Shown here: piece by piece, positions 1 to 64,000 of the stretch
Position numbering within the stretch: the stretch's first letter is position 1
Layout of the letters: every line of letters begins with the position of its first letter
Source: Escherichia coli
GTDB taxonomy: Bacteria > Pseudomonadota > Gammaproteobacteria > Enterobacterales > Enterobacteriaceae
Assembly: GCF_024223415.1 (NCBI RefSeq)
Contig: NZ_CP100500.1
Direction: 5' to 3' (one strand)
DNA length: 64,000 nt
Notes under the pieces: model-generated
Seen by the model: only the letters and a program-made list of their open reading frames with translations
Database searches by the model: none
What the model was told of the DNA's origin: nothing
Position numbers and translations under genes: made by a program

Positions 1-712
1 GTCGTTCAACCATATGATCGAGCGTATTGAGGATGTCTTTACCCGCCAGTCCAATTTCTCAGCGGACATCGCCCACGAAATTCGCACACCAATTACGAAT
101 CTCATAACGCAAACCGAAATCGCCCTCAGCCAGTCGCGCAGCCAGAAGGAGCTGGAAGATGTGCTCTACTCTAATCTCGAAGAGCTGACGCGAATGGCGA
201 AAATGGTCAGCGATATGCTGTTTCTCGCTCAGGCCGATAACAACCAGCTAATCCCCGAAAAGAAAATGCTCAACCTGGCGGATGAAATCGGCAAAGTGTT
301 CGATTTTTTCGAGGCGTTAGCGGAAGATCGCGGCGTGGAGTTGCAGTTTGTTGGCGACGAGTGCCAGGTTGCGGGCGATCCGCTGATGCTGCGTCGGGCA
401 TTAAGCAACCTGCTTTCTAATGCCCTGCGTTATACGCCACCCGGAGAGGCTATTGTAGTGCGCTGCCAGACGGTCGAGCATCAGGTGCAAGTTATCGTCG
501 AAAACCCCGGTACTCCCATTGCGCCCGAGCACTTACCGCGATTGTTTGACCGTTTCTACCGCGTTGACCCTTCCCGCCAGCGAAAAGGCGAAGGTAGCGG
601 CATTGGGCTGGCGATAGTGAAATCGATTGTTGTCGCACATAAAGGCACGGTTGCAGTAACGTCAGATGCGCGGGGGACAAGGTTTGTGATTGTGTTGCCG
701 GAGAGGGGGTGA
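1..712 (+). CDS. cusS: sensor histidine kinase CusS, C-terminal portion (5' end upstream of window)
   Basis: Frame open from window start to stop at 712; H-box (SADIAHEIRTP) and HATPase_c motifs (NLLSNALRYT, GSGIGLAIV); synteny with nfrB/nfrA/ybcH/envY as in E. coli K-12. Confidence 0.8.
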   Translation, partial: SFNHMIERIEDVFTRQSNFSADIAHEIRTPITNLITQTEIALSQSRSQKELEDVLYSNLEELTRMAKMVSDMLFLAQADNNQLIPEKKMLNLADEIGKVFDFFEALAEDRGVELQFVGDECQVAGDPLMLRRALSNLLSNALRYTPPGEAIVVRCQTVEHQVQVIVENPGTPIAPEHLPRLFDRFYRVDPSRQRKGEGSGIGLAIVKSIVVAHKGTVAVTSDARGTRFVIVLPERG

Positions 713-1305
713 TTATTAAGTTCAAATTCAGGGCGAGGGTTTACGGCGTTTTTCGCTAAATTTCCATCATTATAAACAAGCCACCTATCATATAAAGCAA
801 TGAATAATTAAATCGCGATTAATCATCATTAATTTTTATATTATTCACCCAATCCATTTATAAAGTGAATTTGATAAATTCCTAATTTAAAATATCCACT
901 ATTGAGCCAGTATTTAACAACGTTAAGATGTGCAATGTGCAGATCATGTTATCAGGGTGGAGCGGTAGCATATATTTTTTAAGCAATCATTCATTTTAAT
1001 GATGTTAATTGGGTTATTTAGTTGTGAATAAAAACATATTATGAATATTGGTTTAACTTTGCGTTTTTGTTACTCGCTGTGATGTGCGCACCTGTCCTGA
1101 ATAACGTCAGGAAACAATAAGTTGAGCTTGTGATTATTTTTTTGACTGAACAGACACCCGTTTCTGTAAAGTAATATTTAAACAAAATTCTCACATAATC
1201 ATAGCATTTTTTGTTCCTTCCCTAATAACGTCTTAAGTCGTCCCGCTTATCTCATTATCCGCAGTTGTACGGTGCGGATTATTATTCATTTTACCGGAGG
1301 TTGCT

Positions 1306-3207
1306 ATGTCAACCGGATTACGTTTCACACTGGAAGTGGACGGCCTGCCACCGGACGCTTTTGCGGTGGTTTCCTTTCATCTCACCCAGTCACTCTCTTC
1401 GCTCTTTTCCCTCGATCTCTCCCTGGTCAGCCAGCAGTTTCTCTCCCTTGAATTCCAGCAGATCCTCGACAAAATGGCCTACCTGACGATATGGCAGGGC
1501 GATGACGTACAGCGCCGGGTGAAAGGTGTGGTGACCTGGTTTGAACTGGGGGAGAACGACAAAAACCAGATGCTGTACAGCATGAAGGTATGCCCGCCGC
1601 TGTGGCGTGCCGGTCTGCGCCAGAACTTCCGTATCTTCCAGAACGAGGACATCAAAAGCATCCTCGGCACGATATTGCAGGAAAACGGGGTGACCGAGTG
1701 GAGTCCGCTGTTCAGTGAACCGCATCCTTCCCGTGAGTTTTGTGTCCAGTACGGTGAGACTGATTACGATTTCCTGTGCCGGATGGCGGCGGAGGAAGGC
1801 ATCTTCTTTTATGAGGAGCATGCTTACAAAAGTACCGACCAGAGCCTGGTGCTGTGCGACACGGTCCGCCATCTGCCCGAATCTTTTGAAATCCCATGGA
1901 ACCCGAACACCCGTACCGAGGTGAGCACCCTCTGCATCAGCCAGTTTCGCTACAGCGCACAAATCCGCCCTTCTTCCGTGGTGACCAAAGACTACACCTT
2001 TAAACGCCCCGGCTGGGCAGGACGTTTTGATCAGGAAGGCCAGCACCAGGATTACCAGCGCACGCAGTATGAGGTGTATGACTACCCCGGACGTTTCAAG
2101 GGCGCCCACGGGCAGAACTTTGCCCGCTGGCAGATGGAGGGCTGGCGAAACAATGCAGAAACCGCGCGGGGAATGAGTCGCTCGCCGGAGATATGGCCGG
2201 GACGGCGAATTGTGCTGACGGGGCATCCGCAGGCGAACCTGAACCGGGAATGGCAGGTGGTGGCAAGTGAACTGCACGGCGAGCAGCCGCAGGCGGTGCC
2301 GGGAAGGCGGGGAGCAGGGACGGCGCTGGAGAACCATTTTGCGGTGATCCCGGCAGACCGGACATGGCGACCCCAGCCGCGGCTAAAACCGCTGGTGGAC
2401 GGTCCGCAGAGCGCCGTCGTGACGGGGCCGGAGGGTGAGGAAATCTTCTGTGATGAACATGGCCGAGTGCGGGTGAAATTCAACTGGGACCGTTATAACC
2501 CGGCAGACCAGGACAGCTCGTGCTGGATCCGTGTGGCACAGGCGTGGGCAGGCACCGGTTTTGGCAACCTGGCGATACCGCGTGTGGGTCAGGAGGTGAT
2601 AGTGGACTTCCTCAACGGCGATCCGGACCAGCCGATCATTATGGGGCGCACCTACCACCAGGAAAACCGCACCCCCGGCAGCCTGCCGGGGACGAAGACG
2701 CAGATGACCATCCGTTCCAAAACGTATATGGGCAGCGGGTTTAATGAGCTGAAGTTTGACGATGCGACAGGGAAAGAACAGGTCTACATCCACGCGCAGA
2801 AGGACATGGATACCGAGGTACTCAACGATCGTACCACCACCGTAAAACACGATCATCGCGAAACCGTAAAAAATGACCAGACGGTCACGATACAGGAAGG
2901 TAATCGCCTTCTTATGGTGGAAAAAGGCGACAAGATCACAGGAGTACGAAAAGGTTCTTTATCTGAGAATGTCTTTCAGGACAGAGGCACGATTGCCGGT
3001 TCGGTGCATGTTGACGCTGTAGACAATGGTGGCGAAGGCAACGGTATACAGGCTTATACGGCAATTAAGGAAATTATGCTGGCCGTGGAGGAAAGCAAAA
3101 TTGCGCTGACGCCGGATGGCATTCAGCTACAGGTCGGGGAATCAACGGTAATCAGGCTGTCGAAGGATGGCATCACCATCGTGGGCGGCTCTGTTTTTAT
3201 CAACTGA
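1306..3207 (+). CDS. vgrG: T6SS spike protein VgrG
   Basis: 633 aa; gp27/gp5-like architecture with conserved gp5-type segment (IPRVGQEVIVDFLNGDPDQPIIMG); good RBS (ggaggttgctATG); followed by Eag chaperone and PAAR-Rhs genes. Confidence 0.9.
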   Translation: MSTGLRFTLEVDGLPPDAFAVVSFHLTQSLSSLFSLDLSLVSQQFLSLEFQQILDKMAYLTIWQGDDVQRRVKGVVTWFELGENDKNQMLYSMKVCPPLWRAGLRQNFRIFQNEDIKSILGTILQENGVTEWSPLFSEPHPSREFCVQYGETDYDFLCRMAAEEGIFFYEEHAYKSTDQSLVLCDTVRHLPESFEIPWNPNTRTEVSTLCISQFRYSAQIRPSSVVTKDYTFKRPGWAGRFDQEGQHQDYQRTQYEVYDYPGRFKGAHGQNFARWQMEGWRNNAETARGMSRSPEIWPGRRIVLTGHPQANLNREWQVVASELHGEQPQAVPGRRGAGTALENHFAVIPADRTWRPQPRLKPLVDGPQSAVVTGPEGEEIFCDEHGRVRVKFNWDRYNPADQDSSCWIRVAQAWAGTGFGNLAIPRVGQEVIVDFLNGDPDQPIIMGRTYHQENRTPGSLPGTKTQMTIRSKTYMGSGFNELKFDDATGKEQVYIHAQKDMDTEVLNDRTTTVKHDHRETVKNDQTVTIQEGNRLLMVEKGDKITGVRKGSLSENVFQDRGTIAGSVHVDAVDNGGEGNGIQAYTAIKEIMLAVEESKIALTPDGIQLQVGESTVIRLSKDGITIVGGSVFIN

Positions 3208-3234
3208 TTCACTCAGATTATCAGGGAGTATTTT

Positions 3235-3696
3235 ATGCAGTTCACTTTTAATGAAGGCCACATTCAACTGCCGTCTCAATGGCAGGATCAGTCAATGCAG
3301 GTCCTGGTGTCCACAGATAACAGTGGCATCAACCTGGTCATTACCCGCGAAGCCGTTCCACAGGGAACCCTGACACCAGAGCTGTACCAGGAAACGCTGG
3401 CGCTGTACCAGGGCAAACTTGATGGGTACACCGCACATGCCTGCCGGGAAATCACTCTGGCAGAGGCCCCGGCCTGGCTGCTGGATTATTCCTGGAACGG
3501 TCCGGAAGATGAAGGGAATCAGGGGCGGATTAGCCAGATAGCCGTATTCCAGCGGCGTGGAGATACGCTGCTGACCTTCACTTTCAGCACCTCCTTATCC
3601 CTGAAGAACAGTCAAAAGACGATGCTGCTGGAGGTGATAAAGAGCTTCACCCCGTTGCCACCGGAGAATGATATCCAAAAGGACCAGCCGCGCTGA
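3235..3696 (+). CDS. DUF1795/Eag-family effector chaperone (EagR-like)
   Basis: 153 aa; N-terminal FNEG...LPSQWQDQS signature typical of Eag chaperones; sits between vgrG and a prePAAR Rhs effector. Confidence 0.65.
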   Translation: MQFTFNEGHIQLPSQWQDQSMQVLVSTDNSGINLVITREAVPQGTLTPELYQETLALYQGKLDGYTAHACREITLAEAPAWLLDYSWNGPEDEGNQGRISQIAVFQRRGDTLLTFTFSTSLSLKNSQKTMLLEVIKSFTPLPPENDIQKDQPR

Positions 3697-3715
3697 CATA
3701 AACGAGGGATAACAC

Positions 3716-6700
3716 ATGAGTGAAGGACCAGGCGGGCCACAGGGAGCGACCGCAGGCGGTACGCTGGCAATGCGAATGCTTTCACAGCAGGCGATGGTCG
3801 CCAGCCAGATGAAACGGGCAGCCAACAACAAAGCCATTGCACAGATGTTGGCATCAAAAAAGTCTGGCCCCCCCGCCGCCAGGCTGGGCGATGAAATTCA
3901 GCACAAGAGTTTTTTGGGGGCGCTGGCAGGGGCCGTGCTGGGGGCGATAGTGACCATCGCAGAAGGTTGCCTGATTATGGCCGCCTGTGCCACCGGCCCT
4001 TATGCGCTGGTTCTGGTGCCTGCGCTGATGTATGCCAGCTATAAGGCGAGTGATTATGTGGAGGAGAAACAGAACCAGCTTGAATCATGGATAAACAGCT
4101 TTTGTGACACGGACGGCGCCATCAATACCGGTTCTGAAAACGTAAAAATTAACGGAAAGCCCGCTGCCAGGGCCGCCGTCACCCTTCCCTCTCCTCCCCC
4201 GCCTGAAGCAATACCCGAAGCCTCACAGGGGGAGCATTCATGGGGTGACATGGCCCTTGACCTGCTTGAATCGGCAGCGGAAAAAGCAGCGCCACTGGCT
4301 AAATCCTGGGGGAACGCTGTTATCACCCTGACGGACAGCAATGCCAGTTTTATGGATCGCGTCAGTGCAGGCGCATCGCTTCTGTTTCCCGCCGGTCCGG
4401 TATTAATGGAGTTTGCCACCATGGTGGGCGGGCGTGGCGAAATCAAAAAAGATGTGGATTTCCCGGAAGCCGGTGAGGACACGGCGCTCTGCGACAAGGA
4501 GAACAAACCACCGAGGATAGCCCAGGGCAGCAGCAACGTCTTTATCAACAATCAGCCTGCCGCGCGCAAGGGCGACAAACTGGAGTGCAGCGCGGCAATC
4601 GTGGAAGGTTCGCCGGACGTCTTTATTGGGGGTGAGCAGGTCACCTATCTGGATATCCAGCCGGAGTTCCCGCCATGGCAGAGAATGATCCTGGGAGGAA
4701 TAACGATAGCCAGCTATCTTCTGCCGCCAGCAGGACTGCTGGGAAAACTGGGGAATCTGGCGAAACTGGGCAAACTGGGAAACCTGCTGGGGAAAAGCGG
4801 GAAGCTGCTGGGCGCAAAACTCGGCGCGTTGCTGGGGAAAACAGGTAAGTCGTTAAAAAGTATTGCCAATAAAGTCATCAGATGGGTAACAGATCCTGTC
4901 GATCCGGTAACCGGCGCGTACTGCGACGAACGTACCGACTTCACCCTGGGCCAGACCCTCCCCCTCTCCTTCACCCGTTTCCACAGTTCTGTACTGCCAC
5001 TGCATGGCCTGACGGGCGTGGGCTGGAGCGACTCCTGGAGCGAATACGCCTGGGTGCGTGAACAGGGAAACCGGGTGGATATCATCAGCCTGGGAGCCAC
5101 GCTGAACTTCGCCTTCGACGGTGAAAGTGATACGGCGGTTAACCCGTATCACGCCCAGTACATTCTGCGCCGCTGCGACGATTACCTGGAGCTGTTCGAC
5201 AGGAATGCACTGAGCAGCCGCTTCTTTTATGACGCCTTTCCGGGAATGCGTCTGCGCCACCCGGTGACTGACGATACCAGCGATGACCGCCTGGCACACA
5301 GCCCCGCAGACCGGATGTACATGCTGGGCGGGATGAGCGACACCGCCAGCAACCGCATCACGTTTGAGCGCGACAGCCAGTACCGGATCACGGGTGTCAG
5401 TCACACCGACGGGATCCGGCTTAAACTGACGTACCACGCCAGCGGCTACCTGAAAGCCATTCACCGCACGGATAACGGCATACAGACGCTGGCGACCTAC
5501 GAACAGGATGCGCGGGGGCGGCTGACAGAAGCGGATGCGCGGCTGGACTACCACCTGTTTTATGAGTACGACGCTGCGGACCGGATCATCCGCTGGTCCG
5601 ATAACGACCAGACGTGGAGCCGTTTCACCTACGATGAACAGGGCCGGTGCGTGACCGTCACCGGGGCGGAGGGCTATTACAACGCCACGCTGGACTATGG
5701 TGACGGCTGCACCACCGTGACGGACGGCAAGGGCATTCACCGTTATTACTATGATCCTGACGGCAATATTCTGCGGGAAGAAGCGCCGGACGGCAGCACC
5801 ACCACGTATGAATGGGATGAATTCCATCACCTGCTGGCCCGCCACTCCCCTGCCAGGCGGGTGGAGAAATTTGAATACAACGCCGCACAGGGTCAGTTAA
5901 GCCGTTACACGGCGGCAGACGGCGCGGAGTGGCAGTACTGCTATGATGAGCGCGGCCTGCTCAGCAACATCACCGACCCTGCCGGGCAGACGTGGACGCA
6001 GCAGTGTGATGAACGCGGCCTGCCGGTAAGTCTGGTGTCGCCACAGGGCGAAGAGACCCGGCTGGCGTACACGCCGCAGGGGCTGCTGTCGGGGATATTC
6101 CGCCAGGATGAACGGCGTCTGGGCATAGAGTACGACCACCACAACCGGCCGGAAACACTCACCGACGTGATGGGCCGTGAACACCACACCGAATACAGCG
6201 GTCACGACCTGCCGGTGAAGATGCGCGGCCCCGGCGGTCAGTCAGTGCGGTTGCAGTGGCAGCAGCACCATAAACTGAGCGGCCTTGAGCGGGCAGGAAC
6301 CGGCGCAGAAGGATTCCGCTATGACCGCCACGGCAACCTGCTGGCGTACACGGACGGTAACGGCGTTGTCTGGACAATGGAATACGGCCCGTTCGATTTG
6401 CCGGTGGCGCGAACGGACGGTGAAGGCCACCGCTGGCAGTACCGCTACGATAAAGACACGCTGCAGCTCACAGAAGTCATTAACCCGCAGGGTGAGTCTT
6501 ATCTTTATATTCTGGACAACTGTGGCCGGGTGACGGAAGAACGTGACTGGGGCGGCGTGGTCTGGCGTTACCGTTATGACGCTGATGGCCTGTGTACCGC
6601 CAGGGTCAACGGCCTGGAGGAAACCATCCTCTACGGCCGGGACGCCGCAGGCCGCCTGGCAGAAGTCATCACGCCGGAAGGTAAAACGCAGTATGCGTAT

Positions 6701-8536
6701 GACAAATCCGGCAGGCTGACGGGTATCTTCAGCCCGGACGGCACATCACAGCGCACCGGCTACGACGAACGCGGGCGGGTGAATGTCACCACTCAGGGCC
6801 GACGGGCCATTGAATACCACTACCCCGACGAACATACCGTCATCCGCTGTATCCTGCCACCGGAAGATGAACGCGACAGACACCCCGATGAATCCCTGCT
6901 GAAAACCACGTACCGCTACAACGCAGCCGGAGAACTGACGGAGGTTATCCTGCCGGGGAATGAGACGCTGACGTTCAGCCGTGATGAGGCAGGACGTGAA
7001 GTGTTCCGGCACAGTAACCGGGGTTTTGCCTGTGAGCAGGGCTGGAATGCAGCCGGCCAGCTTACCAGCCAGCGCGCCGGACTTTTCCCGGAGGAAGCCA
7101 CGTGGGGCGGGCTGGTTCCGTCACTGGTGCGGGAGTACCGTTACGACAGCGCGGGTAATGTGTCAGGCGTCACCAGCCGGGAAGATTACGGACGGGAAAC
7201 ACGGCGGGAATACCGGCTGGACCGGAACGGCCAAGTCACGGCGGTGACAGCCTCAGGCACCGGGCTGGGCTATGGCGAAGGCGATGAGTCCTATGGCTAT
7301 GACAGCTGTGGCTACCTGAAGGCGCAGTCTGCGGGCAGGCACCGGATAAGTGAAGAGACTGACCAGTATGCCGGAGGCCACCGGCTGAAACAGGCCGGAA
7401 ACACGCAGTATGACTATGACGCCGCAGGCCGGATGGTCAGCCGGACAAAACACCGTGACGGCTACCGCCCGGAAACAGAGCGGTTCCGGTGGGACAGCCG
7501 GGACCAGCTGACCGGGTATTGCAGCGCACAGGGTGAGCTGTGGGAATACCGCCACGACGCCAGCGGCAGACGAACAGAGAAACGCTGCGACCGGAAGAAA
7601 ATCCGCTTCACGTATCTGTGGGACGGCGACAGTATTGCGGAAATCCGGGAATACCGCGATGATGAACTGTACAGCGTACGGCACCTGGTGTTTAACGGCT
7701 TTGAGCTGATAAGCCAGCAGTTCAGCCGGGTACGGCAGCCGCACCCGTCCGTGGCTCCGCAGTGGGTGACGCGGACGAATCATGCGGTGAGCGACCTGAC
7801 GGGCCGGCCGCTGATGCTCTTTAACAGTGAAGGTAAAACCGTCTGGCAGCCGGGACAGACCAGCCTGTGGGGGCTGGCACTCAGCCTGCCCGCAGACACA
7901 GACTACCCGGACCCGCGCGGGGAACTGGACCCGGAAGCCGACCCCGGCCTGCTGTATGCGGGACAGTGGCAGGATGCGGAATCCGGGCTGTGCTATAACC
8001 GGTTCCGGTATTACGATCCGGAAACCGGAATGTACCTGGTGAGTGATCCGCTGGGGTTGCAGGGAGGGGAGCAGACTTACCGGTATGTGCCTAATCCTTG
8101 TGGGTATGTTGATCCCTCTGGGTTGGCAATGACTTCGAAAATAGTCAATAAACTACCTTCTGCAAAAGATCTTGCTACAAAAAGGGCCAGTGAGTTATTA
8201 GCAAAGGCAACATCTAATACCCAGCGAAGTAAATTACCAAGGGCAGTTTCAGCTGTTGTTGATAAGAGAACTGGCAAAATATATTATGGAGAAAGTGGCT
8301 GGCCTCACCCAACAGAAATACATCCTACATTACAAAATAATATGCCATCAGCCAGTAAGGAGCGATGGGCAATCGAGAACTGTGCGGAATTTAAAGCTGT
8401 AAATGAAGCTTTGAAGGCAAATGCGAAAATTAGTGATCTTGAAGTTCATACAGTATTGGTAAAAACAGGCGAAGCTTTTCCAATGTGTAAGAATTGTCAA
8501 ATTTCAATATTTGGCGCTGTTGTTACAAGCGGGTGA
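3716..8536 (+). CDS. prePAAR/PAAR-domain Rhs polymorphic toxin (T6SS effector) with deaminase-like C-terminal domain
   Basis: 1606 aa; prePAAR motif AARLGDEIQH, hydrophobic helices, PAAR-like segments (NGKPAARAAV, NNQPAARKGD), long YD-repeat core, DPLGL demarcation motif, then ~140 aa divergent AT-rich tail containing CAE...PMCKNC. Confidence 0.9.
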   Translation: MSEGPGGPQGATAGGTLAMRMLSQQAMVASQMKRAANNKAIAQMLASKKSGPPAARLGDEIQHKSFLGALAGAVLGAIVTIAEGCLIMAACATGPYALVLVPALMYASYKASDYVEEKQNQLESWINSFCDTDGAINTGSENVKINGKPAARAAVTLPSPPPPEAIPEASQGEHSWGDMALDLLESAAEKAAPLAKSWGNAVITLTDSNASFMDRVSAGASLLFPAGPVLMEFATMVGGRGEIKKDVDFPEAGEDTALCDKENKPPRIAQGSSNVFINNQPAARKGDKLECSAAIVEGSPDVFIGGEQVTYLDIQPEFPPWQRMILGGITIASYLLPPAGLLGKLGNLAKLGKLGNLLGKSGKLLGAKLGALLGKTGKSLKSIANKVIRWVTDPVDPVTGAYCDERTDFTLGQTLPLSFTRFHSSVLPLHGLTGVGWSDSWSEYAWVREQGNRVDIISLGATLNFAFDGESDTAVNPYHAQYILRRCDDYLELFDRNALSSRFFYDAFPGMRLRHPVTDDTSDDRLAHSPADRMYMLGGMSDTASNRITFERDSQYRITGVSHTDGIRLKLTYHASGYLKAIHRTDNGIQTLATYEQDARGRLTEADARLDYHLFYEYDAADRIIRWSDNDQTWSRFTYDEQGRCVTVTGAEGYYNATLDYGDGCTTVTDGKGIHRYYYDPDGNILREEAPDGSTTTYEWDEFHHLLARHSPARRVEKFEYNAAQGQLSRYTAADGAEWQYCYDERGLLSNITDPAGQTWTQQCDERGLPVSLVSPQGEETRLAYTPQGLLSGIFRQDERRLGIEYDHHNRPETLTDVMGREHHTEYSGHDLPVKMRGPGGQSVRLQWQQHHKLSGLERAGTGAEGFRYDRHGNLLAYTDGNGVVWTMEYGPFDLPVARTDGEGHRWQYRYDKDTLQLTEVINPQGESYLYILDNCGRVTEERDWGGVVWRYRYDADGLCTARVNGLEETILYGRDAAGRLAEVITPEGKTQYAYDKSGRLTGIFSPDGTSQRTGYDERGRVNVTTQGRRAIEYHYPDEHTVIRCILPPEDERDRHPDESLLKTTYRYNAAGELTEVILPGNETLTFSRDEAGREVFRHSNRGFACEQGWNAAGQLTSQRAGLFPEEATWGGLVPSLVREYRYDSAGNVSGVTSREDYGRETRREYRLDRNGQVTAVTASGTGLGYGEGDESYGYDSCGYLKAQSAGRHRISEETDQYAGGHRLKQAGNTQYDYDAAGRMVSRTKHRDGYRPETERFRWDSRDQLTGYCSAQGELWEYRHDASGRRTEKRCDRKKIRFTYLWDGDSIAEIREYRDDELYSVRHLVFNGFELISQQFSRVRQPHPSVAPQWVTRTNHAVSDLTGRPLMLFNSEGKTVWQPGQTSLWGLALSLPADTDYPDPRGELDPEADPGLLYAGQWQDAESGLCYNRFRYYDPETGMYLVSDPLGLQGGEQTYRYVPNPCGYVDPSGLAMTSKIVNKLPSAKDLATKRASELLAKATSNTQRSKLPRAVSAVVDKRTGKIYYGESGWPHPTEIHPTLQNNMPSASKERWAIENCAEFKAVNEALKANAKISDLEVHTVLVKTGEAFPMCKNCQISIFGAVVTSG

Positions 8537-8540
8537 TTAT

Positions 8541-8978
8541 ATGTGTGAATTAATTAATGAAGCATCAAAATATGGGAAAGTCAATGTAAGAAAGATGGAC
8601 ATTGATTTGTGTTGTAAAAAAATAGAGGAAGAAGGGTATTCTGTTTTCGTTGCGTTCTATGATTTTATAAAAAAATATGGCGGTTTATATGGCTTTCATT
8701 CAGCTTACAAAGACACCACTATAAGTGAGGCTTTTTTTATAGATCCAGAAAGGGCCTCTAATCGCATTTTTATAGAAAGAGTCAATGATTATATTGAGAG
8801 AGCTGGTTACAATATGATTCCTGTTGGCGAGTGCAGTAATGGTCATATCACATTATTATATGGGGAAAATAATGTGATATATGGCGGCTTGGATGATTAT
8901 CTTTGGAAGTATGGGGATAATTTATCTTCATCAATTGATATATTGATTAATGGTAAGGAGGCAGTTGAAATTCCGTAA
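8541..8978 (+). CDS. putative immunity protein for the Rhs C-terminal toxin
   Basis: 145 aa from internal ATG (track ORF 8511..8978), starting 5 nt after rhs stop; AT-rich like the toxin tail; assigned by position only. Confidence 0.55.
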   Translation: MCELINEASKYGKVNVRKMDIDLCCKKIEEEGYSVFVAFYDFIKKYGGLYGFHSAYKDTTISEAFFIDPERASNRIFIERVNDYIERAGYNMIPVGECSNGHITLLYGENNVIYGGLDDYLWKYGDNLSSSIDILINGKEAVEIP

Positions 8979-8986
8979 GGCCAACT

Positions 8987-10909
8987 GCCAGGGCCAACGG
9001 CCTGGAGGAAACCATCCTCAACAGCCGGGACGCCGCAGGCCGCCTGGCAGAAGTCATCTCGCCGGAAGGCAAAACGCAGTATGCGTATGACAAATCCGGC
9101 AGGCTGACGGGTATCTTCAGCCCGGACGGTACATCACAGCGCACCGGCTATGATGAACGCGGGCGGGTGAATGTCACCACTCAGGGCCGACGGGCCATTG
9201 AATACCACTACCCCGATGAACACACCGTCATCCGCTGTATCCTGCCACCGGAAGATGAACGCGACAGACACCCCGATGAATCCCTGCTGAAAACCACATA
9301 CCGCTACAACACCGCCGGAGAACTGACGGAGGTCATTCTGCCGGGGGATGAGACGCTGACGTTCAGCCGTGATGAGGCGGGACGTGAAGTGTTCCGGCAC
9401 AGTAACCGGGGTTTTGCCTGTGAGCAGGGCTGGAATGCAGCCAGCCAGCTTGTCACCCAGCGCGCCGGATTTTTCCCGGAGGAAACCACATGGGGCGGGC
9501 TGCTCCCCTCACTGGTACGGGAGTACCGTTACGACAGCGCGGGCAATGTGTCGGCTGTCACCAGCCGGGAAGATTACGGACGGGAAACACGGCGGGAATA
9601 CCGGCTGGACCGGAACGGCCATGTCACGGCGGTGACAGCCTCAGGCACCGGGCTGGGCTATGGCGAAGGCGATGAGTCCTATGGCTATGACAGCTGCGGC
9701 TACCTGAAGGCGCAGTCTGCGGGCAGGCACCGGATAAGTGAAGAGACTGACCAGTATGCCGGAGGCCACCGGCTGAAACAGGCCGGAAACACGCAGTATG
9801 ACTATGACGCCGCAGGCCGGATGGTCAGCCGGACAAAACACCGTGACGGCTACCGCCCGGAAACAGAGCGGTTCCGGTGGGACAGCCGGGACCAGCTGAC
9901 CGGGTATTGCAGCGCACAGGGTGAGCAGTGGGAATACCGCCACGACGCCAGCGGCAGACGGACGGAAAAACGCTGTGACCGGAAGAAAATCCGTTTTACG
10001 TACCTGTGGGACGGCGACAGTATTGCGGAAATCCGGGAATACCGCGATGATGAACTGTACAGCGTACGGCACCAGGTGTTTAACGGCTTTGAGCTGATAA
10101 GCCAGCAGTTCAGCCGGGTACGGCAGCCGCACCCGTCCGTGGCCCCGCAGTGGGTGACGCGGACGAATCACGCGGTGAGCGACCCGACGGGCCGCCCGCT
10201 GATGCTCTTTAACAGTGAAGGCAAGACGGTCTGGCGGCCGGGGCAGACCAGCCTGTGGGGGCTGGCACTCAGCCTGCCCGCAGACACCGACGACCCGGAC
10301 CCGCGCGGGGAACTGGACGCGGAAGCCGACCCCGGCCTGCTGTATGCAGGACAGTGGCGGGATGGGGAATCCGGGCTGTGCTATAACCGGTTCAGGTACT
10401 ACGAGCCGGAAACCGGAATGTACCTGGTGAGTGATCCACTGGGGTTGCTGGGGGGTGAGCAGACTTACCGGTATGTGCCTAATCCACTGGGTTGGATTGA
10501 CCAGTATGGACTTGCTGGTTGCCCCAGAGCTCTGGCAAGGGCAATGAAACGGGCTAACAGAAACCTAGCTAAGAGTGCCGGATACATGAATCGAGCTTGG
10601 TATAAATTCAAAGGTTCTGCCGCCCATCATATTGTTGCTTGGGATGACCCCCGTGCTTTAGGCGCAAGAAAAATTCTGGAAAAATATGGTATACACATTG
10701 ATTCCGCAGAAAATGGAATATTTTTGAAACATGTAGATCCAAACTCTCTTCAGCCAGGATCTTATCATCGTGTTATTCATACGAACAAATATTATGCTGA
10801 TGTTGAGGCACGACTCGCAGACGCAGCTAAGGCTAATGGGAAACAAGGTGTTCTTGATGAGTTAGATGCTATCAGGGATGACCTGCTTTTTAATAGACTA
10901 ATTTATTAA
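8987..10909 (+). CDS. orphan Rhs C-terminal cassette (core 3' fragment plus alternative toxin domain with AHH nuclease motif)
   Basis: DNA ~8987-10485 is a near-duplicate of main rhs ~6598-8097; after the DPLGL motif the tail differs and contains SAAHHIVAWDD; lacks N-terminus (first ATG at 9167), so may be silent. Confidence 0.7.
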   Translation, partial: ARANGLEETILNSRDAAGRLAEVISPEGKTQYAYDKSGRLTGIFSPDGTSQRTGYDERGRVNVTTQGRRAIEYHYPDEHTVIRCILPPEDERDRHPDESLLKTTYRYNTAGELTEVILPGDETLTFSRDEAGREVFRHSNRGFACEQGWNAASQLVTQRAGFFPEETTWGGLLPSLVREYRYDSAGNVSAVTSREDYGRETRREYRLDRNGHVTAVTASGTGLGYGEGDESYGYDSCGYLKAQSAGRHRISEETDQYAGGHRLKQAGNTQYDYDAAGRMVSRTKHRDGYRPETERFRWDSRDQLTGYCSAQGEQWEYRHDASGRRTEKRCDRKKIRFTYLWDGDSIAEIREYRDDELYSVRHQVFNGFELISQQFSRVRQPHPSVAPQWVTRTNHAVSDPTGRPLMLFNSEGKTVWRPGQTSLWGLALSLPADTDDPDPRGELDAEADPGLLYAGQWRDGESGLCYNRFRYYEPETGMYLVSDPLGLLGGEQTYRYVPNPLGWIDQYGLAGCPRALARAMKRANRNLAKSAGYMNRAWYKFKGSAAHHIVAWDDPRALGARKILEKYGIHIDSAENGIFLKHVDPNSLQPGSYHRVIHTNKYYADVEARLADAAKANGKQGVLDELDAIRDDLLFNRLIY

Positions 10910-10922
10910 TAAGGGCATAGTA

Positions 10923-11456
10923 ATGAATGTTTATTTAATTCGGCATGATGTGGACAACTTCAAGTTTTACTTGCAAGACGAGAGTGACTTTCTTTCAGTT
11001 GCTGCTTTTGATTTTTGTGGAGAGTCTCTATTTAATGGATGGAAACCATACAAAATAGAGCTATTTAAAGGAAAAACTAAAGCTGAGAAATCATTAAACG
11101 GGGATTTTAATTCATCATGTTTTAGTCCAGGATTATTATACGTCGAACATTCTCTCGCAGATGTATTATCTCGTCAGGCAAATGATATTGAGTTATTAAA
11201 AGTAATCACCAGTGATGATCGTGATTTTTATTATGCAAACGTGGTAGGGAAAATACCAGCCTTACATTATAACAACAGACAAGAGCTACAAATTATGAGT
11301 AGAACACAAGAATATAAATTCAATAACTCCATAAATGAAATGTTAATATTTCGTGATAAAACATTACCTTCAAACTATTTTGTTACAGATCGTTTTGTGG
11401 ATATTTTTCAGAATGATTTTCGTGGGGTAATTTTTAAAAAAGTTGGTGAGATATAA
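10923..11456 (+). CDS. putative immunity protein for the orphan Rhs-CT
   Basis: 177 aa, AT-rich, immediately downstream of orphan toxin stop; assigned by position. Confidence 0.5.
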   Translation: MNVYLIRHDVDNFKFYLQDESDFLSVAAFDFCGESLFNGWKPYKIELFKGKTKAEKSLNGDFNSSCFSPGLLYVEHSLADVLSRQANDIELLKVITSDDRDFYYANVVGKIPALHYNNRQELQIMSRTQEYKFNNSINEMLIFRDKTLPSNYFVTDRFVDIFQNDFRGVIFKKVGEI

Positions 11457-11482
11457 CTTAATGCATTGAACATCTAACCCGT

Positions 11483-12015
11483 ACCGCTATGACCGCCACG
11501 GTAACCTGCTGGCGTACACGGACGGTAACGGCGTTGTCTGGACGATGGAATACGGCCCGTTCGATTTGCCGGTCGCGCGAACGGACGGTGAAGGCCACCG
11601 CTGGTGGTACCGCTACGATAAAGACACGCTGCAACTGACAGAAGTCATCAACCCGCAGGGTGAGTCATATCTTTATGTTCTGGATAACTGTGGCCGGGTG
11701 ACGGAAGAGCGTGACTGGGGCGGCGTGGTCTGGCGTTACCGCTATGACGCCGATGGCCTCTGTACCGCCAGGGTCAACGGACTGGAGGAAACCATCCTCT
11801 ACAGCCGGGACGCTGCAGGGCGCCTGGCAGAAGTCATCACGCCGGAAGGGAAAACGCAGTATGCGTATGACAAATCCGGCAGGCTGACGGGTATCTTCAG
11901 CCCGGACGGCATATCACAGCGCACCGGCTATGACGAACGCGGGCGGGTGAATGTCACCACTCAGGGCCGACGGGCAGGGAAAGATCATCAGAAGTTCACT
12001 TTTTGTACTAAATAA
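11483..12015 (+). pseudogene. truncated rhs core fragment
   Basis: ~11483-11975 duplicates main rhs ~6316-6807, then diverges into a short tail before a stop; no toxin domain; abuts the H-repeat element. Confidence 0.7.
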
Positions 12016-13400
12016 TTCGCATTTTATGTTTAAAAATTGAGATATTCCTCATTATCCGAAGCTGTTTTTTATTGCTTATACATGATCAAATACTCCTTAC
12101 ATAATTAAGGAGAACAAAATGGAACTTAAAAAATTGATGGAACATATTTCTATTATCCCCGATTACAGACAAGCCTGGAAAGTGGAACATAAATTATCAG
12201 ATATTCTACTGTGGACTATTTGTGCCGTTATTTCTGGTGCAGAAGGTTGGGAAGATATAGAGGATTTTGGGGAAACACATCTCGATTTTTTGAAGCAATA
12301 TGGTGATTTTGAAAATGGTATTCCTGTTCACGATACCATTGCCAGAGTTGTATCCTGTATCAGTCCTGCAAAATTTCACGAGTGCTTTATTAACTGGATG
12401 CGTGACTGCCATTCTTCAGATGATAAAGACGTCATTGCAATTGATGGAATAACGCTCCGGCACTCTTATGATAAGAGTCGTCGCAGGGGAGCGATTCATG
12501 TCATTAGTGCGTTCTCAACAATGCACAGTCTGGTCCTCGGACAGATCAGGACGGATGAGAAATCTAATGAGATTACAGCTATTCCTGAACTTCTTAACAT
12601 GATGGATATTAAAGGAAAAATCATCACAACTGATGCGATGGGTTGCCAGAAAGATATTGCAGAAAAGATACAAAAACAGGGAGGGGATTATTTATTCGCT
12701 GTAAAGGGAAATCAGGGGCGACTAAATAAAGCCTTTGAGGAAAAATTCCCGCTGAAAGAATTAAATAATCCAGAGCATGACAGTTACGCAATCAGTGAAA
12801 AGAGTCACGGCAGAGAAGAAATCCGTCTTCATATTGTTTACGATGTCCCTGATGAACTTATTGATTTCACGTTTGAATGGAAAGGGCTGAAGAAATTATG
12901 CGTGGCAGTCTCCTTTCGGTCCATAATAGCAGAACAAAAGAAAGAGCCAAAAATGACGGTCAGATATTATATCAGTTCTGCTGATTTAACCGCAGAGAAG
13001 TTCGCCACAGCAATCCGAAACCACTGGCACGTGGAGAATAAGCTGCACTGGCGTCTGGACGTGGTAATGAATGAAGACGACTGCAAAATAAGAAGAGGAA
13101 ATGCAGCAGAATTATTTTCAGGGATACGGCACATTGCTATTAATATTTTGACGAATGATAAGGTATTCAAGGCAGGGTTAAGACGTAAGATGCGAAAAGC
13201 AGCCATGGACAGAAACTATCTGGCGTCAGTCCTTGCGGGGAGCGGGCTTTCGTAATCTTGCCCTGCCTGCTCACCTCCAGGCACTTCCACTACATCATGA
13301 CCTGATCGGTGCCACCACTCCTCTTCACTATGACGTTAACCTCCCCTCCTTGACACCACGCTTTTGTCTACATTCTACGCAAACGGCAACTTTTATAACC
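11976..13400 (+). mobile_element. H-repeat (ISAs1-family) insertion element; boundaries approximate
   Basis: Homology to rhs ends at ~11975; contains the transposase ORF; right end not resolved by eye. Confidence 0.45.
12119..13255 (+). CDS. ISAs1-family transposase (H-repeat-associated protein)
   Basis: 378 aa; classic H-rpt protein sequence ([31 protein letters not shown]...); known association with Rhs elements. Confidence 0.9.
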
Positions 13401-13520
13401 AGTGTAAAAATAACGTGCCGCAATAGTCATACCTATTAATGGTAAAAAGCTGTCACAATTCATAAAAAACCTTAATATACGCCACCCTAAACATAACCAG
13501 CGTTAATGTAAGGTTTTTGT

Positions 13521-15758
13521 GTGGACTGGCTTCTTGATGTTTTTGCTACCTGGCTCTACGGCTTAAAAGTAATCGCGATAACGTTAGCGGTCATCATGTT
13601 CATCAGCGGGCTGGACGATTTTTTTATTGATGTCGTCTACTGGGTACGCCGCATTAAACGCAAGTTGAGTGTTTATCGCCGCTACCCGCGAATGAGTTAC
13701 CGCGAACTGTATAAACCAGATGAAAAACCGTTAGCGATTATGGTTCCGGCGTGGAATGAAACGGGCGTCATCGGCAATATGGCCGAGCTGGCGGCGACCA
13801 CGCTCGACTACGAAAACTATCATATCTTTGTTGGCACCTACCCCAACGACCCGGACACTCAGCGTGATGTTGACGAAGTGTGCGCTCGCTTCCCGAATGT
13901 GCATAAGGTAGTCTGCGCGCGTCCTGGCCCCACCAGCAAAGCCGACTGTCTGAACAACGTGCTGGACGCCATCACCCAGTTTGAGCGTAGCGCCAATTTC
14001 GCATTTGCTGGTTTTATTCTGCATGACGCCGAAGATGTGATTTCACCGATGGAGTTGCGTCTGTTCAACTATCTGGTCGAGCGTAAAGATCTGATTCAGA
14101 TCCCGGTATACCCATTCGAACGCGAATGGACGCACTTCACCAGCATGACTTACATTGATGAGTTTTCAGAACTGCATGGCAAAGATGTTCCGGTGCGTGA
14201 AGCCCTCGCCGGACAAGTACCCAGCGCAGGCGTCGGCACCTGTTTCAGCCGCCGCGCCGTGACCGCTCTGTTAGCTGATGGTGACGGTATTGCTTTCGAC
14301 GTGCAAAGTCTTACTGAAGATTACGACATTGGCTTCCGCCTGAAAGAAAAAGGTATGACGGAAATTTTTGTCCGTTTTCCGGTGGTGGATGAAGCCAAAG
14401 AACGCGAGCAGCGTAAATTTTTACAGCACGCACGGACGTCAAACATGATCTGCGTGCGCGAATATTTCCCCGATACCTTTTCGACTGCGGTTCGACAAAA
14501 ATCCCGCTGGATCATCGGCATTGTTTTCCAGGGCTTTAAAACCCATAAATGGACCTCCAGCCTGACGCTGAACTACTTTCTCTGGCGCGACCGCAAAGGG
14601 GCAATCAGTAACTTTGTCAGCTTCCTCGCGATGCTGGTGATGATCCAGCTTTTGCTGTTGCTGGCGTATGAAAGTTTGTGGCCCGATGCCTGGCATTTCC
14701 TTTCTATTTTTAGCGGCAGCGCATGGTTAATGACCCTGCTGTGGCTAAACTTTGGCTTGATGGTTAACCGCATCGTGCAGCGGGTGATTTTCGTCACTGG
14801 CTACTACGGCCTCACGCAGGGGCTACTATCTGTCCTGCGTCTTTTCTGGGGCAACCTGATTAACTTCATGGCCAACTGGCGCGCGTTAAAACAGGTACTT
14901 CAACACGGCGATCCACGTCGCGTCGCGTGGGATAAAACAACGCATGACTTCCCCAGCGTCACTGGCGATACCCGCTCGTTGCGCCCGTTAGGTCAAATTC
15001 TGCTGGAAAATCAGGTCATCACTGAAGAACAGCTCGATACAGCACTGCGTAATCGCGTCGAAGGTCTACGCCTGGGCGGTTCAATGCTGATGCAGGGGCT
15101 GATTAGCGCCGAGCAGCTGGCACAGGCGCTGGCAGAGCAAAACGGCGTGGCGTGGGAATCCATCGATGCCTGGCAGATCCCGTCCTCGCTGATTGCCGAA
15201 ATGCCGGCCTCCGTGGCGCTGCATTATGCGGTACTGCCGCTGCGTCTGGAAAATGATGAGTTAATTGTCGGCAGTGAAGATGGTATTGACCCGGTTTCGC
15301 TGGCGGCCCTGACGCGTAAAGTCGGACGCAAAGTGCGTTACGTCATTGTTCTGCGGGGACAAATTGTCACGGGGTTACGTCACTGGTATGCACGCCGACG
15401 CGGTCACGATCCGCGGGCAATGTTGTACAATGCGGTTCAGCATCAGTGGCTCACGGAACAGCAGGCCGGTGAAATCTGGCGGCAATATGTGCCGCATCAG
15501 TTCCTGTTCGCCGAAATACTGACCACGCTCGGTCATATTAATCGTTCAGCAATTAACGTGTTGTTATTGCGCCATGAACGCAGTTCTCTGCCGCTCGGCA
15601 AGTTTTTGGTCACCGAAGGCGTTATCAGCCAGGAAACGTTGGATCGCGTCCTGACAATTCAACGCGAATTACAAGTTTCGATGCAATCACTATTACTCAA
15701 AGCAGGTTTAAACACAGAACAGGTTGCGCAACTGGAGTCCGAAAATGAAGGAGAATAA
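13521..15758 (+). CDS. nfrB: glycosyltransferase NfrB (phage N4 adsorption protein B)
   Basis: 745 aa, GTG start; family-2 glycosyltransferase with N-terminal membrane helices; synteny with nfrA. Confidence 0.9.
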   Translation: MDWLLDVFATWLYGLKVIAITLAVIMFISGLDDFFIDVVYWVRRIKRKLSVYRRYPRMSYRELYKPDEKPLAIMVPAWNETGVIGNMAELAATTLDYENYHIFVGTYPNDPDTQRDVDEVCARFPNVHKVVCARPGPTSKADCLNNVLDAITQFERSANFAFAGFILHDAEDVISPMELRLFNYLVERKDLIQIPVYPFEREWTHFTSMTYIDEFSELHGKDVPVREALAGQVPSAGVGTCFSRRAVTALLADGDGIAFDVQSLTEDYDIGFRLKEKGMTEIFVRFPVVDEAKEREQRKFLQHARTSNMICVREYFPDTFSTAVRQKSRWIIGIVFQGFKTHKWTSSLTLNYFLWRDRKGAISNFVSFLAMLVMIQLLLLLAYESLWPDAWHFLSIFSGSAWLMTLLWLNFGLMVNRIVQRVIFVTGYYGLTQGLLSVLRLFWGNLINFMANWRALKQVLQHGDPRRVAWDKTTHDFPSVTGDTRSLRPLGQILLENQVITEEQLDTALRNRVEGLRLGGSMLMQGLISAEQLAQALAEQNGVAWESIDAWQIPSSLIAEMPASVALHYAVLPLRLENDELIVGSEDGIDPVSLAALTRKVGRKVRYVIVLRGQIVTGLRHWYARRRGHDPRAMLYNAVQHQWLTEQQAGEIWRQYVPHQFLFAEILTTLGHINRSAINVLLLRHERSSLPLGKFLVTEGVISQETLDRVLTIQRELQVSMQSLLLKAGLNTEQVAQLESENEGE

Positions 15759-18717
15759 CCTTAATCGCGTCATCGGATGGTCTGGTTTACTGCTGACGTC
15801 TTTATTGAGTACCAGCGCACTCGCAGACAATATCGGCACCAGCGCAGAAGAGCTGGGGCTGAGCGATTATCGCCATTTTGTTATTTATCCCCGTCTCGAT
15901 AAGGCGCTGAAGGCACAGAAAAATAACGACGAAGCAACCGCCATCCGCGAATTTGAATATATACACCAGCAGGTGCCGGATAATATTCCGCTGACTTTAT
16001 ACCTTGCGGAAGCCTATCGCCATTTTGGTCATGATGACCGGGCGCGGCTGTTGCTTGAGGATCAACTGAAACGTCACCCAGGAGATGCCCGACTTGAGCG
16101 CAGTCTGGCGGCTATTCCAGTTGAAGTGAAAAGCGTTACGACAGTTGAAGAACTGCTTGCCCAGCAAAAAGCGTGCGATGCTGCGCCGACCCTGCGTTGT
16201 CGCAGTGAAGTCGGGCAGAATGCCCTGCGGCTGGCACAGTTACCTGTCGCCAGAGCGCAACTGAACGATGCGACGTTTGCTGCATCGCCGGAAGGAAAAA
16301 CGCTGCGAACCGATCTGCTGCAACGGGCAATCTACCTGAAACAATGGTCCCAGGCAGATACGCTATACAATGAAGCACGCCAGCAGAACACATTAAGCGC
16401 GGCAGAACGCCGTCAGTGGTTTGACGTGCTTCTTGCCGGGCAGCTGGACGATCGGATCCTGGCGCTGCAATCACAGGGGATCTTCACTGATCCTCAGTCA
16501 TATATTACTTACGCGACCGCGCTGGCTTATCGTGGCGAAAAAGCACGCCTCCAGCATTATCTCATTGAAAATAAGCCGCTGTTTACCACGGACGCACAAG
16601 AGAAAAGTTGGCTCTATCTGTTATCTAAATACAGCGCCAACCCCGTTCAGGCATTGGCGAATTATACGGTGCAGTTTGCCGATAACCGCCAGTATGTTGT
16701 TGGCGCGACGCTACCGGTGCTGTTAAAAGAAGGTCAGTACGACGCAGCGCAAAAACTGCTCGCCACCCTCCCCGCCAATGAAATGCTTGAGGAGCGTTAT
16801 GCTGTCAGCGTGGCGACCCGTAACAAGGCTGAAGCTCTGCGTCTGGCACGCTTGCTGTATCAGCAAGAACCGGCAAATCTTACCCGCCTGGATCAACTGA
16901 CCTGGCAACTGATGCAGAACGAGCAGTCACGCGAAGCTGCCGATTTATTGCTGCAACGCTATCCTTTCCAGGGCGATGCGCGTGTCAGCCAGACTTTAAT
17001 GGCGCGACTGGCGTCTCTTCTGGAAAGTCATCCTTACCTGGCAACTCCAGCGAAGGTGGCGATTTTATCGAAACCCTTACCGCTGGCGGAGCAACGTCAG
17101 TGGCAAAGTCAGTTGCCGGGTATTGCAGATAATTGCCCGGCAATAGTTCGCTTGCTGGGCGATATGTCGCCTTCCTACGATGCTGCCGCCTGGAACCGTC
17201 TGGCAAAGTGTTATCGGGATACGCTACCCGGTGTGGCGTTGTATGCATGGCTTCAGGCCGAACAACGACAACCGAACGCCTGGCAACATCGTGCGGTAGC
17301 CTATCAGGCGTATCAGGTTGAGGACTACGCCACCGCACTGGCGGCCTGGCAGAAAATCAGTCTTCACGACATGAGCAATGAGGATCTGCTTGCTGCTGCC
17401 AATACCGCCCAGGCGGCAGGAAATGGTGCGGCTCGCGATCGCTGGTTACAACAGGCAGAACAACGTGGACTGGGAAACAATGCCCTCTACTGGTGGCTGC
17501 ATGCGCAACGTTACATTCCTGGTCAGCCGGAACTCGCACTGAACGATCTCACGCGCTCAATCAATATTGCGCCTTCTGCCAACGCTTACGTTGCGCGGGC
17601 GACAATTTATCGCCAACGTCATAATGTCCCGGCCGCGGTGAGTGATTTGCGCGCCGCGCTGGAACTGGAACCGAATAATAGCAACACCCAGGCAGCGCTT
17701 GGTTACGCCTTGTGGGATAGCGGTGATATCGCACAGTCGCGGGAAATGCTCGAACAGGCGCATAAAGGGCTACCGGACGATCCGGCACTGATCCGACAAC
17801 TGGCCTATGTGAACCAGCGTCTGGATGACATGCCTGCGACGCAGCACTACGCCCGGCTGGTGATTGATGACATTGATAATCAGGCGCTGATAACCCCACT
17901 CACCCCAGAGCAAAATCAGCAACGCTTCAATTTCCGCCGTCTGCATGAGGAGGTCGGTCGCCGCTGGACGTTCAGTTTCGATTCTTCCATCGGCTTGCGT
18001 TCCGGCGCAATGAGTACCGCTAACAATAATGTCGGCGGCGCAGCGCCAGGGAAAAGCTATCGTAGCTACGGACAACTGGAAGCCGAGTACCGCATCGGAC
18101 GCAATATGCTGCTGGAAGGCGACCTGCTCTCAGTCTATAGCCGCGTCTTTGCCGATACCGGAGAAAACGGGGTGATGATGCCGGTGAAAAATCCGATGTC
18201 CGGCACCGGTCTGCGCTGGAAGCCGCTGCGCGATCAGATCTTTTTCCTCGCCGTCGAACAGCAGTTGCCGCTGAACGGGCAAAATGGCGCATCCGATACA
18301 ATGCTGCGCGCCAGCGCCTCATTCTTTAATGGCGGCAAATACAGCGACGAATGGCACCCGAACGGTTCAGGCTGGTTTGCCCAAAACCTGTACCTCGATG
18401 CGGCGCAATATATCCGCCAGGATATTCAGGCGTGGACGGCAGATTATCGCGTCAGCTGGCATCAGAAGGTAGCTAACGGACAGACTATTGAGCCTTACGC
18501 TCACGTTCAGGACAACGGCTATCGTGATAAAGGCACTCAGGGCGCGCAGCTTGGCGGTGTCGGGGTCCGCTGGAATATTTGGACCGGCGAGACGCACTAC
18601 GACGCCTGGCCGCACAAAGTCAGTCTCGGCGTCGAGTATCAACATACCTTTAAGGCGATTAATCAACGTAACGGAGAGCGCAACAACGCGTTTCTCACCA
18701 TTGGAGTGCACTGGTAA
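15745..18717 (+). CDS. nfrA: outer membrane TPR protein NfrA
   Basis: 990 aa from ATG at 15745 (MKENNLNRVIGWSGLLL, signal peptide); track ORF starts 15724; overlaps nfrB end. Confidence 0.9.
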   Translation: MKENNLNRVIGWSGLLLTSLLSTSALADNIGTSAEELGLSDYRHFVIYPRLDKALKAQKNNDEATAIREFEYIHQQVPDNIPLTLYLAEAYRHFGHDDRARLLLEDQLKRHPGDARLERSLAAIPVEVKSVTTVEELLAQQKACDAAPTLRCRSEVGQNALRLAQLPVARAQLNDATFAASPEGKTLRTDLLQRAIYLKQWSQADTLYNEARQQNTLSAAERRQWFDVLLAGQLDDRILALQSQGIFTDPQSYITYATALAYRGEKARLQHYLIENKPLFTTDAQEKSWLYLLSKYSANPVQALANYTVQFADNRQYVVGATLPVLLKEGQYDAAQKLLATLPANEMLEERYAVSVATRNKAEALRLARLLYQQEPANLTRLDQLTWQLMQNEQSREAADLLLQRYPFQGDARVSQTLMARLASLLESHPYLATPAKVAILSKPLPLAEQRQWQSQLPGIADNCPAIVRLLGDMSPSYDAAAWNRLAKCYRDTLPGVALYAWLQAEQRQPNAWQHRAVAYQAYQVEDYATALAAWQKISLHDMSNEDLLAAANTAQAAGNGAARDRWLQQAEQRGLGNNALYWWLHAQRYIPGQPELALNDLTRSINIAPSANAYVARATIYRQRHNVPAAVSDLRAALELEPNNSNTQAALGYALWDSGDIAQSREMLEQAHKGLPDDPALIRQLAYVNQRLDDMPATQHYARLVIDDIDNQALITPLTPEQNQQRFNFRRLHEEVGRRWTFSFDSSIGLRSGAMSTANNNVGGAAPGKSYRSYGQLEAEYRIGRNMLLEGDLLSVYSRVFADTGENGVMMPVKNPMSGTGLRWKPLRDQIFFLAVEQQLPLNGQNGASDTMLRASASFFNGGKYSDEWHPNGSGWFAQNLYLDAAQYIRQDIQAWTADYRVSWHQKVANGQTIEPYAHVQDNGYRDKGTQGAQLGGVGVRWNIWTGETHYDAWPHKVSLGVEYQHTFKAINQRNGERNNAFLTIGVHW

Positions 18718-19608
18718 ATGCGTAAGTTCATTTTCGTATTGCTGACACTGCTTTTGGTCAGCCCTTTTTCCTTTGCGATGAAAGGTATTATCTGGCAACC
18801 ACAAAACCGAGATAGTCAGGTTACCGATACCCAGTGGCAGGGGCTGATGAGTCAGTTACGTTTGCAAGGCTTCGATACCCTGGTTTTGCAATGGACCCGT
18901 TACGGCGATGCATTTACCCAGCCAGAACAGCGCACGTTATTGTTTAAGCGGGCCGCAGCTGCGCAACAGGCTGGTCTGAAGCTGATTGTCGGGCTGAACG
19001 CCGATCCGGAATTTTTTATGCACCAGAAACAGTCGTCCGCAGCGCTGGAAAGCTATCTTAATCGCCTGCTGGCTGCCGATCTCCAGCAAGCCAGATTATG
19101 GAGCGCCGTACCTGGCGTAACGCCGGATGGCTGGTACATCAGCGCGGAAATTGACGACCTGAACTGGCGCAGCGAAGCCGCCCGTCAGCCTTTGCTAACA
19201 TGGTTAAACAACGCGCAGCGGCTGATTAGCGATGTTTCAGCAAAACCGGTTTATATCAGTAGTTTTTTCGCCGGAAACATGTCGCCAGATGGCTATCGCC
19301 AACTGCTGGAACACGTTAAAGCAACCGGCGTTAATGTCTGGGTACAGGATGGCAGCGGCGTGGATAAACTTACCGCTGAACAGCGTGAACGTTATCTACA
19401 GGCCAGCGCCGATTGCCAAAGCTCCGCCCCAGCAAGCGGCATTGTTTATGAACTGTTTGTCGCCGGCAAAGGCAAAACCTTTACAGCGAAACCGAAACCG
19501 GACGCAGAAATTGCCTCGCTGTTAGCGAAACGTTCCTCTTGCGGTAAAGACACTCTCTATTTCTCTCTGCGCTATTTGCCCGTCGCGCACGGCATTCTCG
19601 AGTATTAA
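18718..19608 (+). CDS. ybcH: YbcH-family periplasmic protein
   Basis: 296 aa with signal peptide; start abuts nfrA stop; K-12 synteny. Confidence 0.85.
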   Translation: MRKFIFVLLTLLLVSPFSFAMKGIIWQPQNRDSQVTDTQWQGLMSQLRLQGFDTLVLQWTRYGDAFTQPEQRTLLFKRAAAAQQAGLKLIVGLNADPEFFMHQKQSSAALESYLNRLLAADLQQARLWSAVPGVTPDGWYISAEIDDLNWRSEAARQPLLTWLNNAQRLISDVSAKPVYISSFFAGNMSPDGYRQLLEHVKATGVNVWVQDGSGVDKLTAEQRERYLQASADCQSSAPASGIVYELFVAGKGKTFTAKPKPDAEIASLLAKRSSCGKDTLYFSLRYLPVAHGILEY

Positions 19609-19790
19609 ATCTCCTCCAGGTAAGTCGGGTACGACCTGGCTTACCTCTTTCGCTCTCGTCAGAATTCCATCAAGATTAATTGCTAAAAAGCGTGCTAAAG
19701 AAAGAAGATCGTTATCGGCGAACGGGCCGATCACTCATGCAGGAAGCATAGATCCTTTGAGCGGAGTTTCTGATATCTGAGGAGTGCGAA

Positions 19791-20552
19791 ATGCAATTGA
19801 GCAGCAGTGAACCTTGCGTGGTGATCCTGACCGAAAAAGAGGTAGAGGTAAGCGTCAATAACCATGCTACGTTTACCCTTCCGAAAAACTACCTGGCCGC
19901 CTTCGCGTGCAACAATAACGTCATTGAACTCTCAACGTTAAATCACGTATTAATCACCCACATCAACCGTAACATCATCAACGATTATCTGTTGTTTTTA
20001 AATAAGAACTTAACCTGTGTAAAGCCCTGGTCGCGGCTGGCTACCCCGGTTATCGCTTGTCATAGCCGTACACCGGAAGTGTTCCGGCTAGCCGCCAACC
20101 ACAGCAAGCAGCAACCCAGCAAACCCTGCGAAGCGGAGTTGACGCGCGCATTGCTTTTTACCGTATTGTCTAACTTTCTTGAGCAATCGCGGTTTATTGC
20201 CCTACTGATGTATATCTTACGCAGCAGCGTCCGCGACAGCGTCTGCCGCATTATTCAAAGCGATATTCAGCATTACTGGAATCTGCGAATTGTCGCCAGT
20301 TCGCTATGTTTAAGCCCCAGCCTGCTCAAAAAGAAATTAAAAAACGAAAATACCAGCTATAGCCAGATTGTCACAGAGTGTCGTATGCGTTACGCCGTAC
20401 AGATGTTATTGATGGATAACAAAAATATCACTCAGGTGGCGCAATTATGTGGCTATAGCAGCACGTCGTACTTTATCTCTGTTTTTAAGGCGTTTTACGG
20501 CCTGACACCGTTGAATTATCTCGCCAAACAGCGACAAAAAGTGATGTGGTGA
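19791..20552 (+). CDS. envY: AraC-family porin regulator EnvY
   Basis: 253 aa; C-terminal AraC HTH; position between ybcH and ompT. Confidence 0.85.
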   Translation: MQLSSSEPCVVILTEKEVEVSVNNHATFTLPKNYLAAFACNNNVIELSTLNHVLITHINRNIINDYLLFLNKNLTCVKPWSRLATPVIACHSRTPEVFRLAANHSKQQPSKPCEAELTRALLFTVLSNFLEQSRFIALLMYILRSSVRDSVCRIIQSDIQHYWNLRIVASSLCLSPSLLKKKLKNENTSYSQIVTECRMRYAVQMLLMDNKNITQVAQLCGYSSTSYFISVFKAFYGLTPLNYLAKQRQKVMW

Positions 20553-20597
20553 AGGGCAAAGCGGAAACGGATAAGACGGGCATAAATGAAGAAGAAA

Positions 20598-20645
20598 TGG
20601 CGCGCCCTGCAGGATTCGAACCTGCGGCCCACGACTTAGAAGTTC
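20598..20645 (-). other. partial tRNA-Arg (argU) 3' end copy, prophage attachment-site core
   Basis: Minus strand reads CTTCTAAGTCGTGGGCCGCAGGTTCGAATCCTGCAGGGCGCGCCA, i.e. anticodon loop to CCA end of argU, with no 5' half. Confidence 0.8.
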
Positions 20646-21065
20646 CTAGAACGACATTTTAAGTCAACAACTTACCGCGCCATCTCTGCGCTCACACGTC
20701 CCACTACCTCAAAACATGTAAAGCCTTGCAAGCCATTGTGAGGCCTTATGTGTCTCAGTTTTGTCCCTCTTTTTTGTACCAAAAAACATAGCAATTGAGG
20801 ATAAACCTCATGCTATTTTCGCTTATATGCCTCTAAAGGCATGGCACTTAAATAGATAAAAGCACCACAAAAGCATAAAAAAACCACACAGTAAAACCGC
20901 AATATGAAACAATAACAGATAATTAAACCAAAAACAGATAGCGCATTGTGATAATCATTCAATACTAAACAAAATATAAACAGTGGAGCAATATGTAATT
21001 GACTCATTAAGTTAGATATAAAAAATACATATTCAATCATTAAAACGATTGAATGGAGAACTTTT

Positions 21066-22019
21066 ATGCGGGCGAAACTTCTGGGAATAGTCCTGACAAC
21101 CCCTATTGCGATCAGCTCTTTTGCTTCTACCGAGACTTTATCGTTTACTCCTGACAACATAAATGCGGACATTAGTCTTGGAACTCTGAGCGGAAAAACA
21201 AAAGAGCGTGTTTATCTAGCCGAAGAAGGAGGCCGAAAAGTCAGTCAACTCGACTGGAAATTCAATAACGCTGCAATTATTAAAGGTGCAATTAATTGGG
21301 ATTTGATGCCCCAGATATCTATCGGGGCTGCTGGATGGACAACTCTCGGCAGCCGAGGTGGCAATATGGTCGATCAGGACTGGATGGATTCCAGTAACCC
21401 CGGAACCTGGACGGATGAAAGTAGACACCCTGATACACAACTCAATTATGCCAACGAATTTGATCTGAATATCAAAGGCTGGCTCCTCAACGAACCCAAT
21501 TACCGCCTGGGACTCATGGCTGGATATCAGGAAAGCCGTTATAGCTTTACAGCCAGAGGTGGTTCCTATATCTACAGTTCTGAGGAGGGATTCAGAGATG
21601 ATATCGGCTCCTTCCCGAATGGAGAAAGAGCAATCGGCTACAAACAACGTTTTAAAATGCCCTACATTGGCTTGACTGGAAGTTATCGTTATGAAGATTT
21701 TGAACTCGGTGGCACATTTAAATACAGCGGCTGGGTGGAATCATCTGATAACGATGAACACTATGACCCGGGAAAAAGAATCACTTATCGCAGTAAGGTC
21801 AAAGACCAAAATTACTATTCTGTTGCAGTCAATGCAGGTTATTACGTCACACCTAACGCAAAAGTTTATGTTGAAGGCGCATGGAATCGGGTTACGAATA
21901 AAAAAGGTAATACTTCACTTTATGATCACAATAATAACACTTCAGACTACAGCAAAAATGGAGCAGGTATAGAAAACTATAACTTCATCACTACTGCTGG
22001 TCTTAAGTACACATTTTAA
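21066..22019 (+). CDS. ompT: outer membrane protease OmpT (omptin)
   Basis: 317 aa; signal peptide and sequence recognisable as OmpT throughout. Confidence 0.95.
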   Translation: MRAKLLGIVLTTPIAISSFASTETLSFTPDNINADISLGTLSGKTKERVYLAEEGGRKVSQLDWKFNNAAIIKGAINWDLMPQISIGAAGWTTLGSRGGNMVDQDWMDSSNPGTWTDESRHPDTQLNYANEFDLNIKGWLLNEPNYRLGLMAGYQESRYSFTARGGSYIYSSEEGFRDDIGSFPNGERAIGYKQRFKMPYIGLTGSYRYEDFELGGTFKYSGWVESSDNDEHYDPGKRITYRSKVKDQNYYSVAVNAGYYVTPNAKVYVEGAWNRVTNKKGNTSLYDHNNNTSDYSKNGAGIENYNFITTAGLKYTF

Positions 22020-22268
22020 GAACGCCAACTAAAATTTCCCCGAGGTGAAAATCGCCCCGGGGAATAACTAGCCATTTCAATGTAACAATTAACCCTTAAA
22101 ATAAACCCAGAAGGTTATTAACTAAATCACATAAAAAACCATCAATTATAGTATGTATAAAATAGGCGACAGCAACCCAATTACAAATTAATGGTTCCAG
22201 AATATCACATCAAAAAAAACGCTGTATAATATTATAATTAACATGTAGACAACTTGTAATAAACATTA

Positions 22269-23018
22269 TCAGTCAATTGTTTTGTTTATTCCATCTGTGA
22301 CGCCGATTATTTTCTCAAAATAATGAGATGGCGTGACACCATAATAATCTTTAAATGCACATATGAAATATGAAGTACTGTTATAGCCACATTTCTGGGC
22401 TACGACATTGATAGAATAAGAGTTTGAAGTTATGAGTTTTTTTGCATACCTCATCCTAGTATCTCTCAATATTTCAGTAAATGACGTTCCTTCATCCCTT
22501 AATCTTTTTTTTATTAAACTTTCACTCGTATAAATCAATTCCGCAATATCTTTTAAATGCCATTGCCGCTCAATATTAAAACTGATTATTCCAGTAATTT
22601 TACAGGTAAATGTATTTATATTTGTTAGTATAAATGAATTTACACTTTCGCGTTTTTTGAACATGGCAAGTAAGGATATACATAGTCTTTCTTTTAACCA
22701 AAGGGAGTATGAGTCTGCTATTTTAATCCCTTCAAACAGAGAAAAAACAAGCGATAATGGAGGTTCCTCTTCAGCAATATAGCCATTCTTATCAAGAGTA
22801 AATTTGCCAGGCAGCTCATTATTCACGTCGATAAAAAAGGATAAACATGTTTTCTTATCTATATCAACAATTCTTAGTTTAGAGGGGCATACTGGTAACT
22901 CCCTTCTAATTTTATCGCTTACAATAAACAATGAATTTTTTTTGAACGAGATAACTCTCCTGTTTATAATTAAATCAAATGATTGACAGATGAAAACTAC
23001 GGAGCAAACATAATCCAT
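22269..23018 (-). CDS. appY: AraC-family regulator AppY
   Basis: 249 aa; AT-rich; C-terminal AraC HTH; K-12 synteny next to ompT. Confidence 0.9.
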
Positions 23019-23577
23019 CTTGCACCTATCATAAAATTAAAACAAGTTGATAGCAGTCAAATAACAACCAATTAAATACACAATCATAATCAGGATGATG
23101 TGCATTTATATTTTTATACACAAAATTATAGTTTGCAAATTTTAATAAATTTCATTTAAGATTAAATTATTATATGTATATTGTTTTTTATTCTAACGTA
23201 TTTCAAAGTTACATTTTTCAACGCTTACTATACTTTTTATTAACATAAACTCACTACAACGCACCTGAAACCTCTTGCTATATATATGTCAACCGTTTGA
23301 ATTTAAAATAAAAAGAGTATCATTTTTACTTGCATTTCTTATCAAGTCACATTCAACAACAGTAAAAAAACATTATTAGAACCATTCAATTAACAAAAAA
23401 CCAACATCCAGCTTGCTTAATTTTTCTTTATTAAACGATATTGAAAATCAATTGATAAAATACATCTAAACAACCTTTTGGGGCGCAAAAGCATAACATC
23501 AAACAAACAAATAACACACCGAAAAAACTCACAATTAATAACCTATGATATACATACTGTTTATTATGGTTGAATAA

Positions 23578-23824
23578 GCCACTCGATATCTGGTGCTACG
23601 GAAGTGTCCACACGGTTTAGCAGCACCCGATACTTTTTTCAGGCTTCCAGCAACGATCTTTCTTCCTCCGTTGCGATTTCCAGATCTACAGCATCCTGCA
23701 GTGGCGCAATATACTCACTGAATTCCTGGATGTAGAACTGTGTGGTGACGGTCTTCCAGCCATTCGGCTCCTGCTGTATTGAAGCATACCAGGCTATTTC
23801 AATATCGCTATGCTGCGGCAGCAT
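23578..23824 (-). pseudogene. tail fibre assembly gene remnant (tfaX-like)
   Basis: 61-aa ORF 23639..23824; 23578-23720 is a ~143-bp near-duplicate of the 3' part of tfa (24628-24769) with a 1-nt indel creating a stop. Confidence 0.7.
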
Positions 23825-23880
23825 TTAACCCCTTGTAATTCATTGCCATAATTGATTTAATTCACAAATAAAACTATAAC

Positions 23881-24549
23881 ATGGTGAAATTAATGAAAAA
23901 AAACACAGATGATGGGGCTAAAATTTACACACCACTTACCCTAAAGCTTTATGACTGGTGGGTTTTGGGAGTATCAAATCGGCTTGCATGGGGATCTCCT
24001 ACAAAGGAACACCTTCTTCCACACTTTCTGGAACATTTAGGTAACAACCATCTGGATATTGGTGTTGGAACTGGGTTTTACCTTACTCACGTACCTGAGA
24101 GTAGTCTGATATCTTTAATGGATTTGAACGAAGCTAGCCTGAACGCGGCATCTACAAGGGCTGGGGAATCAAAAATTAAACATAAAATTAACCATGATGT
24201 TTTTGAACCTTGTCCCGCGGCGTTACATGGTCAATTTGATTCCATTTCCATGTTTTACCTTCTTCACTGCCTGCCTGGAAATATATCTACAAAAAGCTGT
24301 GTAATACGCAATGCGGCGCAGGCCTTAACTGACGATGGAACTCTATACGGAGCCACAATTCTTGGCGATGGAGTTGTGCACAATAGCTTCGGTCAAAAAC
24401 TGATGCGCATTTACAATCAGAAAGGCATCTTTTCAAACACAAAAGATTCCGAAGAAGGCTTAACACATATACTCTCAGAGCATTTCGAGAATGTTAAAAC
24501 CAAGGTTCAAGGTACTGTAGTAATGTTTTCCGCTTCAGGGAAAAAATAG
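23881..24549 (+). CDS. SAM-dependent methyltransferase (YbcY-like)
   Basis: 222 aa; motif I DIGVGTGFY; K-12 DLP12 has ybcY at the equivalent position. Confidence 0.7.
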   Translation: MVKLMKKNTDDGAKIYTPLTLKLYDWWVLGVSNRLAWGSPTKEHLLPHFLEHLGNNHLDIGVGTGFYLTHVPESSLISLMDLNEASLNAASTRAGESKIKHKINHDVFEPCPAALHGQFDSISMFYLLHCLPGNISTKSCVIRNAAQALTDDGTLYGATILGDGVVHNSFGQKLMRIYNQKGIFSNTKDSEEGLTHILSEHFENVKTKVQGTVVMFSASGKK

Positions 24550-24603
24550 CATCCAACCGCAGCACGTTCTTGCTTAAGACGTGCTGCGGCATAATCCCAA
24601 TGA

Positions 24604-25188
24604 TTACTCCCTGACAGGGTTCGTAGGCCACTCAATATCAGGTGCAGTTGATGTATCAACACGGTTCAGCAACACCCGATACTTTTTCCAGGCTTCCAGC
24701 AATGAGGTTTCTTCCTCCGTTGCGATTTCCAGATCTACAGCATCCTGAAGTGGCGCAATATGCTCACTGGCTACCTGCATCAGGCTGTTTTTTGTTTCTT
24801 CCGCCTCCCGGATCCGGAACAGTTTTTCTGCTTCTGCATCTTTCACCCAGGCTGTGCCGTTCCACTTCTGAAACTCCCCTTCCGGCGATAACCAGGTAAC
24901 ATTTTCCGGTAACGGACCGAGTTCAGAAATAAATAACTCGTCCCCTGACGCTACGTCATAAACCGTTTTACCCCGATGGTCTTCAACGAGATGCCACGAT
25001 GCCTCATCACTGTTGAAAACAGCCACAAAGCCAGCAGGAATATCTGGTGGTGCAATATCGGTACTGTTTGCTGGCAGACCTGTATGAGGCGGAATATATG
25101 CGTCACCTTCACCAATAAATTTATTAGTTCCGGCCAGCAGATTATAAATTTTTATGGTCCGTGCTTGTTCACTCATTCTGAATGCCAT
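24604..25188 (-). CDS. tail fibre assembly protein (Tfa)
   Basis: 194 aa; immediately downstream of side tail fibre gene; conserved Tfa C-terminus ([16 protein letters not shown]). Confidence 0.85.
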
Positions 25189-27944
25189 TATGCAAGCCTC
25201 ACAATATAGTTAAATGCGATGTTTTTGACGGTGTTTTCCGCGTTACCAGCAGCGTTAACGGTGATGGTGTGTCCATGTGAGCCAATCGCAACGGAGTGCG
25301 TATGAGCACCAATACCGACAGTATGTGCGTGTGCACCTGCAGATGCTGCGGTGCCGGACAGTGAGTGGCTATGATTACCATCTGTACTGGTATTAGCTAA
25401 CGCCCCCGTAGACATACCTACTGAGCCTTGTACACCCCAAGTATTTTGACCTGAGCTTGTATAACCATATTGATAAGTATCTTTAAAAACACTGGGGTTA
25501 AATCGACGGCCATCTCTATGGCTGTGATTACCAGCTGCATTCGTGCTGCCACTTAAACTATGGGTATGCGCACCAGTGTTATTCGTAGATTTAGTGCCGT
25601 AATCAAACGACGATGTGGTTTTCGTCCCCAAATCCGTACTGGATGCGCTGGCGCTGTGGGTGTGCGATTTAATGCCGTCCTGTTCCTGAGACAATACGGC
25701 ACGACCACTGGCGGGCTTGCCCTTAATCGTCCAGCCACGCATATCAGGGATCACGCCTGACGGATAAGCCGCTGCAAGTTTCGGGTATGCAGATTTGTCA
25801 AAAGCCTGCCCCTGCATCAGGGCATAGCCAGACGGAACGGTATCTGATGGCCACGGGATTGGTGCGCCAGGCGGATAAAACTGCTCTGATGGCGTATAGA
25901 GTGAATAAACTGTACCGTCCGTTAACCCTTCCGGCTTATTAGCAGAATATGCTGGTGACGTATGAATCGTCACGCTGGCATTACTGGTATAATCCCATTG
26001 AATATTTACACCAGTCGCATAATTTCCGATTGCAACGTAAATATCGTAAGTATCACCAGATGTATTAACCCAGGCAAAATTTGTAAACCCTGTCAATGTG
26101 CGCTGCCATAAAGCACCAGTAATCCCCTTCGGATTACCATTACCTGCACGTAAAACAAGTTCAGATATACCTGCCTGTTGAGGTGACCCCACGTTAAATC
26201 CAGCGCCACCAATCAACGTAATTGAAACAACAGAACTCGCCTGTGGCATGGTTACCGTTGCTAATTTGAACCAACCAGCACCACCGCTGAATGACATTGT
26301 TGTTGAGTTAAGCGTACCAATATCTTTCGGCGTCAGTGTTATATCCGCTGAAAGCGCCTTACCATTCACCTTACGGGCAGAAGGTACCCGACCATTCGCA
26401 TTGTCATTAGCTGCTTTCACTGCTTTCGGTGTCGCAGCAAGCGTTTCAGATGTGCTGTTGGTTGCACTACTGAGCTGGACAATTCCTTTTTGTGCTGTCG
26501 TAGCGTCCTGTGCGGTGTATTTCCCGTTAGCCAGGTCATACGCGGCCTTAACGGCTTTTGGCGTTGCCGCCTGTGACTCGGAAGTGCTGTTAGTCGCACT
26601 GCTGAGCTGAACTATCCCTTTCTGTCCTGTCGTTGCATCCTGTGCGGTGTATTTCCCGTTAGCCAGGTCATACGCGGCCTTAACGGCTTTTGGCGTTGCC
26701 GCCTGTGACTCGGAAGTGCTGTTGGTCGCACTGCTGAGCTGTACTATCCCCTTTTTCGTCGTGCTCGCATCCTCAAGCGCCACGGCGGATGCAATATCCT
26801 CTGCCCGTTTTGCTGCTGTCTCGGCGCGCGTTGCCGCGGATTCCGCCGTACTTTTGCTCTGTGCTGCCGCTGCCGCACTGCCAGCAGCCTCTGTCGCCTT
26901 CGTGGATGCCGTCGTGGCGCTGCCCCTCGCTGCTGACGCCTGTCTGGTCGCCTCATCTTTTGAAGCAGACGCAGATGATGCCGATGACGCCGCCGAACTG
27001 GCGGACGATGCGGCAGCCGTTTTTGAGGATTCTGCGCTGGTTTCCGACGCTTTCGCGTTCGTTTCGGATGTCTTCGCTGCGGAAGCAGACCTCGCTGCTG
27101 CGCTGGCCTGTTCAGTGGCTTCGCCAGCCTTCGTTGTGGCTGTTGAAGCGGATGATGCGGCGCTTTCTGCCGATTTTCCGGCGGCGGTGGCACTGACTGC
27201 TGCCTCCTCTGCCTTAATGGACGCCTCACGGGCCGATGATGCAGCTGCTGTCTCAGAGTCTGCCGCAGCTGAGGCGCTCTGTTCCGCTGCCGTTTCAGAA
27301 GACTTAGCATTCGTCTCGGACGTTTTCGCCGCAGCGGCACTGGTAGCTGCCGCGCTTTTTGAGGACTCTGCAGCAGCAGCACTTTTCGATGCTTCACTGG
27401 CCTTTGTTGATGCCGTTCCTGCGCTGGAAGATGCTGACTGAGCCGACGACGCGGCCTGTCCGGCTGACGTGCTGGCTGCGCGTGCTGAGCCTGCAGCATC
27501 AGTCGTATGGGTTGCCGCCTCACGGGCTGATGTGCTGGCATCGCTGGCTGACTTCTTCGCGGCTGCCGTGTTCTGTGCCACCGCGGACGCGTTACGCGCC
27601 ACCTCTTCCACCATCAGTTCAAAACGGCGCAGTGCCTCAGGACGGGCATCATCCTCCGTCATGGCACCGAGAAAATCATTCAGCGTACCGGGTCGGGAAT
27701 CTTCATACACGGTGATGGTCCCGGCATGTGACGGCGGGAACCCCTCCACCAACAGAATAACGCTGTACTGCCCGTACTCAACGTCCATGCTGTAACGCCC
27801 GGCTTCATCCGGATTTTCTGAGGCCAGCGTGTTCACCACCACCGTGGTGCTGTTACGTTTTGCTTTCAGCTGGATTGTGCAGTTCTGTACCGGTTTTCCT
27901 GTGCCGTCTTTCAGTACACCTGAAATCTTTACTGCCATATTCAC
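25188..27944 (-). CDS. side tail fibre protein (Stf-like)
   Basis: 918 aa; lambda Stf-like N-terminus, long Ala/Ser/Thr-rich region, three 44-aa tail-fibre repeats ([41 protein letters not shown]), His-rich C-terminal tip. Confidence 0.9.
26377..26772 (-). repeat. three tandem ~132-bp coding repeats inside the tail fibre gene
   Basis: Units beginning ~26377, 26509 and 26641 are near-identical at DNA level. Confidence 0.85.
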
Positions 27945-28002
27945 CCCACAAAAAAGCCCGCCTGAACCGGCGGGCTGTCATAACACTGTGTTACCTGGCT
28001 AA

Positions 28003-28602
28003 TCAGAATTTATAACCGACACCCACGATGAAACCGTCAGTGCGCCAGTCACCACTGCCGGAGCCTTCATAAGCAATATCAATGGCCACGGATTCGGTCG
28101 GGTTAAACTGCACGCCAGCCCCCCACGCCAGAGACGTGTTGCTGTGGCGACCGTCATCACTTCCGGTCAGCACATCGTGCTTTTTCCCCTTGTTGTCAGT
28201 TACGCGAAGATAATCCCCGGAGAAAGTCGACACACGGCTGTAAGCTACACCCGCCATCGCATACGCGCTGAACCATTCATTCACGCGCACAGACGGCCCC
28301 GCCATTACGCTGAACCAGCGGTTACGAACGGAATCTTCATGCCAGCGGGTATCGCTGTAACGGGTCAGCTGGCGATTCTTGTCTCCTGCATAGCTGAATG
28401 ACGTCACCAGCCCCAGTGTGTCCGTAAACTCATAACGGTATTTCACGTTAATCCCGTTCAGATCATCACTGCCGGGGACGTTCGTCGAGGCATGAAGATA
28501 CCCCGCGCTCAGCGTGGACTGATGTTCAGACGCCCATGCAGGCGCACCGGATACGGCCAGACAAATGGCTGCGGACAAAATTGCTGCACAAACTTTACGC
28601 AT
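28003..28602 (-). CDS. lom: Lom/Ail-family outer membrane protein
   Basis: 199 aa; signal peptide, beta-barrel ending in F; directly downstream of J as in lambda. Confidence 0.9.
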   Translation of the reverse strand: MRKVCAAILSAAICLAVSGAPAWASEHQSTLSAGYLHASTNVPGSDDLNGINVKYRYEFTDTLGLVTSFSYAGDKNRQLTRYSDTRWHEDSVRNRWFSVMAGPSVRVNEWFSAYAMAGVAYSRVSTFSGDYLRVTDNKGKKHDVLTGSDDGRHSNTSLAWGAGVQFNPTESVAIDIAYEGSGSGDWRTDGFIVGVGYKF

Positions 28603-28672
28603 AATTACCTCTCGCTTTTCTGCAATAAAAAAGGCGTCATTCCTGACGCCCTTTATTGGGGTTATAAATATT

Positions 28673-31600
28673 TCAACGAATACTGATGCCGGAAGCGGCT
28701 TTTTTGGTCACAATCACCGTACAGTCGGTGATATTGCCTGCCCCCTGATTGCCTTTCTGGAAAATCTTAAACTCCAGAGTGACGCTTCCCCTGCCACTCG
28801 GCATATCAATAACTGCACTGTAACTACCGGGAATGGCCCCTTTAGTTTCTCTGGATGCGATTAATACGCCGTTTTTGCGAACTTCAAAACCATAACCCGT
28901 GTATCGCGTGCCTCCTGGGTTATTTCCGCTCCCCGGATCGTCATACGCTATACCGTTAAAAATAATGGGCGGAATAATAATCTGGCGGTCAAAGTTATGA
29001 TCATCGCTGATGGTGACTGTAACCGTACCGTTTGGTGTTTCCGTGTTACCCCACGTACCGACTTTTTTCGGGAAGGCTTTTGATACAGCTTTAACGAAAT
29101 CTCCTCTGACCTGGGTCGCCTCCAGCATGCCCTTAATCGTACAGTTCTGGTTAATCGTGACATTGTTGAGCGTTCCTGAGTTCGCATTCACACTGCCACT
29201 GATATCCGCATTTTTCGCCGTCAGTCTCCCGTCTGATGTCAGGGAAAATGCCGGAGGATTACCGCCGCTGGTAATGGTGGGGGCCGTCAGGCGTTTCAGG
29301 AACACTTCATTCATGAATATCTGATCGCCCTGACCAACAAACATCGGCTTTGTGTTGCCATTCGCAGGATTAATCATCGCAATCCTGTCTGCTGCCAGCA
29401 GCACCTGACTCTGCATGCCGTCAGGGGTGTTCTCAATACCGGCACCGATACCCGCAATATAAAGGCGTCCGTCCTGCATCTGCTGCAGCTTCACTGCCCA
29501 CATGCTGTTCAGGTTATTATTTGTATCAACCTGAACCTTCTGTATCTGCTGGATCGCTGCACTCTGGTCTTCCAGTTTCTTATTGACGGTCTGTGTTATT
29601 TCATTGCTGACATCCGTTATGGACGTCCTGATTTCAGTCAGGTCAGGCGCAAGCTGACCGTTATCAATCTGCGTCCACAGCTCCTGAGCCAGATGGGTTT
29701 TCCCTATCTCGCCTTTGAAAAAATCCAGGTAACCTTCCGCATCATCGCTCGCCCGACCGACGGCCTCCACGAATGCCGATTTGCCAACGGTGTTCACACT
29801 GCGGATATAAAAGTAATAATCATGGCCCGGTTTGATATTGATACTGGCGGCTATCCAGTACAGCCCCGTGCCAAGGTAGCGGGCTGTGGTTTCAACCTGC
29901 CTGATATCGGTAATCCGCGTTTCCGAGAACCAGAACTCAAACTGTACCGTCGGATCATAAACCGCAAGATGCGGCGTGGCAGTTATCTGAAAATAGCCCG
30001 GCGTCAGCTCAATCCGCGACGGCGCTGCCGGGGCGGCAATCCGGAACGATACCGACGCCGGATCGCCCTGCTGTCCCCGGGCATTTACCGCCCGGACCGT
30101 CAGCGTGTAACGCCCCAGCGCCAGTTGCCTGAAGCGGTAAGTGGTTTCCGTCGTCCGGGCCGTGCTGACCAGCCGCTCACGGCCGTCATCCGCTGCCACG
30201 GTCAGGCGAAGCAGGAAGCTCACGCCCTTCACCACCTTCGGCGTGTCCCAGCGGGCCAGCACCTGATACTCCCCGCTGTCTGCGGTGACTTCTGCGGTCA
30301 GGTGCTGCACCGCTGGCGGCGTGACACCATTTACCGTGCCGCTCTGGTCGCCGTCAAAGTGCGCCCCGTTATCCACGATGGCCTCTTTTTCCGGTACATG
30401 CTGCACGGCGGTGATGGCATACGTGCCGTCGTCGTTCTCACGGATACTCACACAGCGGAACAGGCGCTGGCGCAGCGTCGGCAGCTTCAGCCCCCACACG
30501 CTGTATCCGGCAACGCCGTCAGGAACACGGCTCACTTTCACCTTCACGCCGTCGGTGACGGACTGAACCTCCACGCTGACCGGATTGCCACTTCCGTCAA
30601 CCAGGCTTATCAGCGTGGTACCGGAGGATGGCAGCGTGATTTCACGGTCGAGCGTCAGCGTCCGGGTCTGGCTGTTCACCGCCAGCACACGCCCGCCGGT
30701 GCTGATCCCCGCATAGTCATCATCACAGATTTCAATGACATCGCCCGGTACATGGCGAAGCCCTTCTGCGCCCACGCTGAAGTCCACGGTCTGCGTCTCC
30801 AGCAGCTCCGTTTTAATCAGCCACAGCCCGGCGCGGTGTGCCTGCCCCCGGCTGGTACAGCCAAAGGCATCCATCTTCGTGACGTTACGACCGTAACGGA
30901 CAATGGCCTGCGTATCCTCCACAAGCTCTGTCGCCGTCTCCTGGCCGTTATTCGGGTCAATCCAGTTCACCTCAACGGCATTATGACGGTCCTTCAGGGC
31001 GCTGAAGCTGTAGCGGAACGGCGCGCCATCATCCGGCATCACCACATTACTGCGGTTATAGGTCCACACCTTATCCGATGGCCGGTCCTGCACGAACGTC
31101 AGCGTCTGCCCGTTCCATACCGGCATACAGCGCATCGCCGAGCAGAAATCACTGAGCACATCCCACGCCTTGCGCTGCGTGGTCAGGTACGCATTACAGG
31201 TGATACGCGGTTCCGTGCCACCAAAGCCATCCGGCACCGACTGGTCGCAATTCTGGCCGATGACATACAGCGCCCATTTATCCACATCCGCCGCACCAAG
31301 ACGTTTCCCCATGCCGTAGCGCGGATGGGTCAGCATATCCCACAGACACCAGGCCATGTTGTTGCTGTATGCCGGTTGTAACGTTCCGTCCCAGATACCG
31401 CTGTATTGTCGCGTCTGCGGGTTATAATTCGACGGCACCTGCAGAATACGCCCGCGAAGATGATAATTACGGCTCACCTGCTGGCTGCCGAACTGCTCCG
31501 AATCCACCTGCACACCGACCAGTGCCGTGTTCGGGTAGCACTGTTTCACATCGATGATTTCGGTGTATGACGACCAGAGCGTTTTGTTCTGCAGCTGGTC

Positions 31601-32170
31601 TGTGGTGCTGTCCGGCGTCATCCTGCGCATCCGGATACTGAACGGGCGCGGCGGCAGGTTACCCACCACCACCGGGGCCAGATACTGCGAGGTGGTTTTG
31701 CCCTTAATGGTGATGTCTTTTTCCGTTAACCAGCGACCGTTACGCTGTATCTGAACCAGCAGGCGGACTTCCGACGGATTCCGGTCCCCCTTTGAGGTGG
31801 TTTCCACCAGTGCCTGCACACCGAAGGTCAGGCGCAGACGGTCGATGTTTGCCGACGTGATGGTCCGGGTAATCGGCGTGTCGTACTTCACTTCCGTACC
31901 CAGCACCGTCTCGGAGCCGGAGGATTCAAATCCCTCCGGCGGTGTCTGCTCCTGCTCACCTGCCCGGAAAACCACCGTGACACCGGAGATATTGGTATTC
32001 CCCTCACTGTCCAGCACCGGCGTACTGTTCAGCAGCACACTTTTTAATCCGTCCACCGGACCTTCAACCGGCCCTTCACTGATGGCGTCTATCACGCTCA
32101 GCATCTGGGATGATTTCAGGTTGTCCTTCGCTTCGCGCGGGGTATGCCCCTTACTGCTGCCTTTACCCAT
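28673..32170 (-). CDS. J: tail tip host-specificity protein J
   Basis: 1165 aa; N-terminus [20 protein letters not shown] as in lambda J. Confidence 0.95.
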
Positions 32171-32230
32171 TCCTCACGCTCCAGAAACGACAAAACCGCC
32201 CTGAGGCGGTTTCACATAAAACGTTTTTCA

Positions 32231-32878
32231 TCAACGACCAATCACCACAACCTGACCACCGTCCCCCTCGTCTGCCGTGCTGATCTCCTGAGAAGCCACC
32301 CGCGACCCCACGCGCATTTCACCGTACAGAACCGGCAGAACATTGCCCTGAGCAACCATGTTATCCAGTGAGGAGAAATAGGTGTTCTGTTTGCCGTTAT
32401 CTGTACTGGCTGCCGTGGGCGTCCTGGCTTTCGGTGCCAGCATCTGCGCCACACCGCCCAGGATCATACTGGCCCCTGCCGCATACATGCCCGATACAGC
32501 CGCGGCACCCAGCCAGCCCACAGGGTTCCACCATGCCACCGCAATCAACGCCGCCCCCAGCACCACCTGAAATACACCGCCACTTTTAGCCCCCGCCAGA
32601 CGCGGCACGATATGGATCACGGCACCATTTGCCAGCGGCTCATTAAGACGGGCAGATAATTCGGTTTCACCTGCATCACGCCCGGCAATGCGCACCTGAT
32701 ACCAGCCATCATTCAGTTTCTGACGAAACGCCGGGACCTGTGTGGACAGCGCCCGGATGGCTTCAGCCCCCGTTTTCACACGAAGGTCGATGCGGCGGCC
32801 AAATCGTTGTAAATCCCCGTAAAGGCAGATGCGTGCCATGCCCGGTGACGCCAGAGGGAGTGTGTGCGTCGCTGCCAT
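32231..32878 (-). CDS. I: tail assembly protein I
   Basis: 215 aa; near-identical ends to lambda I (MAATHTLPLASPGMARICLYGDLQRFG...). Confidence 0.9.
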   Translation of the reverse strand: MAATHTLPLASPGMARICLYGDLQRFGRRIDLRVKTGAEAIRALSTQVPAFRQKLNDGWYQVRIAGRDAGETELSARLNEPLANGAVIHIVPRLAGAKSGGVFQVVLGAALIAVAWWNPVGWLGAAAVSGMYAAGASMILGGVAQMLAPKARTPTAASTDNGKQNTYFSSLDNMVAQGNVLPVLYGEMRVGSRVASQEISTADEGDGGQVVVIGR

Positions 32879-33519
32879 TTGTCGGTATACCTCTCTCGTT
32901 TACTCAGTTGTTCAGGAATATGGTGCAGCAGCTCGCCGTCACCACAGTAAATAGCGGCATGATTCGGCACCGATGAACCAAAACAGCACAGCAGCACATC
33001 GCCCGGCTGCGCCGCTGACAACGGCACCTGATATAGCCCCGTTGCCTCCAGATTATCCAGATAGAGATTCTGACCGTGACGCCACCAGTCATCCTCACGA
33101 TGAAAATCCGGCATCTCAATCCCCGCCAGATGGTAAGCATCCCGGAACAGCGTGTAACAGTCCGTCACCCCGTGCTCAAAGCGCCGCCCGGTGAGATGCG
33201 GCACACAGCGGAATTTATGAATCTCACCCCGGCAGACCAGCCACCACGGCAAATCACTCTGCACCTGCAGCCGCCGGTCGGCCTCACTCAGCCAGGGCAG
33301 ACCACCGGGGTGGCTGTGGACCAGCGCCACAATCTCACCCTGCATCTCTGCCCGCAGCCAGTCCTCCGGCGACATCCGGAAATACGCCTCCGGCTCACCG
33401 GAGATATTCACGCAGGGAAAATATCTTTCCCCCTCCGGTGTTCTCACCACGAAGCCGCACGACTCCGCTGGCGCACATCGCCGGGCGTGCGCCAGAATCG
33501 CTGATTCTGTCTGTGTCAT
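32776..33519 (-). CDS. K: tail tip assembly protein K (NlpC/P60-like)
   Basis: Start chosen at internal ATG (MTQTESAILAHARRC); track ORF extends to 33594 into L; overlaps I as in lambda. Confidence 0.85.
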   Translation of the reverse strand: MTQTESAILAHARRCAPAESCGFVVRTPEGERYFPCVNISGEPEAYFRMSPEDWLRAEMQGEIVALVHSHPGGLPWLSEADRRLQVQSDLPWWLVCRGEIHKFRCVPHLTGRRFEHGVTDCYTLFRDAYHLAGIEMPDFHREDDWWRHGQNLYLDNLEATGLYQVPLSAAQPGDVLLCCFGSSVPNHAAIYCGDGELLHHIPEQLSKRERYTDKWQRRTHSLWRHRAWHASAFTGIYNDLAAASTFV

Positions 33520-33523
33520 GGGA

Positions 33524-34222
33524 TTACTGCGAAAGTTTGTTAATGGAAAGGAAGCCGCCAAAGTTGCCGACGTTATTGCGAAACTTACAACCACTCAGGC
33601 ATTTGCTGCATTTATCCTTCGTGATATCGGACGTCGGCTGGTCATATTCATCAGCGACAGCCGGACCGCTATAACCGCACTCATCACCGCGATAGGTCCA
33701 GGTGCAGGTGTTGGCCAGCATGATGCGCCCCGGAAAAACAGCACCATCCGTTTCCGTCGGTGTGGAGAGCACAAAGGAGGCACTGACCGCACTCAGTTCG
33801 CTGCACTGCTCGATGCGCCAGCGGCTGATCACCTCCTGCTCCGGATCGGCGTCACTGTTTCCGTTGACGAAGTTCACCGCATCCAGAAAACGGGCGTAAA
33901 CCTTACGCCGGACCACCGTTCCTCCGACCAGACTCTGCAGGTCTTCCGCCATCCCGGTGACCATGCCGTGCAGGTTAGAAACCGTCAGTGTCGGACGGGC
34001 AGCACTGCCTTTGCCGTTCAGTTCAAATCCCGTCCCCTGAATGGGATACGCCTGATACTGTCGCCTCTGCCAGGTGACCGGCTCACCTTTATCGTTCTGC
34101 TCATTACAGAAAAAATAACGTTCTCCACCGACCACTGTCAGATCGATTTCCCAGAGCACCACCTGGGCTGACTGAGTGAGGCGTGTCGTCTCATGATGTG
34201 TTTCCTGTGGAATATCCTGCAT
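33524..34222 (-). CDS. L: minor tail protein L
   Basis: 232 aa; lambda L-like, C-terminal Cys cluster (CSKCLSGCKFRNN). Confidence 0.9.
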   Translation of the reverse strand: MQDIPQETHHETTRLTQSAQVVLWEIDLTVVGGERYFFCNEQNDKGEPVTWQRRQYQAYPIQGTGFELNGKGSAARPTLTVSNLHGMVTGMAEDLQSLVGGTVVRRKVYARFLDAVNFVNGNSDADPEQEVISRWRIEQCSELSAVSASFVLSTPTETDGAVFPGRIMLANTCTWTYRGDECGYSGPAVADEYDQPTSDITKDKCSKCLSGCKFRNNVGNFGGFLSINKLSQ

Positions 34223-34231
34223 CAGAGACTC

Positions 34232-34561
34232 CTATGCCACGACCTGTTCAAAATCTGCCGTTATGGTTACCCACAACGCCCCCACGCTTGCCGACCATTT
34301 ACGACAAACCACCCTGATCGGCTTCCAGTCATAAGGTGGCGTCCACTGAAATGCGCGGACGCCACCGTGCCGTTCCAGAAAGGCTTTTAAAGATGGGTGT
34401 TCACATTTACGAACACGTATCGTCACGCTGTAAATCGACAACTGGTTATTCAGTCCCGCCGCACGACGCTGTTCATAACCATCGCCCAGCTTCACTGTCA
34501 CCACTTTCGGCTCTGATACCACATTCATATCCGGGCGCACTTTCCAGTGAAACGTCTCCAT
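34232..34561 (-). CDS. M: minor tail protein M
   Basis: 109 aa; lambda M-like (GDGYEQRRAAGLN...FEQVV). Confidence 0.9.
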   Translation of the reverse strand: METFHWKVRPDMNVVSEPKVVTVKLGDGYEQRRAAGLNNQLSIYSVTIRVRKCEHPSLKAFLERHGGVRAFQWTPPYDWKPIRVVCRKWSASVGALWVTITADFEQVVA

Positions 34562-37500
34562 TACCGATATGCTCCACTTAACCGACCACCATCACGGGCC
34601 TGCTGTTGCATAAAGTCCGCTGCCGCTTTTTTCCCAAGGTCATAAACCACCTTCAGGGCAGCCGGACCTATCTGCCCGTTCGTGCCATCGTTATTGATCT
34701 CGATGTTGTACTGCGGGGCAAACATCGCCATACCTGAACCACCAATATCCGCCACAACCCCCAGCTTACCGTCAGCACCACGACGCAGTGGCAGAATGGC
34801 TTCAGGTCCAGCTTCCCCCATCACACCCGCGCCTTTTGCAAAAGCAAAAAACGTCGGACGGTTAACCACCGTGCCACTGTAACGACTCAAATCAGCAGAC
34901 TGATAAATCCCCCCATTGGCATTCAGGGAAAGGCTGCTGAGATCAAATCCCAGTACACTGCCAATCCCTTTTATCGATTTCATCATGGTTGCCTGCGCCA
35001 GGATTTTCGCCATATCTGACAGCACCGAAGAGGTGAAGGATTTGAAGTTGAGTTTGCCGGTAGTGACAAAAGTTGCCAGGCCATTTCCCATGTTGCTGAA
35101 GGCTGATGAGAACACCTGTTCTGCTGTTCCTGCCGTATTGTCTGCATCCACGGTAAAATCCTGAAATGCACGCAGGACTCCGTTTTTCCAGTTACCCTGC
35201 ACAACTTCAAGCTGTTGCCAGTAACGGCGATTCTCATTCAGTTGTCGGTTCAGGCTCTCCGTCAGCGCCTGCTCGGCCTTTCTGTAGTCATCCGTGTTAT
35301 ATGTCCCTTTCTGCTCACTATCCCGCCTCAACTGCTCCAGCTGTTGCTGGTATTTCTGGCGAAGACTCAGTTGTACCTGATATCGCTGCCGCTGCTGATC
35401 ACCCATACCCACCGTGGCGATATCCAGGTCATGTTGCTGACGCTGAGCGCGCTCTTCTTCAGCCAGTTGACTGGTCAGCTGAATTGTTTTTTTCTTCAGA
35501 TCGTTGAGTGCCGTTTGTTTCTGAAGCTCCTGCTGTTTTACATCCAGCAGCGTCAGTGCCTGAATCAGTTCATCTTTACGGGCCAGCACACTCTTTTCAT
35601 CTGCCGTCAGTTTTTTCCCGTCCAGGTCGCTGATGCGCTGCTGCAGAGCCAGAAGCTGTTTATGCGCTTCTGTCATCCTGTCAGTGGCAATGCCTGCTGA
35701 CTGTCTGGCAGCAGCAATCTGCCCTTCCACCTGTGCCTGTTGCTGGCTGTACTGCAGCAATAACCGGGTGGCCTCATCATTACGGGTTTCGCGTGTTTTT
35801 TTCTTACCGGATGCCAGGGCTTTCTCGTAACGTTCATTTTCACGTTGTATCGCCGCATCCCTGACAGCCTGATCGGCGTACTGCATGGCATTAATACGCG
35901 CAATTTCACGCTGATGTCGTGCTGCTTCCGTTTCATTCATCCGGTTCAGTGCAGCATTTTCAGCATTACGGCGTTTCTGTTGCTCCTGATAATTCCGCTC
36001 TGCCTGCTCTTTTGCATCCTGCAAATCCTTCTGGCGTTTTTTCTCCTGAAGCTCGTTAAGACGCTGCTGATCGTATTCAACCTGAGAAGATGATGCCGTC
36101 CAGGGGAGTCTTTTCGCCCGCGATACTTTCTCCTGCAAAGTGGCAATCTGCGCATCCAGCGAATCTTCACGACCAATATTCATGGCCGCATCCCAGAACT
36201 GCTTCCACCAGTCAGACAAGGTTTGCAGCGTACTACCCAGCGCATTGAGGTTATTATCAATATCCGCAGTACGCCGACCGGTTTCCTCTGCCAGTGCAGA
36301 CATGGCTATCCGTGCCGCATCACTGGAGCGCCCCTGCTCTCCAAGGACGCGTATCTGCTCAAGCTGAGTGGCAGTAAGAAAATGCAGCTCATTGTCCAGA
36401 GCCTTCGCGGCATTTACAGGATCATCCTTCAGCCGCTTAAACTGATTTATGGTATCGCTGATCGACTGGCCAACCGATCGCTCCATCTGTGCGGCAGCTC
36501 TCGCCACCATACCGATATCGTTTCCACGAAATGCACCACTCCCCACCACCTGAGCCAGCGCACCGGCTGCAGCATGTTGCGTGATACCATTCCCGGAAAT
36601 AGCACGACTGAGCGTCCACAGCTGCCCGGCAGTGACTCCGGCATAATGCCCCGTCAGCGACAGCTGGCGGTTAAATTCTTCCCCCTCCTTCTGACCGTCA
36701 TACCAGGCTTTACCCAGACCATAGACGGCCGCGGTAATACCGCCAATAACCCCGCCCAGCATCATGCCTTTCGGTGACATCAGTGTGTCTATCCATCCGG
36801 CACGGTTAGCCAGCGTTATCCCGGATCCCCTCAGCGCCCCTAAATTGCCGCGGGCCAGTTCACCTATCAGAACGCCTATCTCCTGGCGGGCCGCTGCACT
36901 TTTCAGACCCAGCGAATGCGTGGCTTTTCCTGCCCGCTCCATTTTGCGGATATACACTTCTGCAGCACTGCTTACCCCCAGCTGGGCAGCCCTGGCACGA
37001 AGCAACTCAGAAGAAGAAAGATTCTGGCGGGTTGCCTGCTCTTTAAGCTGACGGATAAACGCCACTTTCTGTCGGGTAGCCTCTGCCTCAGCCTGCGTAA
37101 GAACACGGGTTTTCGCCGTAACCTCAGAAATCAGCGCCAGATAATCCTGCTGACCAATCCCGCCACTGTTTCTGGCCTGTCGGATCTGCTGCTGAATACG
37201 CTGTAACTCCTGCAACCCCGCACTGGCCTGTTTCACACTGTCAATCTGACGATAAAACGCGGCAGCCGCTTTATCCTGAGCCTCCGCCAGAGCCATGGCC
37301 TGCGCCTGTTCCTCGCGCATTTTCTGGCTCAGCGCCTCCATGCGCTGGCGGGTTTTCTCCACCTCGCGGGCCATGCGTTCATGAGCCTGTGCGTTCTTCT
37401 CCACCGTCTGCGCATGGACGGATGCGGCTGTTGCAGCCGAAGAAGCCGCCTGCGTTGTCTGCCGGGCGGCCTGAGTCTGACGCTCCATAAAACGCTGCAT

Positions 37501-37656
37501 ACGGGCAGAAGACCGTTCTGCATCGCTGGCTGCACCATTCAGAAGGTTTTTGATACGGGGAATTTCATTTTTAAATTCTGCCGCATCAATCCCCAAATCA
37601 ATGACCAGGTTGGCTATCTGGTCCATAACGCACACCTCCGGAAATACCTTCCCCAA
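34561..37656 (-). CDS. tail tape measure protein (H-like)
   Basis: 1031 aa; long coiled-coil Q/A/E/R-rich protein between G/T and M. Confidence 0.9.
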   Translation of the reverse strand: MGKVFPEVCVMDQIANLVIDLGIDAAEFKNEIPRIKNLLNGAASDAERSSARMQRFMERQTQAARQTTQAASSAATAASVHAQTVEKNAQAHERMAREVEKTRQRMEALSQKMREEQAQAMALAEAQDKAAAAFYRQIDSVKQASAGLQELQRIQQQIRQARNSGGIGQQDYLALISEVTAKTRVLTQAEAEATRQKVAFIRQLKEQATRQNLSSSELLRARAAQLGVSSAAEVYIRKMERAGKATHSLGLKSAAARQEIGVLIGELARGNLGALRGSGITLANRAGWIDTLMSPKGMMLGGVIGGITAAVYGLGKAWYDGQKEGEEFNRQLSLTGHYAGVTAGQLWTLSRAISGNGITQHAAAGALAQVVGSGAFRGNDIGMVARAAAQMERSVGQSISDTINQFKRLKDDPVNAAKALDNELHFLTATQLEQIRVLGEQGRSSDAARIAMSALAEETGRRTADIDNNLNALGSTLQTLSDWWKQFWDAAMNIGREDSLDAQIATLQEKVSRAKRLPWTASSSQVEYDQQRLNELQEKKRQKDLQDAKEQAERNYQEQQKRRNAENAALNRMNETEAARHQREIARINAMQYADQAVRDAAIQRENERYEKALASGKKKTRETRNDEATRLLLQYSQQQAQVEGQIAAARQSAGIATDRMTEAHKQLLALQQRISDLDGKKLTADEKSVLARKDELIQALTLLDVKQQELQKQTALNDLKKKTIQLTSQLAEEERAQRQQHDLDIATVGMGDQQRQRYQVQLSLRQKYQQQLEQLRRDSEQKGTYNTDDYRKAEQALTESLNRQLNENRRYWQQLEVVQGNWKNGVLRAFQDFTVDADNTAGTAEQVFSSAFSNMGNGLATFVTTGKLNFKSFTSSVLSDMAKILAQATMMKSIKGIGSVLGFDLSSLSLNANGGIYQSADLSRYSGTVVNRPTFFAFAKGAGVMGEAGPEAILPLRRGADGKLGVVADIGGSGMAMFAPQYNIEINNDGTNGQIGPAALKVVYDLGKKAAADFMQQQARDGGRLSGAYR

Positions 37657-37927
37657 GATGCATCAGTTCTTCGTCCGTTCGCTCCGGTATCCCGTTCTCT
37701 TCCGGTAAAAGGCTGAAATCAGCCACCGCAGCATCACTGCTGCCGGACACCATTCTCACGATCAATGCCTTCAGCGAGGCAAACTGCGCATCCATCCACA
37801 CATCACTGAAGCTCTGCATCCGGAAATAATCGCCCCACTCACCAAGCTCAGTGGCCGACATTTCCGACAGCATCCGCCGCCAGTCTGCCCGCCTGAACTC
37901 CCGGGCAAGCCGCATGACAAACTGCAT
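37598..37927 (-). CDS. T segment of tail assembly chaperone GT (reached by -1 frameshift from G)
   Basis: ORF lies in the -1 frame relative to G and overlaps its 3' end; lambda G/GT arrangement. Confidence 0.6.
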   Translation of the reverse strand: MQFVMRLAREFRRADWRRMLSEMSATELGEWGDYFRMQSFSDVWMDAQFASLKALIVRMVSGSSDAAVADFSLLPEENGIPERTDEELMHLGEGISGGVRYGPDSQPGH

Positions 37928-37935
37928 TTCCCGCG

Positions 37936-38364
37936 TCAGGACTTTTCCGGCGTCAGCACCTCATGCTCCAAATCCCCGACATTCTCAATGGCTCCCATAC
38001 CGCTCAGCGACAGAACCATCTCCGCCCCCGCTCCCAGGGCATCATACGACCATGTTGTAATAACGGATGCGCAAAGCGTCTCAACATCCTGAGACTGTTC
38101 CGCATTCCACAGTGAGCGGGAAACCAGCCAGGCATTGATATCCATCCCCATCCGTAGAAAAGCAATCTGTCGTTCAGCCTCCGGCAGTTCTCCCTCTTCG
38201 GCATCAAACTTTGCCGTTCGCTGCTGAACAAACGCCAGATATTCAATTCTCTGCAGCCCGGACAGCTCACTGAGCACCACGGACTGCTTTTCATAATTAA
38301 ACGTGCCCTGTTTCAGAAACATCATGTTCTCCACCTGCAAAAAAGCCCCGGATAATCGGGGCAA
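37936..38364 (-). CDS. tail assembly chaperone G
   Basis: 142 aa; between major tail V and tape measure. Confidence 0.8.
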   Translation of the reverse strand: MPRLSGAFLQVENMMFLKQGTFNYEKQSVVLSELSGLQRIEYLAFVQQRTAKFDAEEGELPEAERQIAFLRMGMDINAWLVSRSLWNAEQSQDVETLCASVITTWSYDALGAGAEMVLSLSGMGAIENVGDLEHEVLTPEKS

Positions 38365-38382
38365 ATGATGAGTATCGTCCTG

Positions 38383-39201
38383 TTAACCTGCGGCGCTGAC
38401 GGCCACCGTAGCCACTGCCACAAAATCGCCGTCAGAAGTCATGCCCACAATGCTGACACTGCCCTGCTTCACGCCTTTCACCGTGACCACAAGCCCGTTC
38501 AGGGTCACCGTGGCAGTCTGTGGATCTGTCGAATGCACACTGATCGCTTTGTCACTGGCTCCGTCAGGTTTTACTGTAAAGGTCAGCGTGGTGGTTGCTC
38601 CCACTTTTACACTGGCAGATGCCGGTGCCACCGTCAGCCCGGTAACGCCCACGATTTCAGTGCCTTCTTCTGCCAGATACGGACGCCCCACACCGCTGAT
38701 TTTCACTGTGCGGGTCATCACGTCTTTTGAGGCAATGGTTTTACCCAGTGAACTCAGCCAGCCACGGAAAACATCAACAGTACCGTTGGGATATTTGATA
38801 CGAAACGCGCAGACTTCACCGGAGTCGAACAACTGAACCAGTTTTTTCTGCCCGCTGTCACCCGGACGCCAGGCCAGCGTCGCCGAAGTATCACCGACGG
38901 ATTTCTGCCCCTGGGTTGTCGTTTTCCAGTCTGCATCTTCATCATCGAGATAAGTGTCATCTTCTGCATCAGCGGTCATTTCGCCAGGCTGCAGATCCTT
39001 CACCATCGCAAGACGCAGCCAGTCAGTGTCCGATAAAGGGTTCGCAAACGCATCGCCCTTGCCGGTGTACATCCAGAACGTCGTTCCCGCACCTTTCGTT
39101 TTTGCCAGTGGATTTGGTGTGGTCATTGCCACCTCCTTAATTCGTGTACGTGATCTGGTACGTGATTTCCGCCATCGCCCAGGTGGCCATCTCATTATCA
39201 C
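38383..39201 (-). CDS. major tail protein V with C-terminal Ig-like domain
   Basis: 272 aa; C-terminal Big_2-like region (VTVKPDGASDKAISVHSTD...). Confidence 0.85.
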   Translation of the reverse strand: MIMRWPPGRWRKSRTRSRTRIKEVAMTTPNPLAKTKGAGTTFWMYTGKGDAFANPLSDTDWLRLAMVKDLQPGEMTADAEDDTYLDDEDADWKTTTQGQKSVGDTSATLAWRPGDSGQKKLVQLFDSGEVCAFRIKYPNGTVDVFRGWLSSLGKTIASKDVMTRTVKISGVGRPYLAEEGTEIVGVTGLTVAPASASVKVGATTTLTFTVKPDGASDKAISVHSTDPQTATVTLNGLVVTVKGVKQGSVSIVGMTSDGDFVAVATVAVSAAG

Positions 39202-39550
39202 GTTGATAGTTAAAACCGAGTGGGATCAGGGTGTCGATGAGTCCGGAAAGTGCCGGTACATCATTCAGGGCCGGGAAAATGGTGCTCTCCATCCACATAT
39301 CCAGCTCTGAATCCGGTGCCTGTGCCCGGATGAAGACGGCAATATGCAGAACAGCCTGCCAGTCATCTTCATCCGTCATTTTTCCGGTGTACTGAGCATC
39401 ACTCAGCCACACCGCCACGGCAGGCAGTTCCTGCGCATCAATAAATGCCGGAAGCCCGTCAAAAAATGTGGCGCTGTCTCCACACTGTTCCCGAAGGCGT
39501 GCCAGTACGGCCTGGCGGATTTGTGTATGTCGGTTCATCGGGTCAGCCAT
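39137..39550 (-). CDS. tail terminator protein (U-like)
   Basis: 137 aa; position between Z-like and V. Confidence 0.7.
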   Translation of the reverse strand: MADPMNRHTQIRQAVLARLREQCGDSATFFDGLPAFIDAQELPAVAVWLSDAQYTGKMTDEDDWQAVLHIAVFIRAQAPDSELDMWMESTIFPALNDVPALSGLIDTLIPLGFNYQRDNEMATWAMAEITYQITYTN

Positions 39551-40113
39551 AACCTCAGTTGTTGTTTCAGTGCATACCCCAGCTGTTTCGGCATTTCCGC
39601 AGCAATGATGCGCTCGCGGGCATCTTCAAATGCCTGTGTCAGCGGTCCGGACAGCGGGATTTTCACCACATCAATGGGGTAACGATTTTTGCCATCAATA
39701 CGCCGCATCACATGCCAGCGACCATTCGCCAGTTGCTGAATAAACGCATCCCGGAAAAGATATTTACCCACCTTCAGCACGCTGCCACGGTACTGCAGTT
39801 TTCCACCACGCCGGGCCAGTCTGACCCGGGCTGTCCCCAGCTTAATGGCGGGCAGATTGCCCCGGTTAACGCGGATCCTGGCCGTCATTTTTCCTGACGG
39901 ACTGGCTTTAAACACCCGGACACGCTGACGTACCAGTTTCAGGGGGATCCCTTTCACCTGGTTATCTCCCGCAACGGTATTCCCGGCAACCTGCCGGGTG
40001 GCAACCGAGACCGCTTTCTGTGCCACACGGTTTATCGCCCATGCGCTGGCCTGTGGCACCATACGGGTATCAAGGCTGTTCAGATTGCGGATGGCATTCT
40101 CAAGCCCCTTCAT
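39535..40113 (-). CDS. tail completion protein (Z-like)
   Basis: 192 aa; lambda gene order. Confidence 0.7.
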   Translation of the reverse strand: MKGLENAIRNLNSLDTRMVPQASAWAINRVAQKAVSVATRQVAGNTVAGDNQVKGIPLKLVRQRVRVFKASPSGKMTARIRVNRGNLPAIKLGTARVRLARRGGKLQYRGSVLKVGKYLFRDAFIQQLANGRWHVMRRIDGKNRYPIDVVKIPLSGPLTQAFEDARERIIAAEMPKQLGYALKQQLRLWLTR

Positions 40114-40124
40114 CCCACACCTCT

Positions 40125-40400
40125 TTACTCAATAAAGATCATTGGCTTACCGTTAAAGCGTTCATGCCGTGTGACCGTCCATTGTTGTCCGTCATAAACA
40201 ACGCGATCCCCGCGCCGTGGGCGGTATCCCGAAGAAAACACCACCAGAGAGACCGCAGGTCCGGACAGAGCATTCAGCTCTGCCAGTGTTTCTCCCGGGA
40301 TCACGGTCATATCGACATCATTAATCGAGGCTGTCTTTCCCATCTTTCTGACCGTGATAGCATCCATACGCGCTGCCAGCCGGGAAAAGGGATCAGACAT
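40125..40400 (-). CDS. head-tail joining protein (FII-like)
   Basis: 91 aa; position between head and tail modules. Confidence 0.55.
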   Translation of the reverse strand: MSDPFSRLAARMDAITVRKMGKTASINDVDMTVIPGETLAELNALSGPAVSLVVFSSGYRPRRGDRVVYDGQQWTVTRHERFNGKPMIFIE

Positions 40401-40716
40401 TGAGTTTTACCGGCACTTCTTCTGCACTGGTTCCGGCATCTGCCCAGACAACCCCGACCAGCGGATCAGAGCCGCTGTTAGTCAGCTGAACTTTTCCGGA
40501 CTTCAGATAAACCTTCTTACCCGTTTTCATGTCATCCGTTTTCAGCTTAGGCAGCATAAACACACCTTCGGTCATACCGTCGCCTGTTTCACCCTGTGGA
40601 ATATCGGTCAGCGCCACCGCAAAAACATCACCCACCTGCACCAGATCTCCGCTGCTGATGGCTGCACTGGCAACAATCGCCACCGTTTTTCCTTCTTCTA
40701 CAAAATTCTTTGCCAT
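40393..40716 (-). CDS. putative head decoration/cement protein
   Basis: ~107 aa from internal ATG (MAKNFVEEGKT); track ORF 40393..40761; directly downstream of capsid gene. Confidence 0.5.
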   Translation of the reverse strand: MAKNFVEEGKTVAIVASAAISSGDLVQVGDVFAVALTDIPQGETGDGMTEGVFMLPKLKTDDMKTGKKVYLKSGKVQLTNSGSDPLVGVVWADAGTSAEEVPVKLNV

Positions 40717-40802
40717 AACTGTCTCCACACAGCCCCGTTCAGGGGCTGATTTCAGGTACAAAAAAAGCCCTTACGGGCCATCAGAGTTGTTGTCTGCGAT
40801 GT

Positions 40803-42761
40803 TTACGCCGTACATTTCACCAGACCGCGGTGATCAACTGGCGCGACACCGGCGTCAATACGCACTTTCGTTGTCACGCCATCCACACTGAAGCCCTCCA
40901 TCTGATCAATATATGGCGTATCCACACCGTTGAGATAAGCCACTTCAATCGTATCGGAGCCTTTTGACGCAGCCAGGTAGAAGGTGGTCTGGCTGTTATC
41001 ATCAAGACGAGGCTCTGCAATAACGGTCGCAAAATCTTTCACCGGGTTAATAATACCGGCGTTAATGTCAGCCCCCTTGACACTTGAGGAGCGAATGACC
41101 TGGTTAGCAACAGACTCCATCGCCGTCGGTACCAGTACGAACGCAGGACGAATATTCAGATGACGCTCCCCCTCTTTCTGAACACGCATCAACTGGCGGG
41201 CTTTATCCAGCGATGCCACGTCCATTGCAGCGTCCTCCAGTACGTTTGCATGTTTCGCTTTATCGAACAGACTTACATTATCTGTGGAGATTTTCGGGTT
41301 AGACGTCAGAATGGCATAAACCAGATCGGCAATAGTGGATTTCGCCGCACGGCCCAGCTTCATCGGGACATCGGTCAGCATATTCAGATCATCATTGATA
41401 ATGGCCTGACGGGTGATACTGAACAGCTCGCCATAGGTCGCCAGTGCAATAGTGGCCTGTTTATCTCCGGTGGTGACGTATTTATATTCCGCCCCTTCAC
41501 GCACCTGACGCAGAGCACTGAAGCCCCCTATACCCACGCGATGGGCAATTTTAAAATCAGACAACTGACCTTTCCGCGTCCACTGTTCATAGGTTTCAGG
41601 GGCATCTTCCCAGCCCTGCAGAATGGCTTTGTTCGCAACATCCAGCAGAATATTACCGAAGTCAGACGTACTGTGTGTGAACGCCGCACCGACCATCTGC
41701 ATCGGGTTATAACCGGAAACCCCAATACCCCGTTCAGTCAGTGACATACGGGCATATTCACGCAGGGTCATCCCGTTGTAGACATTATCACGTTCGGTTT
41801 TTTCAAATCCGGCACGCGCCATCAGCGCCTGGCGGATCCCGTCCCCCACAAAATTACCGTTACCGGCATAAATATGAGCCGGGGTATTTTTATTGGATGG
41901 CGTGGACTCGCGCCCCATCTCGTTCAACAGCTTTTCGCGGGCCTGCTCCAGCGAACATTCAGGATCGGCAAGACACTGAGCCTGCAGCGTCTGATAACGC
42001 CCGCCAAACATGGCAAACAGATCATTAATACCGTTTACACGCGCTTTTTGCTCTGCCAGTACCTGCGCACGGATACTGTTTTCATCCACCACGGGTGCTG
42101 CTGCCTGCACTGGCGTCCGGGAGGCTGCAGGTTCATTATCCTGTACGCGTGGAGCACTGTTGCGTGGCGGAGTAATCATGTTTCGAATGGATTCCGGCAT
42201 CTTTTTAAATTCCTCTGTACGTTTTGACTGAATACATGCCATTGCCTTAACGGCTGGCGTCACCTGATCAGCAAATCCATGTGCCAGACATTCGGCACCG
42301 GACATCCAGGTCTCATCCGCCAGCATGGCAGCAATTTCATCGGTGGTTTTCCCGGTTTTCTGTGCATAAGCGGGTAACAGAACCGCCTCAACCTTATCGA
42401 GCAGGTCGGCATAGGTGCGCATGTCCTCCGCATCACCGCCCGTAAAGCCAAATGGTTTATGAATCATCATGAAGGTGTTTTCCGGCATAATGACCGGTTT
42501 TCCCACCATCGCAATGACCGACGCCATTGACGCCGCCACACCGTCGACATAAACGGTAATGGACGCACCATGTGTTTTCAGCGCATTAAAAATGGCGATG
42601 CCTTCAAAGACATCGCCACCCGGTGAATTGATATGGAGATTAATGTGGGTGATATCGCCCAGTGCATTCAGATCACTGATAAACTGCTTCGCTGTAACAC
42701 CCCAGAAACCAATCTCGTCATAAATATAAATATCCGCGTCACTCTGGTGACCAGCCTGCAT
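40803..42761 (-). CDS. prohead protease (ClpP-like) fused to major capsid protein
   Basis: ~653 aa from internal ATG (MQAGHQSDADIYIYDEIGFWG); track ORF extends to 43022 into portal; ClpP-like N-terminal half, capsid-like C-terminal half. Confidence 0.8.
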   Translation of the reverse strand: MQAGHQSDADIYIYDEIGFWGVTAKQFISDLNALGDITHINLHINSPGGDVFEGIAIFNALKTHGASITVYVDGVAASMASVIAMVGKPVIMPENTFMMIHKPFGFTGGDAEDMRTYADLLDKVEAVLLPAYAQKTGKTTDEIAAMLADETWMSGAECLAHGFADQVTPAVKAMACIQSKRTEEFKKMPESIRNMITPPRNSAPRVQDNEPAASRTPVQAAAPVVDENSIRAQVLAEQKARVNGINDLFAMFGGRYQTLQAQCLADPECSLEQAREKLLNEMGRESTPSNKNTPAHIYAGNGNFVGDGIRQALMARAGFEKTERDNVYNGMTLREYARMSLTERGIGVSGYNPMQMVGAAFTHSTSDFGNILLDVANKAILQGWEDAPETYEQWTRKGQLSDFKIAHRVGIGGFSALRQVREGAEYKYVTTGDKQATIALATYGELFSITRQAIINDDLNMLTDVPMKLGRAAKSTIADLVYAILTSNPKISTDNVSLFDKAKHANVLEDAAMDVASLDKARQLMRVQKEGERHLNIRPAFVLVPTAMESVANQVIRSSSVKGADINAGIINPVKDFATVIAEPRLDDNSQTTFYLAASKGSDTIEVAYLNGVDTPYIDQMEGFSVDGVTTKVRIDAGVAPVDHRGLVKCTA

Positions 42762-42774
42762 CCTGAACCAGGAA

Positions 42775-44283
42775 TTATTCTTCGGACTGGTCGTCGGTGT
42801 GCTGCGGCTCCTGTCGTTTCGTTGCGGCACTGCTGCCTCCTTTATCACTGGCCGGATCGGTATCAAATACCAGATCCAGCTTGCGGTTTTCATCAATTTC
42901 GGCCTTGCGCCGACGTTTGACATCATCCGGATTACGACCACCTGCACGTACCCAGTCTGATTCTGTCGCCGCTCCACCACGAATCTGGATTTTCCAGGCC
43001 TCAGCCTCCTTAACAGGGTCAATCCACGGCATCACCGGTCCGGAATACACCGCGGTATACAGTGAAGAACGGTCAAGATCGCGGGGTAGCCTGATAACAC
43101 CGGATGCCACAGCCTGTTTCAGCCAGGCACGGTACATCGGGCGGGTGACGGCACCAATAAACCAGTCCTGCAGGATCAGGTAGCCATCAGTGGATTCAAC
43201 CAGCTCCTGACGCTGGGCGCTGTAAGTGCCGTTATAGTTGCGCGCTGTACTGGAAAAACTCAGACGACTGCCAGCCGCCACTGCACGCAACTGACCATTA
43301 CGAAAAGTTTCAAGATTAGGATTGGGGCGATCCGACTTCACCATTCCGATTTCTTCGCCGGGTTTCAGATCGTCGTAAATAATGCCTGGCTGAATGGTAA
43401 GCTCGCGTTCCTTATCCTTGCTGCCATTACCATCCGGTTCATAGCTCTGCCCGTCGCCTTTGCGGATGTACATCCCCAGAGCAGCGGCGATCCTTGCTGC
43501 AGTCAGCTCATAATCTTCATAATCTTTCAGGGCACTGAGGCGGATCAGCACACCGGACAACAAAGACGTCCCGCGCATCTGGTGCAGACGGCGAACAAAT
43601 TTAAGATGCAGCATTCGCTCTGCATCCACTTCTTTGGTTTCCATCTGCCGTCCGGATACGGGACGGCTTTTATACACCAGATATTTTTCGGGACGCCCCC
43701 AGTCATCAACAAACACGCCCTGATTCAGCCTGTTGCTCTCATCACTGGTCATGGGAATAAAGTCCGGCTCGAGCGCCTCCAGCCAGAAATGAACACCGGC
43801 AGAAGGCGTCAGGCTGTTTATGCGCCCGGAAACCATCTGGGCAAACACCTCACCATCGCGCAGCCAGGTACGCAGCATCAGACGTTCCAGTATCGGACGG
43901 GTAAACTGCCCGGTGACTTCCGGGCTGACAGACCATTCACTCCATCGGGTGCGAATCTCCGCTGCCAGATCACGGGCAATGGCCCCATTGCGTAATACCG
44001 GATGTGGCTCGACAATAATCCCGTTTTTCCCCACCACCCGTTCTTCCCGCTTGTCAAATACACCAATAACCAGATCGTGGTTGTTATCAAGGTAACGGGC
44101 CTGCTCACGTAACGACACGGCCCCGTACTGGCTTAGCTGGTCGGCAGTTCGGTTCTCCCGTCGGGCTTTGTGTGTCCGCGTCGTTTTTACGGCTTCATAA
44201 GCCTGGATCACCGCACGGGAACGCAGCCTTGCCGCTTTCCATCCAGGTGAAAAAACGCCAATCACATCATCAAGAATTGCCAT
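42775..44283 (-). CDS. portal protein
   Basis: Start at internal ATG overlapping W stop (ATGA); track ORF 42775..44355; lambda B-like position. Confidence 0.85.
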   Translation of the reverse strand: MAILDDVIGVFSPGWKAARLRSRAVIQAYEAVKTTRTHKARRENRTADQLSQYGAVSLREQARYLDNNHDLVIGVFDKREERVVGKNGIIVEPHPVLRNGAIARDLAAEIRTRWSEWSVSPEVTGQFTRPILERLMLRTWLRDGEVFAQMVSGRINSLTPSAGVHFWLEALEPDFIPMTSDESNRLNQGVFVDDWGRPEKYLVYKSRPVSGRQMETKEVDAERMLHLKFVRRLHQMRGTSLLSGVLIRLSALKDYEDYELTAARIAAALGMYIRKGDGQSYEPDGNGSKDKERELTIQPGIIYDDLKPGEEIGMVKSDRPNPNLETFRNGQLRAVAAGSRLSFSSTARNYNGTYSAQRQELVESTDGYLILQDWFIGAVTRPMYRAWLKQAVASGVIRLPRDLDRSSLYTAVYSGPVMPWIDPVKEAEAWKIQIRGGAATESDWVRAGGRNPDDVKRRRKAEIDENRKLDLVFDTDPASDKGGSSAATKRQEPQHTDDQSEE

Positions 44284-44501
44284 CAGAACCTCGCCAGCCG
44301 GTACCCGGGATGCCCCCGTCGTCGTGTAATCAGAGCCGCAAGGCGGCGCTCCCACTCCTGCCGTCCCTGCCGGATCTCAGATAAGTTTTCCATGGTCATC
44401 TGCTGACCATTAAAGGTGACGGATTTTCCGTCCAGCACCGCCATTTCAGCTTCCATATAACGCTGAATCATGGCTTCGATATCATTCTGGTTCATAACCA
44501 T
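44283..44501 (-). CDS. head-tail joining protein W (gpW-like)
   Basis: 72 aa; between large terminase and portal. Confidence 0.8.
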   Translation of the reverse strand: MVMNQNDIEAMIQRYMEAEMAVLDGKSVTFNGQQMTMENLSEIRQGRQEWERRLAALITRRRGHPGYRLARF

Positions 44502-46594
44502 CCTCCGGAAGTCAGCCAGGGGTTAACATCGTCAGTTACTGTTTTCTTCCGTTTTTGTTTTTTAACAGGCGTGGATACCGGTTCCGGTGAGGATGACGGT
44601 TCGGTACTGTCCTGGACACACTCCAGCCAGGTTTCCCGGCTCGCCCACTCCGGTGCATCCGGCCAGCGGATCTTTTCGTATCCATGCAGAATGACCAGAG
44701 CCTCGGCATACACCATCAGGTCAAAAGCTTCGTTGGCACCGCGACCCGGCTTACTCCATTTCCCGTCACTGCTCCGCTCTTCATACGTCAGTTCGTCGTA
44801 AAACCAGCTCCCCAGCCAGTCAGGGAAATGCACATAGCCGGGACCTGGCGAGTCACGCCATAACGCGTTATTCACCCGGTCTTTCAGTGCATCCGTCTGA
44901 AGAAGCCAGAGCGGCACATCACCTGCGGCCTGCGCCCGTCGGCCCGTTCGTCCGGTGTTATCAGGGAATGTACGGGTGATCAGTTTTGCGCGCCGGATGC
45001 TGTCGCCCTTAAACAGGTAAATACGTTTACCAAGGCCATCACGACGGCAACGACGCCAGAATTTATAGGCATTATCAGTGACCCCGTCTTCACCGCCGGA
45101 GTCCACCGCCATTGCCATCAGTCGCATTTGTTGAGAAGGATCGGAGGCCAGCGGCCAGCTTTTATGAAAAACATCCGTCAGCAGGACATCCCAGTCTTCC
45201 GGATAGCTGGCCGGATCAATTCGCTGGCTCTCCCCGTCGCTGTCACCGCGCAATGACTGCGTGATGTTGTAACGATCAATAATCCAGCGTTCGCCACGGC
45301 TGCCATAGCCCGTTACCTGAACCACAAAACGGCGATGACGTCCCGCCTGCACATCCACTGTCGCCACAAGGAAATTAACGCCATCCGGCACACTGCGGGA
45401 AGGAACTGGCTCTGCCCGCTGCTCAAGCAGTTCACTTTTTCGTTGCTCCATGCTGGCGCGGGGAAGATAAGGTAATCCCCAGTCGGTATTGATAACCGTC
45501 TTGAGTGTTTCTTCACTTCCGGTTGTCTCGTATTCCTGTTCTGCAGTAAGCAGTTTGTAAACGAGTTGCGAGAGTGTCTGGTAAGCAGCTGCCGGACCCT
45601 CCATCCAGAATGACGCAATACGTGAGCGTCGGGGATCACCATAACGACTGCCATCCGCATTGATGGATTCACCATCCCGCAACCAGACCCCACGTCCGTT
45701 CAGCTCACGTTTGTGTTCAGGCATAATCCGTCCTGAACAGGAAGGACACTGAATATAAGCCGCCTCACTTGCCAGCACGGGATCGGCAATATCACGGAAA
45801 CCAGCAACCACATCGCCGCAGGGCTGAAAATACTCACCACAGTGTGGACAGGGCCAGTACCAGCGACGGCGATCACCACGGTTATAGAGCGACAGGATCC
45901 CCGTGGTTGGTGGAGCCTCATGCGGTGAAGTCCGTCGCCATTTCACATCCTTCACATCCCTGCCGGGGGAACTCTCCACCAACGTCATACCGCTGGACAT
46001 AAATGTGGTGGTACGTTTTGAGGCAAGAGAGAAGGCATCCCCCTCGCCATCAATATCTTCCGGAAAACGGTCATAATCCGTCAGCGCGACGCATTTATAA
46101 TCTGATGAGGACATGATATTGACTGACGGCCAGCCGATTTTCAGGTAGTTGCCAGCAAGGAATGTTCTGTCATAAACGTTGTTGTCATTTTTGTTCGGAC
46201 TCAGGCGACTGACCACTTCCGGGCTGACGCGAAACGTTCTGGCGAGTCGTTTTTTGGAGTGTTCGCGGGCTTTTTCCTCCGTCATCTGAATGATCAGCAT
46301 ATCAGCAGGATCGCAAATCACGTTGTAAATCACCCAGCCGTCAATCAGGCCGATAGTCTTGCCGGTTCGTGCCGGGCCAACAAATATCACTGCGTCGTAT
46401 TCACGCGAGGCCAGGCAGTTCATCGGCTCAATAACATACGGTGCCACCAGCGGATCCCACGGGACTGAGTTCCCGGCCCCCATGGGCACCCGCATATACT
46501 GAGCAACGGCATCAGCAACCCGCATTCGTCTCGGTGCGCGAAGGATATAACCTGAATCGGTTCGTGCTGCCTTTGCGGTTTCCTGATTCAGCAT
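44492..46594 (-). CDS. terminase large subunit
   Basis: 700 aa; Walker A-like VIFVGPARTGKT; lambda A-like. Confidence 0.9.
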   Translation of the reverse strand: MLNQETAKAARTDSGYILRAPRRMRVADAVAQYMRVPMGAGNSVPWDPLVAPYVIEPMNCLASREYDAVIFVGPARTGKTIGLIDGWVIYNVICDPADMLIIQMTEEKAREHSKKRLARTFRVSPEVVSRLSPNKNDNNVYDRTFLAGNYLKIGWPSVNIMSSSDYKCVALTDYDRFPEDIDGEGDAFSLASKRTTTFMSSGMTLVESSPGRDVKDVKWRRTSPHEAPPTTGILSLYNRGDRRRWYWPCPHCGEYFQPCGDVVAGFRDIADPVLASEAAYIQCPSCSGRIMPEHKRELNGRGVWLRDGESINADGSRYGDPRRSRIASFWMEGPAAAYQTLSQLVYKLLTAEQEYETTGSEETLKTVINTDWGLPYLPRASMEQRKSELLEQRAEPVPSRSVPDGVNFLVATVDVQAGRHRRFVVQVTGYGSRGERWIIDRYNITQSLRGDSDGESQRIDPASYPEDWDVLLTDVFHKSWPLASDPSQQMRLMAMAVDSGGEDGVTDNAYKFWRRCRRDGLGKRIYLFKGDSIRRAKLITRTFPDNTGRTGRRAQAAGDVPLWLLQTDALKDRVNNALWRDSPGPGYVHFPDWLGSWFYDELTYEERSSDGKWSKPGRGANEAFDLMVYAEALVILHGYEKIRWPDAPEWASRETWLECVQDSTEPSSSPEPVSTPVKKQKRKKTVTDDVNPWLTSGGWL

Positions 46595-47088
46595 TACTCC
46601 TCCTGCTGTAATTCCTCCTCATCATCCGCACCTGCTTCAGTCACCCGCAGGGCTATCTGATCGCGCAGATCATCAATAATGGACTGAACACGGCTCACAG
46701 CGGCAGGCTGCAGACCGCAGTCACGTTCAAGAATATCCGGTAATGTCTCCAGCACCTGCACGACCGCTTTTGCCCAGATGGCAAACTCCCGTCTGACATC
46801 ACTGGCCGGAATGAGTTGTGCCGTTTCCTGTTCGAACTTAAGACGCTCACGTTCAGACTGATACCAGGCTTTGCGCTCATGCGCGTCCATTTCGCCTTCT
46901 GCAACCGGCGGTGGTAATGCCAGAAATGCCGACACAATATCAACCACCCGATAAAGCTTGAGGTTGCTTTCATGCCCCCCTGCAACGGGTAGATTTTGCA
47001 GCCTTGCCGCAGCAGTCTGGCGATGTACACCTGACAGTGCCGCCAGTTGACTGATATTAAGCGTCAGATTTTTTAACTCTCGATCCAT
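46594..47088 (-). CDS. terminase small subunit (Nu1-like)
   Basis: 164 aa; N-terminal HTH (LNISQLAALSGVHRQTAAARL); stop overlaps terminase large start. Confidence 0.85.
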   Translation of the reverse strand: MDRELKNLTLNISQLAALSGVHRQTAAARLQNLPVAGGHESNLKLYRVVDIVSAFLALPPPVAEGEMDAHERKAWYQSERERLKFEQETAQLIPASDVRREFAIWAKAVVQVLETLPDILERDCGLQPAAVSRVQSIIDDLRDQIALRVTEAGADDEEELQQEE

Positions 47089-47409
47089 ACCCGCTCCAGA
47101 ATGTTTTAAACATGCATCTTGCGAACAACTTTAGGCAAACGGTGTTAGTGATGAACAAAAAACAATCAAAATCGACACTACAAAAATAAAACCACTGTAA
47201 TATCAATCTATTACAGTAGTGGTGATGACGAATGAAATTTCAAAAACTAGCCTTTTTCCGCGATGCTCCCGCCCCGTGCCAGCCTCCCCCATTAGGAGGA
47301 CCCACATTTCTTATCAGGTATTCAAAACGCCCACCTCAATGAGGTCGGATCAGATTGATGTGAGAGAACAAATCATGCAAACTATCTAAGCTCATGGTAA
47401 GAAGTAGCA

Positions 47410-47835
47410 GTGACAAGAGGATATTTCCTGATGGAGCAGGCAAATATTTTTCAAGAGATATTCGAACACGTTAGAAGTAATTTATACTTCCCATGGTTTT
47501 ACTCCGAATTAAAACGCCATAATATTGCGCATTATATTTATTATCTGGCTACTGATAATATAAGACTAATTACTCATGATGATAATGTTTTATTAGTTCG
47601 AGGCAGTAGAGGACTTGTGAAAGTTAGCACATCAAAAAAACCAGAGTTAATTAAAGAAGCAGCCAGGAATCTTATATCAGGTAAATCTACATTTCACCAA
47701 TATCGTCTCACTTTAGCAAAAGCAGGTGTTTATCGCTGGATTACAGATATAGATAAAAACATACGGTTTTACTATTCGTTTGATCACGATCTTTTGTACA
47801 TGGAAGATGTTGAAAATAACAGACCATTAATATAG
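47410..47835 (+). CDS. hypothetical protein (moron; possibly YbcV/DUF1398-like, unverified)
   Basis: 141 aa on the strand opposite to late genes, in an AT-rich island between terminase and lysis genes. Confidence 0.5.
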   Translation: MTRGYFLMEQANIFQEIFEHVRSNLYFPWFYSELKRHNIAHYIYYLATDNIRLITHDDNVLLVRGSRGLVKVSTSKKPELIKEAARNLISGKSTFHQYRLTLAKAGVYRWITDIDKNIRFYYSFDHDLLYMEDVENNRPLI

Positions 47836-48152
47836 GAATTAATTAAATCAGCAGTCCGGTTTCATACACCTCTGTACCGGACTAGCTGCATGAAGAGCAA
47901 ACCCGCGAAGCATAAAAGCGGTAAACCCAGGTGTGTATCGTTTTTTATTATTCCCACACACTCGTGCTCCCCGTCGGACTACACTCATGGTTAACGAAGG
48001 AATACAGCGACGATACGGCGCACAGAAATAAATCAGGCATCTATTGACCTCATAAAAACGATGCATTGCCTTGCTATGAGTAATGGTGTCAATTAAAGCT
48101 TTGGCTCTCTCTAGCCCCGGCGAATCTTCAGCGGATTATCCTTGGCCGGTTT

Positions 48153-48617
48153 TTATCTGAGGCATTGCTCTCGAATGTATAGCTGTGCCCCTTCAAGTTG
48201 TTTTTGCATTATTATCAGTCGCTCTCTGAGGGTGAAATAATCCCGTTCAGCGGTGTCTGCCAGTCGGGGGGCGGCTGCATTACCCACGCCGGAGGCGGCG
48301 GTGGCTTCACGCACGGTCTGACAGACTGCTCTGATGCGCAACCGACGACGACCAGCGGCAATATCATCACGAAGAGCATCATTTTCAGCTTTCGCATCAG
48401 CTAATTCCTTCAGGTATTTTGCATCGAGTGCAGTAATATCACGCTGGCGCTGCTGCATGTCAGTAATGGCTGCATTCGCCTGGCTGAGTTTTGTCTTCGC
48501 ATCATCTCTCTGCTCTTTGTAGATGATGGCATTATCGCGGTAATGGGCTATTGCCAGCAACAGCGCACCACTGACCACCAGTAGAATAACAATCACCGCA
48601 TACAGAACCCGTTTCAT
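48153..48617 (-). CDS. i-spanin Rz
   Basis: Start at internal ATG (MKRVLYAVIVILLVV, N-terminal TM); coiled-coil periplasmic domain; track ORF to 48668. Confidence 0.85.
   Translation of the reverse strand: MKRVLYAVIVILLVVSGALLLAIAHYRDNAIIYKEQRDDAKTKLSQANAAITDMQQRQRDITALDAKYLKELADAKAENDALRDDIAAGRRRLRIRAVCQTVREATAASGVGNAAAPRLADTAERDYFTLRERLIIMQKQLEGAQLYIREQCLR
48215..48397 (-). CDS. o-spanin Rz1 (lipoprotein embedded in Rz, +1 frame)
   Basis: 60 aa; lipobox LVVVGC; proline-rich; wholly inside Rz. Confidence 0.85.
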   Translation of the reverse strand: MRKLKMMLFVMILPLVVVGCASEQSVRPCVKPPPPPAWVMQPPPDWQTPLNGIISPSESD

Positions 48618-48618
48618 T

Positions 48619-48837
48619 TCACCACCAGCGTATCTGAGCAATGAAATAACCGGAGGCCATAATCGCAAACACCAGCCAGAAAAGAATGAATTTCCAGGTG
48701 GATAATTTTTCAGCCATAGTTCGAATCTCCCGAATCAGTTTGCTAAAATCAAACACACTTTCTCCTTTGGCTTTTCCGGAGTCAGGAAACACAAAAAACC
48801 CGACTGTTCGCGCAATCGGGGGTCTGCTCTTATTCAC
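48619..48837 (-). CDS. small hypothetical membrane protein between endolysin and Rz
   Basis: ORF up to 72 aa, possibly 32 aa from internal Met; hydrophobic C-terminal helix; stop overlaps Rz start region. Confidence 0.3.
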   Translation of the reverse strand: MNKSRPPIARTVGFFVFPDSGKAKGESVFDFSKLIREIRTMAEKLSTWKFILFWLVFAIMASGYFIAQIRWW

Positions 48838-48914
48838 TACTTCAATTCATTTATGACTAATATCGTGTTATCCACCCGCGTTGGCCAACGTCATTTTTCA
48901 GAGAAATATTCTGC

Positions 48915-49448
48915 TTATCTGTCGATCCCCCAGCACACTAACGCGCTCTCCTGATCACGACGAATAACCTGACCGTAACAGTTATTTGAACGAATGCGGC
49001 AATCACGCCCCCTGTCCTTAATCCACCAGCGAATCGCCTCGCATGCACCTTTACGATCACCAGCATTCAGCCGTTTATAAAACGTCGACGGAAAACACTT
49101 ACCGGGGCCAATGTTATAGGGACAAAATGACGCGATACCCGCTTTTTGTGGTTCGGTCAGTGGTACTTTAATATTGCGCTCCACCCATGCCAGAGCCTTA
49201 TCACGCTCAATAGCGTTAACCTGGTCGCATTTTTCCTTCGACAGTTTCATATTGGGAAAAACGGGTTTTCCATCCACCACTGTGGCACCCCGACAGATGG
49301 TCCATATGCCGGAACCATCACGGTATGCCATTGTGTGGTTACCTTCTTTTTCGTCCAGAAACTGGTCAAGTATCTGAGGAGCAGATGCACCAGCACCAAT
49401 CAGCGCCAGAACGGCAGCCGACAGGCCGTATTTGACTTTTACGTTCAT
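48915..49448 (-). CDS. SAR endolysin (T4-lysozyme-type, R21-like)
   Basis: 177 aa; N-terminal signal-anchor-release segment; catalytic E-x8-D-x5-T (EGNHTMAYRDGSGIWT). Confidence 0.9.
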   Translation of the reverse strand: MNVKVKYGLSAAVLALIGAGASAPQILDQFLDEKEGNHTMAYRDGSGIWTICRGATVVDGKPVFPNMKLSKEKCDQVNAIERDKALAWVERNIKVPLTEPQKAGIASFCPYNIGPGKCFPSTFYKRLNAGDRKGACEAIRWWIKDRGRDCRIRSNNCYGQVIRRDQESALVCWGIDR

Positions 49449-49553
49449 GGATATTTATCAGGATTTATCGATTTCTGAACCCAGGATATGTTTATCTGTC
49501 CCAACCTGTTGAATCAGGCGGAGAACAGGTAAATACAATCAAGAGGATTATTT

Positions 49554-49826
49554 ATGGACAATAACACCATTTCTCTTCAGGAGTTGCTCGACTGCATTTC
49601 CAGGCTTCGGGATGATGTTAATGCCCTTACTGTCGCATTTTCATATCTGGCATTGTCAATTCCCAGGGAACAAATGCAACCAACACTGGCATCGCTCCAG
49701 CTTGAATCACACAGCCCAAAATGGTCCCAGGAACAACAAAATTCCTTCAAGTGGCTGGTGGCATTACTGGAAGATAAATATGCTGTTAAAATTAAAATTC
49801 CGGCGGAGTCTTCAGAGAACCAGTAA
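49554..49826 (+). CDS. hypothetical protein, opposite strand within lysis cassette
   Basis: 90 aa; RBS aagagga upstream; protein-like composition while the antisense frame is low-complexity. Confidence 0.45.
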   Translation: MDNNTISLQELLDCISRLRDDVNALTVAFSYLALSIPREQMQPTLASLQLESHSPKWSQEQQNSFKWLVALLEDKYAVKIKIPAESSENQ

Positions 49827-50136
49827 TTTTTCCCGGTAGCTTTACTTTGTAAGTTATCCACACATTCTGCGCCTCTAAAATTATGGGGTGCTTTTCTGGC
49901 GACAGCTCATTCCCTTCACATAACCCGGCAGCAACATCCAGGAAGACCTGTCTGATTCTCCTTCTGGCTGCTGCCTCATAAAACTCCAGTGCAGCACCTT
50001 CAACACGATCCATAGTGATATCAAGGTCAAAAATCTCACCGTCAAAGCGTTCTTTGTCTTGTAAGGCTAAAGTTACCGCAACTTTATTCTCAAAATTACG
50101 GACTCCTTTCACAACCAGTTCGTAGACTTGAGTCAT
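49792..50136 (-). CDS. hypothetical protein between holin and endolysin (possibly DUF1327/YdfR-like, unverified)
   Basis: 114 aa; starts 5 nt after holin stop on the late-gene strand. Confidence 0.55.
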   Translation of the reverse strand: MTQVYELVVKGVRNFENKVAVTLALQDKERFDGEIFDLDITMDRVEGAALEFYEAAARRRIRQVFLDVAAGLCEGNELSPEKHPIILEAQNVWITYKVKLPGKITGSLKTPPEF

Positions 50137-50140
50137 TGGA

Positions 50141-50356
50141 TTACTCTCCTCTCTCAGCCTTACGCCTGTCTTCTTTAATCTTGAAATAAAGGTTAGTCAG
50201 ATACGTCAGCATGCCAAATACCAGACTACCCAATACACCTATTGCCGCCCACTGTGAGGGCGTGACTTTATCGAGCAACTGTAAAAACCAGTAGCCAGCA
50301 CTGCCTGCAGAGGTGCCGTAGGCGATGCCCGTTGTTAACTTATCCATGGATTTCAT
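50141..50356 (-). CDS. pinholin (phage 21 S-like), dual-start motif
   Basis: Internal start [26 protein letters not shown]... closely matches S21; two Met codons 3 codons apart; track ORF to 50440. Confidence 0.85.
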
Positions 50357-50539
50357 AGCCTCACCTCCGCAGATAACGGATGGTGTACACGGTTTGGTTC
50401 GAAGAAGGAAAAAAGTTACATTAACGTAAGGCCCGAACATCTATTCAAAAAGAAAAACGCCAGCAATTATTCTGGCGTAGCTGAAAGCATCATACAATTA
50501 TCAAATACGAAAATTACAAAATCATTAAAACGCATCACG

Positions 50540-51280
50540 TTACATCATGTCTTTTTCTAAAAAAAATCTTGATGAATATTGATGGGGAGGAACACCAAAA
50601 TATCTTCTGAAAACACTTACAAAATATGACGTGTTTTCATAACCGCATATCTCAGCAACTTTTCCAACAGAATATAAATTGTAGCTTAATAACCTTTCCG
50701 CCATCACCATTCGCTCTTCAAGAATTAACTTACTAAATGATAAGCCTTCGTGCTTTAATTTTCTTTTTAACAGGCTTTCACTCAGATACAGTCTTGAAGA
50801 TATATCACAAAGTCTCCATGCTGCAGATATATCCGTGTGAATAATAGCCTTAACTTTACTTCCTAAACTATTAAGACATCCAAATAAAAAACTTTGCACT
50901 GTTTTCTCTGAAGATAAGATAGCAAGACATGCAAGTGATATTTGATTTCTAACAAAATCCACAGTTCTGCCATCAAAATTCAAGCATGCAATCAAATTCT
51001 TTAACAATGAAAAATCTTCACATTCCACCATCAAGTATGCCGGATAAAACCTTCTTACAGAAAAAGGTGAGAGTGTGTTGTTTTTAAAGAAATCATTAAC
51101 TGTTTTCTCTTCAACATCTACGATCATTACATGATCTATATTTGATGAAAAAAAATCTTTTAAATTGTAATCAATGAGAACAGCACTTCCTTTTTTAAAC
51201 AAAATATCTTCTTTACCAATTCGGACATCAAACGAGTTCAACACCAAAATGATAGAACATATGTATGGCATATTATCCAC
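50540..51280 (-). CDS. AraC-family transcriptional regulator (prophage cargo)
   Basis: 246 aa; AT-rich; C-terminal AraC HTH (GYENTSYFVSVFRRYFGVPPHQY). Confidence 0.8.
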   Translation of the reverse strand: MDNMPYICSIILVLNSFDVRIGKEDILFKKGSAVLIDYNLKDFFSSNIDHVMIVDVEEKTVNDFFKNNTLSPFSVRRFYPAYLMVECEDFSLLKNLIACLNFDGRTVDFVRNQISLACLAILSSEKTVQSFLFGCLNSLGSKVKAIIHTDISAAWRLCDISSRLYLSESLLKRKLKHEGLSFSKLILEERMVMAERLLSYNLYSVGKVAEICGYENTSYFVSVFRRYFGVPPHQYSSRFFLEKDMM

Positions 51281-51622
51281 CTGATATCATTGGGGTTACA
51301 CCAGGTAAGTATAGGTGGAAAATCAATATTCGCCAGTTCAACAATAAGGAAAATCTCATTGCATCACAAGTATAAAATTATGTATTTAACTCACAAAGAC
51401 AAATTATTAAACCAATCTGTTATATTATATATAGCTGCGTGGAATCATAATATTATATATTTTGACTGGCATGTTTACCAACTTTAAGTTGCATCTCAAT
51501 GGTTTCTTCAGCGTAAACAGAGTTTTTATACAAACTGACACTCTGGGTATCATAGTGTAGTTTTTACGATTGTAAATATCCTGCATGCAGGAACTCATCC
51601 TTTTGGATGATATCGCATACAA

Positions 51623-52582
51623 TTAATTTACCATCAGTCTTAGAGCCAGTTCGTCCGGATAGGGATCGAAGTAATTCTGTGTAAGCAAGTAGTCATTAGG
51701 ATACTCACCCAGATAATGCTTCAGCAGAGTCAACGGCGCAAGAAGAGGTAATGTGCCAGAACGATAGTTAAGTATAACCTCGCTCAACTCTTTACGCTGG
51801 CGTGTACTTAAGTAGTTACTAAAATACCCCTGTATATGCATCAGCACATTCGTGTGATTTTTACGTGATGCAGGTTTTCTGAGAATCGCCATCAGCTTAT
51901 CACGATACACCTCAAAGTATGATTCAAGGTCCGCCCACTCGTGTATTGCAGCCACAAATGGTCCCATATCTTTATAGCCTGCCTGACTATGCGCCAACAA
52001 CTGAAGCTTATAACGACTATGAAAAGCTAATAACTCTCTTCTTGATAATTTCTCCTTGTAAAGGTGATTGAGCTCATGCAAAGCAAAAACTCTTTCAACA
52101 AAATTCTCACGAAGCACTGGATCATGTAATCGCCCATCCTCTTCAACCGGTAGCCAGGAAAACTTTTCCATCAAAGTGCTCGTAAATAGTCCCACTCCAT
52201 CTTTACGACCTCGATTACCATTTTCATCATAGACACGCACGCGCTCCATGCCACAGCTGGGAGATTTAGCACAAACCACAAACCCCGATACATCCTTTAA
52301 TTTGTCCATATAAGAACGACTAAACTCTGTCATTCTCTCTGTCACATCCTCATTCTGGTCGTGGCTGAAACACATCCGTATATTTCCTTGCGTCGAGCGC
52401 ACAAGACGTAGAGCAGGACGCGGAACTGGCAGCCCTATAGCCATTTCCGGACATACTGGTCTGAATGTTACCCATTCCACTAATTTGTCCATTAAAAAGT
52501 CAGCTCTTTTGTGACCACCATCAAAACGAACAGCAGAACCGGCCAAACAACCGCTGATTCCAATCACAGGTTTTTTTATCAT
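51623..52582 (-). CDS. DUF523 (TudS-like) / DUF1722 fusion protein
   Basis: 319 aa; N-terminal Cys-containing DUF523-like region (GISGCLAG...CPEM...SPSCG), C-terminal YbgA-like region. Confidence 0.6.
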   Translation of the reverse strand: MIKKPVIGISGCLAGSAVRFDGGHKRADFLMDKLVEWVTFRPVCPEMAIGLPVPRPALRLVRSTQGNIRMCFSHDQNEDVTERMTEFSRSYMDKLKDVSGFVVCAKSPSCGMERVRVYDENGNRGRKDGVGLFTSTLMEKFSWLPVEEDGRLHDPVLRENFVERVFALHELNHLYKEKLSRRELLAFHSRYKLQLLAHSQAGYKDMGPFVAAIHEWADLESYFEVYRDKLMAILRKPASRKNHTNVLMHIQGYFSNYLSTRQRKELSEVILNYRSGTLPLLAPLTLLKHYLGEYPNDYLLTQNYFDPYPDELALRLMVN

Positions 52583-52774
52583 ATCCTCCCCCTTGACTAA
52601 TTCATTAACACATAAACTGTGTAGTGCACGGAATAAATTGCCTTTCTGGCGTCATCACTGACAATTTTTCTGTTATGGACTATTCCTAATATAGTATGAA
52701 AGTTCTTTAAGTGATCGGTCGTAATCATCTATCTTTCATACTTACTCTCAACTATCAAAAGTACAGGATTTATT

Positions 52775-53299
52775 ATGAAGTTATGGCCTGTGTTGACTGG
52801 CATTGCACTCTCTTTCACTCTTATAGCATGTAAGGCCCCGACACCACCTAAAGGTGTGCAGCCGATTACAAATTTTGACGCCAACCGCTACCTCGGAAAA
52901 TGGTATGAAATAGCTCGCCTCGAGAACCGGTTCGAACGTGGTCTGGAACAGGTCAGCGCTACTTATGGAAAACGGAACGACGGAGGGATTCGTGTACTTA
53001 ACCGTGGATACGATCCAACGAAAAATAAATGGAGCGAGAGCGAAGGTAAAGCATACTTTACTGGAGATACTAAAACTGCAGCGTTGAAGGTTTCGTTTTT
53101 TGGCCCCTTCTATGGTGGCTATAATGTAATCAAACTGGATGATGAGTATAAGTATGCTCTTGTCAGTGGTCCGAACAGAGAATACCTATGGATTCTGGCA
53201 AGGACCCCAACTATTCCAGATAAAGTAAAAGCAGACTATGTGCGAACCGCTCAAAAGTTGGGATTCAATGTCAATGAATTATTATGGGTTAAACAATAA
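52775..53299 (+). CDS. bacterial lipocalin (Blc-like outer membrane lipoprotein)
   Basis: 174 aa; lipobox LIAC; strong resemblance to E. coli Blc (NFDANRYLGKWYEIARLENRFERGLE, GKAYFTG, KVSFFGPFYGGYNVI, YLWILARTP); opposite strand to late genes. Confidence 0.85.
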   Translation: MKLWPVLTGIALSFTLIACKAPTPPKGVQPITNFDANRYLGKWYEIARLENRFERGLEQVSATYGKRNDGGIRVLNRGYDPTKNKWSESEGKAYFTGDTKTAALKVSFFGPFYGGYNVIKLDDEYKYALVSGPNREYLWILARTPTIPDKVKADYVRTAQKLGFNVNELLWVKQ

Positions 53300-53327
53300 A
53301 ATCCCTACCCGAAATGATACTTATTAG

Positions 53328-53354
53328 AAAAAAACCAGCCTTTGGGGAGGCTGG
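53328..53354 (-). terminator. putative intrinsic terminator downstream of Q (tR'-like candidate)
   Basis: 6-bp GC stem (ccagcc/ggctgg) with 8-nt loop, followed on the minus strand by a 7-nt U run. Confidence 0.4.
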
Positions 53355-53454
53355 CTAAATCAGAAAACAAGCTGTTATATGATAATAACTACGTTGCGAT
53401 TCCAACATTTAAAATGTTAGACTAATGACAATCAGACAGCAACTTTTCCTTTAA

Positions 53455-53847
53455 TTATTTCGGACAATCAGCATCCATCTCCAATCGGAGATCCAACACC
53501 ATCAGCATGCCCTCCACTACGCCCTCAGCTTTCTGGAGCATCCTGCCAACCCAACAATCAGATCGCCCATGCTTACGTGCAAGCGCCATAAAAGTCATGC
53601 CGCCGACATAATAGTCCACCAATAAATCATGCAAATCGCTGTTGTTTTTTTTCAGGCGAGCCATACATCCACAAATGATCATCGCGTCATCGTCACAACA
53701 TTGCGGGCGAGATTTTACTTTTGAAGGAATTAATCCCTTAAAACCGGCGGCAATGGACGACCAGGTCACATCTTCATGATTATTAGCCGCCCACGCTCCC
53801 CAACGCTCAAGAACCATCTGAATATCACGCATCAACTTTCTCCACAA
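53455..53847 (-). CDS. late-gene antiterminator Q
   Basis: 130 aa; Cys-rich zinc-binding region; position upstream of lysis genes. Confidence 0.75.
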
Positions 53848-53849
53848 AA

Positions 53850-54845
53850 TCAGGCCAGCACACCAATCGCCAGCGCACGATCGATAAAACGAAATATCAG
53901 CTCCAGCTGGGAGCCATACTTCTCTTCGAATGCCACATTATCCGCATGCAGCTCGTCGTGATGCTTTCTGCACAAAGGCAACACAAAGAGGTCATGCGCT
54001 TTTGTCCCCATTCCACCCTGACCGTGGCCTATCAGGTGGTGGGGATCATCAGCAGGTTTTCCACAACATGCGCACGGCTGCGTCTTAACCCATCGCGTGT
54101 ACTTTTCATTAACCCAGCGGCGACGTTTTGGGCGTAACATAAAAGAGTCCGGCGACTCCGGATCCACTTTCAGCGCCAACACCTTTTTCGCTTTATCCTG
54201 GATGATGCTGGTGGCAGGAACCGAAGGCACCAGGTCACTTTCCCGGGTGACAGACGGCACAACAGGCTTCGGTAATCTCAGTGCCTTACGGGCTGCACTT
54301 TCCGGTAAGGCATCCGCCAGATCATTACGAATCAGCCACCAGCACAGTTCCGGCATTGTCACAACGTGACTGTCATCAAAACCGAGATCCCGACGCACAA
54401 CAGACAACACCCAGCGGGCACAGTTATCCGTTGCCATTGATTCCAGCCGTTCCGTGAACTGATCGCGCAGTTGGTTATCGCAGTGCCAGCACAGACGGAT
54501 TGCGCCCGGCGCGTGTCGCATTGTGGTCATGTTCTCGCTGTGCCAGTCGGAATGAGGCCACTGGCAGCCTTTTTCACGAAGTAACCAGCTTTCAAGACAT
54601 TCCACGCCACCAGCACGACGGATCACTGCCTCATTGCGGAACACGGCCCGAACGGCAGGATCATCCGCCAGCGGTTGTGATGCAGCCGGAACGGCACCAC
54701 TGGCAAAAGATGAATAACGTTCCGGCTCAGGCTCCAGCAGGACACGCCCCTGCATAAACAGGGGCATCAGCTCTGAACCTGGCCTGAACAATACGATCCC
54801 CATACGCGGGGCAATTTCAGGGGTCAGTAGTGCTCTCACGGTCAC
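53850..54845 (-). CDS. DUF968-like nin-region protein with C-terminal zinc/HNH-like motifs
   Basis: 331 aa; C-terminal [14 protein letters not shown]...CRKHHDELH. Confidence 0.6.
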
Positions 54846-54846
54846 C

Positions 54847-55656
54847 TCAATGAACGGTATCGAGCAGCTTTAACAGCTCAGGGAATCGGGATTCGAAGAA
54901 ATGCGGCTGCGTCTCGCGCGGATTTGCGGGACTGGTGATGTTCTTGCCGAACATGCAGCCTTTCGCTGTCAGCGACCAGAATTTTTTGATGTTGTTAATC
55001 GCGGTACGGCTGTATCGTTCGCGTTGTTCAACGATCCCCAGCTTCGCCATCTGGTGATATGCCTGATTAGCCGTCAGGCGGATACCATACTGCTTCAGCA
55101 GTGCACTCAGCGACAGCGTCGGGCGGCTTGAGCCATCAGGCGCGTCAGCAGGTGCATCAATGGCATAGCGCGGTGCCAGATTCGGTAAGCCAACAGCCTC
55201 CTGGAGTTTCTGACAGGCCCCAAGCACAGATGAGTTAGACAGATTTAACTCCCGGCGCATAAAGTCCAGCAGAATCACGCCAGCCTGCATCTTGTCAGCA
55301 GCCTGTCCGGATAACTTTTCCGGCGCGCTGGTTACCATATCGAAAGTACGGATCACCTTCAGATGGAATGACGGGCTGATCCACATTGCATAGGCATACA
55401 CCAGTTCCTTACAGACATACGTTCCCCGTTCATTTCCCCCATGAATCACGCTCACCGGGTCAACACCCAAATTCTGGGTGTTGGTTAATTCATGAACAAG
55501 CTCAACAGTTTGTTGGCTGGAAAGAAACTTTCCTGGCTCCTTGGTTCTGGCATTTGCACCAGATGCTACTGCTGCGCGATGCAGATCGTTCAGGCTGTAA
55601 CGCCCATAAGCATCACGACGAACTTCAATACCATCAATGACCATCAGATTATTCAT
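54847..55656 (-). CDS. KilA-N domain protein
   Basis: 269 aa; N-terminal KilA-N-like region (IDGIEVRRDAYGRYSLNDLHRA). Confidence 0.6.
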   Translation of the reverse strand: MNNLMVIDGIEVRRDAYGRYSLNDLHRAAVASGANARTKEPGKFLSSQQTVELVHELTNTQNLGVDPVSVIHGGNERGTYVCKELVYAYAMWISPSFHLKVIRTFDMVTSAPEKLSGQAADKMQAGVILLDFMRRELNLSNSSVLGACQKLQEAVGLPNLAPRYAIDAPADAPDGSSRPTLSLSALLKQYGIRLTANQAYHQMAKLGIVEQRERYSRTAINNIKKFWSLTAKGCMFGKNITSPANPRETQPHFFESRFPELLKLLDTVH

Positions 55657-55675
55657 ACTTCGTTTCTCCTCTTAA

Positions 55676-56065
55676 TCAGGCAGCTGCACCCGCCGTTTTC
55701 TCGTACTTACTGATAGTGATCTCGACCTTCCCTTCCGGGATAACCGGTCCCCACTCCACCAGCATTCTTTTCACCTGACTGTCGTCTTCCCACACCCCCG
55801 CGTGGGTCAGGGCGTCAAACAGCGCCTTGTTATAGTTGTCCAGATCGCGGATCCTGTTATCCGGAGGAAACAACACGATCTCCACTGAAGCAGGTGCCGA
55901 CGTTGGTTTCGGCAGACGACGTAACTGCTCAACTATTGCTGCGCACGCCGCGCTCTGGAATTTTCGCCCCGCCGCGCTTATCAGGCTCTTACCTGCAAAC
56001 GCCCCTTTGTTAGGGTGTCGCCAGTAAGTGTTCACGCTGGGCGGGAAAGGCAGGATAAGCTTCAT
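55676..56065 (-). CDS. rusA: Holliday junction resolvase RusA
   Basis: 129 aa; RusA signature (PPSVNTYWRH...RDLDNYNKALFDALTHAGVWEDDSQV). Confidence 0.9.
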   Translation of the reverse strand: MKLILPFPPSVNTYWRHPNKGAFAGKSLISAAGRKFQSAACAAIVEQLRRLPKPTSAPASVEIVLFPPDNRIRDLDNYNKALFDALTHAGVWEDDSQVKRMLVEWGPVIPEGKVEITISKYEKTAGAAA

Positions 56066-56388
56066 ACTTTCAGGCCCCTCTCATGTAACCAGTGAGTTGC
56101 ACGCAGCCTGGCGTTTTCCTCACCGGCAAGCAGTGCGCGGATAATCCCGGCTGCCTCGCTGTCGTCGTCCTTCACTGTGGTATGAAGCGTGATACCCCGG
56201 GCCACGCCACGCTTTATCGTGATGACGCCTTTTTTCTCCAGTGCGCGAAGATGCTCCACCGCTGCATTCACCGAACGGTATCCCAGCATGGCTGCCACCT
56301 CCTGATTGGTTGGCGGGAAACCACGTTCTTTCTGATAAGAAATCAGCATATCCAGCACCTGCTGCTGGCATTGAGTTAACGTCGTCAT
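56062..56388 (-). CDS. LexA-type winged-helix DNA-binding protein
   Basis: 108 aa; LexA N-terminal-like HTH (LTQCQQQVLDMLISYQKERGFPPTNQEVAAMLGYRSVNAA); ATGA overlaps with neighbours. Confidence 0.6.
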   Translation of the reverse strand: MTTLTQCQQQVLDMLISYQKERGFPPTNQEVAAMLGYRSVNAAVEHLRALEKKGVITIKRGVARGITLHTTVKDDDSEAAGIIRALLAGEENARLRATHWLHERGLKV

Positions 56389-57038
56389 GCCGCCATCTCC
56401 CTGACCAGTTTTTCTGCCTGCTGGCGAACCTGCGCCAGAAAGGCCTCACCACATGCCTCAAGTTCATCGCGCCCGATGTAGCTGATTGCCGGTCCCTTCC
56501 AGGTCTTGTCGAAAACAGCAATAGCACCAGCGAAGAAAGCGCCTGTCGGCACCTGCTTCTCATCCTTCGGGATAAACCAGGCAGGCAGTTCAAAACCAAT
56601 ACGCCCGCGAATAAAAGCAATATGATCTACATCTTCCGGCCACCACACTTCGCTGGTGGCAGCTTTGATCAGGAAAACATAGCGCCCGCCTTTATCACGC
56701 ATGGCACTGGCATGCTTCATGATGTAACGCATGCCGGTGATGTATTGCCCCTCATGCTGACTGGCGCGGCTGTATGGGGGATTACCAAAGGCAGCACCTT
56801 TAAGCTCCGCAAGGCGTTCTGACCAGTCATGCGCCAGCGCGTTGTCTTCCGCCGTGTAATACGCAGCACATTTGGCGTTATCACCGTCAGTGAACAGATC
56901 CAGAACAAACGGGCCAAACAGGGTGTTAATTCCCCAGAAAATGTTGTCCGGCGTGCGCCACTGATCGCCCACTTCCTTCAGTTCATGGGCTGGTTTGTTC
57001 CGCAGTTCCACCAGCGCCTGGCAATATTTATTACTCAT
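56385..57038 (-). CDS. phage DNA N6-adenine methyltransferase (Dam-like, orphan)
   Basis: Start at internal ATG overlapping upstream stop; NPPY catalytic motif (AAFGNPPYS); no adjacent endonuclease. Confidence 0.75.
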   Translation of the reverse strand: MSNKYCQALVELRNKPAHELKEVGDQWRTPDNIFWGINTLFGPFVLDLFTDGDNAKCAAYYTAEDNALAHDWSERLAELKGAAFGNPPYSRASQHEGQYITGMRYIMKHASAMRDKGGRYVFLIKAATSEVWWPEDVDHIAFIRGRIGFELPAWFIPKDEKQVPTGAFFAGAIAVFDKTWKGPAISYIGRDELEACGEAFLAQVRQQAEKLVREMAA

Positions 57039-57532
57039 TAAGCCCCCACGTAATTCCCTGAGAGATACCACTCTTCACCTGATGCAGCCCGCTTACTGCT
57101 TTTCCGTAAACACCGTTCACGACGCGCCAGAAAATTGTTTCGTTCTGGCAGGGAGTGGCTTTCACGGAATGCCGCCATCCACACCGTTGCAGCACGACGG
57201 TATAAGCCCCTGGACTCCAGTTCTTCCGCCTGGCGGGTCAGGCACAAAATCACCCGCGGGTCGTTAGTGCCGACATAGAAATTGCGCACAGGTCTGGTTT
57301 CACGAACTGGTTGTGGTTCCGGATCCTGCGCTCTCTCAGTCAGGCGCGGGAAATGTCTGTGTGTATCTCCTTCACAACGGTGAGCCACACGCCCACTCTG
57401 ACGTAACTTGCTTGCTGACTGCAGAACGCGCTGCCGTGAGTAACCTGCAAAAGCATCCGCAATGTCTCCGGAAGTACAGCCCGGATGGGCTTCAATGAAT
57501 TTCTGAACGTCATTCAAAAGACTCATGCTCAC
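57038..57532 (-). CDS. hypothetical protein
   Basis: 164 aa; translationally coupled between replication gene and methyltransferase. Confidence 0.5.
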   Translation of the reverse strand: MSMSLLNDVQKFIEAHPGCTSGDIADAFAGYSRQRVLQSASKLRQSGRVAHRCEGDTHRHFPRLTERAQDPEPQPVRETRPVRNFYVGTNDPRVILCLTRQAEELESRGLYRRAATVWMAAFRESHSLPERNNFLARRERCLRKSSKRAASGEEWYLSGNYVGA

Positions 57533-58470
57533 CCCCTGAATCCTGCCGGGATCTGGCTGTAGTCCACATTGTCGTAACTGGCTTTGAAGTACGGGTCTTC
57601 GCGTTTTTCTGTGTACGTGCTGACGGACGGCGATAAGCGCAGGGAAAGCTCATCCCATTTTTCCCGCAGCTTCGACGGGCTGAGCACGTTACGGCACCAG
57701 AACGGATCGCGGCTGACGCGGCTGTAAATCTCGCAGATTTGTTTGTGAGTACGACCATCCTGCACACACATCAGGCGAATTTCGTTTGCCCAGGCTGTCC
57801 AGTTCGGTTCTTTGGGACGAACCACCTCGCCGTCACATTCGGCAGCCTGCTCGTACAGGGCGATGATTTTTTTCCAGAGCCACTGTGCGCAGGTCAAATC
57901 ATCCTGCGTCCCCCACTGGCGTTTTTTAGGGCTGAATACAACCGCATCAGGATGGCGAGTTAAAAAATCCTGTTCAGCCGTCTGCGTGTCCGGTTGCGAA
58001 GAGTCCGGACGAGAAGGTTTTTTATCTGACGGATCATGTTTTGATTTTACTGACGGATCCCCGCCAGATTCTGACGGGTGAAAACCCGCTTTTTTGCCAG
58101 ATTTCGACGCATCAAATTTTGACGGGTCAGATTTTGATGCGTCAGATTTTGACGGGTCAGAATCTGACAGTTGAGAAAATGCCGCTGCCTGAAGCTTCGC
58201 AACGTTAAGCTGATAAACATTCGACGCATTGCGGTTACCCTGGCGACGCGCCTTACGCGTTAACCAGCCTTCTGCTTCCAGCCGTGCGATAGCCGTTCTG
58301 ACGGTACTCATCCCCGCGCCAATCTGGCGGGCAATGGTTTCAATCGATGGCCAGCACACACCTTCGTCATTACTGAAATCAGCCAGGCGGGCCATAATTG
58401 CCACGCTGGATAATTTCATGCCTGACGCTGCGCAACCATCCCATACATAGCCGGTTAATTTAGTGCTCAT
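57529..58470 (-). CDS. phage replication initiator (HTH N-terminal domain, O-like)
   Basis: 313 aa; N-terminal replication-protein HTH; central low-complexity SKSD repeat coinciding with DNA iterons. Confidence 0.75.
   Translation of the reverse strand: MSTKLTGYVWDGCAASGMKLSSVAIMARLADFSNDEGVCWPSIETIARQIGAGMSTVRTAIARLEAEGWLTRKARRQGNRNASNVYQLNVAKLQAAAFSQLSDSDPSKSDASKSDPSKFDASKSGKKAGFHPSESGGDPSVKSKHDPSDKKPSRPDSSQPDTQTAEQDFLTRHPDAVVFSPKKRQWGTQDDLTCAQWLWKKIIALYEQAAECDGEVVRPKEPNWTAWANEIRLMCVQDGRTHKQICEIYSRVSRDPFWCRNVLSPSKLREKWDELSLRLSPSVSTYTEKREDPYFKASYDNVDYSQIPAGFRG
58020..58170 (-). repeat. iteron-like direct repeats (candidate replication origin) inside the replication gene
   Basis: Recurring (C/T)TGACGG(A/G)TC with ~15-bp period, e.g. 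tcagattttgacgggtcagattttgatgcgtcagattttgacgggtcag. Confidence 0.5.
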
Positions 58471-58479
58471 GACCGACCT

Positions 58480-58818
58480 CTATTTCCCTGAATTTACGAC
58501 GAAACTGTTCGAGCGGACTGAAGCACTCATGCTCATAGCCTTCGCGGAGGTAGATAACCCGTTGTGTTTCCGGTTCCCAACGAATGACTCTGACGGGCAC
58601 TCCGTAGTGATCTTTGAACCAGCGGTTAACTTGTCGCAAAGGACTGTCTCCTTCTGCCGGTTGAAATCCCCCACAGCCCACTCTGCAAAGCTGTGGGTTA
58701 CAATTTCCCTGTCACCTGGTACATTCACTGCATAGCAATATTCCACCTTCGCTTTTCCACCCGGTACAGGAAGCGCAATCAGTTGCGAGCGACGGTAGTG
58801 TGTTGTTAAACTGTTCAT
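58480..58818 (-). CDS. hypothetical protein (frame uncertain)
   Basis: 112-aa ORF with ATGA start/stop overlap to upstream gene, ending 10 nt before replication gene start; an alternative 73-aa ORF (58460..58681) overlaps in another frame. Confidence 0.35.
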
Positions 58819-59486
58819 GCGTTAGTTTCTCCACAACCAGAAGCAATCGACGCCACGACGCCCGGAGCTGCACACTCGCGGGCGTCATTACTTTCTGAAA
58901 TGCAAAAGATTTTGTAGACCAGTGCTGCATGCTCCTGCAGCTTCGAAATTGAGAGATACAGCTCGTCGTTAATTGCTGTCTTCTCATGCGGTTCCACTAC
59001 ACCGTCTTCGATTGCTGAACGAATCTGTTTTGAATAACTGCCGATCTGTTCAATGACTTCCAGCAGACGCTGGTTAATATCGGCGTTGTCCACATCCTCG
59101 ACGTCAGGAAGAGACACAAAGACGCCATTTGCAGACTGCGCCACAGCGTCAGCAATGAAGTGAGTTCCACCAGCACGTTGCAAAATCATTGCCCATCCCA
59201 GCGGGAAAATCTGATCGCCATCGGCACGAAGGCGGTTAAATAATGCGTTCTCTGTTACATCCAGCCAGTCAGCTGCTTCAGCGTAACCACCCGGCAACTT
59301 TGCGATAGTTTTTCTGACAGCTTTCACGTACCACTCAGGCTGTTTTTCTACTTTCCAGTGATGCTTACCCACGGTTAGCCTCATCGTTCTGTGGTTTCTG
59401 TTAATCGATTTATCCATTAGATTTTTCATAAAGCTCAGGTTTAAATGGCAACCGTCCGCAAGTTCTATATGCAGCTTCTGCTGCAC
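58815..59486 (-). CDS. putative CII-like early regulatory protein
   Basis: ORF directly downstream of cro-like gene; true start probably an internal Met at ~59384-59429 because the longest ORF overlaps cro. Confidence 0.45.
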
Positions 59487-59610
59487 GTCCTTTTGGAATT
59501 AACTGGCCCGGACGGTTTCGCCACTGATAAACGGCTTCAGTTGTTATGCCGAAAAAAGCAGCAACTTTCTCAATACTGCCGAAGTAGCTTTCGATATCGT
59601 CAGTTGTCAT
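59410..59610 (-). CDS. Cro-like HTH regulator
   Basis: 66 aa; divergent from repressor gene; HTH-like segment (VAAFFGITTEAVYQWRNR). Confidence 0.75.
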   Translation of the reverse strand: MTTDDIESYFGSIEKVAAFFGITTEAVYQWRNRPGQLIPKGRAAEAAYRTCGRLPFKPELYEKSNG

Positions 59611-59707
59611 ACGCCCTCCAAACTAAGTTTTGTTAGATGCTAATTACAAATCTATCTTTGGTCAATAAAAACTAAGATTACTTAGCAATTAAAGAAATGG
59701 TGCTCCT
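59611..59707. promoter_or_regulatory. divergent cro/cI control region with two operator-like 14-bp palindromes
   Basis: CTAAGttttGTTAG at 59623-59636 and perfect CTAAGattaCTTAG at 59672-59685 between divergent starts. Confidence 0.55.
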
Positions 59708-60334
59708 ATGGAAACGGTTGGTCAGCGTATAAAAGCTCTGAGAAGAGTTACCAGAACGTCCCAGAAAGAATTGGGTAAATTTTGTGGAGTAAGCGACGTT
59801 GCTGTGGGGTACTGGGAGAAAGACATCAATACCCCTGGTGGGGAGGCACTTTCGAAATTAGCGAAGTTCTTCAATACGTCAATAGATTACATTCTTTATG
59901 GTGCTGAGTTTGAAGGCAAACTCGTCACAAACATGCGCAGAGTTCCTGTAATATCGTGGGTTCAGGCTGGGCAGTTTACTGAGTGCAGGGCAGCAGAAGT
60001 GTTTAGTGAAGTGGACAAGTGGGTAGATACATCATTAAAGGTTGGTGATAACTCATTTGCATTAGAGGTTAAAGGTGACTCCATGACTAACCCTAATGGC
60101 CTCCCAACAATACCAGAAGGCGCAACAGTGATTGTAGATCCAGATGCAGAACCTCGTCATGGAAAAATAGTCATCGCTCGACTTGATGGAACAAACGAAG
60201 CTACAGTAAAAAAATTAGTCATCGATGGCCCTCAAAAGTTTTTAGTGCCATTAAATCCTCGGTATCCCAACATCCCTATCAATGGTAATTGCCTTATCAT
60301 TGGTGTAGTCAAAGGAGTTCAATACGAACTCTAA
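59708..60334 (+). CDS. CI-type repressor (HTH + S24 LexA-like peptidase domain)
   Basis: 208 aa; N-terminal HTH (SQKELGKFCGVSDVAVGYWE); C-terminal catalytic Ser/Lys context (VKGDSMTNP ... KKLV). Confidence 0.9.
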   Translation: METVGQRIKALRRVTRTSQKELGKFCGVSDVAVGYWEKDINTPGGEALSKLAKFFNTSIDYILYGAEFEGKLVTNMRRVPVISWVQAGQFTECRAAEVFSEVDKWVDTSLKVGDNSFALEVKGDSMTNPNGLPTIPEGATVIVDPDAEPRHGKIVIARLDGTNEATVKKLVIDGPQKFLVPLNPRYPNIPINGNCLIIGVVKGVQYEL

Positions 60335-60413
60335 GGCCTCTCTTCTCTAACTAAGGCACCGAACTAAGAAAAGTTTGGTGTTTTCTCTTGCCATAATAAC
60401 TAAGTTAAGTTAG
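60331..60413. promoter_or_regulatory. cluster of CTAAG operator-like motifs just downstream of cI
   Basis: CTAAG at 60331, 60351, 60364 and palindrome CTAAGttaaGTTAG at 60400-60413, same half-site as the cro/cI region. Confidence 0.4.
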
Positions 60414-60564
60414 ATTTTATATCAAAGATAACGAACAGGCAGGACGCCCACGAAGTAGCCGCCTGGGGCATATAAAGTCCAGGATGATTCGTTAGCAACA
60501 AAAAAGCGCCCTACAGGACGCTTAGCTCTTTAACAATCTGGGTATCATCCAACCAATGCAAGAT

Positions 60565-61086
60565 TTAAGGAATCCAAGGCGAATTCAGATCTCGCCCCAA
60601 CTCACGTAATGATCTTGGTCGTTCGTACATCGGATTTTTTTCCATAAGAAATTTATTTTCACAGTGAAGGCAACGGCTTGTAAGAAAATGAGAAGTTTTA
60701 CCTACTGGAAGCGGATGAAGTATCGATTTTATATTTTTGGAATAACAAAGTGGGCACAGATGCACAGTTATTTCTTTTCCACTCACAATTTCATTTTTAG
60801 AGTAAACAAAAGCACCAGAGTCAAGCTGATCAAGGACATATCCTTCTACCTTGGCACAAAAATCTTCAAACTCTGCAATTTTTGCTTTGAGATGCATCAC
60901 CTCTTCATCACGAAGGCGGATCGCATCGCCAAGAGAGAAGCATTCTGCCTGAAGCGTGATTAGTTTGTTCTGGAGTTCAATGGTTGCAGCTTTAACTTCT
61001 GCATCCGTTTTCGCGTCATTAATAACCTTAGCAAGACCGGCAGTCTCCTTTATAGCGGCCATAGCCGCAGACAGTTCAGCTATCAC
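60565..61086 (-). CDS. hypothetical coiled-coil / zinc-ribbon protein beside the immunity region
   Basis: 173 aa; N-terminal coiled-coil-like region; C-terminal CPLC-x24-CLHC; convergent with cI; antisense frame is low-complexity. Confidence 0.6.
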   Translation of the reverse strand: MIAELSAAMAAIKETAGLAKVINDAKTDAEVKAATIELQNKLITLQAECFSLGDAIRLRDEEVMHLKAKIAEFEDFCAKVEGYVLDQLDSGAFVYSKNEIVSGKEITVHLCPLCYSKNIKSILHPLPVGKTSHFLTSRCLHCENKFLMEKNPMYERPRSLRELGRDLNSPWIP

Positions 61087-61373
61087 GTTGAATACTCAGC
61101 TAGTTGTTGGGGATATCCAGATTAACCAAATCCTTGTTGTTGGGGAATAACTAGGTCCACCTCGCCTGATGTGGCTAAAAGCAGGCACATAACAGCTAAG
61201 TATTTTCAACCAGAGAGAATCCTTAGCGTTGTGGTGAATGCGGCTCAGCGCACGCGGGTTAAGGTTGAGGCTGACAGTCGACCTTCTGTGGATACCCACC
61301 CGCCTGGTGTGCAACCTTCGCCAGGCACCGGGAGGCACCCGGCACCACAACTTTATGCTGTGTGTAGTCCTGG

Positions 61374-61418
61374 CGGTACCAGCTTGTACCCTTGCTTCCG
61401 GCTGGTACCGTCCTTTTT
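61374..61418 (+). terminator. strong stem-loop plus U run in the leftward-operon leader
   Basis: Perfect 10-bp stem cggtaccagc / gctggtaccg with 17-nt loop, then tccTTTTT. Confidence 0.5.
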
Positions 61419-61555
61419 ACAAAACAGAGAAGAGCATCACCGGACGACGGGCTCATAACCCAATCCATCCGGGCGGCAGTCACCGCAGGTGTTCTTCTCT
61501 GTTTTGTGGAGAAACTAACCGACCTTGCAGGGTCGATATGATGAGGAGCAGCAAA

Positions 61556-61918
61556 ATGGCTAGCGAACGCAGTACTGATGTGCAGGCATTTATCGGGGAG
61601 CTGGACGGCGGCGTATTTGAAACCAAAATCGGCGCAGTTCTCAGTGAAGTCGCTTCCGGTGTGATGAACACGAAAACCAAAGGTAAGGTCTCGCTCAACC
61701 TAGAAATCGAACCGTTTGATGAGAACCGAGTGAAAATCAAACACAAACTCTCATATGTTCGCCCGACTAACCGCGGGAAAATTTCCGAAGAAGACACCAC
61801 CGAAACGCCGATGTATGTCAATCGCGGTGGTCGCCTGACTATTCTGCAGGAAGACCAGGGACAATTACTGACTCTTGCCGGTGAGCCTGACGGAAAACTC
61901 CGCGCAGCAGGTCGTTAA
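61556..61918 (+). CDS. hypothetical early protein (YfdP-like, unverified)
   Basis: 121 aa from ATG with RBS gaggag; the upstream in-frame extension to 61238 is Arg-rich and judged non-coding. Confidence 0.55.
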   Translation: MASERSTDVQAFIGELDGGVFETKIGAVLSEVASGVMNTKTKGKVSLNLEIEPFDENRVKIKHKLSYVRPTNRGKISEEDTTETPMYVNRGGRLTILQEDQGQLLTLAGEPDGKLRAAGR

Positions 61919-61983
61919 TATCGTTCTTAATAAACTGATTATTTATCTCATCACTGAATATCTTTATATAGTGAGGACTTATT

Positions 61984-62808
61984 ATGTCTCAGAACTTAGA
62001 CGCAACCGCAATTAATCAAATCCATGCCCTTATTTCTGCTCAGGGTGTTAATGAAATTATCAGTAAGATTGGTGCCGATGCTGTGGCATTGCCTGAGAAT
62101 TTCCGCATTCATGATCTGGAAAAACTTAATTTAAATCGCTTCCGTTTCCGTGGTGCGCTTTCCACTGCCAGCATCGATGACTTTACCCGTTATTCTAAAG
62201 ATCTTGCAGATGAAGGCACCCGCTGCTTTATCGATGCCGATAATATGCGAGCCGTCAGTGTGCTTAACCTGGGTACTATTGATGAACCAGGTCACGCAGA
62301 TAACACCGCCACTCTCAAACTGAAAAAGACAGCACCGTTCTCTGCCCTGTTGTCTGTTAACGGCGAGCGTAACTCCCAGAAGTCACTGGCAGAATGGATT
62401 GAAGACTGGGCCGACTACCTTGTGGGCTTTGATGCTAATGGTGACGCCATTCAGGCAACCAAAGCGGCTGCGGCGATCCGTAAAATCACAATTGAAGCGA
62501 ACCAGACCGCTGATTTTGAAGATAATGACTTCAGCGGCAAACGCTCCCTGATGGAGTCTGTCGAAGCGAAGACCAAAGACATTATGCCAGTGGCATTTGA
62601 ATTTAAATGCGTTCCGTTTGAAGGTCTGAAAGAACGTCCGTTTAAATTACGCCTCAGCATTATCACTGGCGATCGTCCTGTACTGGTACTACGCATTATT
62701 CAGCTGGAAGCAGTGCAGGAGGAAATGGCTAACGAATTTCGTGATCTGCTTGTTGAGAAGTTCAAAGACAGCAAAGTAGAAACCTTTATTGGTACTTTCA
62801 CCGCCTGA
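61984..62808 (+). CDS. DUF2303-family protein (YfdQ-like)
   Basis: 274 aa; resembles CPS-53 prophage YfdQ by length and composition; followed by yfdR-like gene. Confidence 0.6.
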
Positions 62809-62936
62809 TTTCATTACTGCAAATGCCCCTGCGGGGGCATTTATGGAAACGTAATTGACTCAATATTCGCCTGATGGCGAGGTTTTTCTTTAACCAAATT
62901 TCAGCGCGGTGCAGCGCATATAACGTGGAGAACAAA

Positions 62937-63473
62937 ATGTCATTTATTAAAACTTTTTCCGGGAAGCATTTTTATTATGACAGGATAAATAAAGACAACA
63001 TCGATATTAACGATATCGCGGTTTCCCTTTCAAATATCTGTCGCTTTGCAGGACATCTTTCACACTTCTACAGCGTCGCCCAACATGCGGTGCTTTGCAG
63101 CCAGCTGGTACCGCAGGAATTTGCTTTTGAAGCGTTAATGCATGATGCAACAGAAGCTTATTGTCAGGACATCCCCGCGCCACTGAAACGCCTTCTTCCT
63201 GACTATAAACGGATGGAAGAAAAAATAGACGCCGTAATCCGTGAGAAATACGGGTTACCCCCGGTTATGAGCACGCCTGTGAAATATGCCGATCTCATCA
63301 TGCTGGCAACCGAACGCCGCGATCTCGGGCTTGATGATGGCTCTTTCTGGCCTGTACTGGAAGGCATCCCGGCAACAGAGATGTTCAACGTGATTCCACT
63401 GGCACCGGGCCATGCCTACGGGATGTTTATGGAACGTTTTAACGAGTTATCGGAGTTACGCAAATGCGCATGA
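62937..63473 (+). CDS. HD-domain phosphohydrolase (YfdR-like 5'-deoxynucleotidase)
   Basis: Start at internal ATG (MSFIKTFSGKHFYYDR); HD-motif residues (HD at MHDATEAY, downstream His/Asp); track ORF 62874..63473. Confidence 0.65.
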   Translation: MSFIKTFSGKHFYYDRINKDNIDINDIAVSLSNICRFAGHLSHFYSVAQHAVLCSQLVPQEFAFEALMHDATEAYCQDIPAPLKRLLPDYKRMEEKIDAVIREKYGLPPVMSTPVKYADLIMLATERRDLGLDDGSFWPVLEGIPATEMFNVIPLAPGHAYGMFMERFNELSELRKCA

Positions 63474-63742
63474 ATGTTTTCGAAATGGAAGGGTTTCTTC
63501 GTGGGAGATGTGTACCGCGAGATCTGAAAGTGAATGAAACAGATGCTGAATACCTAGTGCGCAAATTCGATGCGCTTGAAGCTAAATGTGCAGCACAGGA
63601 AAACAAAGCAATACCAGTGTCAACTGAACTGCCACCAGCAAATGAAAGTGTTTTGTTATTCGATGCTAACGGAGAAGGCTGGCTAATTGGCTGGTGTTCT
63701 CTCTGGTACACCTGGGGACAAAAAGAAACCGGAGAATGGTAG
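63464..63742 (+). CDS. hypothetical early protein
   Basis: 92 aa; start overlaps yfdR-like stop. Confidence 0.45.
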   Translation: MRMNVFEMEGFLRGRCVPRDLKVNETDAEYLVRKFDALEAKCAAQENKAIPVSTELPPANESVLLFDANGEGWLIGWCSLWYTWGQKETGEW

Positions 63743-63825
63743 TGGACATTTCAGGTCGGGGACCTTGAAAACGTCAATATCACTCACTGGGCAGTAATGC
63801 CAAAAGCACCGGAGGCTGGAGCATA

Positions 63826-64000
63826 ATGACCACATTTACCAATAAAGGACTGATTAAAGAAATCAAAGAACGAATCAGCAGCCTAGATGTTCGAGACGAT
63901 ATTGAGCGCCGTGCTTATGAAATCGCACTCGTATCTCTGGAAGTAGAGCCAGATGAACGCGAAGCCTATGAATTATTCATGGAAAAGCGTTTCGGTGACT
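63826..64000 (+). CDS. hypothetical early protein, 5' part (continues beyond window)
   Basis: ATG at 63826 after RBS ggaggctggagcATAATG; frame open to window end (MTTFTNKGLIKEIKERISS...). Confidence 0.4.
   Translation, partial: MTTFTNKGLIKEIKERISSLDVRDDIERRAYEIALVSLEVEPDEREAYELFMEKRFGD

Follow-up and report, generated by a model that had tools for sequence, protein, structure and literature searches.

All genes of the region described here lie on the minus strand of the window, by which we mean the whole 64-kb stretch of DNA that was analysed (Table 1). The endolysin, which we take to be of the SAR type from its N-terminal sequence, and Rz are separated by 297 bp, in agreement with the gap of about 300 bp given in the preliminary description. 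A small ORF fills the end of this gap, and downstream of it Rz and Rz1 are separate intact genes. In the Qin and DLP12 prophages of K-12, whose cassettes share the general layout of holin, lysozyme and Rz/Rz1, the small ORF is absent and R and Rz overlap. The sequence block that follows the endolysin stop is common only to lysis-cassette copies and absent from copies among tail genes, and by this comparison it is outside the core cassette; the Sakai prophage Sp15 keeps the block and diverges exactly at the position of the hairpin that comes next. A collinear relative, 98–99.6% identical, carries a Q-family antiterminator ~3.5 kb upstream of the holin.

Table 1. Features of the endolysin–Rz interval and its flanks
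Feature	Position	Strand	Remarks
Phage 21-type lysozyme (endolysin)	48915..49448	-	Upstream of the gap; PF00959, E = 2.7e-23; phrog_7 endolysin; hydrophobic N-terminus
Conserved block after endolysin stop	48838..48914	-	CTGAAAAATG...GGATAACA...; aligns with Stx phages and Salmonella L007
Intrinsic-terminator-like hairpin	48789..48820	-	Stem-loop 48820-48799, then TTTTTTGTGT; terminator scan
SD-proximal hairpin region	48762..48786	-	Anti-SD CTCC / TTCCT pairs with GGAG / AGGAG; weak in the window's copy
Shine–Dalgarno (SD) AAGGAG	48762..48767	-	5 nt upstream of GTG; read from sequence
45-aa ORF	48619..48756	-	GTG 48756-48754, TGA 48621-48619; product MFDFSKLIREIRTMAEKLSTWKFILFWLVFAIMASGYFIAQIRWW
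Internal-start 32-aa isoform (possible)	48619..48717	-	ATG 48717-48715; GGGAG 48731-48727, 9-nt spacer
Putative extended -10 promoter TGCTAAAAT	48741..48749	+	Antisense to the ORF, codons 3-6
Predicted ~74-nt cis-antisense RNA	48755..48830	+	Complementary to start codon, SD and leader; ends at the hairpin
Rz (i-spanin)	48153..48617	-	PF03245, E = 1.9e-48; PF06085, E = 3e-18
Rz1	48215-48397		Embedded in Rz

A Conserved 45-Codon Gene

The ORF listing gives a 72-aa GTG frame at 48619-48837 that ends in the 32 residues MAEKLSTWKFILFWLVFAIMASGYFIAQIRWW, and it was this frame that the preliminary description took for a gene. We find a real coding ORF on the minus strand, but the gene has 45 codons, and the product to be annotated is the one that starts at the downstream GTG. 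Codons 1-27 of the 72-aa frame span the intrinsic-terminator hairpin and differ among relatives through covariation of that hairpin; an indel breaks them in strain RM13514, and in the Salmonella, Citrobacter and Yersinia copies the frame is closed by a TAA five codons before the GTG. At the position of this GTG, nearly every lineage has a GTG, TTG or ATG with an SD ~5 nt upstream, and the spacing of the SD is retained despite diverged surroundings (GGGAGG in L011, AGGGAG in L007, AAGGAGG in L019 and CGAGGAA in L152).

Among 15 non-redundant homologues, pN/pS was 0.33 in the frame of the ORF compared with 0.66 and 1.85 in the other frames, and the phrog_6632 profile matched the product end to end (residues 1-45 on positions 1-45 of 45, E = 5.2e-27). 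Together with the conserved start and SD, these results uphold the earlier view that a single-pass membrane peptide is truly encoded next to Rz, and by sequence comparison 48619..48756 is a real conserved gene under purifying selection. The pS value was 0.29 in codons 1-13 versus 0.66 in codons 14-45, the part encoding the membrane helix, where pN/pS was 0.31. Conservation at the nucleotide level only does not describe the ORF as a whole, although codons 1-13 carry added constraint of that kind.

A shorter, 32-aa form beginning at ATG 48717 is likely from the conservation of its start region. Residue M14 is invariant in 15/15 non-redundant ORFs, E10 is always encoded by GAG and R9 by CGG or AGG in 14/15, and because this R9 codon precedes GAG, a GGGAG stands ahead of the internal ATG. 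In distant members this place is taken by AAGGAG or GAGGTGA, and the Serratia copy (L022) has the short form only. Two in-frame starts with an SD each, and hence membrane peptides of two lengths, would resemble the dual-start holin/antiholin genes S107/S105 of lambda and S71/S68 of phage 21. The starts of those genes are 2-3 codons apart, whereas those of the small ORF are separated by 13 codons and precede a single C-terminal helix with no match to a holin profile.

The predicted protein agrees with the earlier view of the C-terminal 32 residues as one membrane helix: the mean Kyte–Doolittle hydropathy of residues 23-42 of the 45-aa form is ~2.0, and AlphaFold2 places helices at residues 4-17 and 20-44 (mean pLDDT 82). 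The product is predicted to consist of an amphipathic N-terminal cytoplasmic helix and one C-terminal membrane helix. It would be a tail-anchored inner-membrane peptide with ~22 cytoplasmic residues and only RWW on the periplasmic side, the membrane helix carrying a small-xxx-small motif. The 45-aa ORF had no match in Pfam (E up to 0.01), and hence none to any Pfam toxin family, nor in NCBIfam (E up to 1) or PADLOC (E up to 1); among the described type I toxin families (Hok/Gef, Ldr, Ibs, TisB, ShoB and others), none was matched in Pfam or NCBIfam. Neither the 45-aa nor the 72-aa form matched a holin or spanin profile of Pfam or PHROG in searches that detected the neighbouring S21-type holin. 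The architecture of an i-spanin, with an N-terminal membrane helix, a long periplasmic coiled coil and a partner lipoprotein, differs from that of the small ORF, the helix of which is C-terminal.

The ORF belongs to the same protein family as phrog_6632 and the RefSeq hypothetical protein WP_000459345.1. The phrog_6632 record covers the ORF only and notes no function, hairpin, antisense motif or contexts outside lysis genes. The 45-aa form is annotated by PGAP directly before the "lysis protein" Rz in the O145:H28 strain RM13514, and in the closest RefSeq relative of the window the small gene is left unannotated. Full-text literature searches by peptide sequence and PHROG id found no papers. 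Annotations either omit the gene or call it "hypothetical", and it is not known to figure in models of lambdoid lysis.

Genomic Contexts of the Cassette

An initial scan of viral contigs gave near-identical E. coli copies only and added little diversity. A profile search of the full library yielded 38 cluster representatives at 50% identity, which keep xDxSKLIRELRxMxEKLxxW[KR]F followed by the membrane helix. Copies in a lysis context, adjacent to an endolysin, make up the majority of the loci sampled, and Rz lies directly downstream in 124 of the 143 loci. They occur in phages of E. coli, Salmonella, Citrobacter and Edwardsiella with different holins and endolysins; the cassette is preceded by at least six endolysin families, and in at least one case (L153) an unrelated spanin pair comes next. 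With this many endolysin families and with other holin types beside the gene, a particular tie to SAR endolysins or pinholins can be rejected.

In at least a dozen other lineages the gene is found among tail or head genes. The cassette lies between the baseplate V and W genes in L018, L022 and L149, after baseplate J/I or tail fibre genes in L020 and L019, and between Mu-F-like and scaffold genes in L028; in L024–L027 it stands beside ParE, RelB–YafQ, HicAB and PrlF–YhaV systems, some copies being located in TA-rich accessory regions before the terminase. Other neighbours are antirepressor-like genes and, in L131, a fimbrial-like gene. Outside lysis contexts the gene that follows is not related to Rz, and in many cases an SD of its own precedes it. 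The preliminary description implied a gene specific to the lysis cassette and filling an unusual R–Rz gap, which does not agree with the presence of the gene and its upstream hairpin at baseplate, head, tail and TA-rich sites. The comparison of loci shows the cassette moving as a unit into differing late-gene neighbourhoods, and its occurrence among the baseplate, head and TA-rich regions of other genera points to a portable late-operon cassette. As the gene travels between phages with an upstream terminator hairpin of its own, and perhaps with a promoter for an antisense RNA, it does not appear to be a dedicated lysis gene.

These contexts bear directly on the idea of a lysis-accessory protein that acts with the pinholin, SAR endolysin or i-spanin to set the timing of lysis, whether it serves as an antiholin, partners the holin, works like a releasin or regulates the membrane helix of Rz, with the long and short forms as a dual-start pair like S107/S105. 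The position directly upstream of the i-spanin in phages of four genera with differing holins and endolysins would fit such a role, as would the L153 copy, which has a GH19 endolysin on one side and an unrelated, separated spanin pair on the other, and the two conserved starts with an SD for each. The same slot in Sakai Sp15 is occupied by an unrelated small ORF with a membrane helix, of the ECs_5741 family, and the two stand in tandem in L154 and L155. A precedent exists in Lcc6 of Shewanella phage LambdaSo, a small membrane protein required for lysis and encoded away from the lysis cassette (bioRxiv 10.1101/2024.01.23.576932). Lcc6 and the Mu protein gp25, called "releasin" (PMC9239132), are short single-pass inner-membrane proteins to which the small ORF product may be analogous, but their phages use a pinholin and a SAR endolysin, whereas the small-ORF family is found with soluble endolysins and non-pinholin holins too. 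Against a lysis role stand the dozen or more lineages with the gene among tail, baseplate and head genes or in TA-rich regions, the lack of a consistent association with SAR endolysins or pinholins and of a holin or spanin profile match, and the absence of the gene from Qin and DLP12 despite the same general cassette layout. Moreover, a homologous Rz is common to most lysis-context copies, so their position may reflect common descent rather than function. We regard a dedicated lysis accessory as unlikely.

ECs_5741 itself encodes 48 aa, similar in size to the small ORF, with one predicted membrane helix. In Sp15 it takes the place of the small ORF together with ant, following this antirepressor gene and lacking the cassette hairpin. 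Homology between the two families was rejected (hhalign probability 1%).

Covarying Hairpins Upstream of the Gene

Flanked by an A-rich tract on its 5′ side and a T-rich tract on its 3′ side, the hairpin at 48789..48820 looks like a bidirectional terminator. It folds in both orientations, the sense orientation being the more stable in 16 of 21 lineages, and in all the lineages inspected apart from L111 and L022 it precedes the start by 33-48 nt. It is kept at 36-40% protein identity and 52-64% GC, metagenomic homologues included. Both this hairpin and the SD-proximal one travel with the gene and have compensatory changes; such changes were found in 11 of 13 base pairs of the cassette, and none of 500 shuffles attained the observed values. 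In the SD-proximal helix (columns 18-22/30-34), 4/5 pairs had compensatory changes, the variants being CCTTG/CAAGG, CGTTA/TAACG, CCTAT/ATAGG and GGCAG/CTGCC; the alignments show that the cassette hairpins covary. In L019, L023 and L163 the upstream hairpin is kept although a separate terminator directly precedes it. The hairpin belongs to the cassette of the small gene rather than to the endolysin. Folding of the leader varies among copies, with z = -3.7 in H-19B and z ~0 in the window, in whose copy both the SD hairpin and the antisense tail are weaker than in any other of the set. Rfam gave no match on either strand.

Neither a promoter scan nor inspection by eye revealed a sense promoter in the 33-48 nt that separate hairpin and SD. 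This matters for the idea that the cassette is a moron benefiting the lysogen, its product being a superinfection-exclusion or host-modulating inner-membrane factor like HK97 gp15 and the hairpin an insulator. Morons, reportedly defined for HK97 and HK022 by Juhala et al. (2000), typically have variable insertion sites between conserved late genes; the small gene resembles them in being present or absent between conserved neighbours (absent from Qin and DLP12 and found at many late-gene junctions), in its accessory neighbours, namely TA systems, antirepressor-like genes and the fimbrial-like gene, and in encoding what is predicted to be a small inner-membrane protein. A moron has its own promoter upstream and a terminator downstream, whereas the space before this gene holds no sigma-70-like promoter, the terminator is upstream and the stop adjoins the following gene. 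Several loci have two terminators ahead of the gene, which argues against autonomous expression in lysogens, and PADLOC gave no match. We consider a moron of this kind quite unlikely.

A Candidate Antisense Promoter inside the Gene

On the antisense strand of codons 3-6, 22 of the 26 lineages share, in register, the pattern TGnTAnnnT of an extended -10 element. Residue 3 may be D, N, E, H or Y, yet the middle base of its codon is always A (-7T); codon 4 invariably ends in T (-11A) and codon 5, whether for Ser or for Ile, in C (-14G). The invariant bases are those at informative promoter positions and have stayed fixed through amino-acid changes. A single occurrence is unremarkable, as the 64-kb window contains 88 matches to TGnTAnnnT against ~103 expected, or about one per 1,450 strand-bases, and the conservation of codons 3-6 is confounded by the conserved D-F-S-K residues and possible selection on the initiation region.

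From the geometry of the -10 element and the hairpin, we infer an antisense RNA of ~74 nt over the start site. The T-rich tail that would end it is weak in the window's copy (TCTGCTCTTA) and strong in relatives (TTTTCGCTTTTAT). The greater average stability of the sense orientation suggests that the selected role of the hairpin may be sense-strand termination alone.

Hfq-CRAC (Tree 2014, Table S2) and RIL-seq in EPEC (PMC8550237) located sRNAs elsewhere in the late regions of prophages and none at the cassette; the sole R–Rz region of these strains examined, that of Sakai Sp15, is one without the cassette. Two of the sRNAs, EcOnc22 of EHEC and PasB of EPEC, would resemble the candidate in length (~83-85 nt) and in lying on the opposite strand between lambdoid late genes, and both are less abundant or destabilised without Hfq. 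Identity with either can be rejected, since both lie between tail genes, EcOnc22 between those for tail assembly and host specificity, and are unrelated to the cassette in locus and sequence; the gap sequence of Sp15 is likewise unrelated. No EcOnc peak lies at an R–Rz junction, the PasB probe sequence is absent from the 64-kb window, and PasA, PasC and PasD were rejected as the candidate RNA because they are located upstream of the holin.

Junction with the Downstream Gene

The junction of the small ORF and Rz reads TGGTGGTGA-A-ATG. The preliminary description had the stop overlapping the start region of Rz, but the TGA and the Rz ATG (48617-48615) are one base apart. This 1-nt spacing recurs in 108 of the 143 loci with a downstream gene, and in most contexts the distance is short (1, 3, 7, 14 or -4 nt). 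With the stop 1 nt before the Rz ATG, translational coupling from the small ORF to Rz is plausible. Ribosomes that terminate at the UGA (48619-48621) could start again at the AUG of Rz, 1 nt further on; the cassette would then do the coupling that, in prophages with overlapping R and Rz, falls to the endolysin stop.

The short distances in most contexts might also be taken to mean that the peptide sequence is unimportant, the ORF being a leader that delivers ribosomes to the next gene or the whole a pure RNA element (terminator, 3′UTR or antisense RNA). The strong nucleotide-level constraint on codons 1-13 and the conserved RNA helices point the same way. This explanation is nevertheless very improbable: purifying selection acts on the amino acids, those of the membrane helix included, distant homologues retain the hydrophobic helix and the W-K/R-F and GYxIGQIRWW motifs, and in L019, L020 and L025–L027 no gene follows closely.

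Discussion

We favour, with a probability of about 0.5, a self-contained mobile late-operon cassette that is transcribed by read-through, whose translation is kept low and whose product is a membrane-active accessory peptide. On the minus strand, the cassette would consist of a GC-rich hairpin, a short leader, a weak GTG start and the 45-codon gene. As no sense promoter fits between hairpin and SD, the gene is probably transcribed only by read-through from upstream late transcription, which in this lambdoid prophage would mean Q-antiterminated polymerase. Without antitermination of the polymerase, efficient termination within a tail operon would have polar effects on essential genes. Translation would be held low by the GTG start and by the small leader hairpin, which abuts or may occlude the SD; a cis-antisense RNA from TGCTAAAAT, pairing with the start codon and SD, would probably lower it further and end at the upstream hairpin, in the manner of SymR for symE or the P22 sar RNA for ant. 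The peptide might then be a tightly limited membrane-active accessory factor, toxin-like or holin-like, rather than a core lysis component. The grounds for a toxin-like or holin-like role are size, hydrophobicity, tight control of expression and neighbourhood.

The likeness to type I TA systems (symE/SymR, hok/Sok, ibs/Sib) comprises a small hydrophobic membrane peptide (45 aa, <60 aa), a weak start codon and SD adjoining a hairpin, horizontal mobility and type II TA systems as neighbours of the cassette. In SymR the antisense promoter lies just inside the ORF and the ~75-nt RNA spans the start codon and SD, and the candidate promoter of the cassette, likewise just inside the ORF, would give an RNA of ~75 nt across the same elements. 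The cassette differs in having no promoter for a toxin mRNA, in lying in late operons behind a terminator and in the membrane helix being C-terminal rather than N-terminal. Phage P22 provides a short cis-antisense RNA, sar, that is complementary to the ribosome-binding region of ant, a gene inside a phage operon. The likeness to sar would be one of proposed mechanism only, as target, sequence and position all differ and sar is established experimentally.

A more specific version, which we find rather doubtful, is that the cassette is an undescribed type-I-toxin-like module of late operons, expressed by read-through of its own bidirectional terminator, silenced by the ~75-nt antisense RNA and gating translation of the next late gene. 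If true, it would be a portable switch under antisense control, acting on the expression of late genes or on when lysis occurs, the gated gene being Rz here and baseplate W or a head protease elsewhere. The antisense promoter, if real, would be a compact case of a promoter embedded in codons and a portable way to keep a membrane-active peptide silent until late transcription.

Among 5,426 complete E. coli genomes, 1,230 contain the R–Rz gap sequence, and in 869 its coverage is 80% or more. The sequence also occurs in 41 phage records, and 39 of these likewise show at least 80% coverage. The phage records include H-19B and many Stx1a, Stx2a and Stx2c phages. Shiga toxin exits the cell at phage lysis, so an effect of the peptide on lysis timing or Rz synthesis, if true, would bear on the release of the toxin.

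Gene model and layout of the lysis region

The lysis genes of the window all lie on the minus strand, and the endolysin and Rz are separated by 297 bp, matching the gap of about 300 bp reported in the preliminary description. The hydrophobic ORF that it placed there, a GTG-initiated frame of 72 aa (48619–48837), is present in a mechanical ORF list and ends in the hydrophobic sequence noted, but its extent was rejected. The window was compared by alignment with H-19B and other Stx phages, prophages of O145 and of another E. coli (L011), and a P22-like prophage of Salmonella (L007): sequence upstream of 48756 varies freely, contains an indel and carries an in-frame stop in several lineages. An intrinsic-terminator-like hairpin, its stem-loop followed by TTTTTTGTGT, also falls within the 72-aa frame. 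Conserved instead are a start codon at 48756, GTG or TTG in every lineage with four exceptions, and an SD about 5 nt upstream, both retained though the flanking bases are wholly different. The exceptions are ATG in distant members, one GTA copy, longer N-termini in two loci (L028, L161) and a truncated Serratia copy (L022). The GTA copy, in a viral contig with the remaining ORF intact, may reflect a sequencing error, decay of the gene or reliance on the internal ATG.

The 45-aa form is annotated by PGAP in strain RM13514 (WP_000459345.1) and matches the 45-position profile phrog_6632 end to end (E = 5e-27); the family already has a catalogue entry, as a hypothetical protein. New here are the correct gene model, the cassette architecture, the non-lysis distribution and a codon-embedded antisense promoter candidate.

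Coordinates of features in the window and in compared loci
Feature	Location	Strand	Remark
S21-type holin	50141–50356	−	
YdfR/DUF1327 gene	49792–50136	−	between holin and endolysin
90-aa ORF (phrog_2411)	49554–49826	+	between holin and endolysin
Phage 21-type lysozyme (endolysin)	48915–49448	−	
Conserved block	48838–48914	−	about 77 nt, right after endolysin stop; CTGAAAAATG...GGATAACA...
Cassette hairpin stem-loop	48820–48799		
Cassette ORF	48619–48756	−	45 aa
Extended −10 motif	48741–48749	+	TGCTAAAAT, opposite codons 3–6
Rz	48153–48617	−	
Rz1	48215–48397	−	embedded in Rz
Site of the IS2 in the closest RefSeq relative	48536–48540		inside Rz; L001 3402–4676 / L167 7557–8888
Segment beside DUF1398 gene	47848–48150		about 300 nt, no convincing ORF
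DUF1398 gene	47410–47835	+	between Rz and small terminase subunit
ECs_5741-family ORFs	L160 2249–2395; L154 2441–2575; L155 2632–2766		L160, Sakai ECs_5741
GTA start	L146 2501–2503		viral contig
EcOnc22 gap	L157 1192–1431		240 nt, Sakai Sp15

Several neighboring features were recorded. The 90-aa ORF and the YdfR/DUF1327 gene are convergent and overlap by 35 nt at their 3' ends, which suggests another accessory insert within the lysis cassette. The DUF1398 region is a further accessory slot, its equivalent position being held by K-12 ydfO and ybcV. Stx phages share the conserved block following the endolysin, as does a Salmonella phage carrying a different endolysin. The block is also retained in Sakai Sp15, where similarity stops exactly at the hairpin position; a recombination boundary is one possible explanation, a 3'UTR element belonging to the endolysin mRNA another. 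In the closest RefSeq relative, E. coli GDSC2BY4G (98–99.6% identical and collinear), Rz is split about 80 nt (roughly 26 codons) into the gene by a 1,332-bp IS2, unlike the intact Rz of the window; the PGAP annotation of that strain still has a "lysis protein" downstream of the insertion and lacks the small ORF.

Coding evidence and predicted protein

Among 15 non-redundant 45-codon homologues analyzed with the Nei–Gojobori method, pN/pS was 0.33 in the ORF frame (pS 0.54), 0.66 in frame +1 (pS 0.34) and 1.85 in frame +2 (pS 0.16). A full-library profile search gave 38 clusters at 50% identity, with called lengths of 32–86 aa, which have in common x-D-x-S-K-L-I-R-E-L-R-x-M-x-E-K-L-x-x-W-K/R-F followed by a hydrophobic helix; a C-terminal G-Y-x-I-G-Q-I-R-W-W is frequent. 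As the motif is shared by distant members, their N-terminal 13 residues are conserved as protein. The product is predicted to form an amphipathic helix, with a hydrophobic moment of up to 0.64, and, in agreement with the single C-terminal helix seen earlier, one membrane helix at residues 23–42. Five Lys/Arg precede this helix and one follows it, so the positive-inside rule suggests a tail-anchored protein oriented N-in/C-out.

A 32-aa isoform starting at M14, the stretch first noticed, is plausible from the sequence: M14 is invariant, the E10 codon is always GAG, and R9 is a rare CGG or AGG in 14 of the 15 ORFs, placing GGGAG 9 nt before the ATG at 48717. Distant homologues have AAGGAG or GAGGTGA at this position, and the Serratia copy L022 keeps only the 32–33-aa part.

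A portable hairpin cassette

Nearly every lineage whose sequence was read has a GC-rich hairpin, with an A-rich tract 5' and a T-rich tract 3', 33–48 nt upstream of the start (exceptions, L111 and the truncated L022), together with another small hairpin that adjoins or overlaps the SD. The arrangement extends to metagenomic homologues with 36–40% protein identity and 52–64% GC. Across 21 aligned lineages, compensatory changes occur at 11 of the 13 base pairs of the consensus; the observed values were reached in none of 500 shuffles, and slid controls were far lower. Three loci retain the hairpin despite a separate terminator directly in front, and by this sequence evidence it belongs to the small ORF, not to the endolysin.

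A downstream gene was callable in 143 loci. In 124 of these it is Rz, directly following, and in 108 the distance to Rz is exactly 1 nt; closely related prophages from E. coli and Salmonella make up most of the sample. In other loci, the cassette is flanked by baseplate V-like and W-like genes (Yersinia L018, Serratia L022, L149), follows baseplate J/I-like or tail-fibre genes (L020, L019), or adjoins a tail K-like gene (L112). It also separates a Mu-F-like head gene from a scaffold or protease gene (L028), has virion genes on either side (L021), and occurs in accessory regions upstream of terminase beside ParE, RelB-YafQ, HicAB and PrlF-YhaV systems (L024–L027). In lysis contexts, at least six different endolysin families precede it, and in L153 an unrelated, separated spanin pair follows. 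The cassette was always co-oriented with its neighbors in the loci inspected. Given these varied contexts, endolysins and downstream genes, it is a portable late-operon insert, not a lysis-specific component.

K-12 Qin and DLP12 have no small ORF, and their R and Rz overlap. The Sakai Sp15 slot holds an antirepressor gene and a different 48-aa membrane ORF (ECs_5741) instead, and in L154 and L155 the cassette ORF and an ECs_5741-family ORF stand in tandem; no relatedness between the two families was detectable. The ECs_5741 family comprises single-helix membrane ORFs of ~44–48 aa immediately upstream of Rz, found alone after the antirepressor gene in Sakai Sp15 and in tandem in the two viral contigs. 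Small membrane-protein genes seem to collect in the position ahead of the i-spanin gene.

Sense expression and function

The hairpin-to-SD interval accommodates no sigma-70-like promoter, so sense transcription would have to pass through the hairpin. A Q-family antiterminator gene lies about 3.5 kb upstream of the holin in the collinear relative, and the likely route is therefore late transcription in which Q-modified polymerase reads through the hairpin. The non-ATG start (GTG or TTG) of most lineages and the SD-proximal hairpin suggest throttled translation; the H-19B leader has a folding z of −3.7, and the window's copy folds weakly.

The stop had been thought to overlap the Rz start, but the TGA at 48621–48619 abuts the ATG at 48617 with one base between (TGG TGG TGA A ATG). 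Only a weak SD-like GGTGG lies 4 nt upstream of the Rz ATG, and ribosomes could plausibly terminate at the small ORF and re-initiate at Rz, replacing the R–Rz overlap of Qin and DLP12. In other contexts, e.g., L020 and L022, the downstream gene has its own SD. Cassette mobility, tight expression control, TA-rich neighborhoods and the small hydrophobic product lead us to favor a membrane-active accessory peptide, toxin-like or holin-like, that would be made only late. A dedicated lysis-timing factor, with a precedent in Lcc6 of LambdaSo (bioRxiv 10.1101/2024.01.23.576932), is a serious rival; a moron benefiting the lysogen and a pure leader or RNA element are less likely.

A candidate antisense promoter

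In codons 1–13 (pS 0.29, pN/pS 0.39), synonymous change is suppressed relative to codons 14–45 (pS 0.66, pN/pS 0.31). The plus strand opposite codons 3–6 forms an extended −10 motif, TGnTAnnnT, in register in 22 of 26 lineages. On the coding strand, −7T corresponds to the middle base of codon 3, always A (residue D, N, E, H or Y); −11A to the third base of codon 4, invariably T whether the residue is Phe, Ile, Leu or Ser; and −14G to the third base of codon 5, always C, both in AGC (Ser) and in ATC (Ile) and still so at 64% GC. The invariant bases are those needed by a sigma-70 promoter, and low-information promoter positions vary. The motif alone is common, with 88 occurrences in the 64-kb window vs. 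about 103 expected, and conservation of codons 3–6 is confounded by that of the residues D-F-S-K themselves.

The antisense transcript would begin near 48755–48757, cross the start codon, SD and leader, and terminate after about 74 nt at the cassette hairpin. Most relatives have TTTTCGCTTTTAT as the antisense tail of this hairpin, and the tail is weak in the window's copy; on average, the hairpin is stabler in the sense orientation (16 of 21 lineages). SymR over symE and P22 sar over ant are antisense RNAs across the start/SD region, a geometry that the candidate RNA predicted here would share.

An Rfam search of the cassette region gave no match. The predicted cassette sRNA is not in the Sakai Hfq-CRAC list (Tree 2014) or the EPEC RIL-seq tables (PMC8550237), the one R–Rz region examined in those strains being that of Sakai Sp15, without the cassette; the sRNAs listed there for late operons are others, among them EcOnc22 and PasB, which lie between tail genes. 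EcOnc22, a published Hfq-bound RNA of ~85 nt, lies opposite the tail operon in a gap flanked by tail assembly and host-specificity genes. The PasB Northern probe, absent from the window, resembles this gap sequence, and the 83-nt EPEC PasB is thus probably a relative of EcOnc22. The two show that antisense sRNAs do exist inside lambdoid late operons.

Follow-up and report, generated by a model that had tools for sequence, protein, structure and literature searches.

Organization of the lysis region

The window, by which we mean the whole 64,000-nt stretch of Escherichia coli DNA that was analysed, contains the minus-strand late region of a lambdoid prophage, as recognized from the list of its open reading frames and from the sequence itself. 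The lysis cassette on this strand opens with the gene for a class II holin of the S21 type (EssD-like). The complete holin ORF spans 50141–50440, and the annotated 71-aa form with its dual start MKSM occupies 50141–50356. It matches PF04971 ("Bacteriophage P21 holin S") with an E-value of 5e-35 and is called essD by PGAP. Just upstream of it, also on the late strand, lies a terminator-like hairpin followed by a T-run (50457–50478). The endolysin gene R (48915–49448, minus strand) encodes an rrrQ-type lysozyme of 177 aa (PF00959, E 2.7e-23; phrog_7, endolysin) and is annotated as lysozyme or rrrQ in matching genomes. The N-terminus of R is rich in Ala, Gly and Ser, as expected of a signal-anchor-release (SAR) endolysin, and from this composition R is predicted to be one. 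An Rz-type spanin gene (48153–48668, minus strand; PF03245, E 2.6e-48; phrog_13, Rz-like spanin) forms the downstream end of the cassette. Embedded in it, the ORF list contains an Rz1-like ORF of 60 aa (48215–48397).

The start codon of R and the stop codon of the holin gene are separated by 692 bp (49449–50140). The first-pass annotation, made from the letters alone, had placed two ORFs in this gap, and we found both of them: ydfR, encoding a DUF1327 protein of 114 aa on the minus strand (49792–50136), and an ORF of 90 aa with an ATG start on the plus strand (49554–49826), subsequently referred to as ORF90. The two genes converge and their 3' ends overlap by exactly 35 nt (49792–49826), the length that had been estimated. 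Alignments of cassettes further delimit a spacer next to R (49449–49513), called the R-proximal spacer below. The interval from 49450 to 50140 is 100% identical to E. coli strain GDSC2BY4G. The gene order there is Q antiterminator, lipocalin, a YbgA-family gene, an AraC-like regulator, essD (holin), a "YdfR family protein", an opposite-strand "hypothetical protein", lysozyme and lysis protein. The cassette is a standard S21-type set of holin, endolysin and spanin that carries common passengers.

The late-strand passenger ydfR

A profile search for DUF1327 had been proposed for the 114-aa protein. It was positive, with a match to PF07041 over residues 1–112 that scores 138.9 bits (cut-off 25; E 6.7e-41); the protein also belongs to phrog_406/2091 and is named "YdfR family protein" by PGAP. 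Of 5426 complete E. coli genomes, 4205 matched some or all of ydfR, and the DUF1327 domain is encoded in 101 phage records. The family is found in essentially Escherichia and Shigella alone. In the window, in the Qin prophage of K-12 and in the phages PhiR40_1, BP-4795 and mEp460, ydfR occupies the position between the genes for class II holin and lysozyme in a lambdoid late operon, and in these three phages the gaps between S, ydfR and R measure merely 50–63 nt. The order in Qin is essQ-ydfR-rrrQ, where the stop codon of ydfR overlaps the start of rrrQ. This leaves no space for a reverse ORF, and K-12 has none there. Thus, ydfR is the default late-strand passenger of S21-type cassettes in E. 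coli lambdoid prophages.

YdfR proteins share a conserved N-terminal portion, which runs from residue 1 to around residue 112 and closes with GSLKTPP, and differ in their C-terminal ends, which gives forms of 103, 114/116, 169–211 and 268 aa. The window protein ends in ITGSLKTPPEF, while the K-12 protein, of 103 aa, diverges from it after about residue 77. Both match PF07041, are encoded on the late strand between an S21-type holin and a lysozyme, and are 85% identical over residues 1–74. The window YdfR is acidic and soluble and has no membrane segment (maximum Kyte-Doolittle value over 19 residues, 0.78). Its gene has a GC content of 44% and a dN/dS of 0.42.

Functional data turned up only for the K-12 protein, which has been partly characterised. 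A bacterial two-hybrid assay showed its residues 1–72 to interact with RNase E 1–597, Rne 1–598 is co-purified by the tagged protein, and DNase-resistant nucleic acid (RNA) co-elutes with it (PMC13232886). Overexpression of K-12 ydfR altered few transcripts (PMC13232886), so that the role of YdfR with RNase E is uncertain. The 85%-identical residues 1–74 are the very part that was reported as binding the N-terminal half of RNase E. Judging from its homology with the K-12 protein, the 114-aa protein (YdfR-114) is likely to bind the catalytic half of RNase E and may bind RNA as well, in which case it would act on RNA metabolism late in infection and not on the cell envelope. Transcription of ydfR would run together with that of S, R and Rz from the Q-dependent late promoter, and its product would be a soluble cytoplasmic protein.

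ORF90 is a genuine gene

The protein encoded by ORF90 is annotated by PGAP as a hypothetical protein (WP_071792331) and matches phrog_2411 over its entire length (positions 1–90 of 90, E 5.9e-53). The gene is present in 1124 of the 5426 complete E. coli genomes, including BL21(DE3), UTI89 and ST131. In BL21(DE3) it is locus ECD_RS07140, with the protein WP_000370546.1. PGAP had annotated a protein beneath the ORF90 match in 59 of 60 records taken at even spread from 1125 matching E. coli records. Among 54 distinct R-ORF90-ydfR-S cassettes from IMG/VR, ORF90 always measures 273 nt without indels and is intact in 50, in a sample that is biased to intact copies because the cassettes had been picked by similarity to ORF90. 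Its dN/dS of 0.37–0.39 is near that of ydfR and more relaxed than that of R and S (0.10). A Shine-Dalgarno sequence, AAGAGGA (49541–49547, plus strand), lies 6 nt ahead of the ATG, and its GAGGA core is kept in 11 of 11 distinct upstream variants, which bears out the good ribosome-binding site that had been claimed for the 90-aa ORF.

ORF90 is a real coding gene and not a chance ORF, as shown by the constant length of 273 nt without indels, by the 50 intact copies and by homologues, described below, that are colinear with it down to 26% identity. The late strand also holds a 94-aa ORF antisense to ORF90 (49577–49861). Most copies keep its frame open, and its dN/dS is lower still (0.26–0.31), so the true gene might be this one and ORF90 its shadow. 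However, the equivalent wobble-sharing antisense frame of two other reverse ORFs found at this position, ORF86 and ORF104, gives values of 0.42–0.59 although it is full of stop codons, and the low value is therefore an artefact. The 94-aa ORF is moreover interrupted by a stop at codon 14 in about one fifth of the copies, has no plausible start or ribosome-binding site, and distant homologues exist only for the plus-strand protein. We consider a chance origin of ORF90 extremely improbable; the dN/dS artefact and the distant plus-strand homologues effectively refute the antisense ORF as a gene.

The ORF90 protein (10.3 kDa, pI 4.8) is acidic and soluble and contains no membrane segment (maximum Kyte-Doolittle value over 19 residues, 0.93). 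Its predicted structure consists of three helices (pLDDT 75.5). We obtained no informative structural match for it, and a search of solved structures by sequence returned nothing. Neither ORF90 nor its relatives match a Pfam or NCBIfam family. The PADLOC models of anti-phage defence gave no match to ORF90 or YdfR at E ≤ 1 and none for the ORF90 relatives, and PHROG assigns neither ORF90 nor YdfR to a lysis category. Literature searches by ydfR/DUF1327, lysis-cassette morons, BL21 Rac and the protein accessions yielded nothing on ORF90.

ORF90 is an insert at the end of ydfR

Homology with cassettes that lack ORF90 ends at about 49800 on one side and at about 49506–49514 on the other, which makes the insert about 285 nt long. 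Two copies of an imperfect direct repeat mark it. The left copy, TCAGGCGGAGAACAGGTAA (49514–49532), is a degenerate duplicate of the ydfR 3' tail at the left edge of the insert, and overlaps a small hairpin (CCTG/CAGG) in the fold prediction. The right copy, TCCGGCGGAGTCTTCAGAGAACCAGTAA (49799–49826), was located by sequence comparison and by breaks in homology at query positions 348–352. On the minus strand it is the true ydfR tail (GSLKTPPEF), and on the plus strand it supplies the last ORF90 codons and the stop. ORF90 thus ends inside the ydfR tail, which contains its final nine codons and the stop. The empty site of PhiR40_1 has a single repeat copy, which equals the end of ydfR. GC content is 42% in the insert, 50% in R and 51% in the whole window; the 44% of ydfR is close to that of the insert.

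Filled sites were found in the window, in Chlobot, in vB_EcoS-783R2 and in the Rac remnant of BL21, and empty ones in PhiR40_1 and BP-4795. The first-pass annotation had spoken of an insertion and of possible cargo, and these words fit ORF90, a true gene that some related lysis cassettes carry and others lack. The R-proximal spacer (49449–49513) is conserved whether a cassette contains ORF90, ORF86, ORF104 or no reverse ORF, and both BP-4795 and PhiR40_1 have kept it. Part of the spacer recurs upstream of ORF90-family genes in tail-operon contexts.

The block formed by ydfR and ORF90 varies much less (dS about 0.07) than the S (0.78) and R (0.32) genes on either side. A uniform block amid divergent neighbours is the usual mosaic pattern, to which the selection of loci by ORF90 similarity contributes. 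ORF90 adjoins YdfR-114 in 81 of 84 loci; the remaining three are truncated at a contig end or disrupted. Different holins and an M15 peptidase come after the S-ydfR-ORF90 block in phiSTEC1575-Stx2k.

Relatives of ORF90 outside lysis cassettes

The decisive evidence that ORF90 is a real gene came from an exhaustive profile search of 1.84 billion representative proteins, which gave 20 matches to ORF90 at E ≤ 1e-3. Several represent partial or frameshifted sequences of the close Escherichia-type ORF90, while roughly nine are more distant relatives in other genera or settings. The latter come from Klebsiella, Atlantibacter, Sodalis and E. coli IncF plasmids and are colinear with ORF90 from end to end at 26–54% identity. 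ORF90 and the distant members have a core in common (ELL..I..LR..VN.L..AFSYL.F...E....T(I/L).(A/S)L.(F/Y)ES.N; profile E-values 4e-31 to 9e-5). IMG/VR added only two further loci for the distant members.

These relatives occupy diverse positions. In Atlantibacter hermannii, the gene lies in reverse orientation between the lambda-like tail genes M and L, and a second gpM/gpL lineage, only 39% identical, is likewise reversed between these two genes. The Klebsiella relative, also reversed, adjoins a DUF1441/terminase cluster. Other members are chromosomal: one shares the strand of its neighbours in the locus pyrC-dinI-X-bssS-solA, and the one of Sodalis ligni lies beside an oxidoreductase gene. 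A paralogue with 54% identity, WP_000976359.1, is found on 75 plasmids of E. coli, of which the majority are predicted as conjugative; in the one IncF plasmid that we inspected, it is located downstream of an autotransporter gene. Neither the chromosomal nor the plasmid members have a DUF1327 neighbour. In five of five phage contexts, a convergent ORF overlaps the 3' end of the ORF90-family gene by 7–35 nt.

The family of small Enterobacterales proteins to which ORF90 belongs is described in neither Pfam nor NCBIfam. Its spread over tail operons, plasmids and chromosomes marks ORF90 as cargo and not as a part of the lysis machinery. Since the protein is conserved down to 26% identity in contexts without lysis genes, the protein itself is under selection.

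Other reverse ORFs in the same slot

Besides ORF90, we found two other reverse ORFs at this junction. ORF86 (86 aa, phrog_2572) occurs in phage 2H10, in PhiR12 and in Qin-like prophages, and was present in the slot in 313 of the 5426 E. coli genomes. It adjoins YdfR forms of 169–211 aa and overlaps their 3' end by 53 nt. ORF104 (104 aa; 89 genomes) is gp06 of the Stx2-converting phage 86 and also occurs in O104:H4 strains. Its neighbour is either a 268-aa YdfR or a 213-aa protein with the C-terminal domain of that form but without a DUF1327 part. Both ORFs resemble ORF90 in slot, orientation, approximate size and R-proximal spacer, carry a hairpin at the same upstream position, and overlap or abut a convergent ydfR-family gene. 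They differ from it in accompanying the longer YdfR forms (169–268 aa).

We could not establish homology among the three reverse ORFs (BLASTP E 0.71; hhalign probability at most 1.4% with shallow and enriched ORF90 profiles). Comparisons of the convergent partner ORFs with one another or with the YdfR tail all gave E > 0.1, and the sole resemblance between the partners and the tail is a stretch of 12 residues (ITGSLKTPPEF versus IFGDLKKPPSY).

An opposite-strand gene in a lysis cassette had been regarded as unusual. This impression did not hold: with ORF90 in 1124 genomes and the two unrelated reverse ORFs in 313 and 89, such a gene at this position is a common variant and no oddity, and the late-strand gene ydfR is matched at least in part in 4205.

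Expression signals and leader elements

A consensus scan of 48800–50600 found no sigma-70 promoter for ORF90. The only promoter candidate, TTGAAT-19 nt-TACAAT, was rejected, as TACAAT is too close to the Shine-Dalgarno sequence for a -10 element. The GGATATGTT motif of the R-proximal spacer was also considered as a promoter and discarded; it is not specific to cassettes with a reverse ORF, since BP-4795 keeps it. We found no terminator after ORF90 and none between ORF90 and ydfR, and Rfam gave nothing in the region or in related leaders.

ORF90, ORF86 and ORF104 each have a hairpin at the same upstream position, the stem sequence of which varies between lineages. The same upstream element, together with an ORF90-family gene, seems to have been transplanted to the gpM/gpL junction and to the terminase-proximal site in Atlantibacter and Klebsiella prophages. 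Distant ORF90 members have a second leader hairpin that is predicted to sequester a Shine-Dalgarno sequence. The loop of this hairpin, ATGGCTGATTAA, is nearly invariant and reads as a mini-ORF (Met-Ala-Asp-stop). These upstream hairpins and the mini-ORF leader of the distant relatives are the only unexpected items that we encountered, and they lie mostly outside the window.

The ydfR 3' tail (GSLKTPP) and the R-proximal spacer might together form a docking site for exchangeable reverse small-gene cassettes, with at least three unrelated genes using it. If so, moron cassettes would move as a system not described before, equipped with a structured leader or recombination site of its own, a proposal that we consider doubtful.

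Interpretation

We think it probable that the interval holds two unrelated accessory genes, the usual passenger ydfR and ORF90 as cargo of the moron type. In this reading, about 285 nt of moron-type DNA with ORF90 would have been inserted in reverse orientation where ydfR ends, with imperfectly duplicated ydfR tail sequence on either side. Expression of ORF90 would not depend on late transcription and would presumably take place in the lysogen, and its product may be a small protein that binds a host or phage target. The proposed expression in the lysogen is based on the orientation of the gene and on the behaviour of other morons as defined in PMC2629481.

Morons of lambdoid phages, a concept of Juhala and Hendrix, are exemplified by bor and lom of lambda and by the "ant moron" of P22 (PMC2629481). 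Like them, ORF90 is extra DNA at one junction of a late operon, present in some related phages and absent from others. It would also be dispensable for morphogenesis and lysis. Its GC content is below that of R, although that of ydfR is similar. Unlike them, it shows no promoter or terminator of its own in the consensus scan, it overlaps the 3' end of its neighbour, and the insert has duplicated tail sequence of the target gene at its flanks.

Three observations count against this explanation. Neither a consensus sigma-70 promoter nor a terminator was found for ORF90, and the few transcripts altered by overexpression of K-12 ydfR leave the role of YdfR with RNase E in doubt. In addition, ORF90 accompanies YdfR-114 in nearly all loci and has stayed with ydfR in phiSTEC1575-Stx2k despite the different endolysin module. 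This linkage would also fit a functional link to ydfR.

Such a link has been considered in the form of a functional pair, in which ORF90, and likewise ORF86 and ORF104, is the cognate partner of the convergent late-strand protein, for example a lysogen-made inhibitor of leaky YdfR. The fixed pairings point in this direction (ORF90 with the 114-aa YdfR, ORF86 with the 169–211-aa forms, ORF104 with the 268-aa form or the 213-aa protein that shares its C-terminal domain), as do the 3' overlaps in all five phage contexts. However, the partner ORFs have no significant similarity to one another, BP-4795 carries YdfR-114 without ORF90, and the chromosomal and plasmid members of the family lack a DUF1327 neighbour. 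Adjacency and overlap alone explain the joint inheritance of ORF90 and ydfR, and we find a functional pair unlikely. It is quite unlikely, too, that ORF90 acts mainly in cis, with transcription of the plus strand across the end of ydfR and the R-proximal spacer dampening read-through into R, or its translation, in lysogens and with the protein being secondary. The convergent arrangement with its 35-nt overlap and no terminator between the genes is consistent with this, and so are the common orientation and slot of three unrelated ORFs and the conserved hairpins upstream of them. The consensus scan, however, identified no promoter, and conservation of the ORF90 protein to 26% identity in contexts without lysis genes shows selection on the protein itself.

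Small genes among lysis genes also recall antiholins and other lysis regulators, such as S107, S21-71, P1 LydB, P2 LysA and LysB, all of which lie in lysis cassettes; S107, S21-71 and P2 LysA are membrane proteins. Unlike most of those regulators, ORF90 and YdfR are soluble, and ORF90 lies on the opposite strand and has relatives outside lysis cassettes. We looked in both proteins for the at least one transmembrane segment or the lipoprotein signal that characterizes holins, antiholins and spanins, and found neither. The first-pass annotation had offered a lysis modulator as a possible role, meaning that ORF90, YdfR or both would adjust the triggering of the holin or the release of the endolysin, for instance in the manner of an antiholin or as a timing factor. 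Both genes do lie within the lysis cassette, the phage records examined place ydfR there with hardly an exception, and a screen cited in PMC13232886 tied K-12 ydfR to envelope integrity. Against this stand the lack of membrane segments, the ORF90 relatives in tail operons, plasmids and chromosomes, the S21-type cassettes without ORF90 in the isolated phages PhiR40_1, BP-4795 and mEp460, and the missing PHROG lysis category. Phage 21 and DLP12 are likewise not known to carry ydfR. With many working cassettes lacking one or both genes, a modulator of lysis is improbable in our view.

Returning to the reading of a usual passenger plus moron-type cargo, the interval is an ordinary and widespread variant of a known cassette, which combines the partly characterised YdfR with one member of a dispersed small-protein family, and nothing ties ORF90 specifically to lysis. 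The consequences for lysis biology are small. The presence of ORF90 in BL21(DE3), UTI89 and ST131 makes its expression and function directly testable in strains with abundant omics data. The reuse of one junction by unrelated reverse genes and the structured leader of the distant members provide modest leads on how morons are acquired and controlled.

Other reverse-oriented genes between ydfR and lysozyme R

The slot between ydfR, a DUF1327 gene, and the lysozyme gene R is occupied in other prophages and phages by two reverse ORFs that are unrelated to each other and show no detectable similarity to ORF90, the 90-aa reverse ORF of the window. ORF86 (phrog_2572; L083 1077-1337, + strand) lies in a Qin-like prophage, and ORF104, known as gp06 of Stx2-phage 86, was found at L086 1474-1788 (+). 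Each is linked to a different C-terminal extension of YdfR. ORF86 was present in 313 of the 5426 E. coli genomes and ORF104 in 89 of them; phage 2H10 also carries a copy of ORF86, which is unannotated there. The lysis cassette of the Qin-like prophage is adjoined by cspB and a cspA-type thermoregulator RNA element (RF01766, 160.7 bits; L083 2746-3185, - strand) located 5' of cspB.

The domains of the YdfR family shuffle independently of one another, because a 213-aa late-strand protein (L162 1825-2466, - strand) joins the coiled-coil segment of YdfR-183 to the C-terminal domain of YdfR-268 and does not have the DUF1327 N-domain. We also noticed insertions in two IMG/VR cassettes (L011 and L023), one of about 1.4 kb within ydfR and the other of about 100 nt close to the ydfR/holin junction.

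Hairpins and leader sequences

A hairpin is found at a conserved position 5' of the reverse ORFs, while the sequence of its stem varies among lineages. The leader regions with hairpins lie at 49495-49530 in the window and, in the comparison loci, at L181 4930-5000, L183 4925-5000 (an Atlantibacter prophage), L188 ~400-455, L189 ~770-820, L196 ~1190-1268 and L086 ~1400-1440 (the ORF104 cassette). Distant members of the ORF90 family display a second hairpin as well. A Shine-Dalgarno sequence is sequestered in it, and its loop, ATGGCTGATTAAC, is almost invariant. This loop can be read as a mini-ORF (Met-Ala-Asp-stop) that lies 20-27 nt ahead of the main ATG. The window copy of the second hairpin is degenerate. 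An Rfam search with the upstream and leader hairpins of the reverse ORFs gave no match.

Two of the regions 5' of reverse ORFs share a 47-nt stretch with 81% identity (E 6e-7; L183 4905-4951 versus L086 ~1374-1420). In the Atlantibacter prophage it precedes an ORF90-family gene at the gpM/gpL junction of the tail genes, and in the E. coli lysis cassette it lies 5' of the unrelated ORF104. On the other strand, the stretch looks like what is left of a gene tail (...PPL..*) that resembles the end of ydfR in BP-4795.

An antisense ORF opposite ORF90

A 94-aa antisense ORF (window 49577-49861, - strand) spans nearly all of ORF90. Its frame is open in most copies and its apparent dN/dS is low. The best explanation is that this shadow ORF arises as a by-product of third-codon positions held in common with ORF90.

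The holin and its upstream region

The holin frame is open for 28 codons more 5' of the annotated MKSM dual start (window 50357-50440), and a terminator-like hairpin (window 50457-50478, - strand) lies immediately 5' of the holin. The interval from the Q antiterminator to the holin holds cargo genes (window 50540-51280 and 51623-52582, both - strand, and onward to Q). One, AT-rich at 32% GC, codes for a 246-aa regulator of the AraC family; another codes for a YbgA-family protein with 2-thiouracil desulfurase and DUF1722 domains; and a third, on the opposite strand in the matching genome, codes for a lipocalin.

Copies in other strains

The matching genome (L001) is 100% identical to the window over 49450-50140. 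It carries an IS2 between the lysozyme and Rz genes (L001 6846-8074) that is missing from the corresponding stretch of the window (48669-48914); the window therefore represents a different strain or prophage copy. An essD-ydfR-ORF90-rrrQ-Rz block, flanked by sieB/ydaF and trkG, is also carried by the Rac prophage remnant of BL21(DE3) (L180, 1399690-1407969). ORF90 is thus open to study in a standard laboratory strain.

Follow-up and report, generated by a model that had tools for sequence, protein, structure and literature searches.

The window is a stretch of 64,000 nucleotides of Escherichia coli DNA that covers the DLP12 (argU-site) region in reversed orientation and contains a full-length lambdoid prophage. 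From left to right we observed nfrB, nfrA, ybcH, envY, ompT, appY, the tail-fibre genes, J, the tail, head and terminase genes, the lysis genes, Q and the early region. The succession of ompT, then envY, then ybcH, nfrA and nfrB corresponds to the reversed right end of DLP12 in K-12, and ompT (21066-22019, plus strand) is 100% identical to its K-12 counterpart. A first-pass annotation of this DNA had placed the AraC-family gene appY at the tail end of the prophage and envY just outside it, and both genes were found in those positions. The AraC-family paralogue appY lies at the tail-fibre end (22269-23018, minus strand) and is 99.6% identical to K-12 AppY, and envY, also of the AraC family, lies just beyond the prophage past ompT (19791-20552, plus strand) and is 99.6% identical to that of K-12.

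A further AraC-like gene is located between the antiterminator gene Q and the holin gene. The late genes are all on the minus strand. Read along the direction of transcription, the elements are Q, a hairpin, a blc-like gene (on the opposite strand), a ybgA-like gene, a leader, the AraC-like gene, another hairpin, the holin gene essD, ydfR and the lysozyme gene. The antiterminator Q (53455-53832, minus strand) is QuuD-like, with a match to Pfam Phage_antitermQ (E=2.5e-51) and 83% identity to K-12 QuuD. Past Q, the terminator scan and folding detected a terminator-like hairpin at 53333-53356 (minus strand, -14.9 kcal/mol) which, by analogy with lambda, sits in a tR'-like position. The holin EssD (50141-50356, minus strand; 71 aa) is encoded by the first lysis gene, matches Pfam Phage_holin_2_1 and is 94% identical to K-12 EssD. 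Since all genes in that stretch are on the minus strand, the AraC-like gene lies upstream of the holin gene. The first-pass annotation was right that the regulator gene is prophage-borne and beside the lysis cassette, but its wording "downstream of the holin" holds in plus-strand coordinates only and not by transcription. The same slot between Q and the holin gene is occupied by nmpC in K-12 DLP12 and by an AraC-like gene together with stx2 in a Stx2k phage, and Sakai Sp6 and Sp10 carry different cargo between Q and the holin gene. No known RNA family was found in an Rfam search of positions 47000-56000.

The minus-strand reading frame runs without interruption at 50540-51280, with 246 codons counted from a GTG. 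At the local base composition, 246 stop-free codons would arise by chance with a probability of about 5e-10 per start, and therefore about 7e-5 such stretches are expected in the six frames of 64 kb. Translation almost certainly begins at the ATG at 51271 and not at the GTG at 51280, and this gives a gene for an AraC/XylS-family regulator of 243 aa at 50540-51271 (minus strand), as defined by the reading frame, Pfam, PHROG 1450, the AlphaFold2 model and the intact alleles. A Shine-Dalgarno sequence, AGGTGG (51277-51282, minus strand), can be read 5 nt before this ATG, and the GTG at 51280 falls within it. The RefSeq annotation places the start of the regulator at the same ATG and all homologues open with M-x-x-x-C-S. 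The Shine-Dalgarno region, CAGGTGGAT, was observed to be unchanged across the five aligned loci. The G+C content of the gene is 31.6% (GC3 26%), while the adjoining genes have 43-48%, with Q and the holin gene at 47-48% and the ybgA-like and blc-like genes at 43-44%. The low-GC AraC-type gene claimed from the first reading is thus borne out by this reading frame, by its composition (31.6% versus 50.7% for the window) and by the helix-turn-helix matches in Pfam.

Matches to Pfam HTH_18 (54.9 bits, cut-off 33.6) and HTH_AraC (44.1 bits, cut-off 26.6) both cover residues 161-237, and the C-terminal region of about 100 residues with two helix-turn-helix motifs by which AraC/XylS proteins are recognized is present. 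The best full-length NCBIfam model was YdeO (NF007407) with 127 bits, below its cut-off of 348 bits, and the GadX model gave 86 bits against a cut-off of 500; no NCBIfam equivalog cut-off was reached. In full-length BLASTP comparisons the regulator was found to be 53.6% identical to Sakai ECs_0287, 34% to GadW, 32% to YdeO, 31.5% to AppY and 30% to EnvY, and its full-length identity to a 237-aa AraC protein from O157:H7 prophages is 40%. The BLASTP alignments within this clade span residues 4-239 with E values of 1e-37 to 1e-87; GadX and YbcM align with the regulator over the DNA-binding domain only. On these alignments, the regulator belongs to the GadW/YdeO/AppY/PatE/Psr clade over its whole length, and it shares with the other members the N-terminal domain (about 135 aa) and the opening M-x-x-x-C-S-V-I. 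It also matches PHROG 1450 over its full length (E=1e-106), a family labelled "unknown function". Only 10 clusters were found at E values of 1e-30 or below among 1.84 billion cluster representatives, and the full-length family is therefore narrow. The exact protein sequence occurs on 358 public contigs, where the databases give it generic names only.

A confident AlphaFold2 model built with 40 homologues (pLDDT 89.5, pTM 0.82) shows an N-terminal domain rich in beta structure and, after it, a DNA-binding domain of seven helices. The best full-length Foldseek matches to this model were CsvR, Rns and ToxT (E values of 1e-10 to 1e-7). These are fatty-acid-binding virulence regulators which share only 16-20% sequence identity with the regulator, and the domain orientation differs (rmsd of about 15 A, TM 0.44). 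The best domain match was the DNA-binding domain of GadX (3mkl), with a TM score of 0.9-0.94 and an rmsd of 1.0-1.3 A.

The leader between the ybgA-like and AraC-like genes (51272-51622, minus strand) has 351 bp and a G+C content of 32.5%. Its mean column identity among the alleles is 74%, with indels, over the five aligned loci. Two leader mini-ORFs, at 51290-51487 (plus strand) and 51425-51622 (minus strand), were ruled out as genes because of these indels and this low identity. A candidate sigma-70 promoter of the AraC-like gene, TTTACA-16 nt-TATGAT (51549-51576, minus strand), matches the consensus at 10 of 12 positions. Both of its hexamers are identical in all five loci and its spacer changes at two positions only, whereas the surrounding leader diverges. 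A second and weaker candidate, TTGGTA-18 nt-TATAAT (51452-51481, minus strand; 10 of 12 positions), falls where the leader varies and is rich in indels. Overall, the promoter scan showed no excess, with 13 sites against 10.5 in shuffled sequence. Between the AraC-like stop codon and the holin gene, the terminator scan predicted an intrinsic terminator hairpin, ACGCCAG-N8-CTGGCGT with a T-run (50447-50478, minus strand), with a free energy of -12.1 kcal/mol. The stem and the T-run of this hairpin are invariant in the five loci despite the divergence of the flanks. No terminator was predicted by the scan between the ybgA-like and AraC-like genes.

The ybgA-like gene (51623-52582, minus strand) encodes 319 aa with a DUF523/2-thiouracil desulfurase domain and DUF1722, as assigned by Pfam, and belongs to PHROG 3275, which is labelled "unknown function"; its dN/dS of 0.10-0.24 indicates purifying selection. 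The blc-like gene (52775-53299, plus strand) encodes an outer-membrane lipocalin of 174 aa (NCBIfam Blc with 316 bits, cut-off 267; Pfam Lipocalin_2) and is antisense to the Q-dependent late transcript. The arrangement Q, blc-like gene on the other strand, ybgA-like gene, AraC-like gene and holin gene was observed to be identical in 8 of 8 contexts, which are the window and seven related records, including GDSC2BY4G, IdasGreatGrand, 1H12, a Logan contig, the Qin-like prophage of SC516 and CE0007a. The ybgA-blc pair was found in 1150 of 5426 genomes and the AraC-like gene in 1033, and therefore the three genes travel together. The 192-bp intergenic region between the blc-like and ybgA-like genes (52583-52774) is 96% conserved although the dS of the flanking coding sequence is up to 0.2-0.3, which suggests that it may hold constrained divergent promoters or operator sites. 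The blc gene is listed as a common lambda moron, present in more than half of the infant-gut lambdoid phages of one study (Mathieu et al. 2020, PMC6969025); the main text of that study makes no mention of the regulator.

The regulator gene was found in 1033 of 5426 complete E. coli genomes (about 19%), and at least 80% of its length is present in 992 of these 1033. Some copies are truncated or have IS1 inserted alongside. The carrier isolates come from diverse human, animal and environmental sources. Isolated phages with the gene are IdasGreatGrand (98% identical) and Jouyvirus 1H12, and the gene was also found in the related Lambda_ev and Lambda_2 records (83%). In GDSC2BY4G the sequence is 100% identical over 1.25 kb, but the prophage is at another chromosomal site (near yagU and pao). 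The cassette in that record has neither appY nor envY nearby, and the record and the window are not collinear.

Three alleles were distinguished which differ at 17-27% of residues, and all of them are open. Their pairwise dN/dS is 0.21-0.25, and the values by domain are 0.11-0.13 for the DNA-binding domain and 0.30-0.46 for the N-terminal domain. The DNA-binding domain is thus under tighter selection than the N-terminal domain. The first-pass annotation had named pseudogene status as a point on which its proposal could fail; since the three alleles are intact at these dN/dS values, a pseudogene is rejected. Between the window and SC516, dS is 0.33 for the AraC-like gene and 0.045-0.05 for the ybgA-like and blc-like genes, and therefore the AraC-like gene has been exchanged independently of its two partners. 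These values point to exchange of the AraC-like segment among the alleles by recombination. Inside the AraC-like gene, dS also differs, with 0.12 in the N-terminal half and 0.73 in the DNA-binding half. The mosaic structure of 50540-51622, as seen between the window and both SC516 and 1H12, implies recombination breakpoints inside and beside the AraC-like gene.

The closest characterized relative of the regulator is PatE. Sakai ECs_0287, a 247-aa AraC gene that ends prophage Sp1, is the probable PatE (z0321 of EHEC O157:H7) and the 237-aa O157:H7 prophage protein is probably PsrA/PsrB. Both identifications are based on context (location in prophages, presence in EHEC serotypes and a copy number of two in O157 genomes). 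The Psr locus tags given in reviews (z1789 in OI-50 for psrA and z2104 in OI-57) led to no AraC-like gene. Searches with tblastn of Sakai Sp6, of Sakai Sp10 (first 43 kb) and of EDL933 CP-933N detected nothing AraC-like, and the probable Psr family was reached through the homologue in the Stx2k phage. A further record, OR845495.1 (2.3 kb, "Escherichia phage ECO95 1-6-1", O157 host), was rejected as a Psr gene and is an adiY/adiC-like bacterial fragment. It is about 81% identical to the adiY-adiC region of E. coli and is probably DNA of another enterobacterium and not of a phage.

The regulator and PatE are 53.6% identical over their full length and 71% identical in the DNA-binding domain, where the first recognition helix (SESLLKRKLK) is the same. 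Both are prophage-borne, of low G+C (35% in PatE) and about 245 aa long. The N-terminal domains, however, are only 40% identical and the second recognition helix varies at several positions. The PatE-type genes (those of Sp1, mEp332 and ev099, for example) follow the tail-fibre genes close to the attachment site and have no ybgA or blc partners, whereas the regulator gene lies between Q and the holin gene. The high identity and shared position expected of a PatE orthologue were therefore not observed, with 53.6% identity and a different location.

PsrA/PsrB belong to the same clade (40% identical) and use the same slot, past the antiterminator and before the holin gene. The probable PsrA/B gene (237 aa) was observed at 7001-7714 in O157:H7 H6437 (our record L020) and at 3501-4214 in the Stx2k phage (our record L017), where it stands directly past the antiterminator and ahead of tRNA genes, stx2 or nanS-type esterase genes and the holin gene. 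The slot therefore hosts two subgroups of this regulator clade. The 40% identity is far from that within the Psr pair, as PsrA and PsrB are reported to be 90% identical to each other, and the regulator does not group with them by close identity. The Psr-like genes were listed in O157, O26, O103, O111 and O145 strains and other isolates, usually in two copies, and their neighbours are tRNA genes, TerB, nanS-type esterase genes or stx2 in place of the ybgA-like and blc-like genes. Of 5426 complete E. coli genomes, 726 carry the probable PsrA/B gene, and the median copy number is two. Because identity, position (PatE) or partner genes (Psr) differ, the regulator is a paralogue of PatE and of Psr and an orthologue of neither.

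Other members of the clade are more distant. AppY shares the same prophage, is likewise a stand-alone prophage AraC regulator of low G+C (31.5%) and is 31.5% identical to the regulator, but it is a distant paralogue which stands alone at the tail-fibre end. The homology to GadW (34%) and YdeO (32%) extends over the full length, and the DNA-binding domain of GadX is 40% identical and superposes on 3mkl. GadW, GadX and YdeO differ in that they are chromosomal genes and that the regulator stays below their NCBIfam cut-offs.

Reviews report that PatE activates gadE, gadBC and hdeAB, that PsrB activates gadE and hdeAB, that PsrA/B repress type III secretion via GadE and YhiF and act on hdeA, and that AppY regulates the AR2 acid-resistance genes (PMC10877973, PMC10057817). 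The earlier suggestion that prophage AraC regulators rewire host regulons agrees with these reports for AppY, PatE and the probable Psr, which concern acid resistance and type III secretion. One of these reviews states that further Psr homologues occur in EHEC, EPEC and NMEC pangenomes. The regulator group may already have been noted in passing, since NMEC homologues of Psr are cited there and we found that NMEC strain CE10 carries the regulator gene at 99% identity. The gene is already annotated in generic terms in RefSeq and its subgroup is without a name. Our literature searches for the cassette (prophage lipocalin, YbgA and AraC) and for a lambdoid moron AraC gene by the holin returned no relevant report, and no study of the regulator protein was found.

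A moron in the sense of Juhala and Hendrix is an extra gene between neighbours that are adjacent in related phages, with foreign composition and with its own promoter and terminator, which is expressed from the repressed prophage. The cargo of the Q-to-holin slot was observed to vary among related phages, and the G+C of the regulator gene is 31.6% compared with 47-48% in Q and the holin gene, as is characteristic of such genes. With a probability of roughly 0.55, and by analogy with its clade, we favour the reading that the gene is a functional moron whose product is an activator expressed in the lysogen that works on host promoters, probably those of the gadE/hdeAB acid-resistance network. 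In the lysogen, the AraC-like gene would be transcribed from its own candidate promoter in the leader. This leader is AT-rich, a type of sequence that H-NS typically silences. Additional read-through from the ybgA-like gene is possible since no terminator is predicted between the two genes. Transcription would then stop at the hairpin just before the holin gene, so that the lysis genes would stay off, and after induction the Q-modified polymerase would be expected to read across the entire cassette.

The protein itself would act in trans on AT-rich host promoters. Its likeliest targets are gadE and hdeAB of glutamate-dependent acid resistance, because PatE, PsrB, PsrA/B and AppY, the nearest characterized relatives, are reported to act in that network. 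The target specificity could differ from that of PatE, judging from the identities of 54% overall and 40% in the N-terminal domain. To our knowledge, there is no reliable binding-site consensus for PatE and Psr.

The regulator might instead serve the cassette in which it lies, by controlling the promoters of the divergent ybgA-like and blc-like genes (and perhaps its own promoter) in answer to a small ligand such as a fatty acid. We consider this rather unlikely, despite several observations which fit it. The three genes occur together in 8 of 8 contexts and in similar numbers of genomes (1150 versus 1033), and a linkage that is near to one-to-one fits a local role equally well as a role at host targets. 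The blc/ybgA intergenic region is conserved at 96% though flanking dS reaches 0.2-0.3, the scan predicts no terminator to separate the AraC-like gene from the ybgA-like gene, and the closest full-length folds, those of Rns, CsvR and ToxT, include fatty-acid-bound structures, with Blc being a lipocalin. However, the AraC-like gene differs in composition from its partners (31.6% against 43-44% G+C) and has a separate history (dS of 0.33 against 0.045-0.05 between the window and SC516), and PatE, AppY and the Psr-like genes stand alone elsewhere and are reported to act on distant host genes. It is more doubtful still that the protein is a lipid-responsive sensor of the Rns/ToxT type in a three-gene module with the blc-like lipocalin and the ybgA-like enzyme of the thiouracil-desulfurase type. 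Such a module, present in about a fifth of E. coli, would tie a fatty-acid or lysophospholipid signal of the gut to envelope or nucleobase metabolism, or to host acid-stress regulons.

A role in the phage life cycle, in which the protein would adjust the expression of late or lysis genes, or the timing of lysis, for the phage and not the host, appears improbable. The gene is just upstream of the holin gene within the Q-dependent late unit, from which the protein should be made late in infection, and it is retained in isolated phages. However, the regulator is absent from lambdoid phages that share this Q and these lysis genes, such as K-12 DLP12 (with nmpC), Sakai Sp6 and Sp10, so the cycle does not require it. 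Its foreign composition and the terminator predicted for it are typical of morons, and no member of the clade is reported to control phage genes in the reviews (PMC10877973, PMC10057817). It seems very improbable that the gene has no function at present and persists as a decaying or H-NS-silenced remnant. It is very AT-rich, some copies are truncated or have IS1 alongside, and its database names are generic only. Against this, at least 80% of the gene is kept in 992 of 1033 genomes and alleles up to 27% apart are all open, with a dN/dS of 0.21-0.25 overall and 0.11-0.13 in the DNA-binding domain. Conservation also extends to the Shine-Dalgarno sequence, the terminator hairpin and the hexamers of the candidate promoter.

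The phage-borne regulators of this clade, AppY, PatE and PsrA/B, are reported to plug into the acid-resistance and virulence circuitry of the host. The subgroup described here is about as common as the EHEC-associated one (1033 versus 726 of 5426 genomes), and E. coli strains from infant faeces have yielded phages that carry it. If the regulator does drive gadE/hdeAB, it would represent a mobile and allelically variable switch for survival in stomach acid that is widespread in non-EHEC E. coli. Such an outcome would extend a known theme and not open a new one.

Several other reading frames of the prophage were noted. A 141-aa ORF with 32.9% G+C (47410-47835, plus strand) is flanked by the Rz-like and terminase genes, to which it runs opposite, and its position appears to match that of a DUF1398/YbcV-type gene annotated in a close relative. 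If so, this ORF would be another moron-like insertion in the prophage. A 90-aa ORF (49554-49826, plus strand) is antisense to the 3' end of ydfR and overlaps it. It matches PHROG 2411 over its full length (E=6e-53), a family of "unknown function", has no Pfam match and, in RefSeq relatives, is called a "hypothetical protein". An intact 222-aa ORF (23881-24549, plus strand) lies between appY and the tail-fibre assembly gene at the position of the K-12 pseudogene ybcY, and its product looks methyltransferase-like as judged by eye from the translation. In addition, the tail-fibre gene (25188-27944, minus strand) has a long repetitive centre rich in Ala, Ser and Thr with near-identical repeats, and in GDSC2BY4G the annotation treats the corresponding gene as a pseudogene that contains an internal stop.

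What the first reader, a model, noticed from the sequence alone, without database searches (positions are those of the whole stretch)
51623..52582. DUF523 (TudS-like) / DUF1722 fusion protein as phage cargo between Q and the lysis genes
The N-terminal half has the Cys pattern of DUF523, the family of 4Fe-4S thiouracil desulfidases, fused to a YbgA-like DUF1722 domain. It sits at the Q-to-holin position, where lambdoid prophages carry high-expression cargo such as stx or nmpC. A thio-nucleobase-modifying enzyme in a phage late region could act on tRNA or nucleotide pools.
Basis: partly seen in the sequence, partly recalled or inferred. Interest (0 to 1): 0.5.

Follow-up and report, generated by a model that had tools for sequence, protein, structure and literature searches.

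The report
Prophage copy of tRNA desulfidase RudS
The gene is a prophage-borne copy of RudS, an iron-sulfur enzyme that removes the UV-sensitive sulfur mark (4-thiouridine) from tRNA; a 93%-identical phage version was tested experimentally in 2024, so the call is correct but not new.

Summary
The ORF is real: window 51623-52582, minus strand, 319 aa. It has Pfam 2-thiour_desulf (DUF523/TudS) at residues 7-149 and DUF1722 at residues 192-309. It is 93% identical, without gaps, to gp66 of Escherichia phage 1H12. That protein is "RudS_vir" in Jamontas et al. 2024 (NAR, PMC11417400), where its overexpression lowered tRNA 4-thiouridine in E. coli.

The cluster and catalytic residues C12, C44, C110, E46, R55, S107 and S109 are all present. 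Each is conserved in at least 111 of 119 diverse homologues. The AlphaFold model (pLDDT 97) matches TudS crystal structures.

The gene lies in a three-gene cargo cassette of blc (opposite strand), rudS and an AT-rich AraC-like gene. The cassette sits between antiterminator Q with a tR'-like terminator and the holin. This is the slot that holds nmpC in DLP12.

- The cassette occurs in 12 sequenced coliphages and in 1135 of 5426 complete E. coli genomes.
- rudS is under purifying selection (dN/dS 0.10-0.19).
- The blc-rudS pair mirrors a chromosomal arrangement in Enterobacter and Citrobacter.
- A second phage lineage carries rudS in the nin region.

What the enzyme does for the phage or the lysogen remains untested.

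The parts
51623..52582 (-). rudS: 319-aa fusion of a TudS-type [4Fe-4S] desulfidase domain (res 7-149) and a DUF1722 tRNA-binding domain (res 192-309)
   Evidence: ORF; Pfam; 93% identity to 1H12 gp66 = RudS_vir (paper); catalytic residues conserved; AF2 pLDDT 97 and TudS fold match; dN/dS 0.10-0.19
52583..52774 (.). 192-nt divergent intergenic region between blc and rudS. It holds only weak sigma-70-like matches. The 43-codon ORF at 52597-52728 inside it is not a gene.
   Evidence: Promoter scan gave a 9/12 match at 52751-52724. orf43 has dN/dS 0.76-1.4, an internal stop in other alleles and no PHROG hit.
52775..53299 (+). blc: outer-membrane lipocalin lipoprotein, transcribed divergently from rudS and antisense to the phage late transcript
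   Evidence: NCBIfam Blc 316 bits, above its cutoff of 267; phrog_2809; 60% identity to K-12 Blc but 82% to the rudS-linked Blc of Enterobacter cloacae; dN/dS 0.065-0.23
53333..53356 (-). tR'-like intrinsic terminator just downstream of Q: 9-bp stem followed by U7
   Evidence: Terminator scan; fold -16.3 kcal/mol, z -3.8. Its role as tR' is inferred.
53357..53454 (-). Candidate late promoter pR' region. It contains the motif ATATAACAG, shared with the DLP12-type Q-nmpC region.
   Evidence: Alignment with 434B/DLP12, 1H12 and IdasGreatGrand. Promoter function is inferred, not shown.
53455..53832 (-). Antiterminator Q of the DLP12 QuuD/YbcQ type. The ORF list extends it to a TTG at 53847.
   Evidence: phrog_79 E 1.3e-51; annotated as Q in related phages and genomes; 86-87% nt identity to the Q of 434B/DLP12
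51272..51622 (-). AT-rich spacer between rudS and the AraC-like gene. It holds the two best sigma-70-like sites of the region.
   Evidence: 10/12 matches at 51576-51549 and 51481-51452; GC 30-35%
50540..51271 (-). AraC/XylS-family regulator resembling YdeO/GadX, about 31% GC. It is the third cassette gene and is often frameshifted in relatives.
   Evidence: NCBIfam YdeO 127 bits, below its cutoff of 348; phrog_1450; GC; frameshifted in L003, L012, L014, L016 and L018; present in 1033 of 5426 E. coli genomes
50457..50478 (-). Intrinsic-terminator-like hairpin closing the cassette, just upstream of the holin
   Evidence: Terminator scan. The fold of -12.1 kcal/mol has z -1.6, so support is weaker.
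50141..50356 (-). Class II holin, EssD-like, 71 aa from the internal Met. It is the first gene of the lysis cassette and marks the downstream edge of the cargo slot.
   Evidence: phrog_9876 and phrog_20 cover residues 26/48-99 of the 99-aa ORF; annotated holin/essD in relatives

Best explanation
The ORF encodes a prophage-borne RudS. This is a monomeric enzyme in which a TudS-type domain holds a [4Fe-4S] cluster on three cysteines (C12, C44, C110). The fourth iron is left free to bind the sulfur of 4-thiouridine. E46, positioned by R55, S107 and S109, activates water to replace that sulfur with oxygen. The C-terminal DUF1722 domain docks the tRNA. The net reaction converts s4U at position 8(9) of host tRNAs back to uridine. 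The gene is one of three cargo genes (blc, rudS and an AraC-like regulator) sitting between the Q/pR'-tR' region and the holin of a lambdoid E. coli prophage. Q-modified RNA polymerase should therefore read through it after induction, and it may also have weak promoters of its own. The most likely biological effect is a lower s4U level in the lysogen or the induced cell. That would blunt the UVA-triggered tRNA cross-linking, growth delay and stringent response. What is shown: sequence, architecture, catalytic residues, fold, near-identity to a tested enzyme, cassette structure, prevalence and purifying selection. What is inferred: activity of this exact allele, when it is expressed, and the fitness benefit.
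For: - **Architecture:** PF04463 plus PF08349.
- **Link to a tested enzyme:** 298 of 319 residues are identical, with no gaps, to Escherichia phage 1H12 gp66. That protein was cloned as RudS_vir and lowered tRNA s4U when overexpressed in E. coli. All six RudS orthologues tested gave 4.7- to 26-fold reductions.
- **Essential residues:** mutagenesis of RudS_KT showed that the Cys ligands, Glu51, Ser111, Ser113 and Arg60 are essential. The equivalent residues C12, C44, C110, E46, S107, S109 and R55 are present here, each conserved in at least 111 of 119 homologues of 35-93% identity.
- **Fold:** the AF2 model has pLDDT 97 and pTM 0.93. Its N-terminal domain matches TudS structures 6Z92/6Z93/6Z96/6ZW9 at probability 1.0 and TM 0.72-0.77.
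- **Biochemistry of the family:** purified RudS_KT binds tRNA and removes about 80-95% of s4U in vitro. Its overexpression cut the UVA growth delay from about 105 to about 60 min.
- **Position:** the gene order and terminators come, and DLP12/434B carries nmpC in the same slot.
- **Selection:** dN/dS is 0.10-0.19, and the ORF is intact in 43 of 44 evaluable loci while the neighbouring AraC-like gene decays.
- **Prevalence:** 1135 of 5426 complete E. coli genomes carry it.
- **Second lineage:** another lambdoid lineage carries rudS in the nin region.
Against: No assay exists for this allele. In the paper, RudS_vir was less active on tRNA than RudS_ST despite comparable protein levels. It also gave the shortest lag on 4-thiouracil among the RudS enzymes, so its substrate preference may be somewhat relaxed. 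No convincing promoter was found directly upstream of rudS; the best match was 9/12, and the number of promoter-like sites in the region is not above the shuffled expectation. pR' is assigned only from a short shared motif. The UVA phenotype was shown only for RudS_KT under strong overexpression. Expression from a single prophage copy may be too low to change s4U levels.
Confidence: 0.85

Rival explanations
1. RudS serves the phage's lytic programme rather than the lysogen. It is transcribed with the late genes here, or with the early nin genes in the second lineage. [quoted passage not shown] This overlaps with the best explanation on enzymology and differs only on who benefits and when.
For: The gene lies downstream of Q and the tR'-like terminator, on the late-transcript strand. 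A second lambdoid lineage places rudS on the early-operon strand, between the replication genes and RusA-DUF968-Q. The two phage clades are separate in the tree, which suggests repeated recruitment. No strong private promoter was found. The s4U cross-link is known to cause growth delay and ppGpp accumulation.
Against: Both the Q-S slot and the nin region are classic moron sites, so position does not discriminate. RudS cannot repair cross-links that have already formed. Late expression leaves little time for Fe-S enzyme maturation and tRNA turnover. There are no expression or burst-size data.
Confidence: 0.3
2. The main substrate is a free thiolated base or nucleotide (4-thiouracil, 4-thio-UMP), as for stand-alone TudS. 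The gene would then be a salvage or detoxification enzyme acting on nucleotide pools.
For: The catalytic domain is TudS-like. RudS_vir showed the shortest lag of all RudS enzymes on 4-thiouracil in a uracil auxotroph.
Against: None of the RudS variants supported growth the way TudS does, and none grew on 2-thiouracil. Stand-alone TudS did not lower tRNA s4U, whereas every RudS did. The DUF1722 domain is needed for tRNA binding and is intact and conserved here.
Confidence: 0.08
3. The gene is a hitch-hiking passenger. It was captured together with blc from an enterobacterial chromosome, has no selected function in the phage, and is carried along by the cassette.
For: The divergent blc-rudS pair is a chromosomal arrangement in Enterobacter, Leclercia, Citrobacter sedlakii and others, so en-bloc capture is likely. 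blc alone was earlier noted as a common lambda moron.
Against: dN/dS is 0.10-0.19 across alleles with dS up to 0.30. rudS is intact in 43 of 44 loci while the adjacent AraC-like gene is frameshifted in several. A second lineage carries rudS without blc.
Confidence: 0.05
4. RudS is a counter-defence or host-takeover factor. Removing s4U8 would alter tRNA stability or its recognition by tRNA-targeting nucleases or other immunity systems.
For: This rests on indirect evidence only. RudS_KT overexpression roughly halved the abundance of particular Ser and Tyr tRNAs, and loss of s4U triggers degradosome decay of such tRNAs in Vibrio cholerae.
Against: No known defence system is reported to depend on s4U. 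No anti-defence genes were seen next to it. The window holds no phage tRNA genes that would compensate.
Confidence: 0.03

Closest known systems
RudS_vir (Escherichia phage 1H12 gp66, H3V29_gp66; Jamontas et al. 2024, PMC11417400)
   Same: Same length (319 aa) and 93% identity without gaps. Same Cys12/Cys44/Cys110 numbering. Same Q-blc-rudS-araC-holin cassette.
   Different: 21 substitutions, about 8% nucleotide divergence and dS about 0.30. The surrounding prophage differs: here DUF968/KilA-N lies upstream and there is a different lysis cassette containing orf114, whereas 1H12 has ylcG-rusA and essD-type lysis genes.
RudS_KT (Pseudomonas putida PP_0741), the biochemically characterised prototype
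   Same: Same two-domain architecture. The ligands and catalytic Glu/Ser/Ser/Arg sit at the same spacing from the Cys residues.
   Different: It is chromosomal and sits in a LitR/photolyase light-responsive operon. The representative homologues used here share only about 35-56% identity with the window protein. I could not retrieve the KT sequence itself, so the mapping is by spacing and by invariant alignment columns.
Chromosomal enterobacterial RudS (Salmonella ORF319/STM1389 = RudS_ST; Enterobacter, Citrobacter and Klebsiella 319-aa proteins)
   Same: Same 319-aa length class and 66-77% identity. In many genera it lies next to a blc paralogue in the same divergent orientation.
   Different: In Enterobacter an MlrA-like MerR regulator and a transthyretin-like gene sit between blc and rudS. 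The phage cassette lacks them, so the presumed MerR control is lost. In Citrobacter braakii rudS ends a CFA-synthase/DUF1365/amine-oxidase operon.
TudS (stand-alone DUF523 thiouracil desulfidase, PDB 6Z92)
   Same: Fold of residues about 6-150 (TM 0.72-0.77, 26-27% identity) and a three-Cys [4Fe-4S] site.
   Different: TudS has no DUF1722 domain, acts on free 4-/2-thiouracil, and does not lower tRNA s4U.
E. coli YbgA (stand-alone DUF1722, upstream of photolyase phr)
   Same: The C-terminal residues 160-315 match the YbgA model (190.8 bits). RefSeq names the window protein 'YbgA family protein'.
   Different: The score is below the YbgA equivalog cutoff of 237. YbgA lacks the catalytic domain and had no effect on s4U.
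Cargo in the Q-to-S slot of lambdoid prophages (nmpC in DLP12; stx in Stx phages)
   Same: Same slot, downstream of a DLP12-type Q and upstream of the holin. The first cargo gene is antisense, as nmpC is.
   Different: The content is a tRNA eraser, a lipocalin and a regulator rather than a porin or toxin. No tRNA genes accompany it.

Membership tests
RudS (TudS-DUF1722 tRNA 4-thiouridine desulfidase) | Single polypeptide with an N-terminal TudS/DUF523 domain fused to a C-terminal DUF1722 domain | tested here: met
   PF04463 at residues 7-149 (1.6e-39) and PF08349 at residues 192-309 (2.2e-40)
RudS (TudS-DUF1722 tRNA 4-thiouridine desulfidase) | Three conserved Cys ligands for a [4Fe-4S] cluster with one free iron | tested here: met
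   C12, C44 and C110 are present and conserved in 118, 117 and 116 of 119 homologues. The numbering is the same as for RudS_vir in Table 1 of the paper.
RudS (TudS-DUF1722 tRNA 4-thiouridine desulfidase) | Catalytic Glu plus its stabilising Ser, Ser and Arg (RudS_KT E51, S111, S113, R60) | tested here: met
   E46, S107, S109 and R55 lie at the same offsets from the Cys ligands and are conserved in 111-118 of 119 homologues
RudS (TudS-DUF1722 tRNA 4-thiouridine desulfidase) | TudS fold of the catalytic domain | tested here: met
   The AF2 model has pLDDT 97. Foldseek hits 6Z92/6Z93/6Z96/6ZW9 at probability 1.0 and TMt 0.72-0.77.
RudS (TudS-DUF1722 tRNA 4-thiouridine desulfidase) | Close homology to an experimentally validated member | tested here: met
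   93% identity over all 319 residues to RudS_vir, which lowered tRNA s4U in vivo
RudS (TudS-DUF1722 tRNA 4-thiouridine desulfidase) | Binds a [4Fe-4S] cluster and converts tRNA s4U8 to U | not testable with these tools
   This needs anaerobic purification and LC-MS of tRNA nucleosides. It has been shown for orthologues only.
TudS (stand-alone thiouracil / 4-thio-UMP desulfidase) | Single-domain protein of about 150 aa acting on free thiolated bases or nucleotides | tested here: not met
   The protein is 319 aa with an added DUF1722 domain. RudS enzymes, RudS_vir included, did not rescue a uracil auxotroph the way TudS does.
YbgA (NCBIfam PRK10167, stand-alone DUF1722) | Whole protein scores above the curated equivalog cutoff (237 bits) | tested here: not met
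   190.8 bits, covering only residues 160-315. The RefSeq name 'YbgA family protein' therefore understates the protein.
Lambdoid late-region cargo (moron in the Q-S slot) | Located between Q/pR'-tR' and the holin, and dispensable for the phage core functions | tested here: met
   Gene order. The same Q type carries nmpC instead in DLP12/434B. The cassette sits in the same slot in every clade-A locus where flanks were available.
Lambdoid late-region cargo (moron in the Q-S slot) | Own promoter and terminator allowing expression from the repressed prophage | tested here: inconclusive
   A terminator-like hairpin closes the cassette. Upstream of rudS there is only a 9/12 promoter match, and the site count is not above shuffles. 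The better sites (10/12) precede the AraC-like gene.

The most novel reading that the evidence does not exclude
RudS is a function selected by phages, not just a chromosomal gene that wandered in. Lambdoid phages appear to have recruited it twice: the E. coli Q-S cassette with blc, and the nin region of Citrobacter/Salmonella-type prophages. In both it is kept under purifying selection. The purpose would be to erase the host's tRNA UVA sensor. Sunlight or UV, which triggers induction via SOS, would then no longer impose the s4U-dependent growth delay and stringent response on phage protein synthesis. As a corollary, about one fifth of E. coli strains would differ from K-12 in near-UV physiology because of a prophage.
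Probability: 0.25. Interest if true: 0.55.

Novelty: already known. Interest (0 to 1): 0.22.

Why it matters
The enzyme family was named and characterised in 2024, and a phage orthologue 93% identical to this protein was among those tested. The identification therefore adds no new biology.

Three things from this analysis go beyond the published work:

- **Prevalence:** the RudS paper treats E. coli as lacking RudS. In fact 1135 of 5426 complete E. coli genomes (21%) carry it on prophages. BL21, the strain lineage of the paper's BL21(DE3) assay host, has an IS3-truncated remnant.
- **Origin and context:** the gene travels as a blc-rudS-araC cassette in the Q-to-holin slot. Its blc-rudS core mirrors a chromosomal arrangement in Enterobacter and Citrobacter.
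- **Second lineage:** another phage lineage carries rudS in the nin region.

Why temperate phages keep a tRNA-modification eraser is an open question. It could be tested with a lysogen, a deletion mutant and a UVA lamp.

Tried and rejected
1. **The 43-codon ORF at 52597-52728.** It is annotated in phage IdasGreatGrand, and I considered it as a leader or regulator of rudS. I rejected it. Its dN/dS is 0.76-1.4, other alleles have an internal stop, and it has no PHROG hit.
2. **DNA-level search for a recent donor of the cassette.** blastn against 12 chromosomal or prophage loci gave only 67-72% identity, confined to the coding regions, with no alignable intergenic DNA. No recent donor was found.
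3. **Whether the AraC-like gene is PsrA, PsrB or PatE of EHEC.** The review gives their locus tags, but the primary paper PMC4288888 is not held. Megablast of the gene showed no recognisable O157 strain among the 45 sampled rows. This is left unresolved, and I do not call it a Psr.
4. **Phage tRNA genes or structured RNAs near the gene.** None were found.
5. **A structural match for the DUF1722 domain.** There is no solved structure with E below 0.25.
6. **Literature on the prophage context of DUF1722/YbgA.** Only blc is mentioned as a lambda moron.
7. **A literature link between s4U growth delay and SOS or prophage induction.** Nothing usable turned up in the held library. That part of the novel reading rests on inference.

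Full report
**The observation**

The window has an uninterrupted ORF at 51623-52582 on the minus strand. It is 319 aa, starts with ATG and is preceded by GGAGG. Pfam assigns residues 7-149 to PF04463 "2-thiouracil desulfurase" (the former DUF523; E 1.6e-39). It assigns residues 192-309 to PF08349 DUF1722 (E 2.2e-40). NCBIfam matches only the C-terminal half, to the YbgA model. The score of 190.8 bits is below the cutoff of 237.

**What the protein is**

The fusion of these two domains has been named RudS. Jamontas et al. 2024 (NAR 52:10543, PMC11417400) showed that RudS proteins remove the 4-thiouridine (s4U) modification from tRNA.

- Overexpressing six orthologues in E. coli lowered tRNA s4U 4.7- to 26-fold. 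[quoted passage not shown]
- Purified RudS_KT binds tRNA and removes about 80-95% of s4U in vitro.
- Mutation of the Cys ligands, Glu51, Ser111, Ser113 or Arg60 abolishes activity.
- RudS_KT overexpression shortens the UVA growth delay from about 105 to about 60 min.

One of the six tested enzymes, "RudS_vir", is gp66 of Escherichia phage 1H12, with ligands Cys12, Cys44 and Cys110. The window protein is 298/319 (93%) identical to that protein, with no gaps, so the residue numbering transfers directly.

I checked the functional residues in three ways.

- **Presence.** The window protein has C12, C44, E46, R55, S107, S109 and C110.
- **Conservation.** I aligned 119 full-length homologues of 35-93% identity, taken from a search of 1.84 billion representative proteins. 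These positions are conserved in 111-118 sequences. The other two cysteines either vary (C104) or fall outside the nearly invariant columns (C71).
- **Structure.** An AlphaFold2 model built on that alignment has mean pLDDT 97 and pTM 0.93. Its N-terminal domain matches the TudS crystal structures 6Z92/6Z93/6Z96/6ZW9 with probability 1.0 and TM 0.72-0.77. A sequence search also finds 6Z92. The helical DUF1722 domain has no solved counterpart.

Every sequence- and structure-level criterion for RudS membership is met. The catalytic activity of this exact allele cannot be tested here.

**Genomic context**

Read along the minus strand, the order of features is as follows:

| Feature | Coordinates | Notes |
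|---|---|---|
| DUF968/HNH gene | 53850-54845 | |
| Antiterminator Q | 53455-53832 | phrog_79 |
| Intrinsic-terminator hairpin | 53356-53333 | 9-bp stem, U7; -16.3 kcal/mol, z -3.8 |
| blc | 52775-53299 | plus strand; Blc model above cutoff |
| Spacer | 52583-52774 | 192 nt |
| rudS | 51623-52582 | |
| AT-rich spacer | 51272-51622 | about 350 nt |
| AraC-family gene | 50540-51271 | resembles YdeO/GadX; about 31% GC |
| Second terminator-like hairpin | 50478-50457 | |
| Holin, orf114, endolysin | 50356 down to 48915 | |

The Q is the DLP12 QuuD type. It is 86-87% identical in DNA to the Q of phage 434B, which acquired the DLP12 region. That element carries nmpC in the same slot, also antisense.

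Homology between the two kinds of element fades near the 3' end of Q. A short motif (ATATAACAG) is shared about 80 nt downstream of the Q stop, and each element then has its own strong hairpin with a U-run. I read this as pR' followed by tR', which is inference. If that is right, the three cargo genes lie inside the late transcription unit, as stx does in Stx phages.

I could not find a convincing promoter directly upstream of rudS. The best match was 9/12, and the count for the region is not above shuffled controls. The two best sites (10/12) precede the AraC-like gene.

The 43-codon ORF between blc and rudS, annotated in one phage record, is not a gene. Its dN/dS is 0.76-1.4, other alleles have an internal stop, and it has no PHROG hit.

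**Distribution**

The Q-blc-rudS-araC-holin cassette occurs in the following collections:

- 12 sequenced coliphages: IdasGreatGrand at 99% identity, and the infant-gut Lambda_1H12 group at 90%;
- 36 IMG/VR viral contigs, always in the same slot where flanks are available;
- 1135 of 5426 complete E. coli genomes, 1063 of them full length.

The RudS paper states that E. coli lacks RudS. That holds for K-12 but not for the species. E. coli BL21, the lineage of the paper's assay host BL21(DE3), has Q-blc followed by a rudS remnant cut after codon 49 by IS3. Mathieu et al. 2020 had already listed blc as a moron in more than half of their lambda phages.

**Selection**

Between the three allele groups, rudS has dN/dS 0.10-0.19 with dS up to 0.30. 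The values are similar for blc (0.065-0.23) and Q. rudS is intact in 43 of 44 evaluable loci and blc in 35 of 36. The AraC-like gene is frameshifted in five near-identical cassettes. rudS is therefore maintained and is not decaying cargo.

**Origin**

The nearest non-E. coli proteins are 319-aa RudS proteins of Citrobacter, Serratia, Enterobacter, Klebsiella and relatives, at 66-77% identity.

In 21 of 41 species-representative genome loci, a blc gene lies upstream of rudS in the same divergent orientation. In 20 of them it is within 2.1 kb. In Citrobacter sedlakii the spacing (187 nt) is almost the same as in the phage (192 nt). In Enterobacter an MlrA-like MerR regulator and a transthyretin-like gene lie between the two genes.

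The phage Blc is only 60% identical to E. coli's own Blc but 82% identical to the rudS-linked Blc of Enterobacter cloacae. The blc-rudS core was therefore most likely captured as a unit from such a locus, without its MerR regulator. DNA identity to all sampled chromosomes is only 67-72% and confined to coding sequence, so the donor is unsampled or the capture is old. In Citrobacter braakii one rudS copy ends an operon of SnoaL, SDR, amine oxidase, DUF1365, CFA synthase, DUF2878 and DUF3833 genes. The RudS paper reports that RudS genes often lie in light-responsive operons.

**A second phage lineage**

Six IMG/VR contigs, a Citrobacter sp. MGH106 prophage and a prophage remnant next to ttcA in Salmonella Derby carry a different rudS, 73-74% identical to the window's. 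They have no blc.

In the annotated example this rudS lies on the early-operon strand, between the replication genes and RusA-DUF968-Q. That is the nin region. In a neighbour-joining tree this clade sits next to a Citrobacter braakii/Raoultella group at 87-88% identity, far from the E. coli phage clade. That suggests two independent recruitments, although the tree is not bootstrapped.

**How it most likely works**

The enzymology follows from the family. Three cysteines hold a [4Fe-4S] cluster whose free iron binds the thione sulfur of s4U8. Glu46, oriented by Arg55, Ser107 and Ser109, activates water, and uridine is regenerated. The DUF1722 domain contacts the anticodon arm of the tRNA.

The biology is inferred. 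Lower s4U should reduce the UVA-induced s4U8-C13 cross-linking that causes uncharged tRNA, ppGpp accumulation and growth delay. The data cannot say whether this benefits the lysogen (lysogenic conversion, alongside a lipocalin and a stress-type regulator) or the induced phage (translation kept running in sunlight). I rank them as overlapping alternatives.

A salvage role on free thiouracil is unlikely but not excluded. RudS_vir had the shortest lag on 4-thiouracil among the RudS enzymes and somewhat lower tRNA activity. A pure passenger role is contradicted by the selection data. An anti-defence role has no support.

**Verdict**

The function of this protein family, including a near-identical phage member, is already published, so novelty is low. 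The modest new points are the prevalence in E. coli, the cassette's structure and chromosomal origin, and the second phage lineage. The open question is what a tRNA-modification eraser does for a temperate phage.

Noticed in passing
window 50540-51271 (-), with spacer 51272-51622: AraC/XylS-family regulator at about 31% GC. Its best NCBIfam hit is YdeO at 127 bits (cutoff 348), followed by GadX and HilD; it also matches phrog_1450. It has the best promoter-like sites of the region, is found in 1033 of 5426 E. coli genomes, and is frameshifted in several otherwise near-identical cassettes. It resembles the prophage AraC-like acid-resistance regulators (PsrA/PsrB/PatE, AppY) in kind, but identity to them was not established.
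   Followed up: partly
window 52775-53299 (+): Second, phage-borne blc (outer-membrane lipocalin). It is 60% identical to E. coli K-12 Blc but 82% identical to the rudS-linked Blc of Enterobacter cloacae. It lies antisense to the presumed late transcript and is under purifying selection (dN/dS 0.065-0.23).
   Followed up: yes
window 52597-52728 (-): 43-codon ORF annotated as a CDS in phage IdasGreatGrand. It is very likely non-coding: dN/dS 0.76-1.4, an internal stop in other alleles, no PHROG hit.
   Followed up: yes
L043-L048, L063 (Citrobacter sp. MGH106), L007/L008 (Salmonella Derby): A separate rudS clade, 73-74% identical to the window's, sits in the nin region of lambdoid prophages, between the replication genes and RusA-DUF968-Q, with no blc. 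In Salmonella Derby it survives in a remnant next to ttcA (a tRNA 2-thiocytidine synthesis gene) and a DUF1367 gene.
   Followed up: partly
L093 (E. coli BL21, NZ_CP053601.1 1558651-1558797): BL21 carries Q and an intact blc, followed by a rudS fragment truncated after codon 49 by IS3. BL21(DE3) was the host used to measure s4U loss in the RudS paper.
   Followed up: yes
window 53357-53454 and L092 2900-3095: The motif ATATAACAG is shared between this phage group and the DLP12/434B Q-nmpC region, about 80 nt after the Q stop. Each element then has its own strong hairpin with a U-run. This is a candidate pR'/tR' pair for QuuD-type Q proteins, and homology otherwise breaks near the 3' end of Q.
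   Followed up: partly
window 50141-50440 (-): The mechanical ORF for the holin is 99 aa, but the PHROG holin models cover only residues 26/48-99 and relatives are annotated at 71 aa. The true start is probably the internal ATG at 50356 (MKSMDK...).
   Followed up: partly
window 49554-50136: A 114-aa ORF of unknown function (49792-50136, phrog_406/2091) sits between the holin and the endolysin. A further 343-nt stretch before the endolysin holds overlapping 90-aa (+) and 94-aa (-) ORFs. This is an unusual insertion inside a lysis cassette.
   Followed up: no
L004-L006 (Citrobacter braakii): Chromosomal rudS is the last gene of an operon of SnoaL, SDR, FAD amine oxidase, DUF1365, cyclopropane-fatty-acid-synthase-like, DUF2878 and DUF3833 genes. 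C. braakii ATCC 51113 has two rudS copies (L051 and L053).
   Followed up: no
L003 24432-26363 (E. coli BEC1-S17-ESBL-07 prophage): A different prophage carrying an identical rudS cassette also has a SIR2-family gene in its nin region, which is a likely anti-phage defence cargo. This shows that the cassette moves between otherwise different lambdoid backbones.
   Followed up: no
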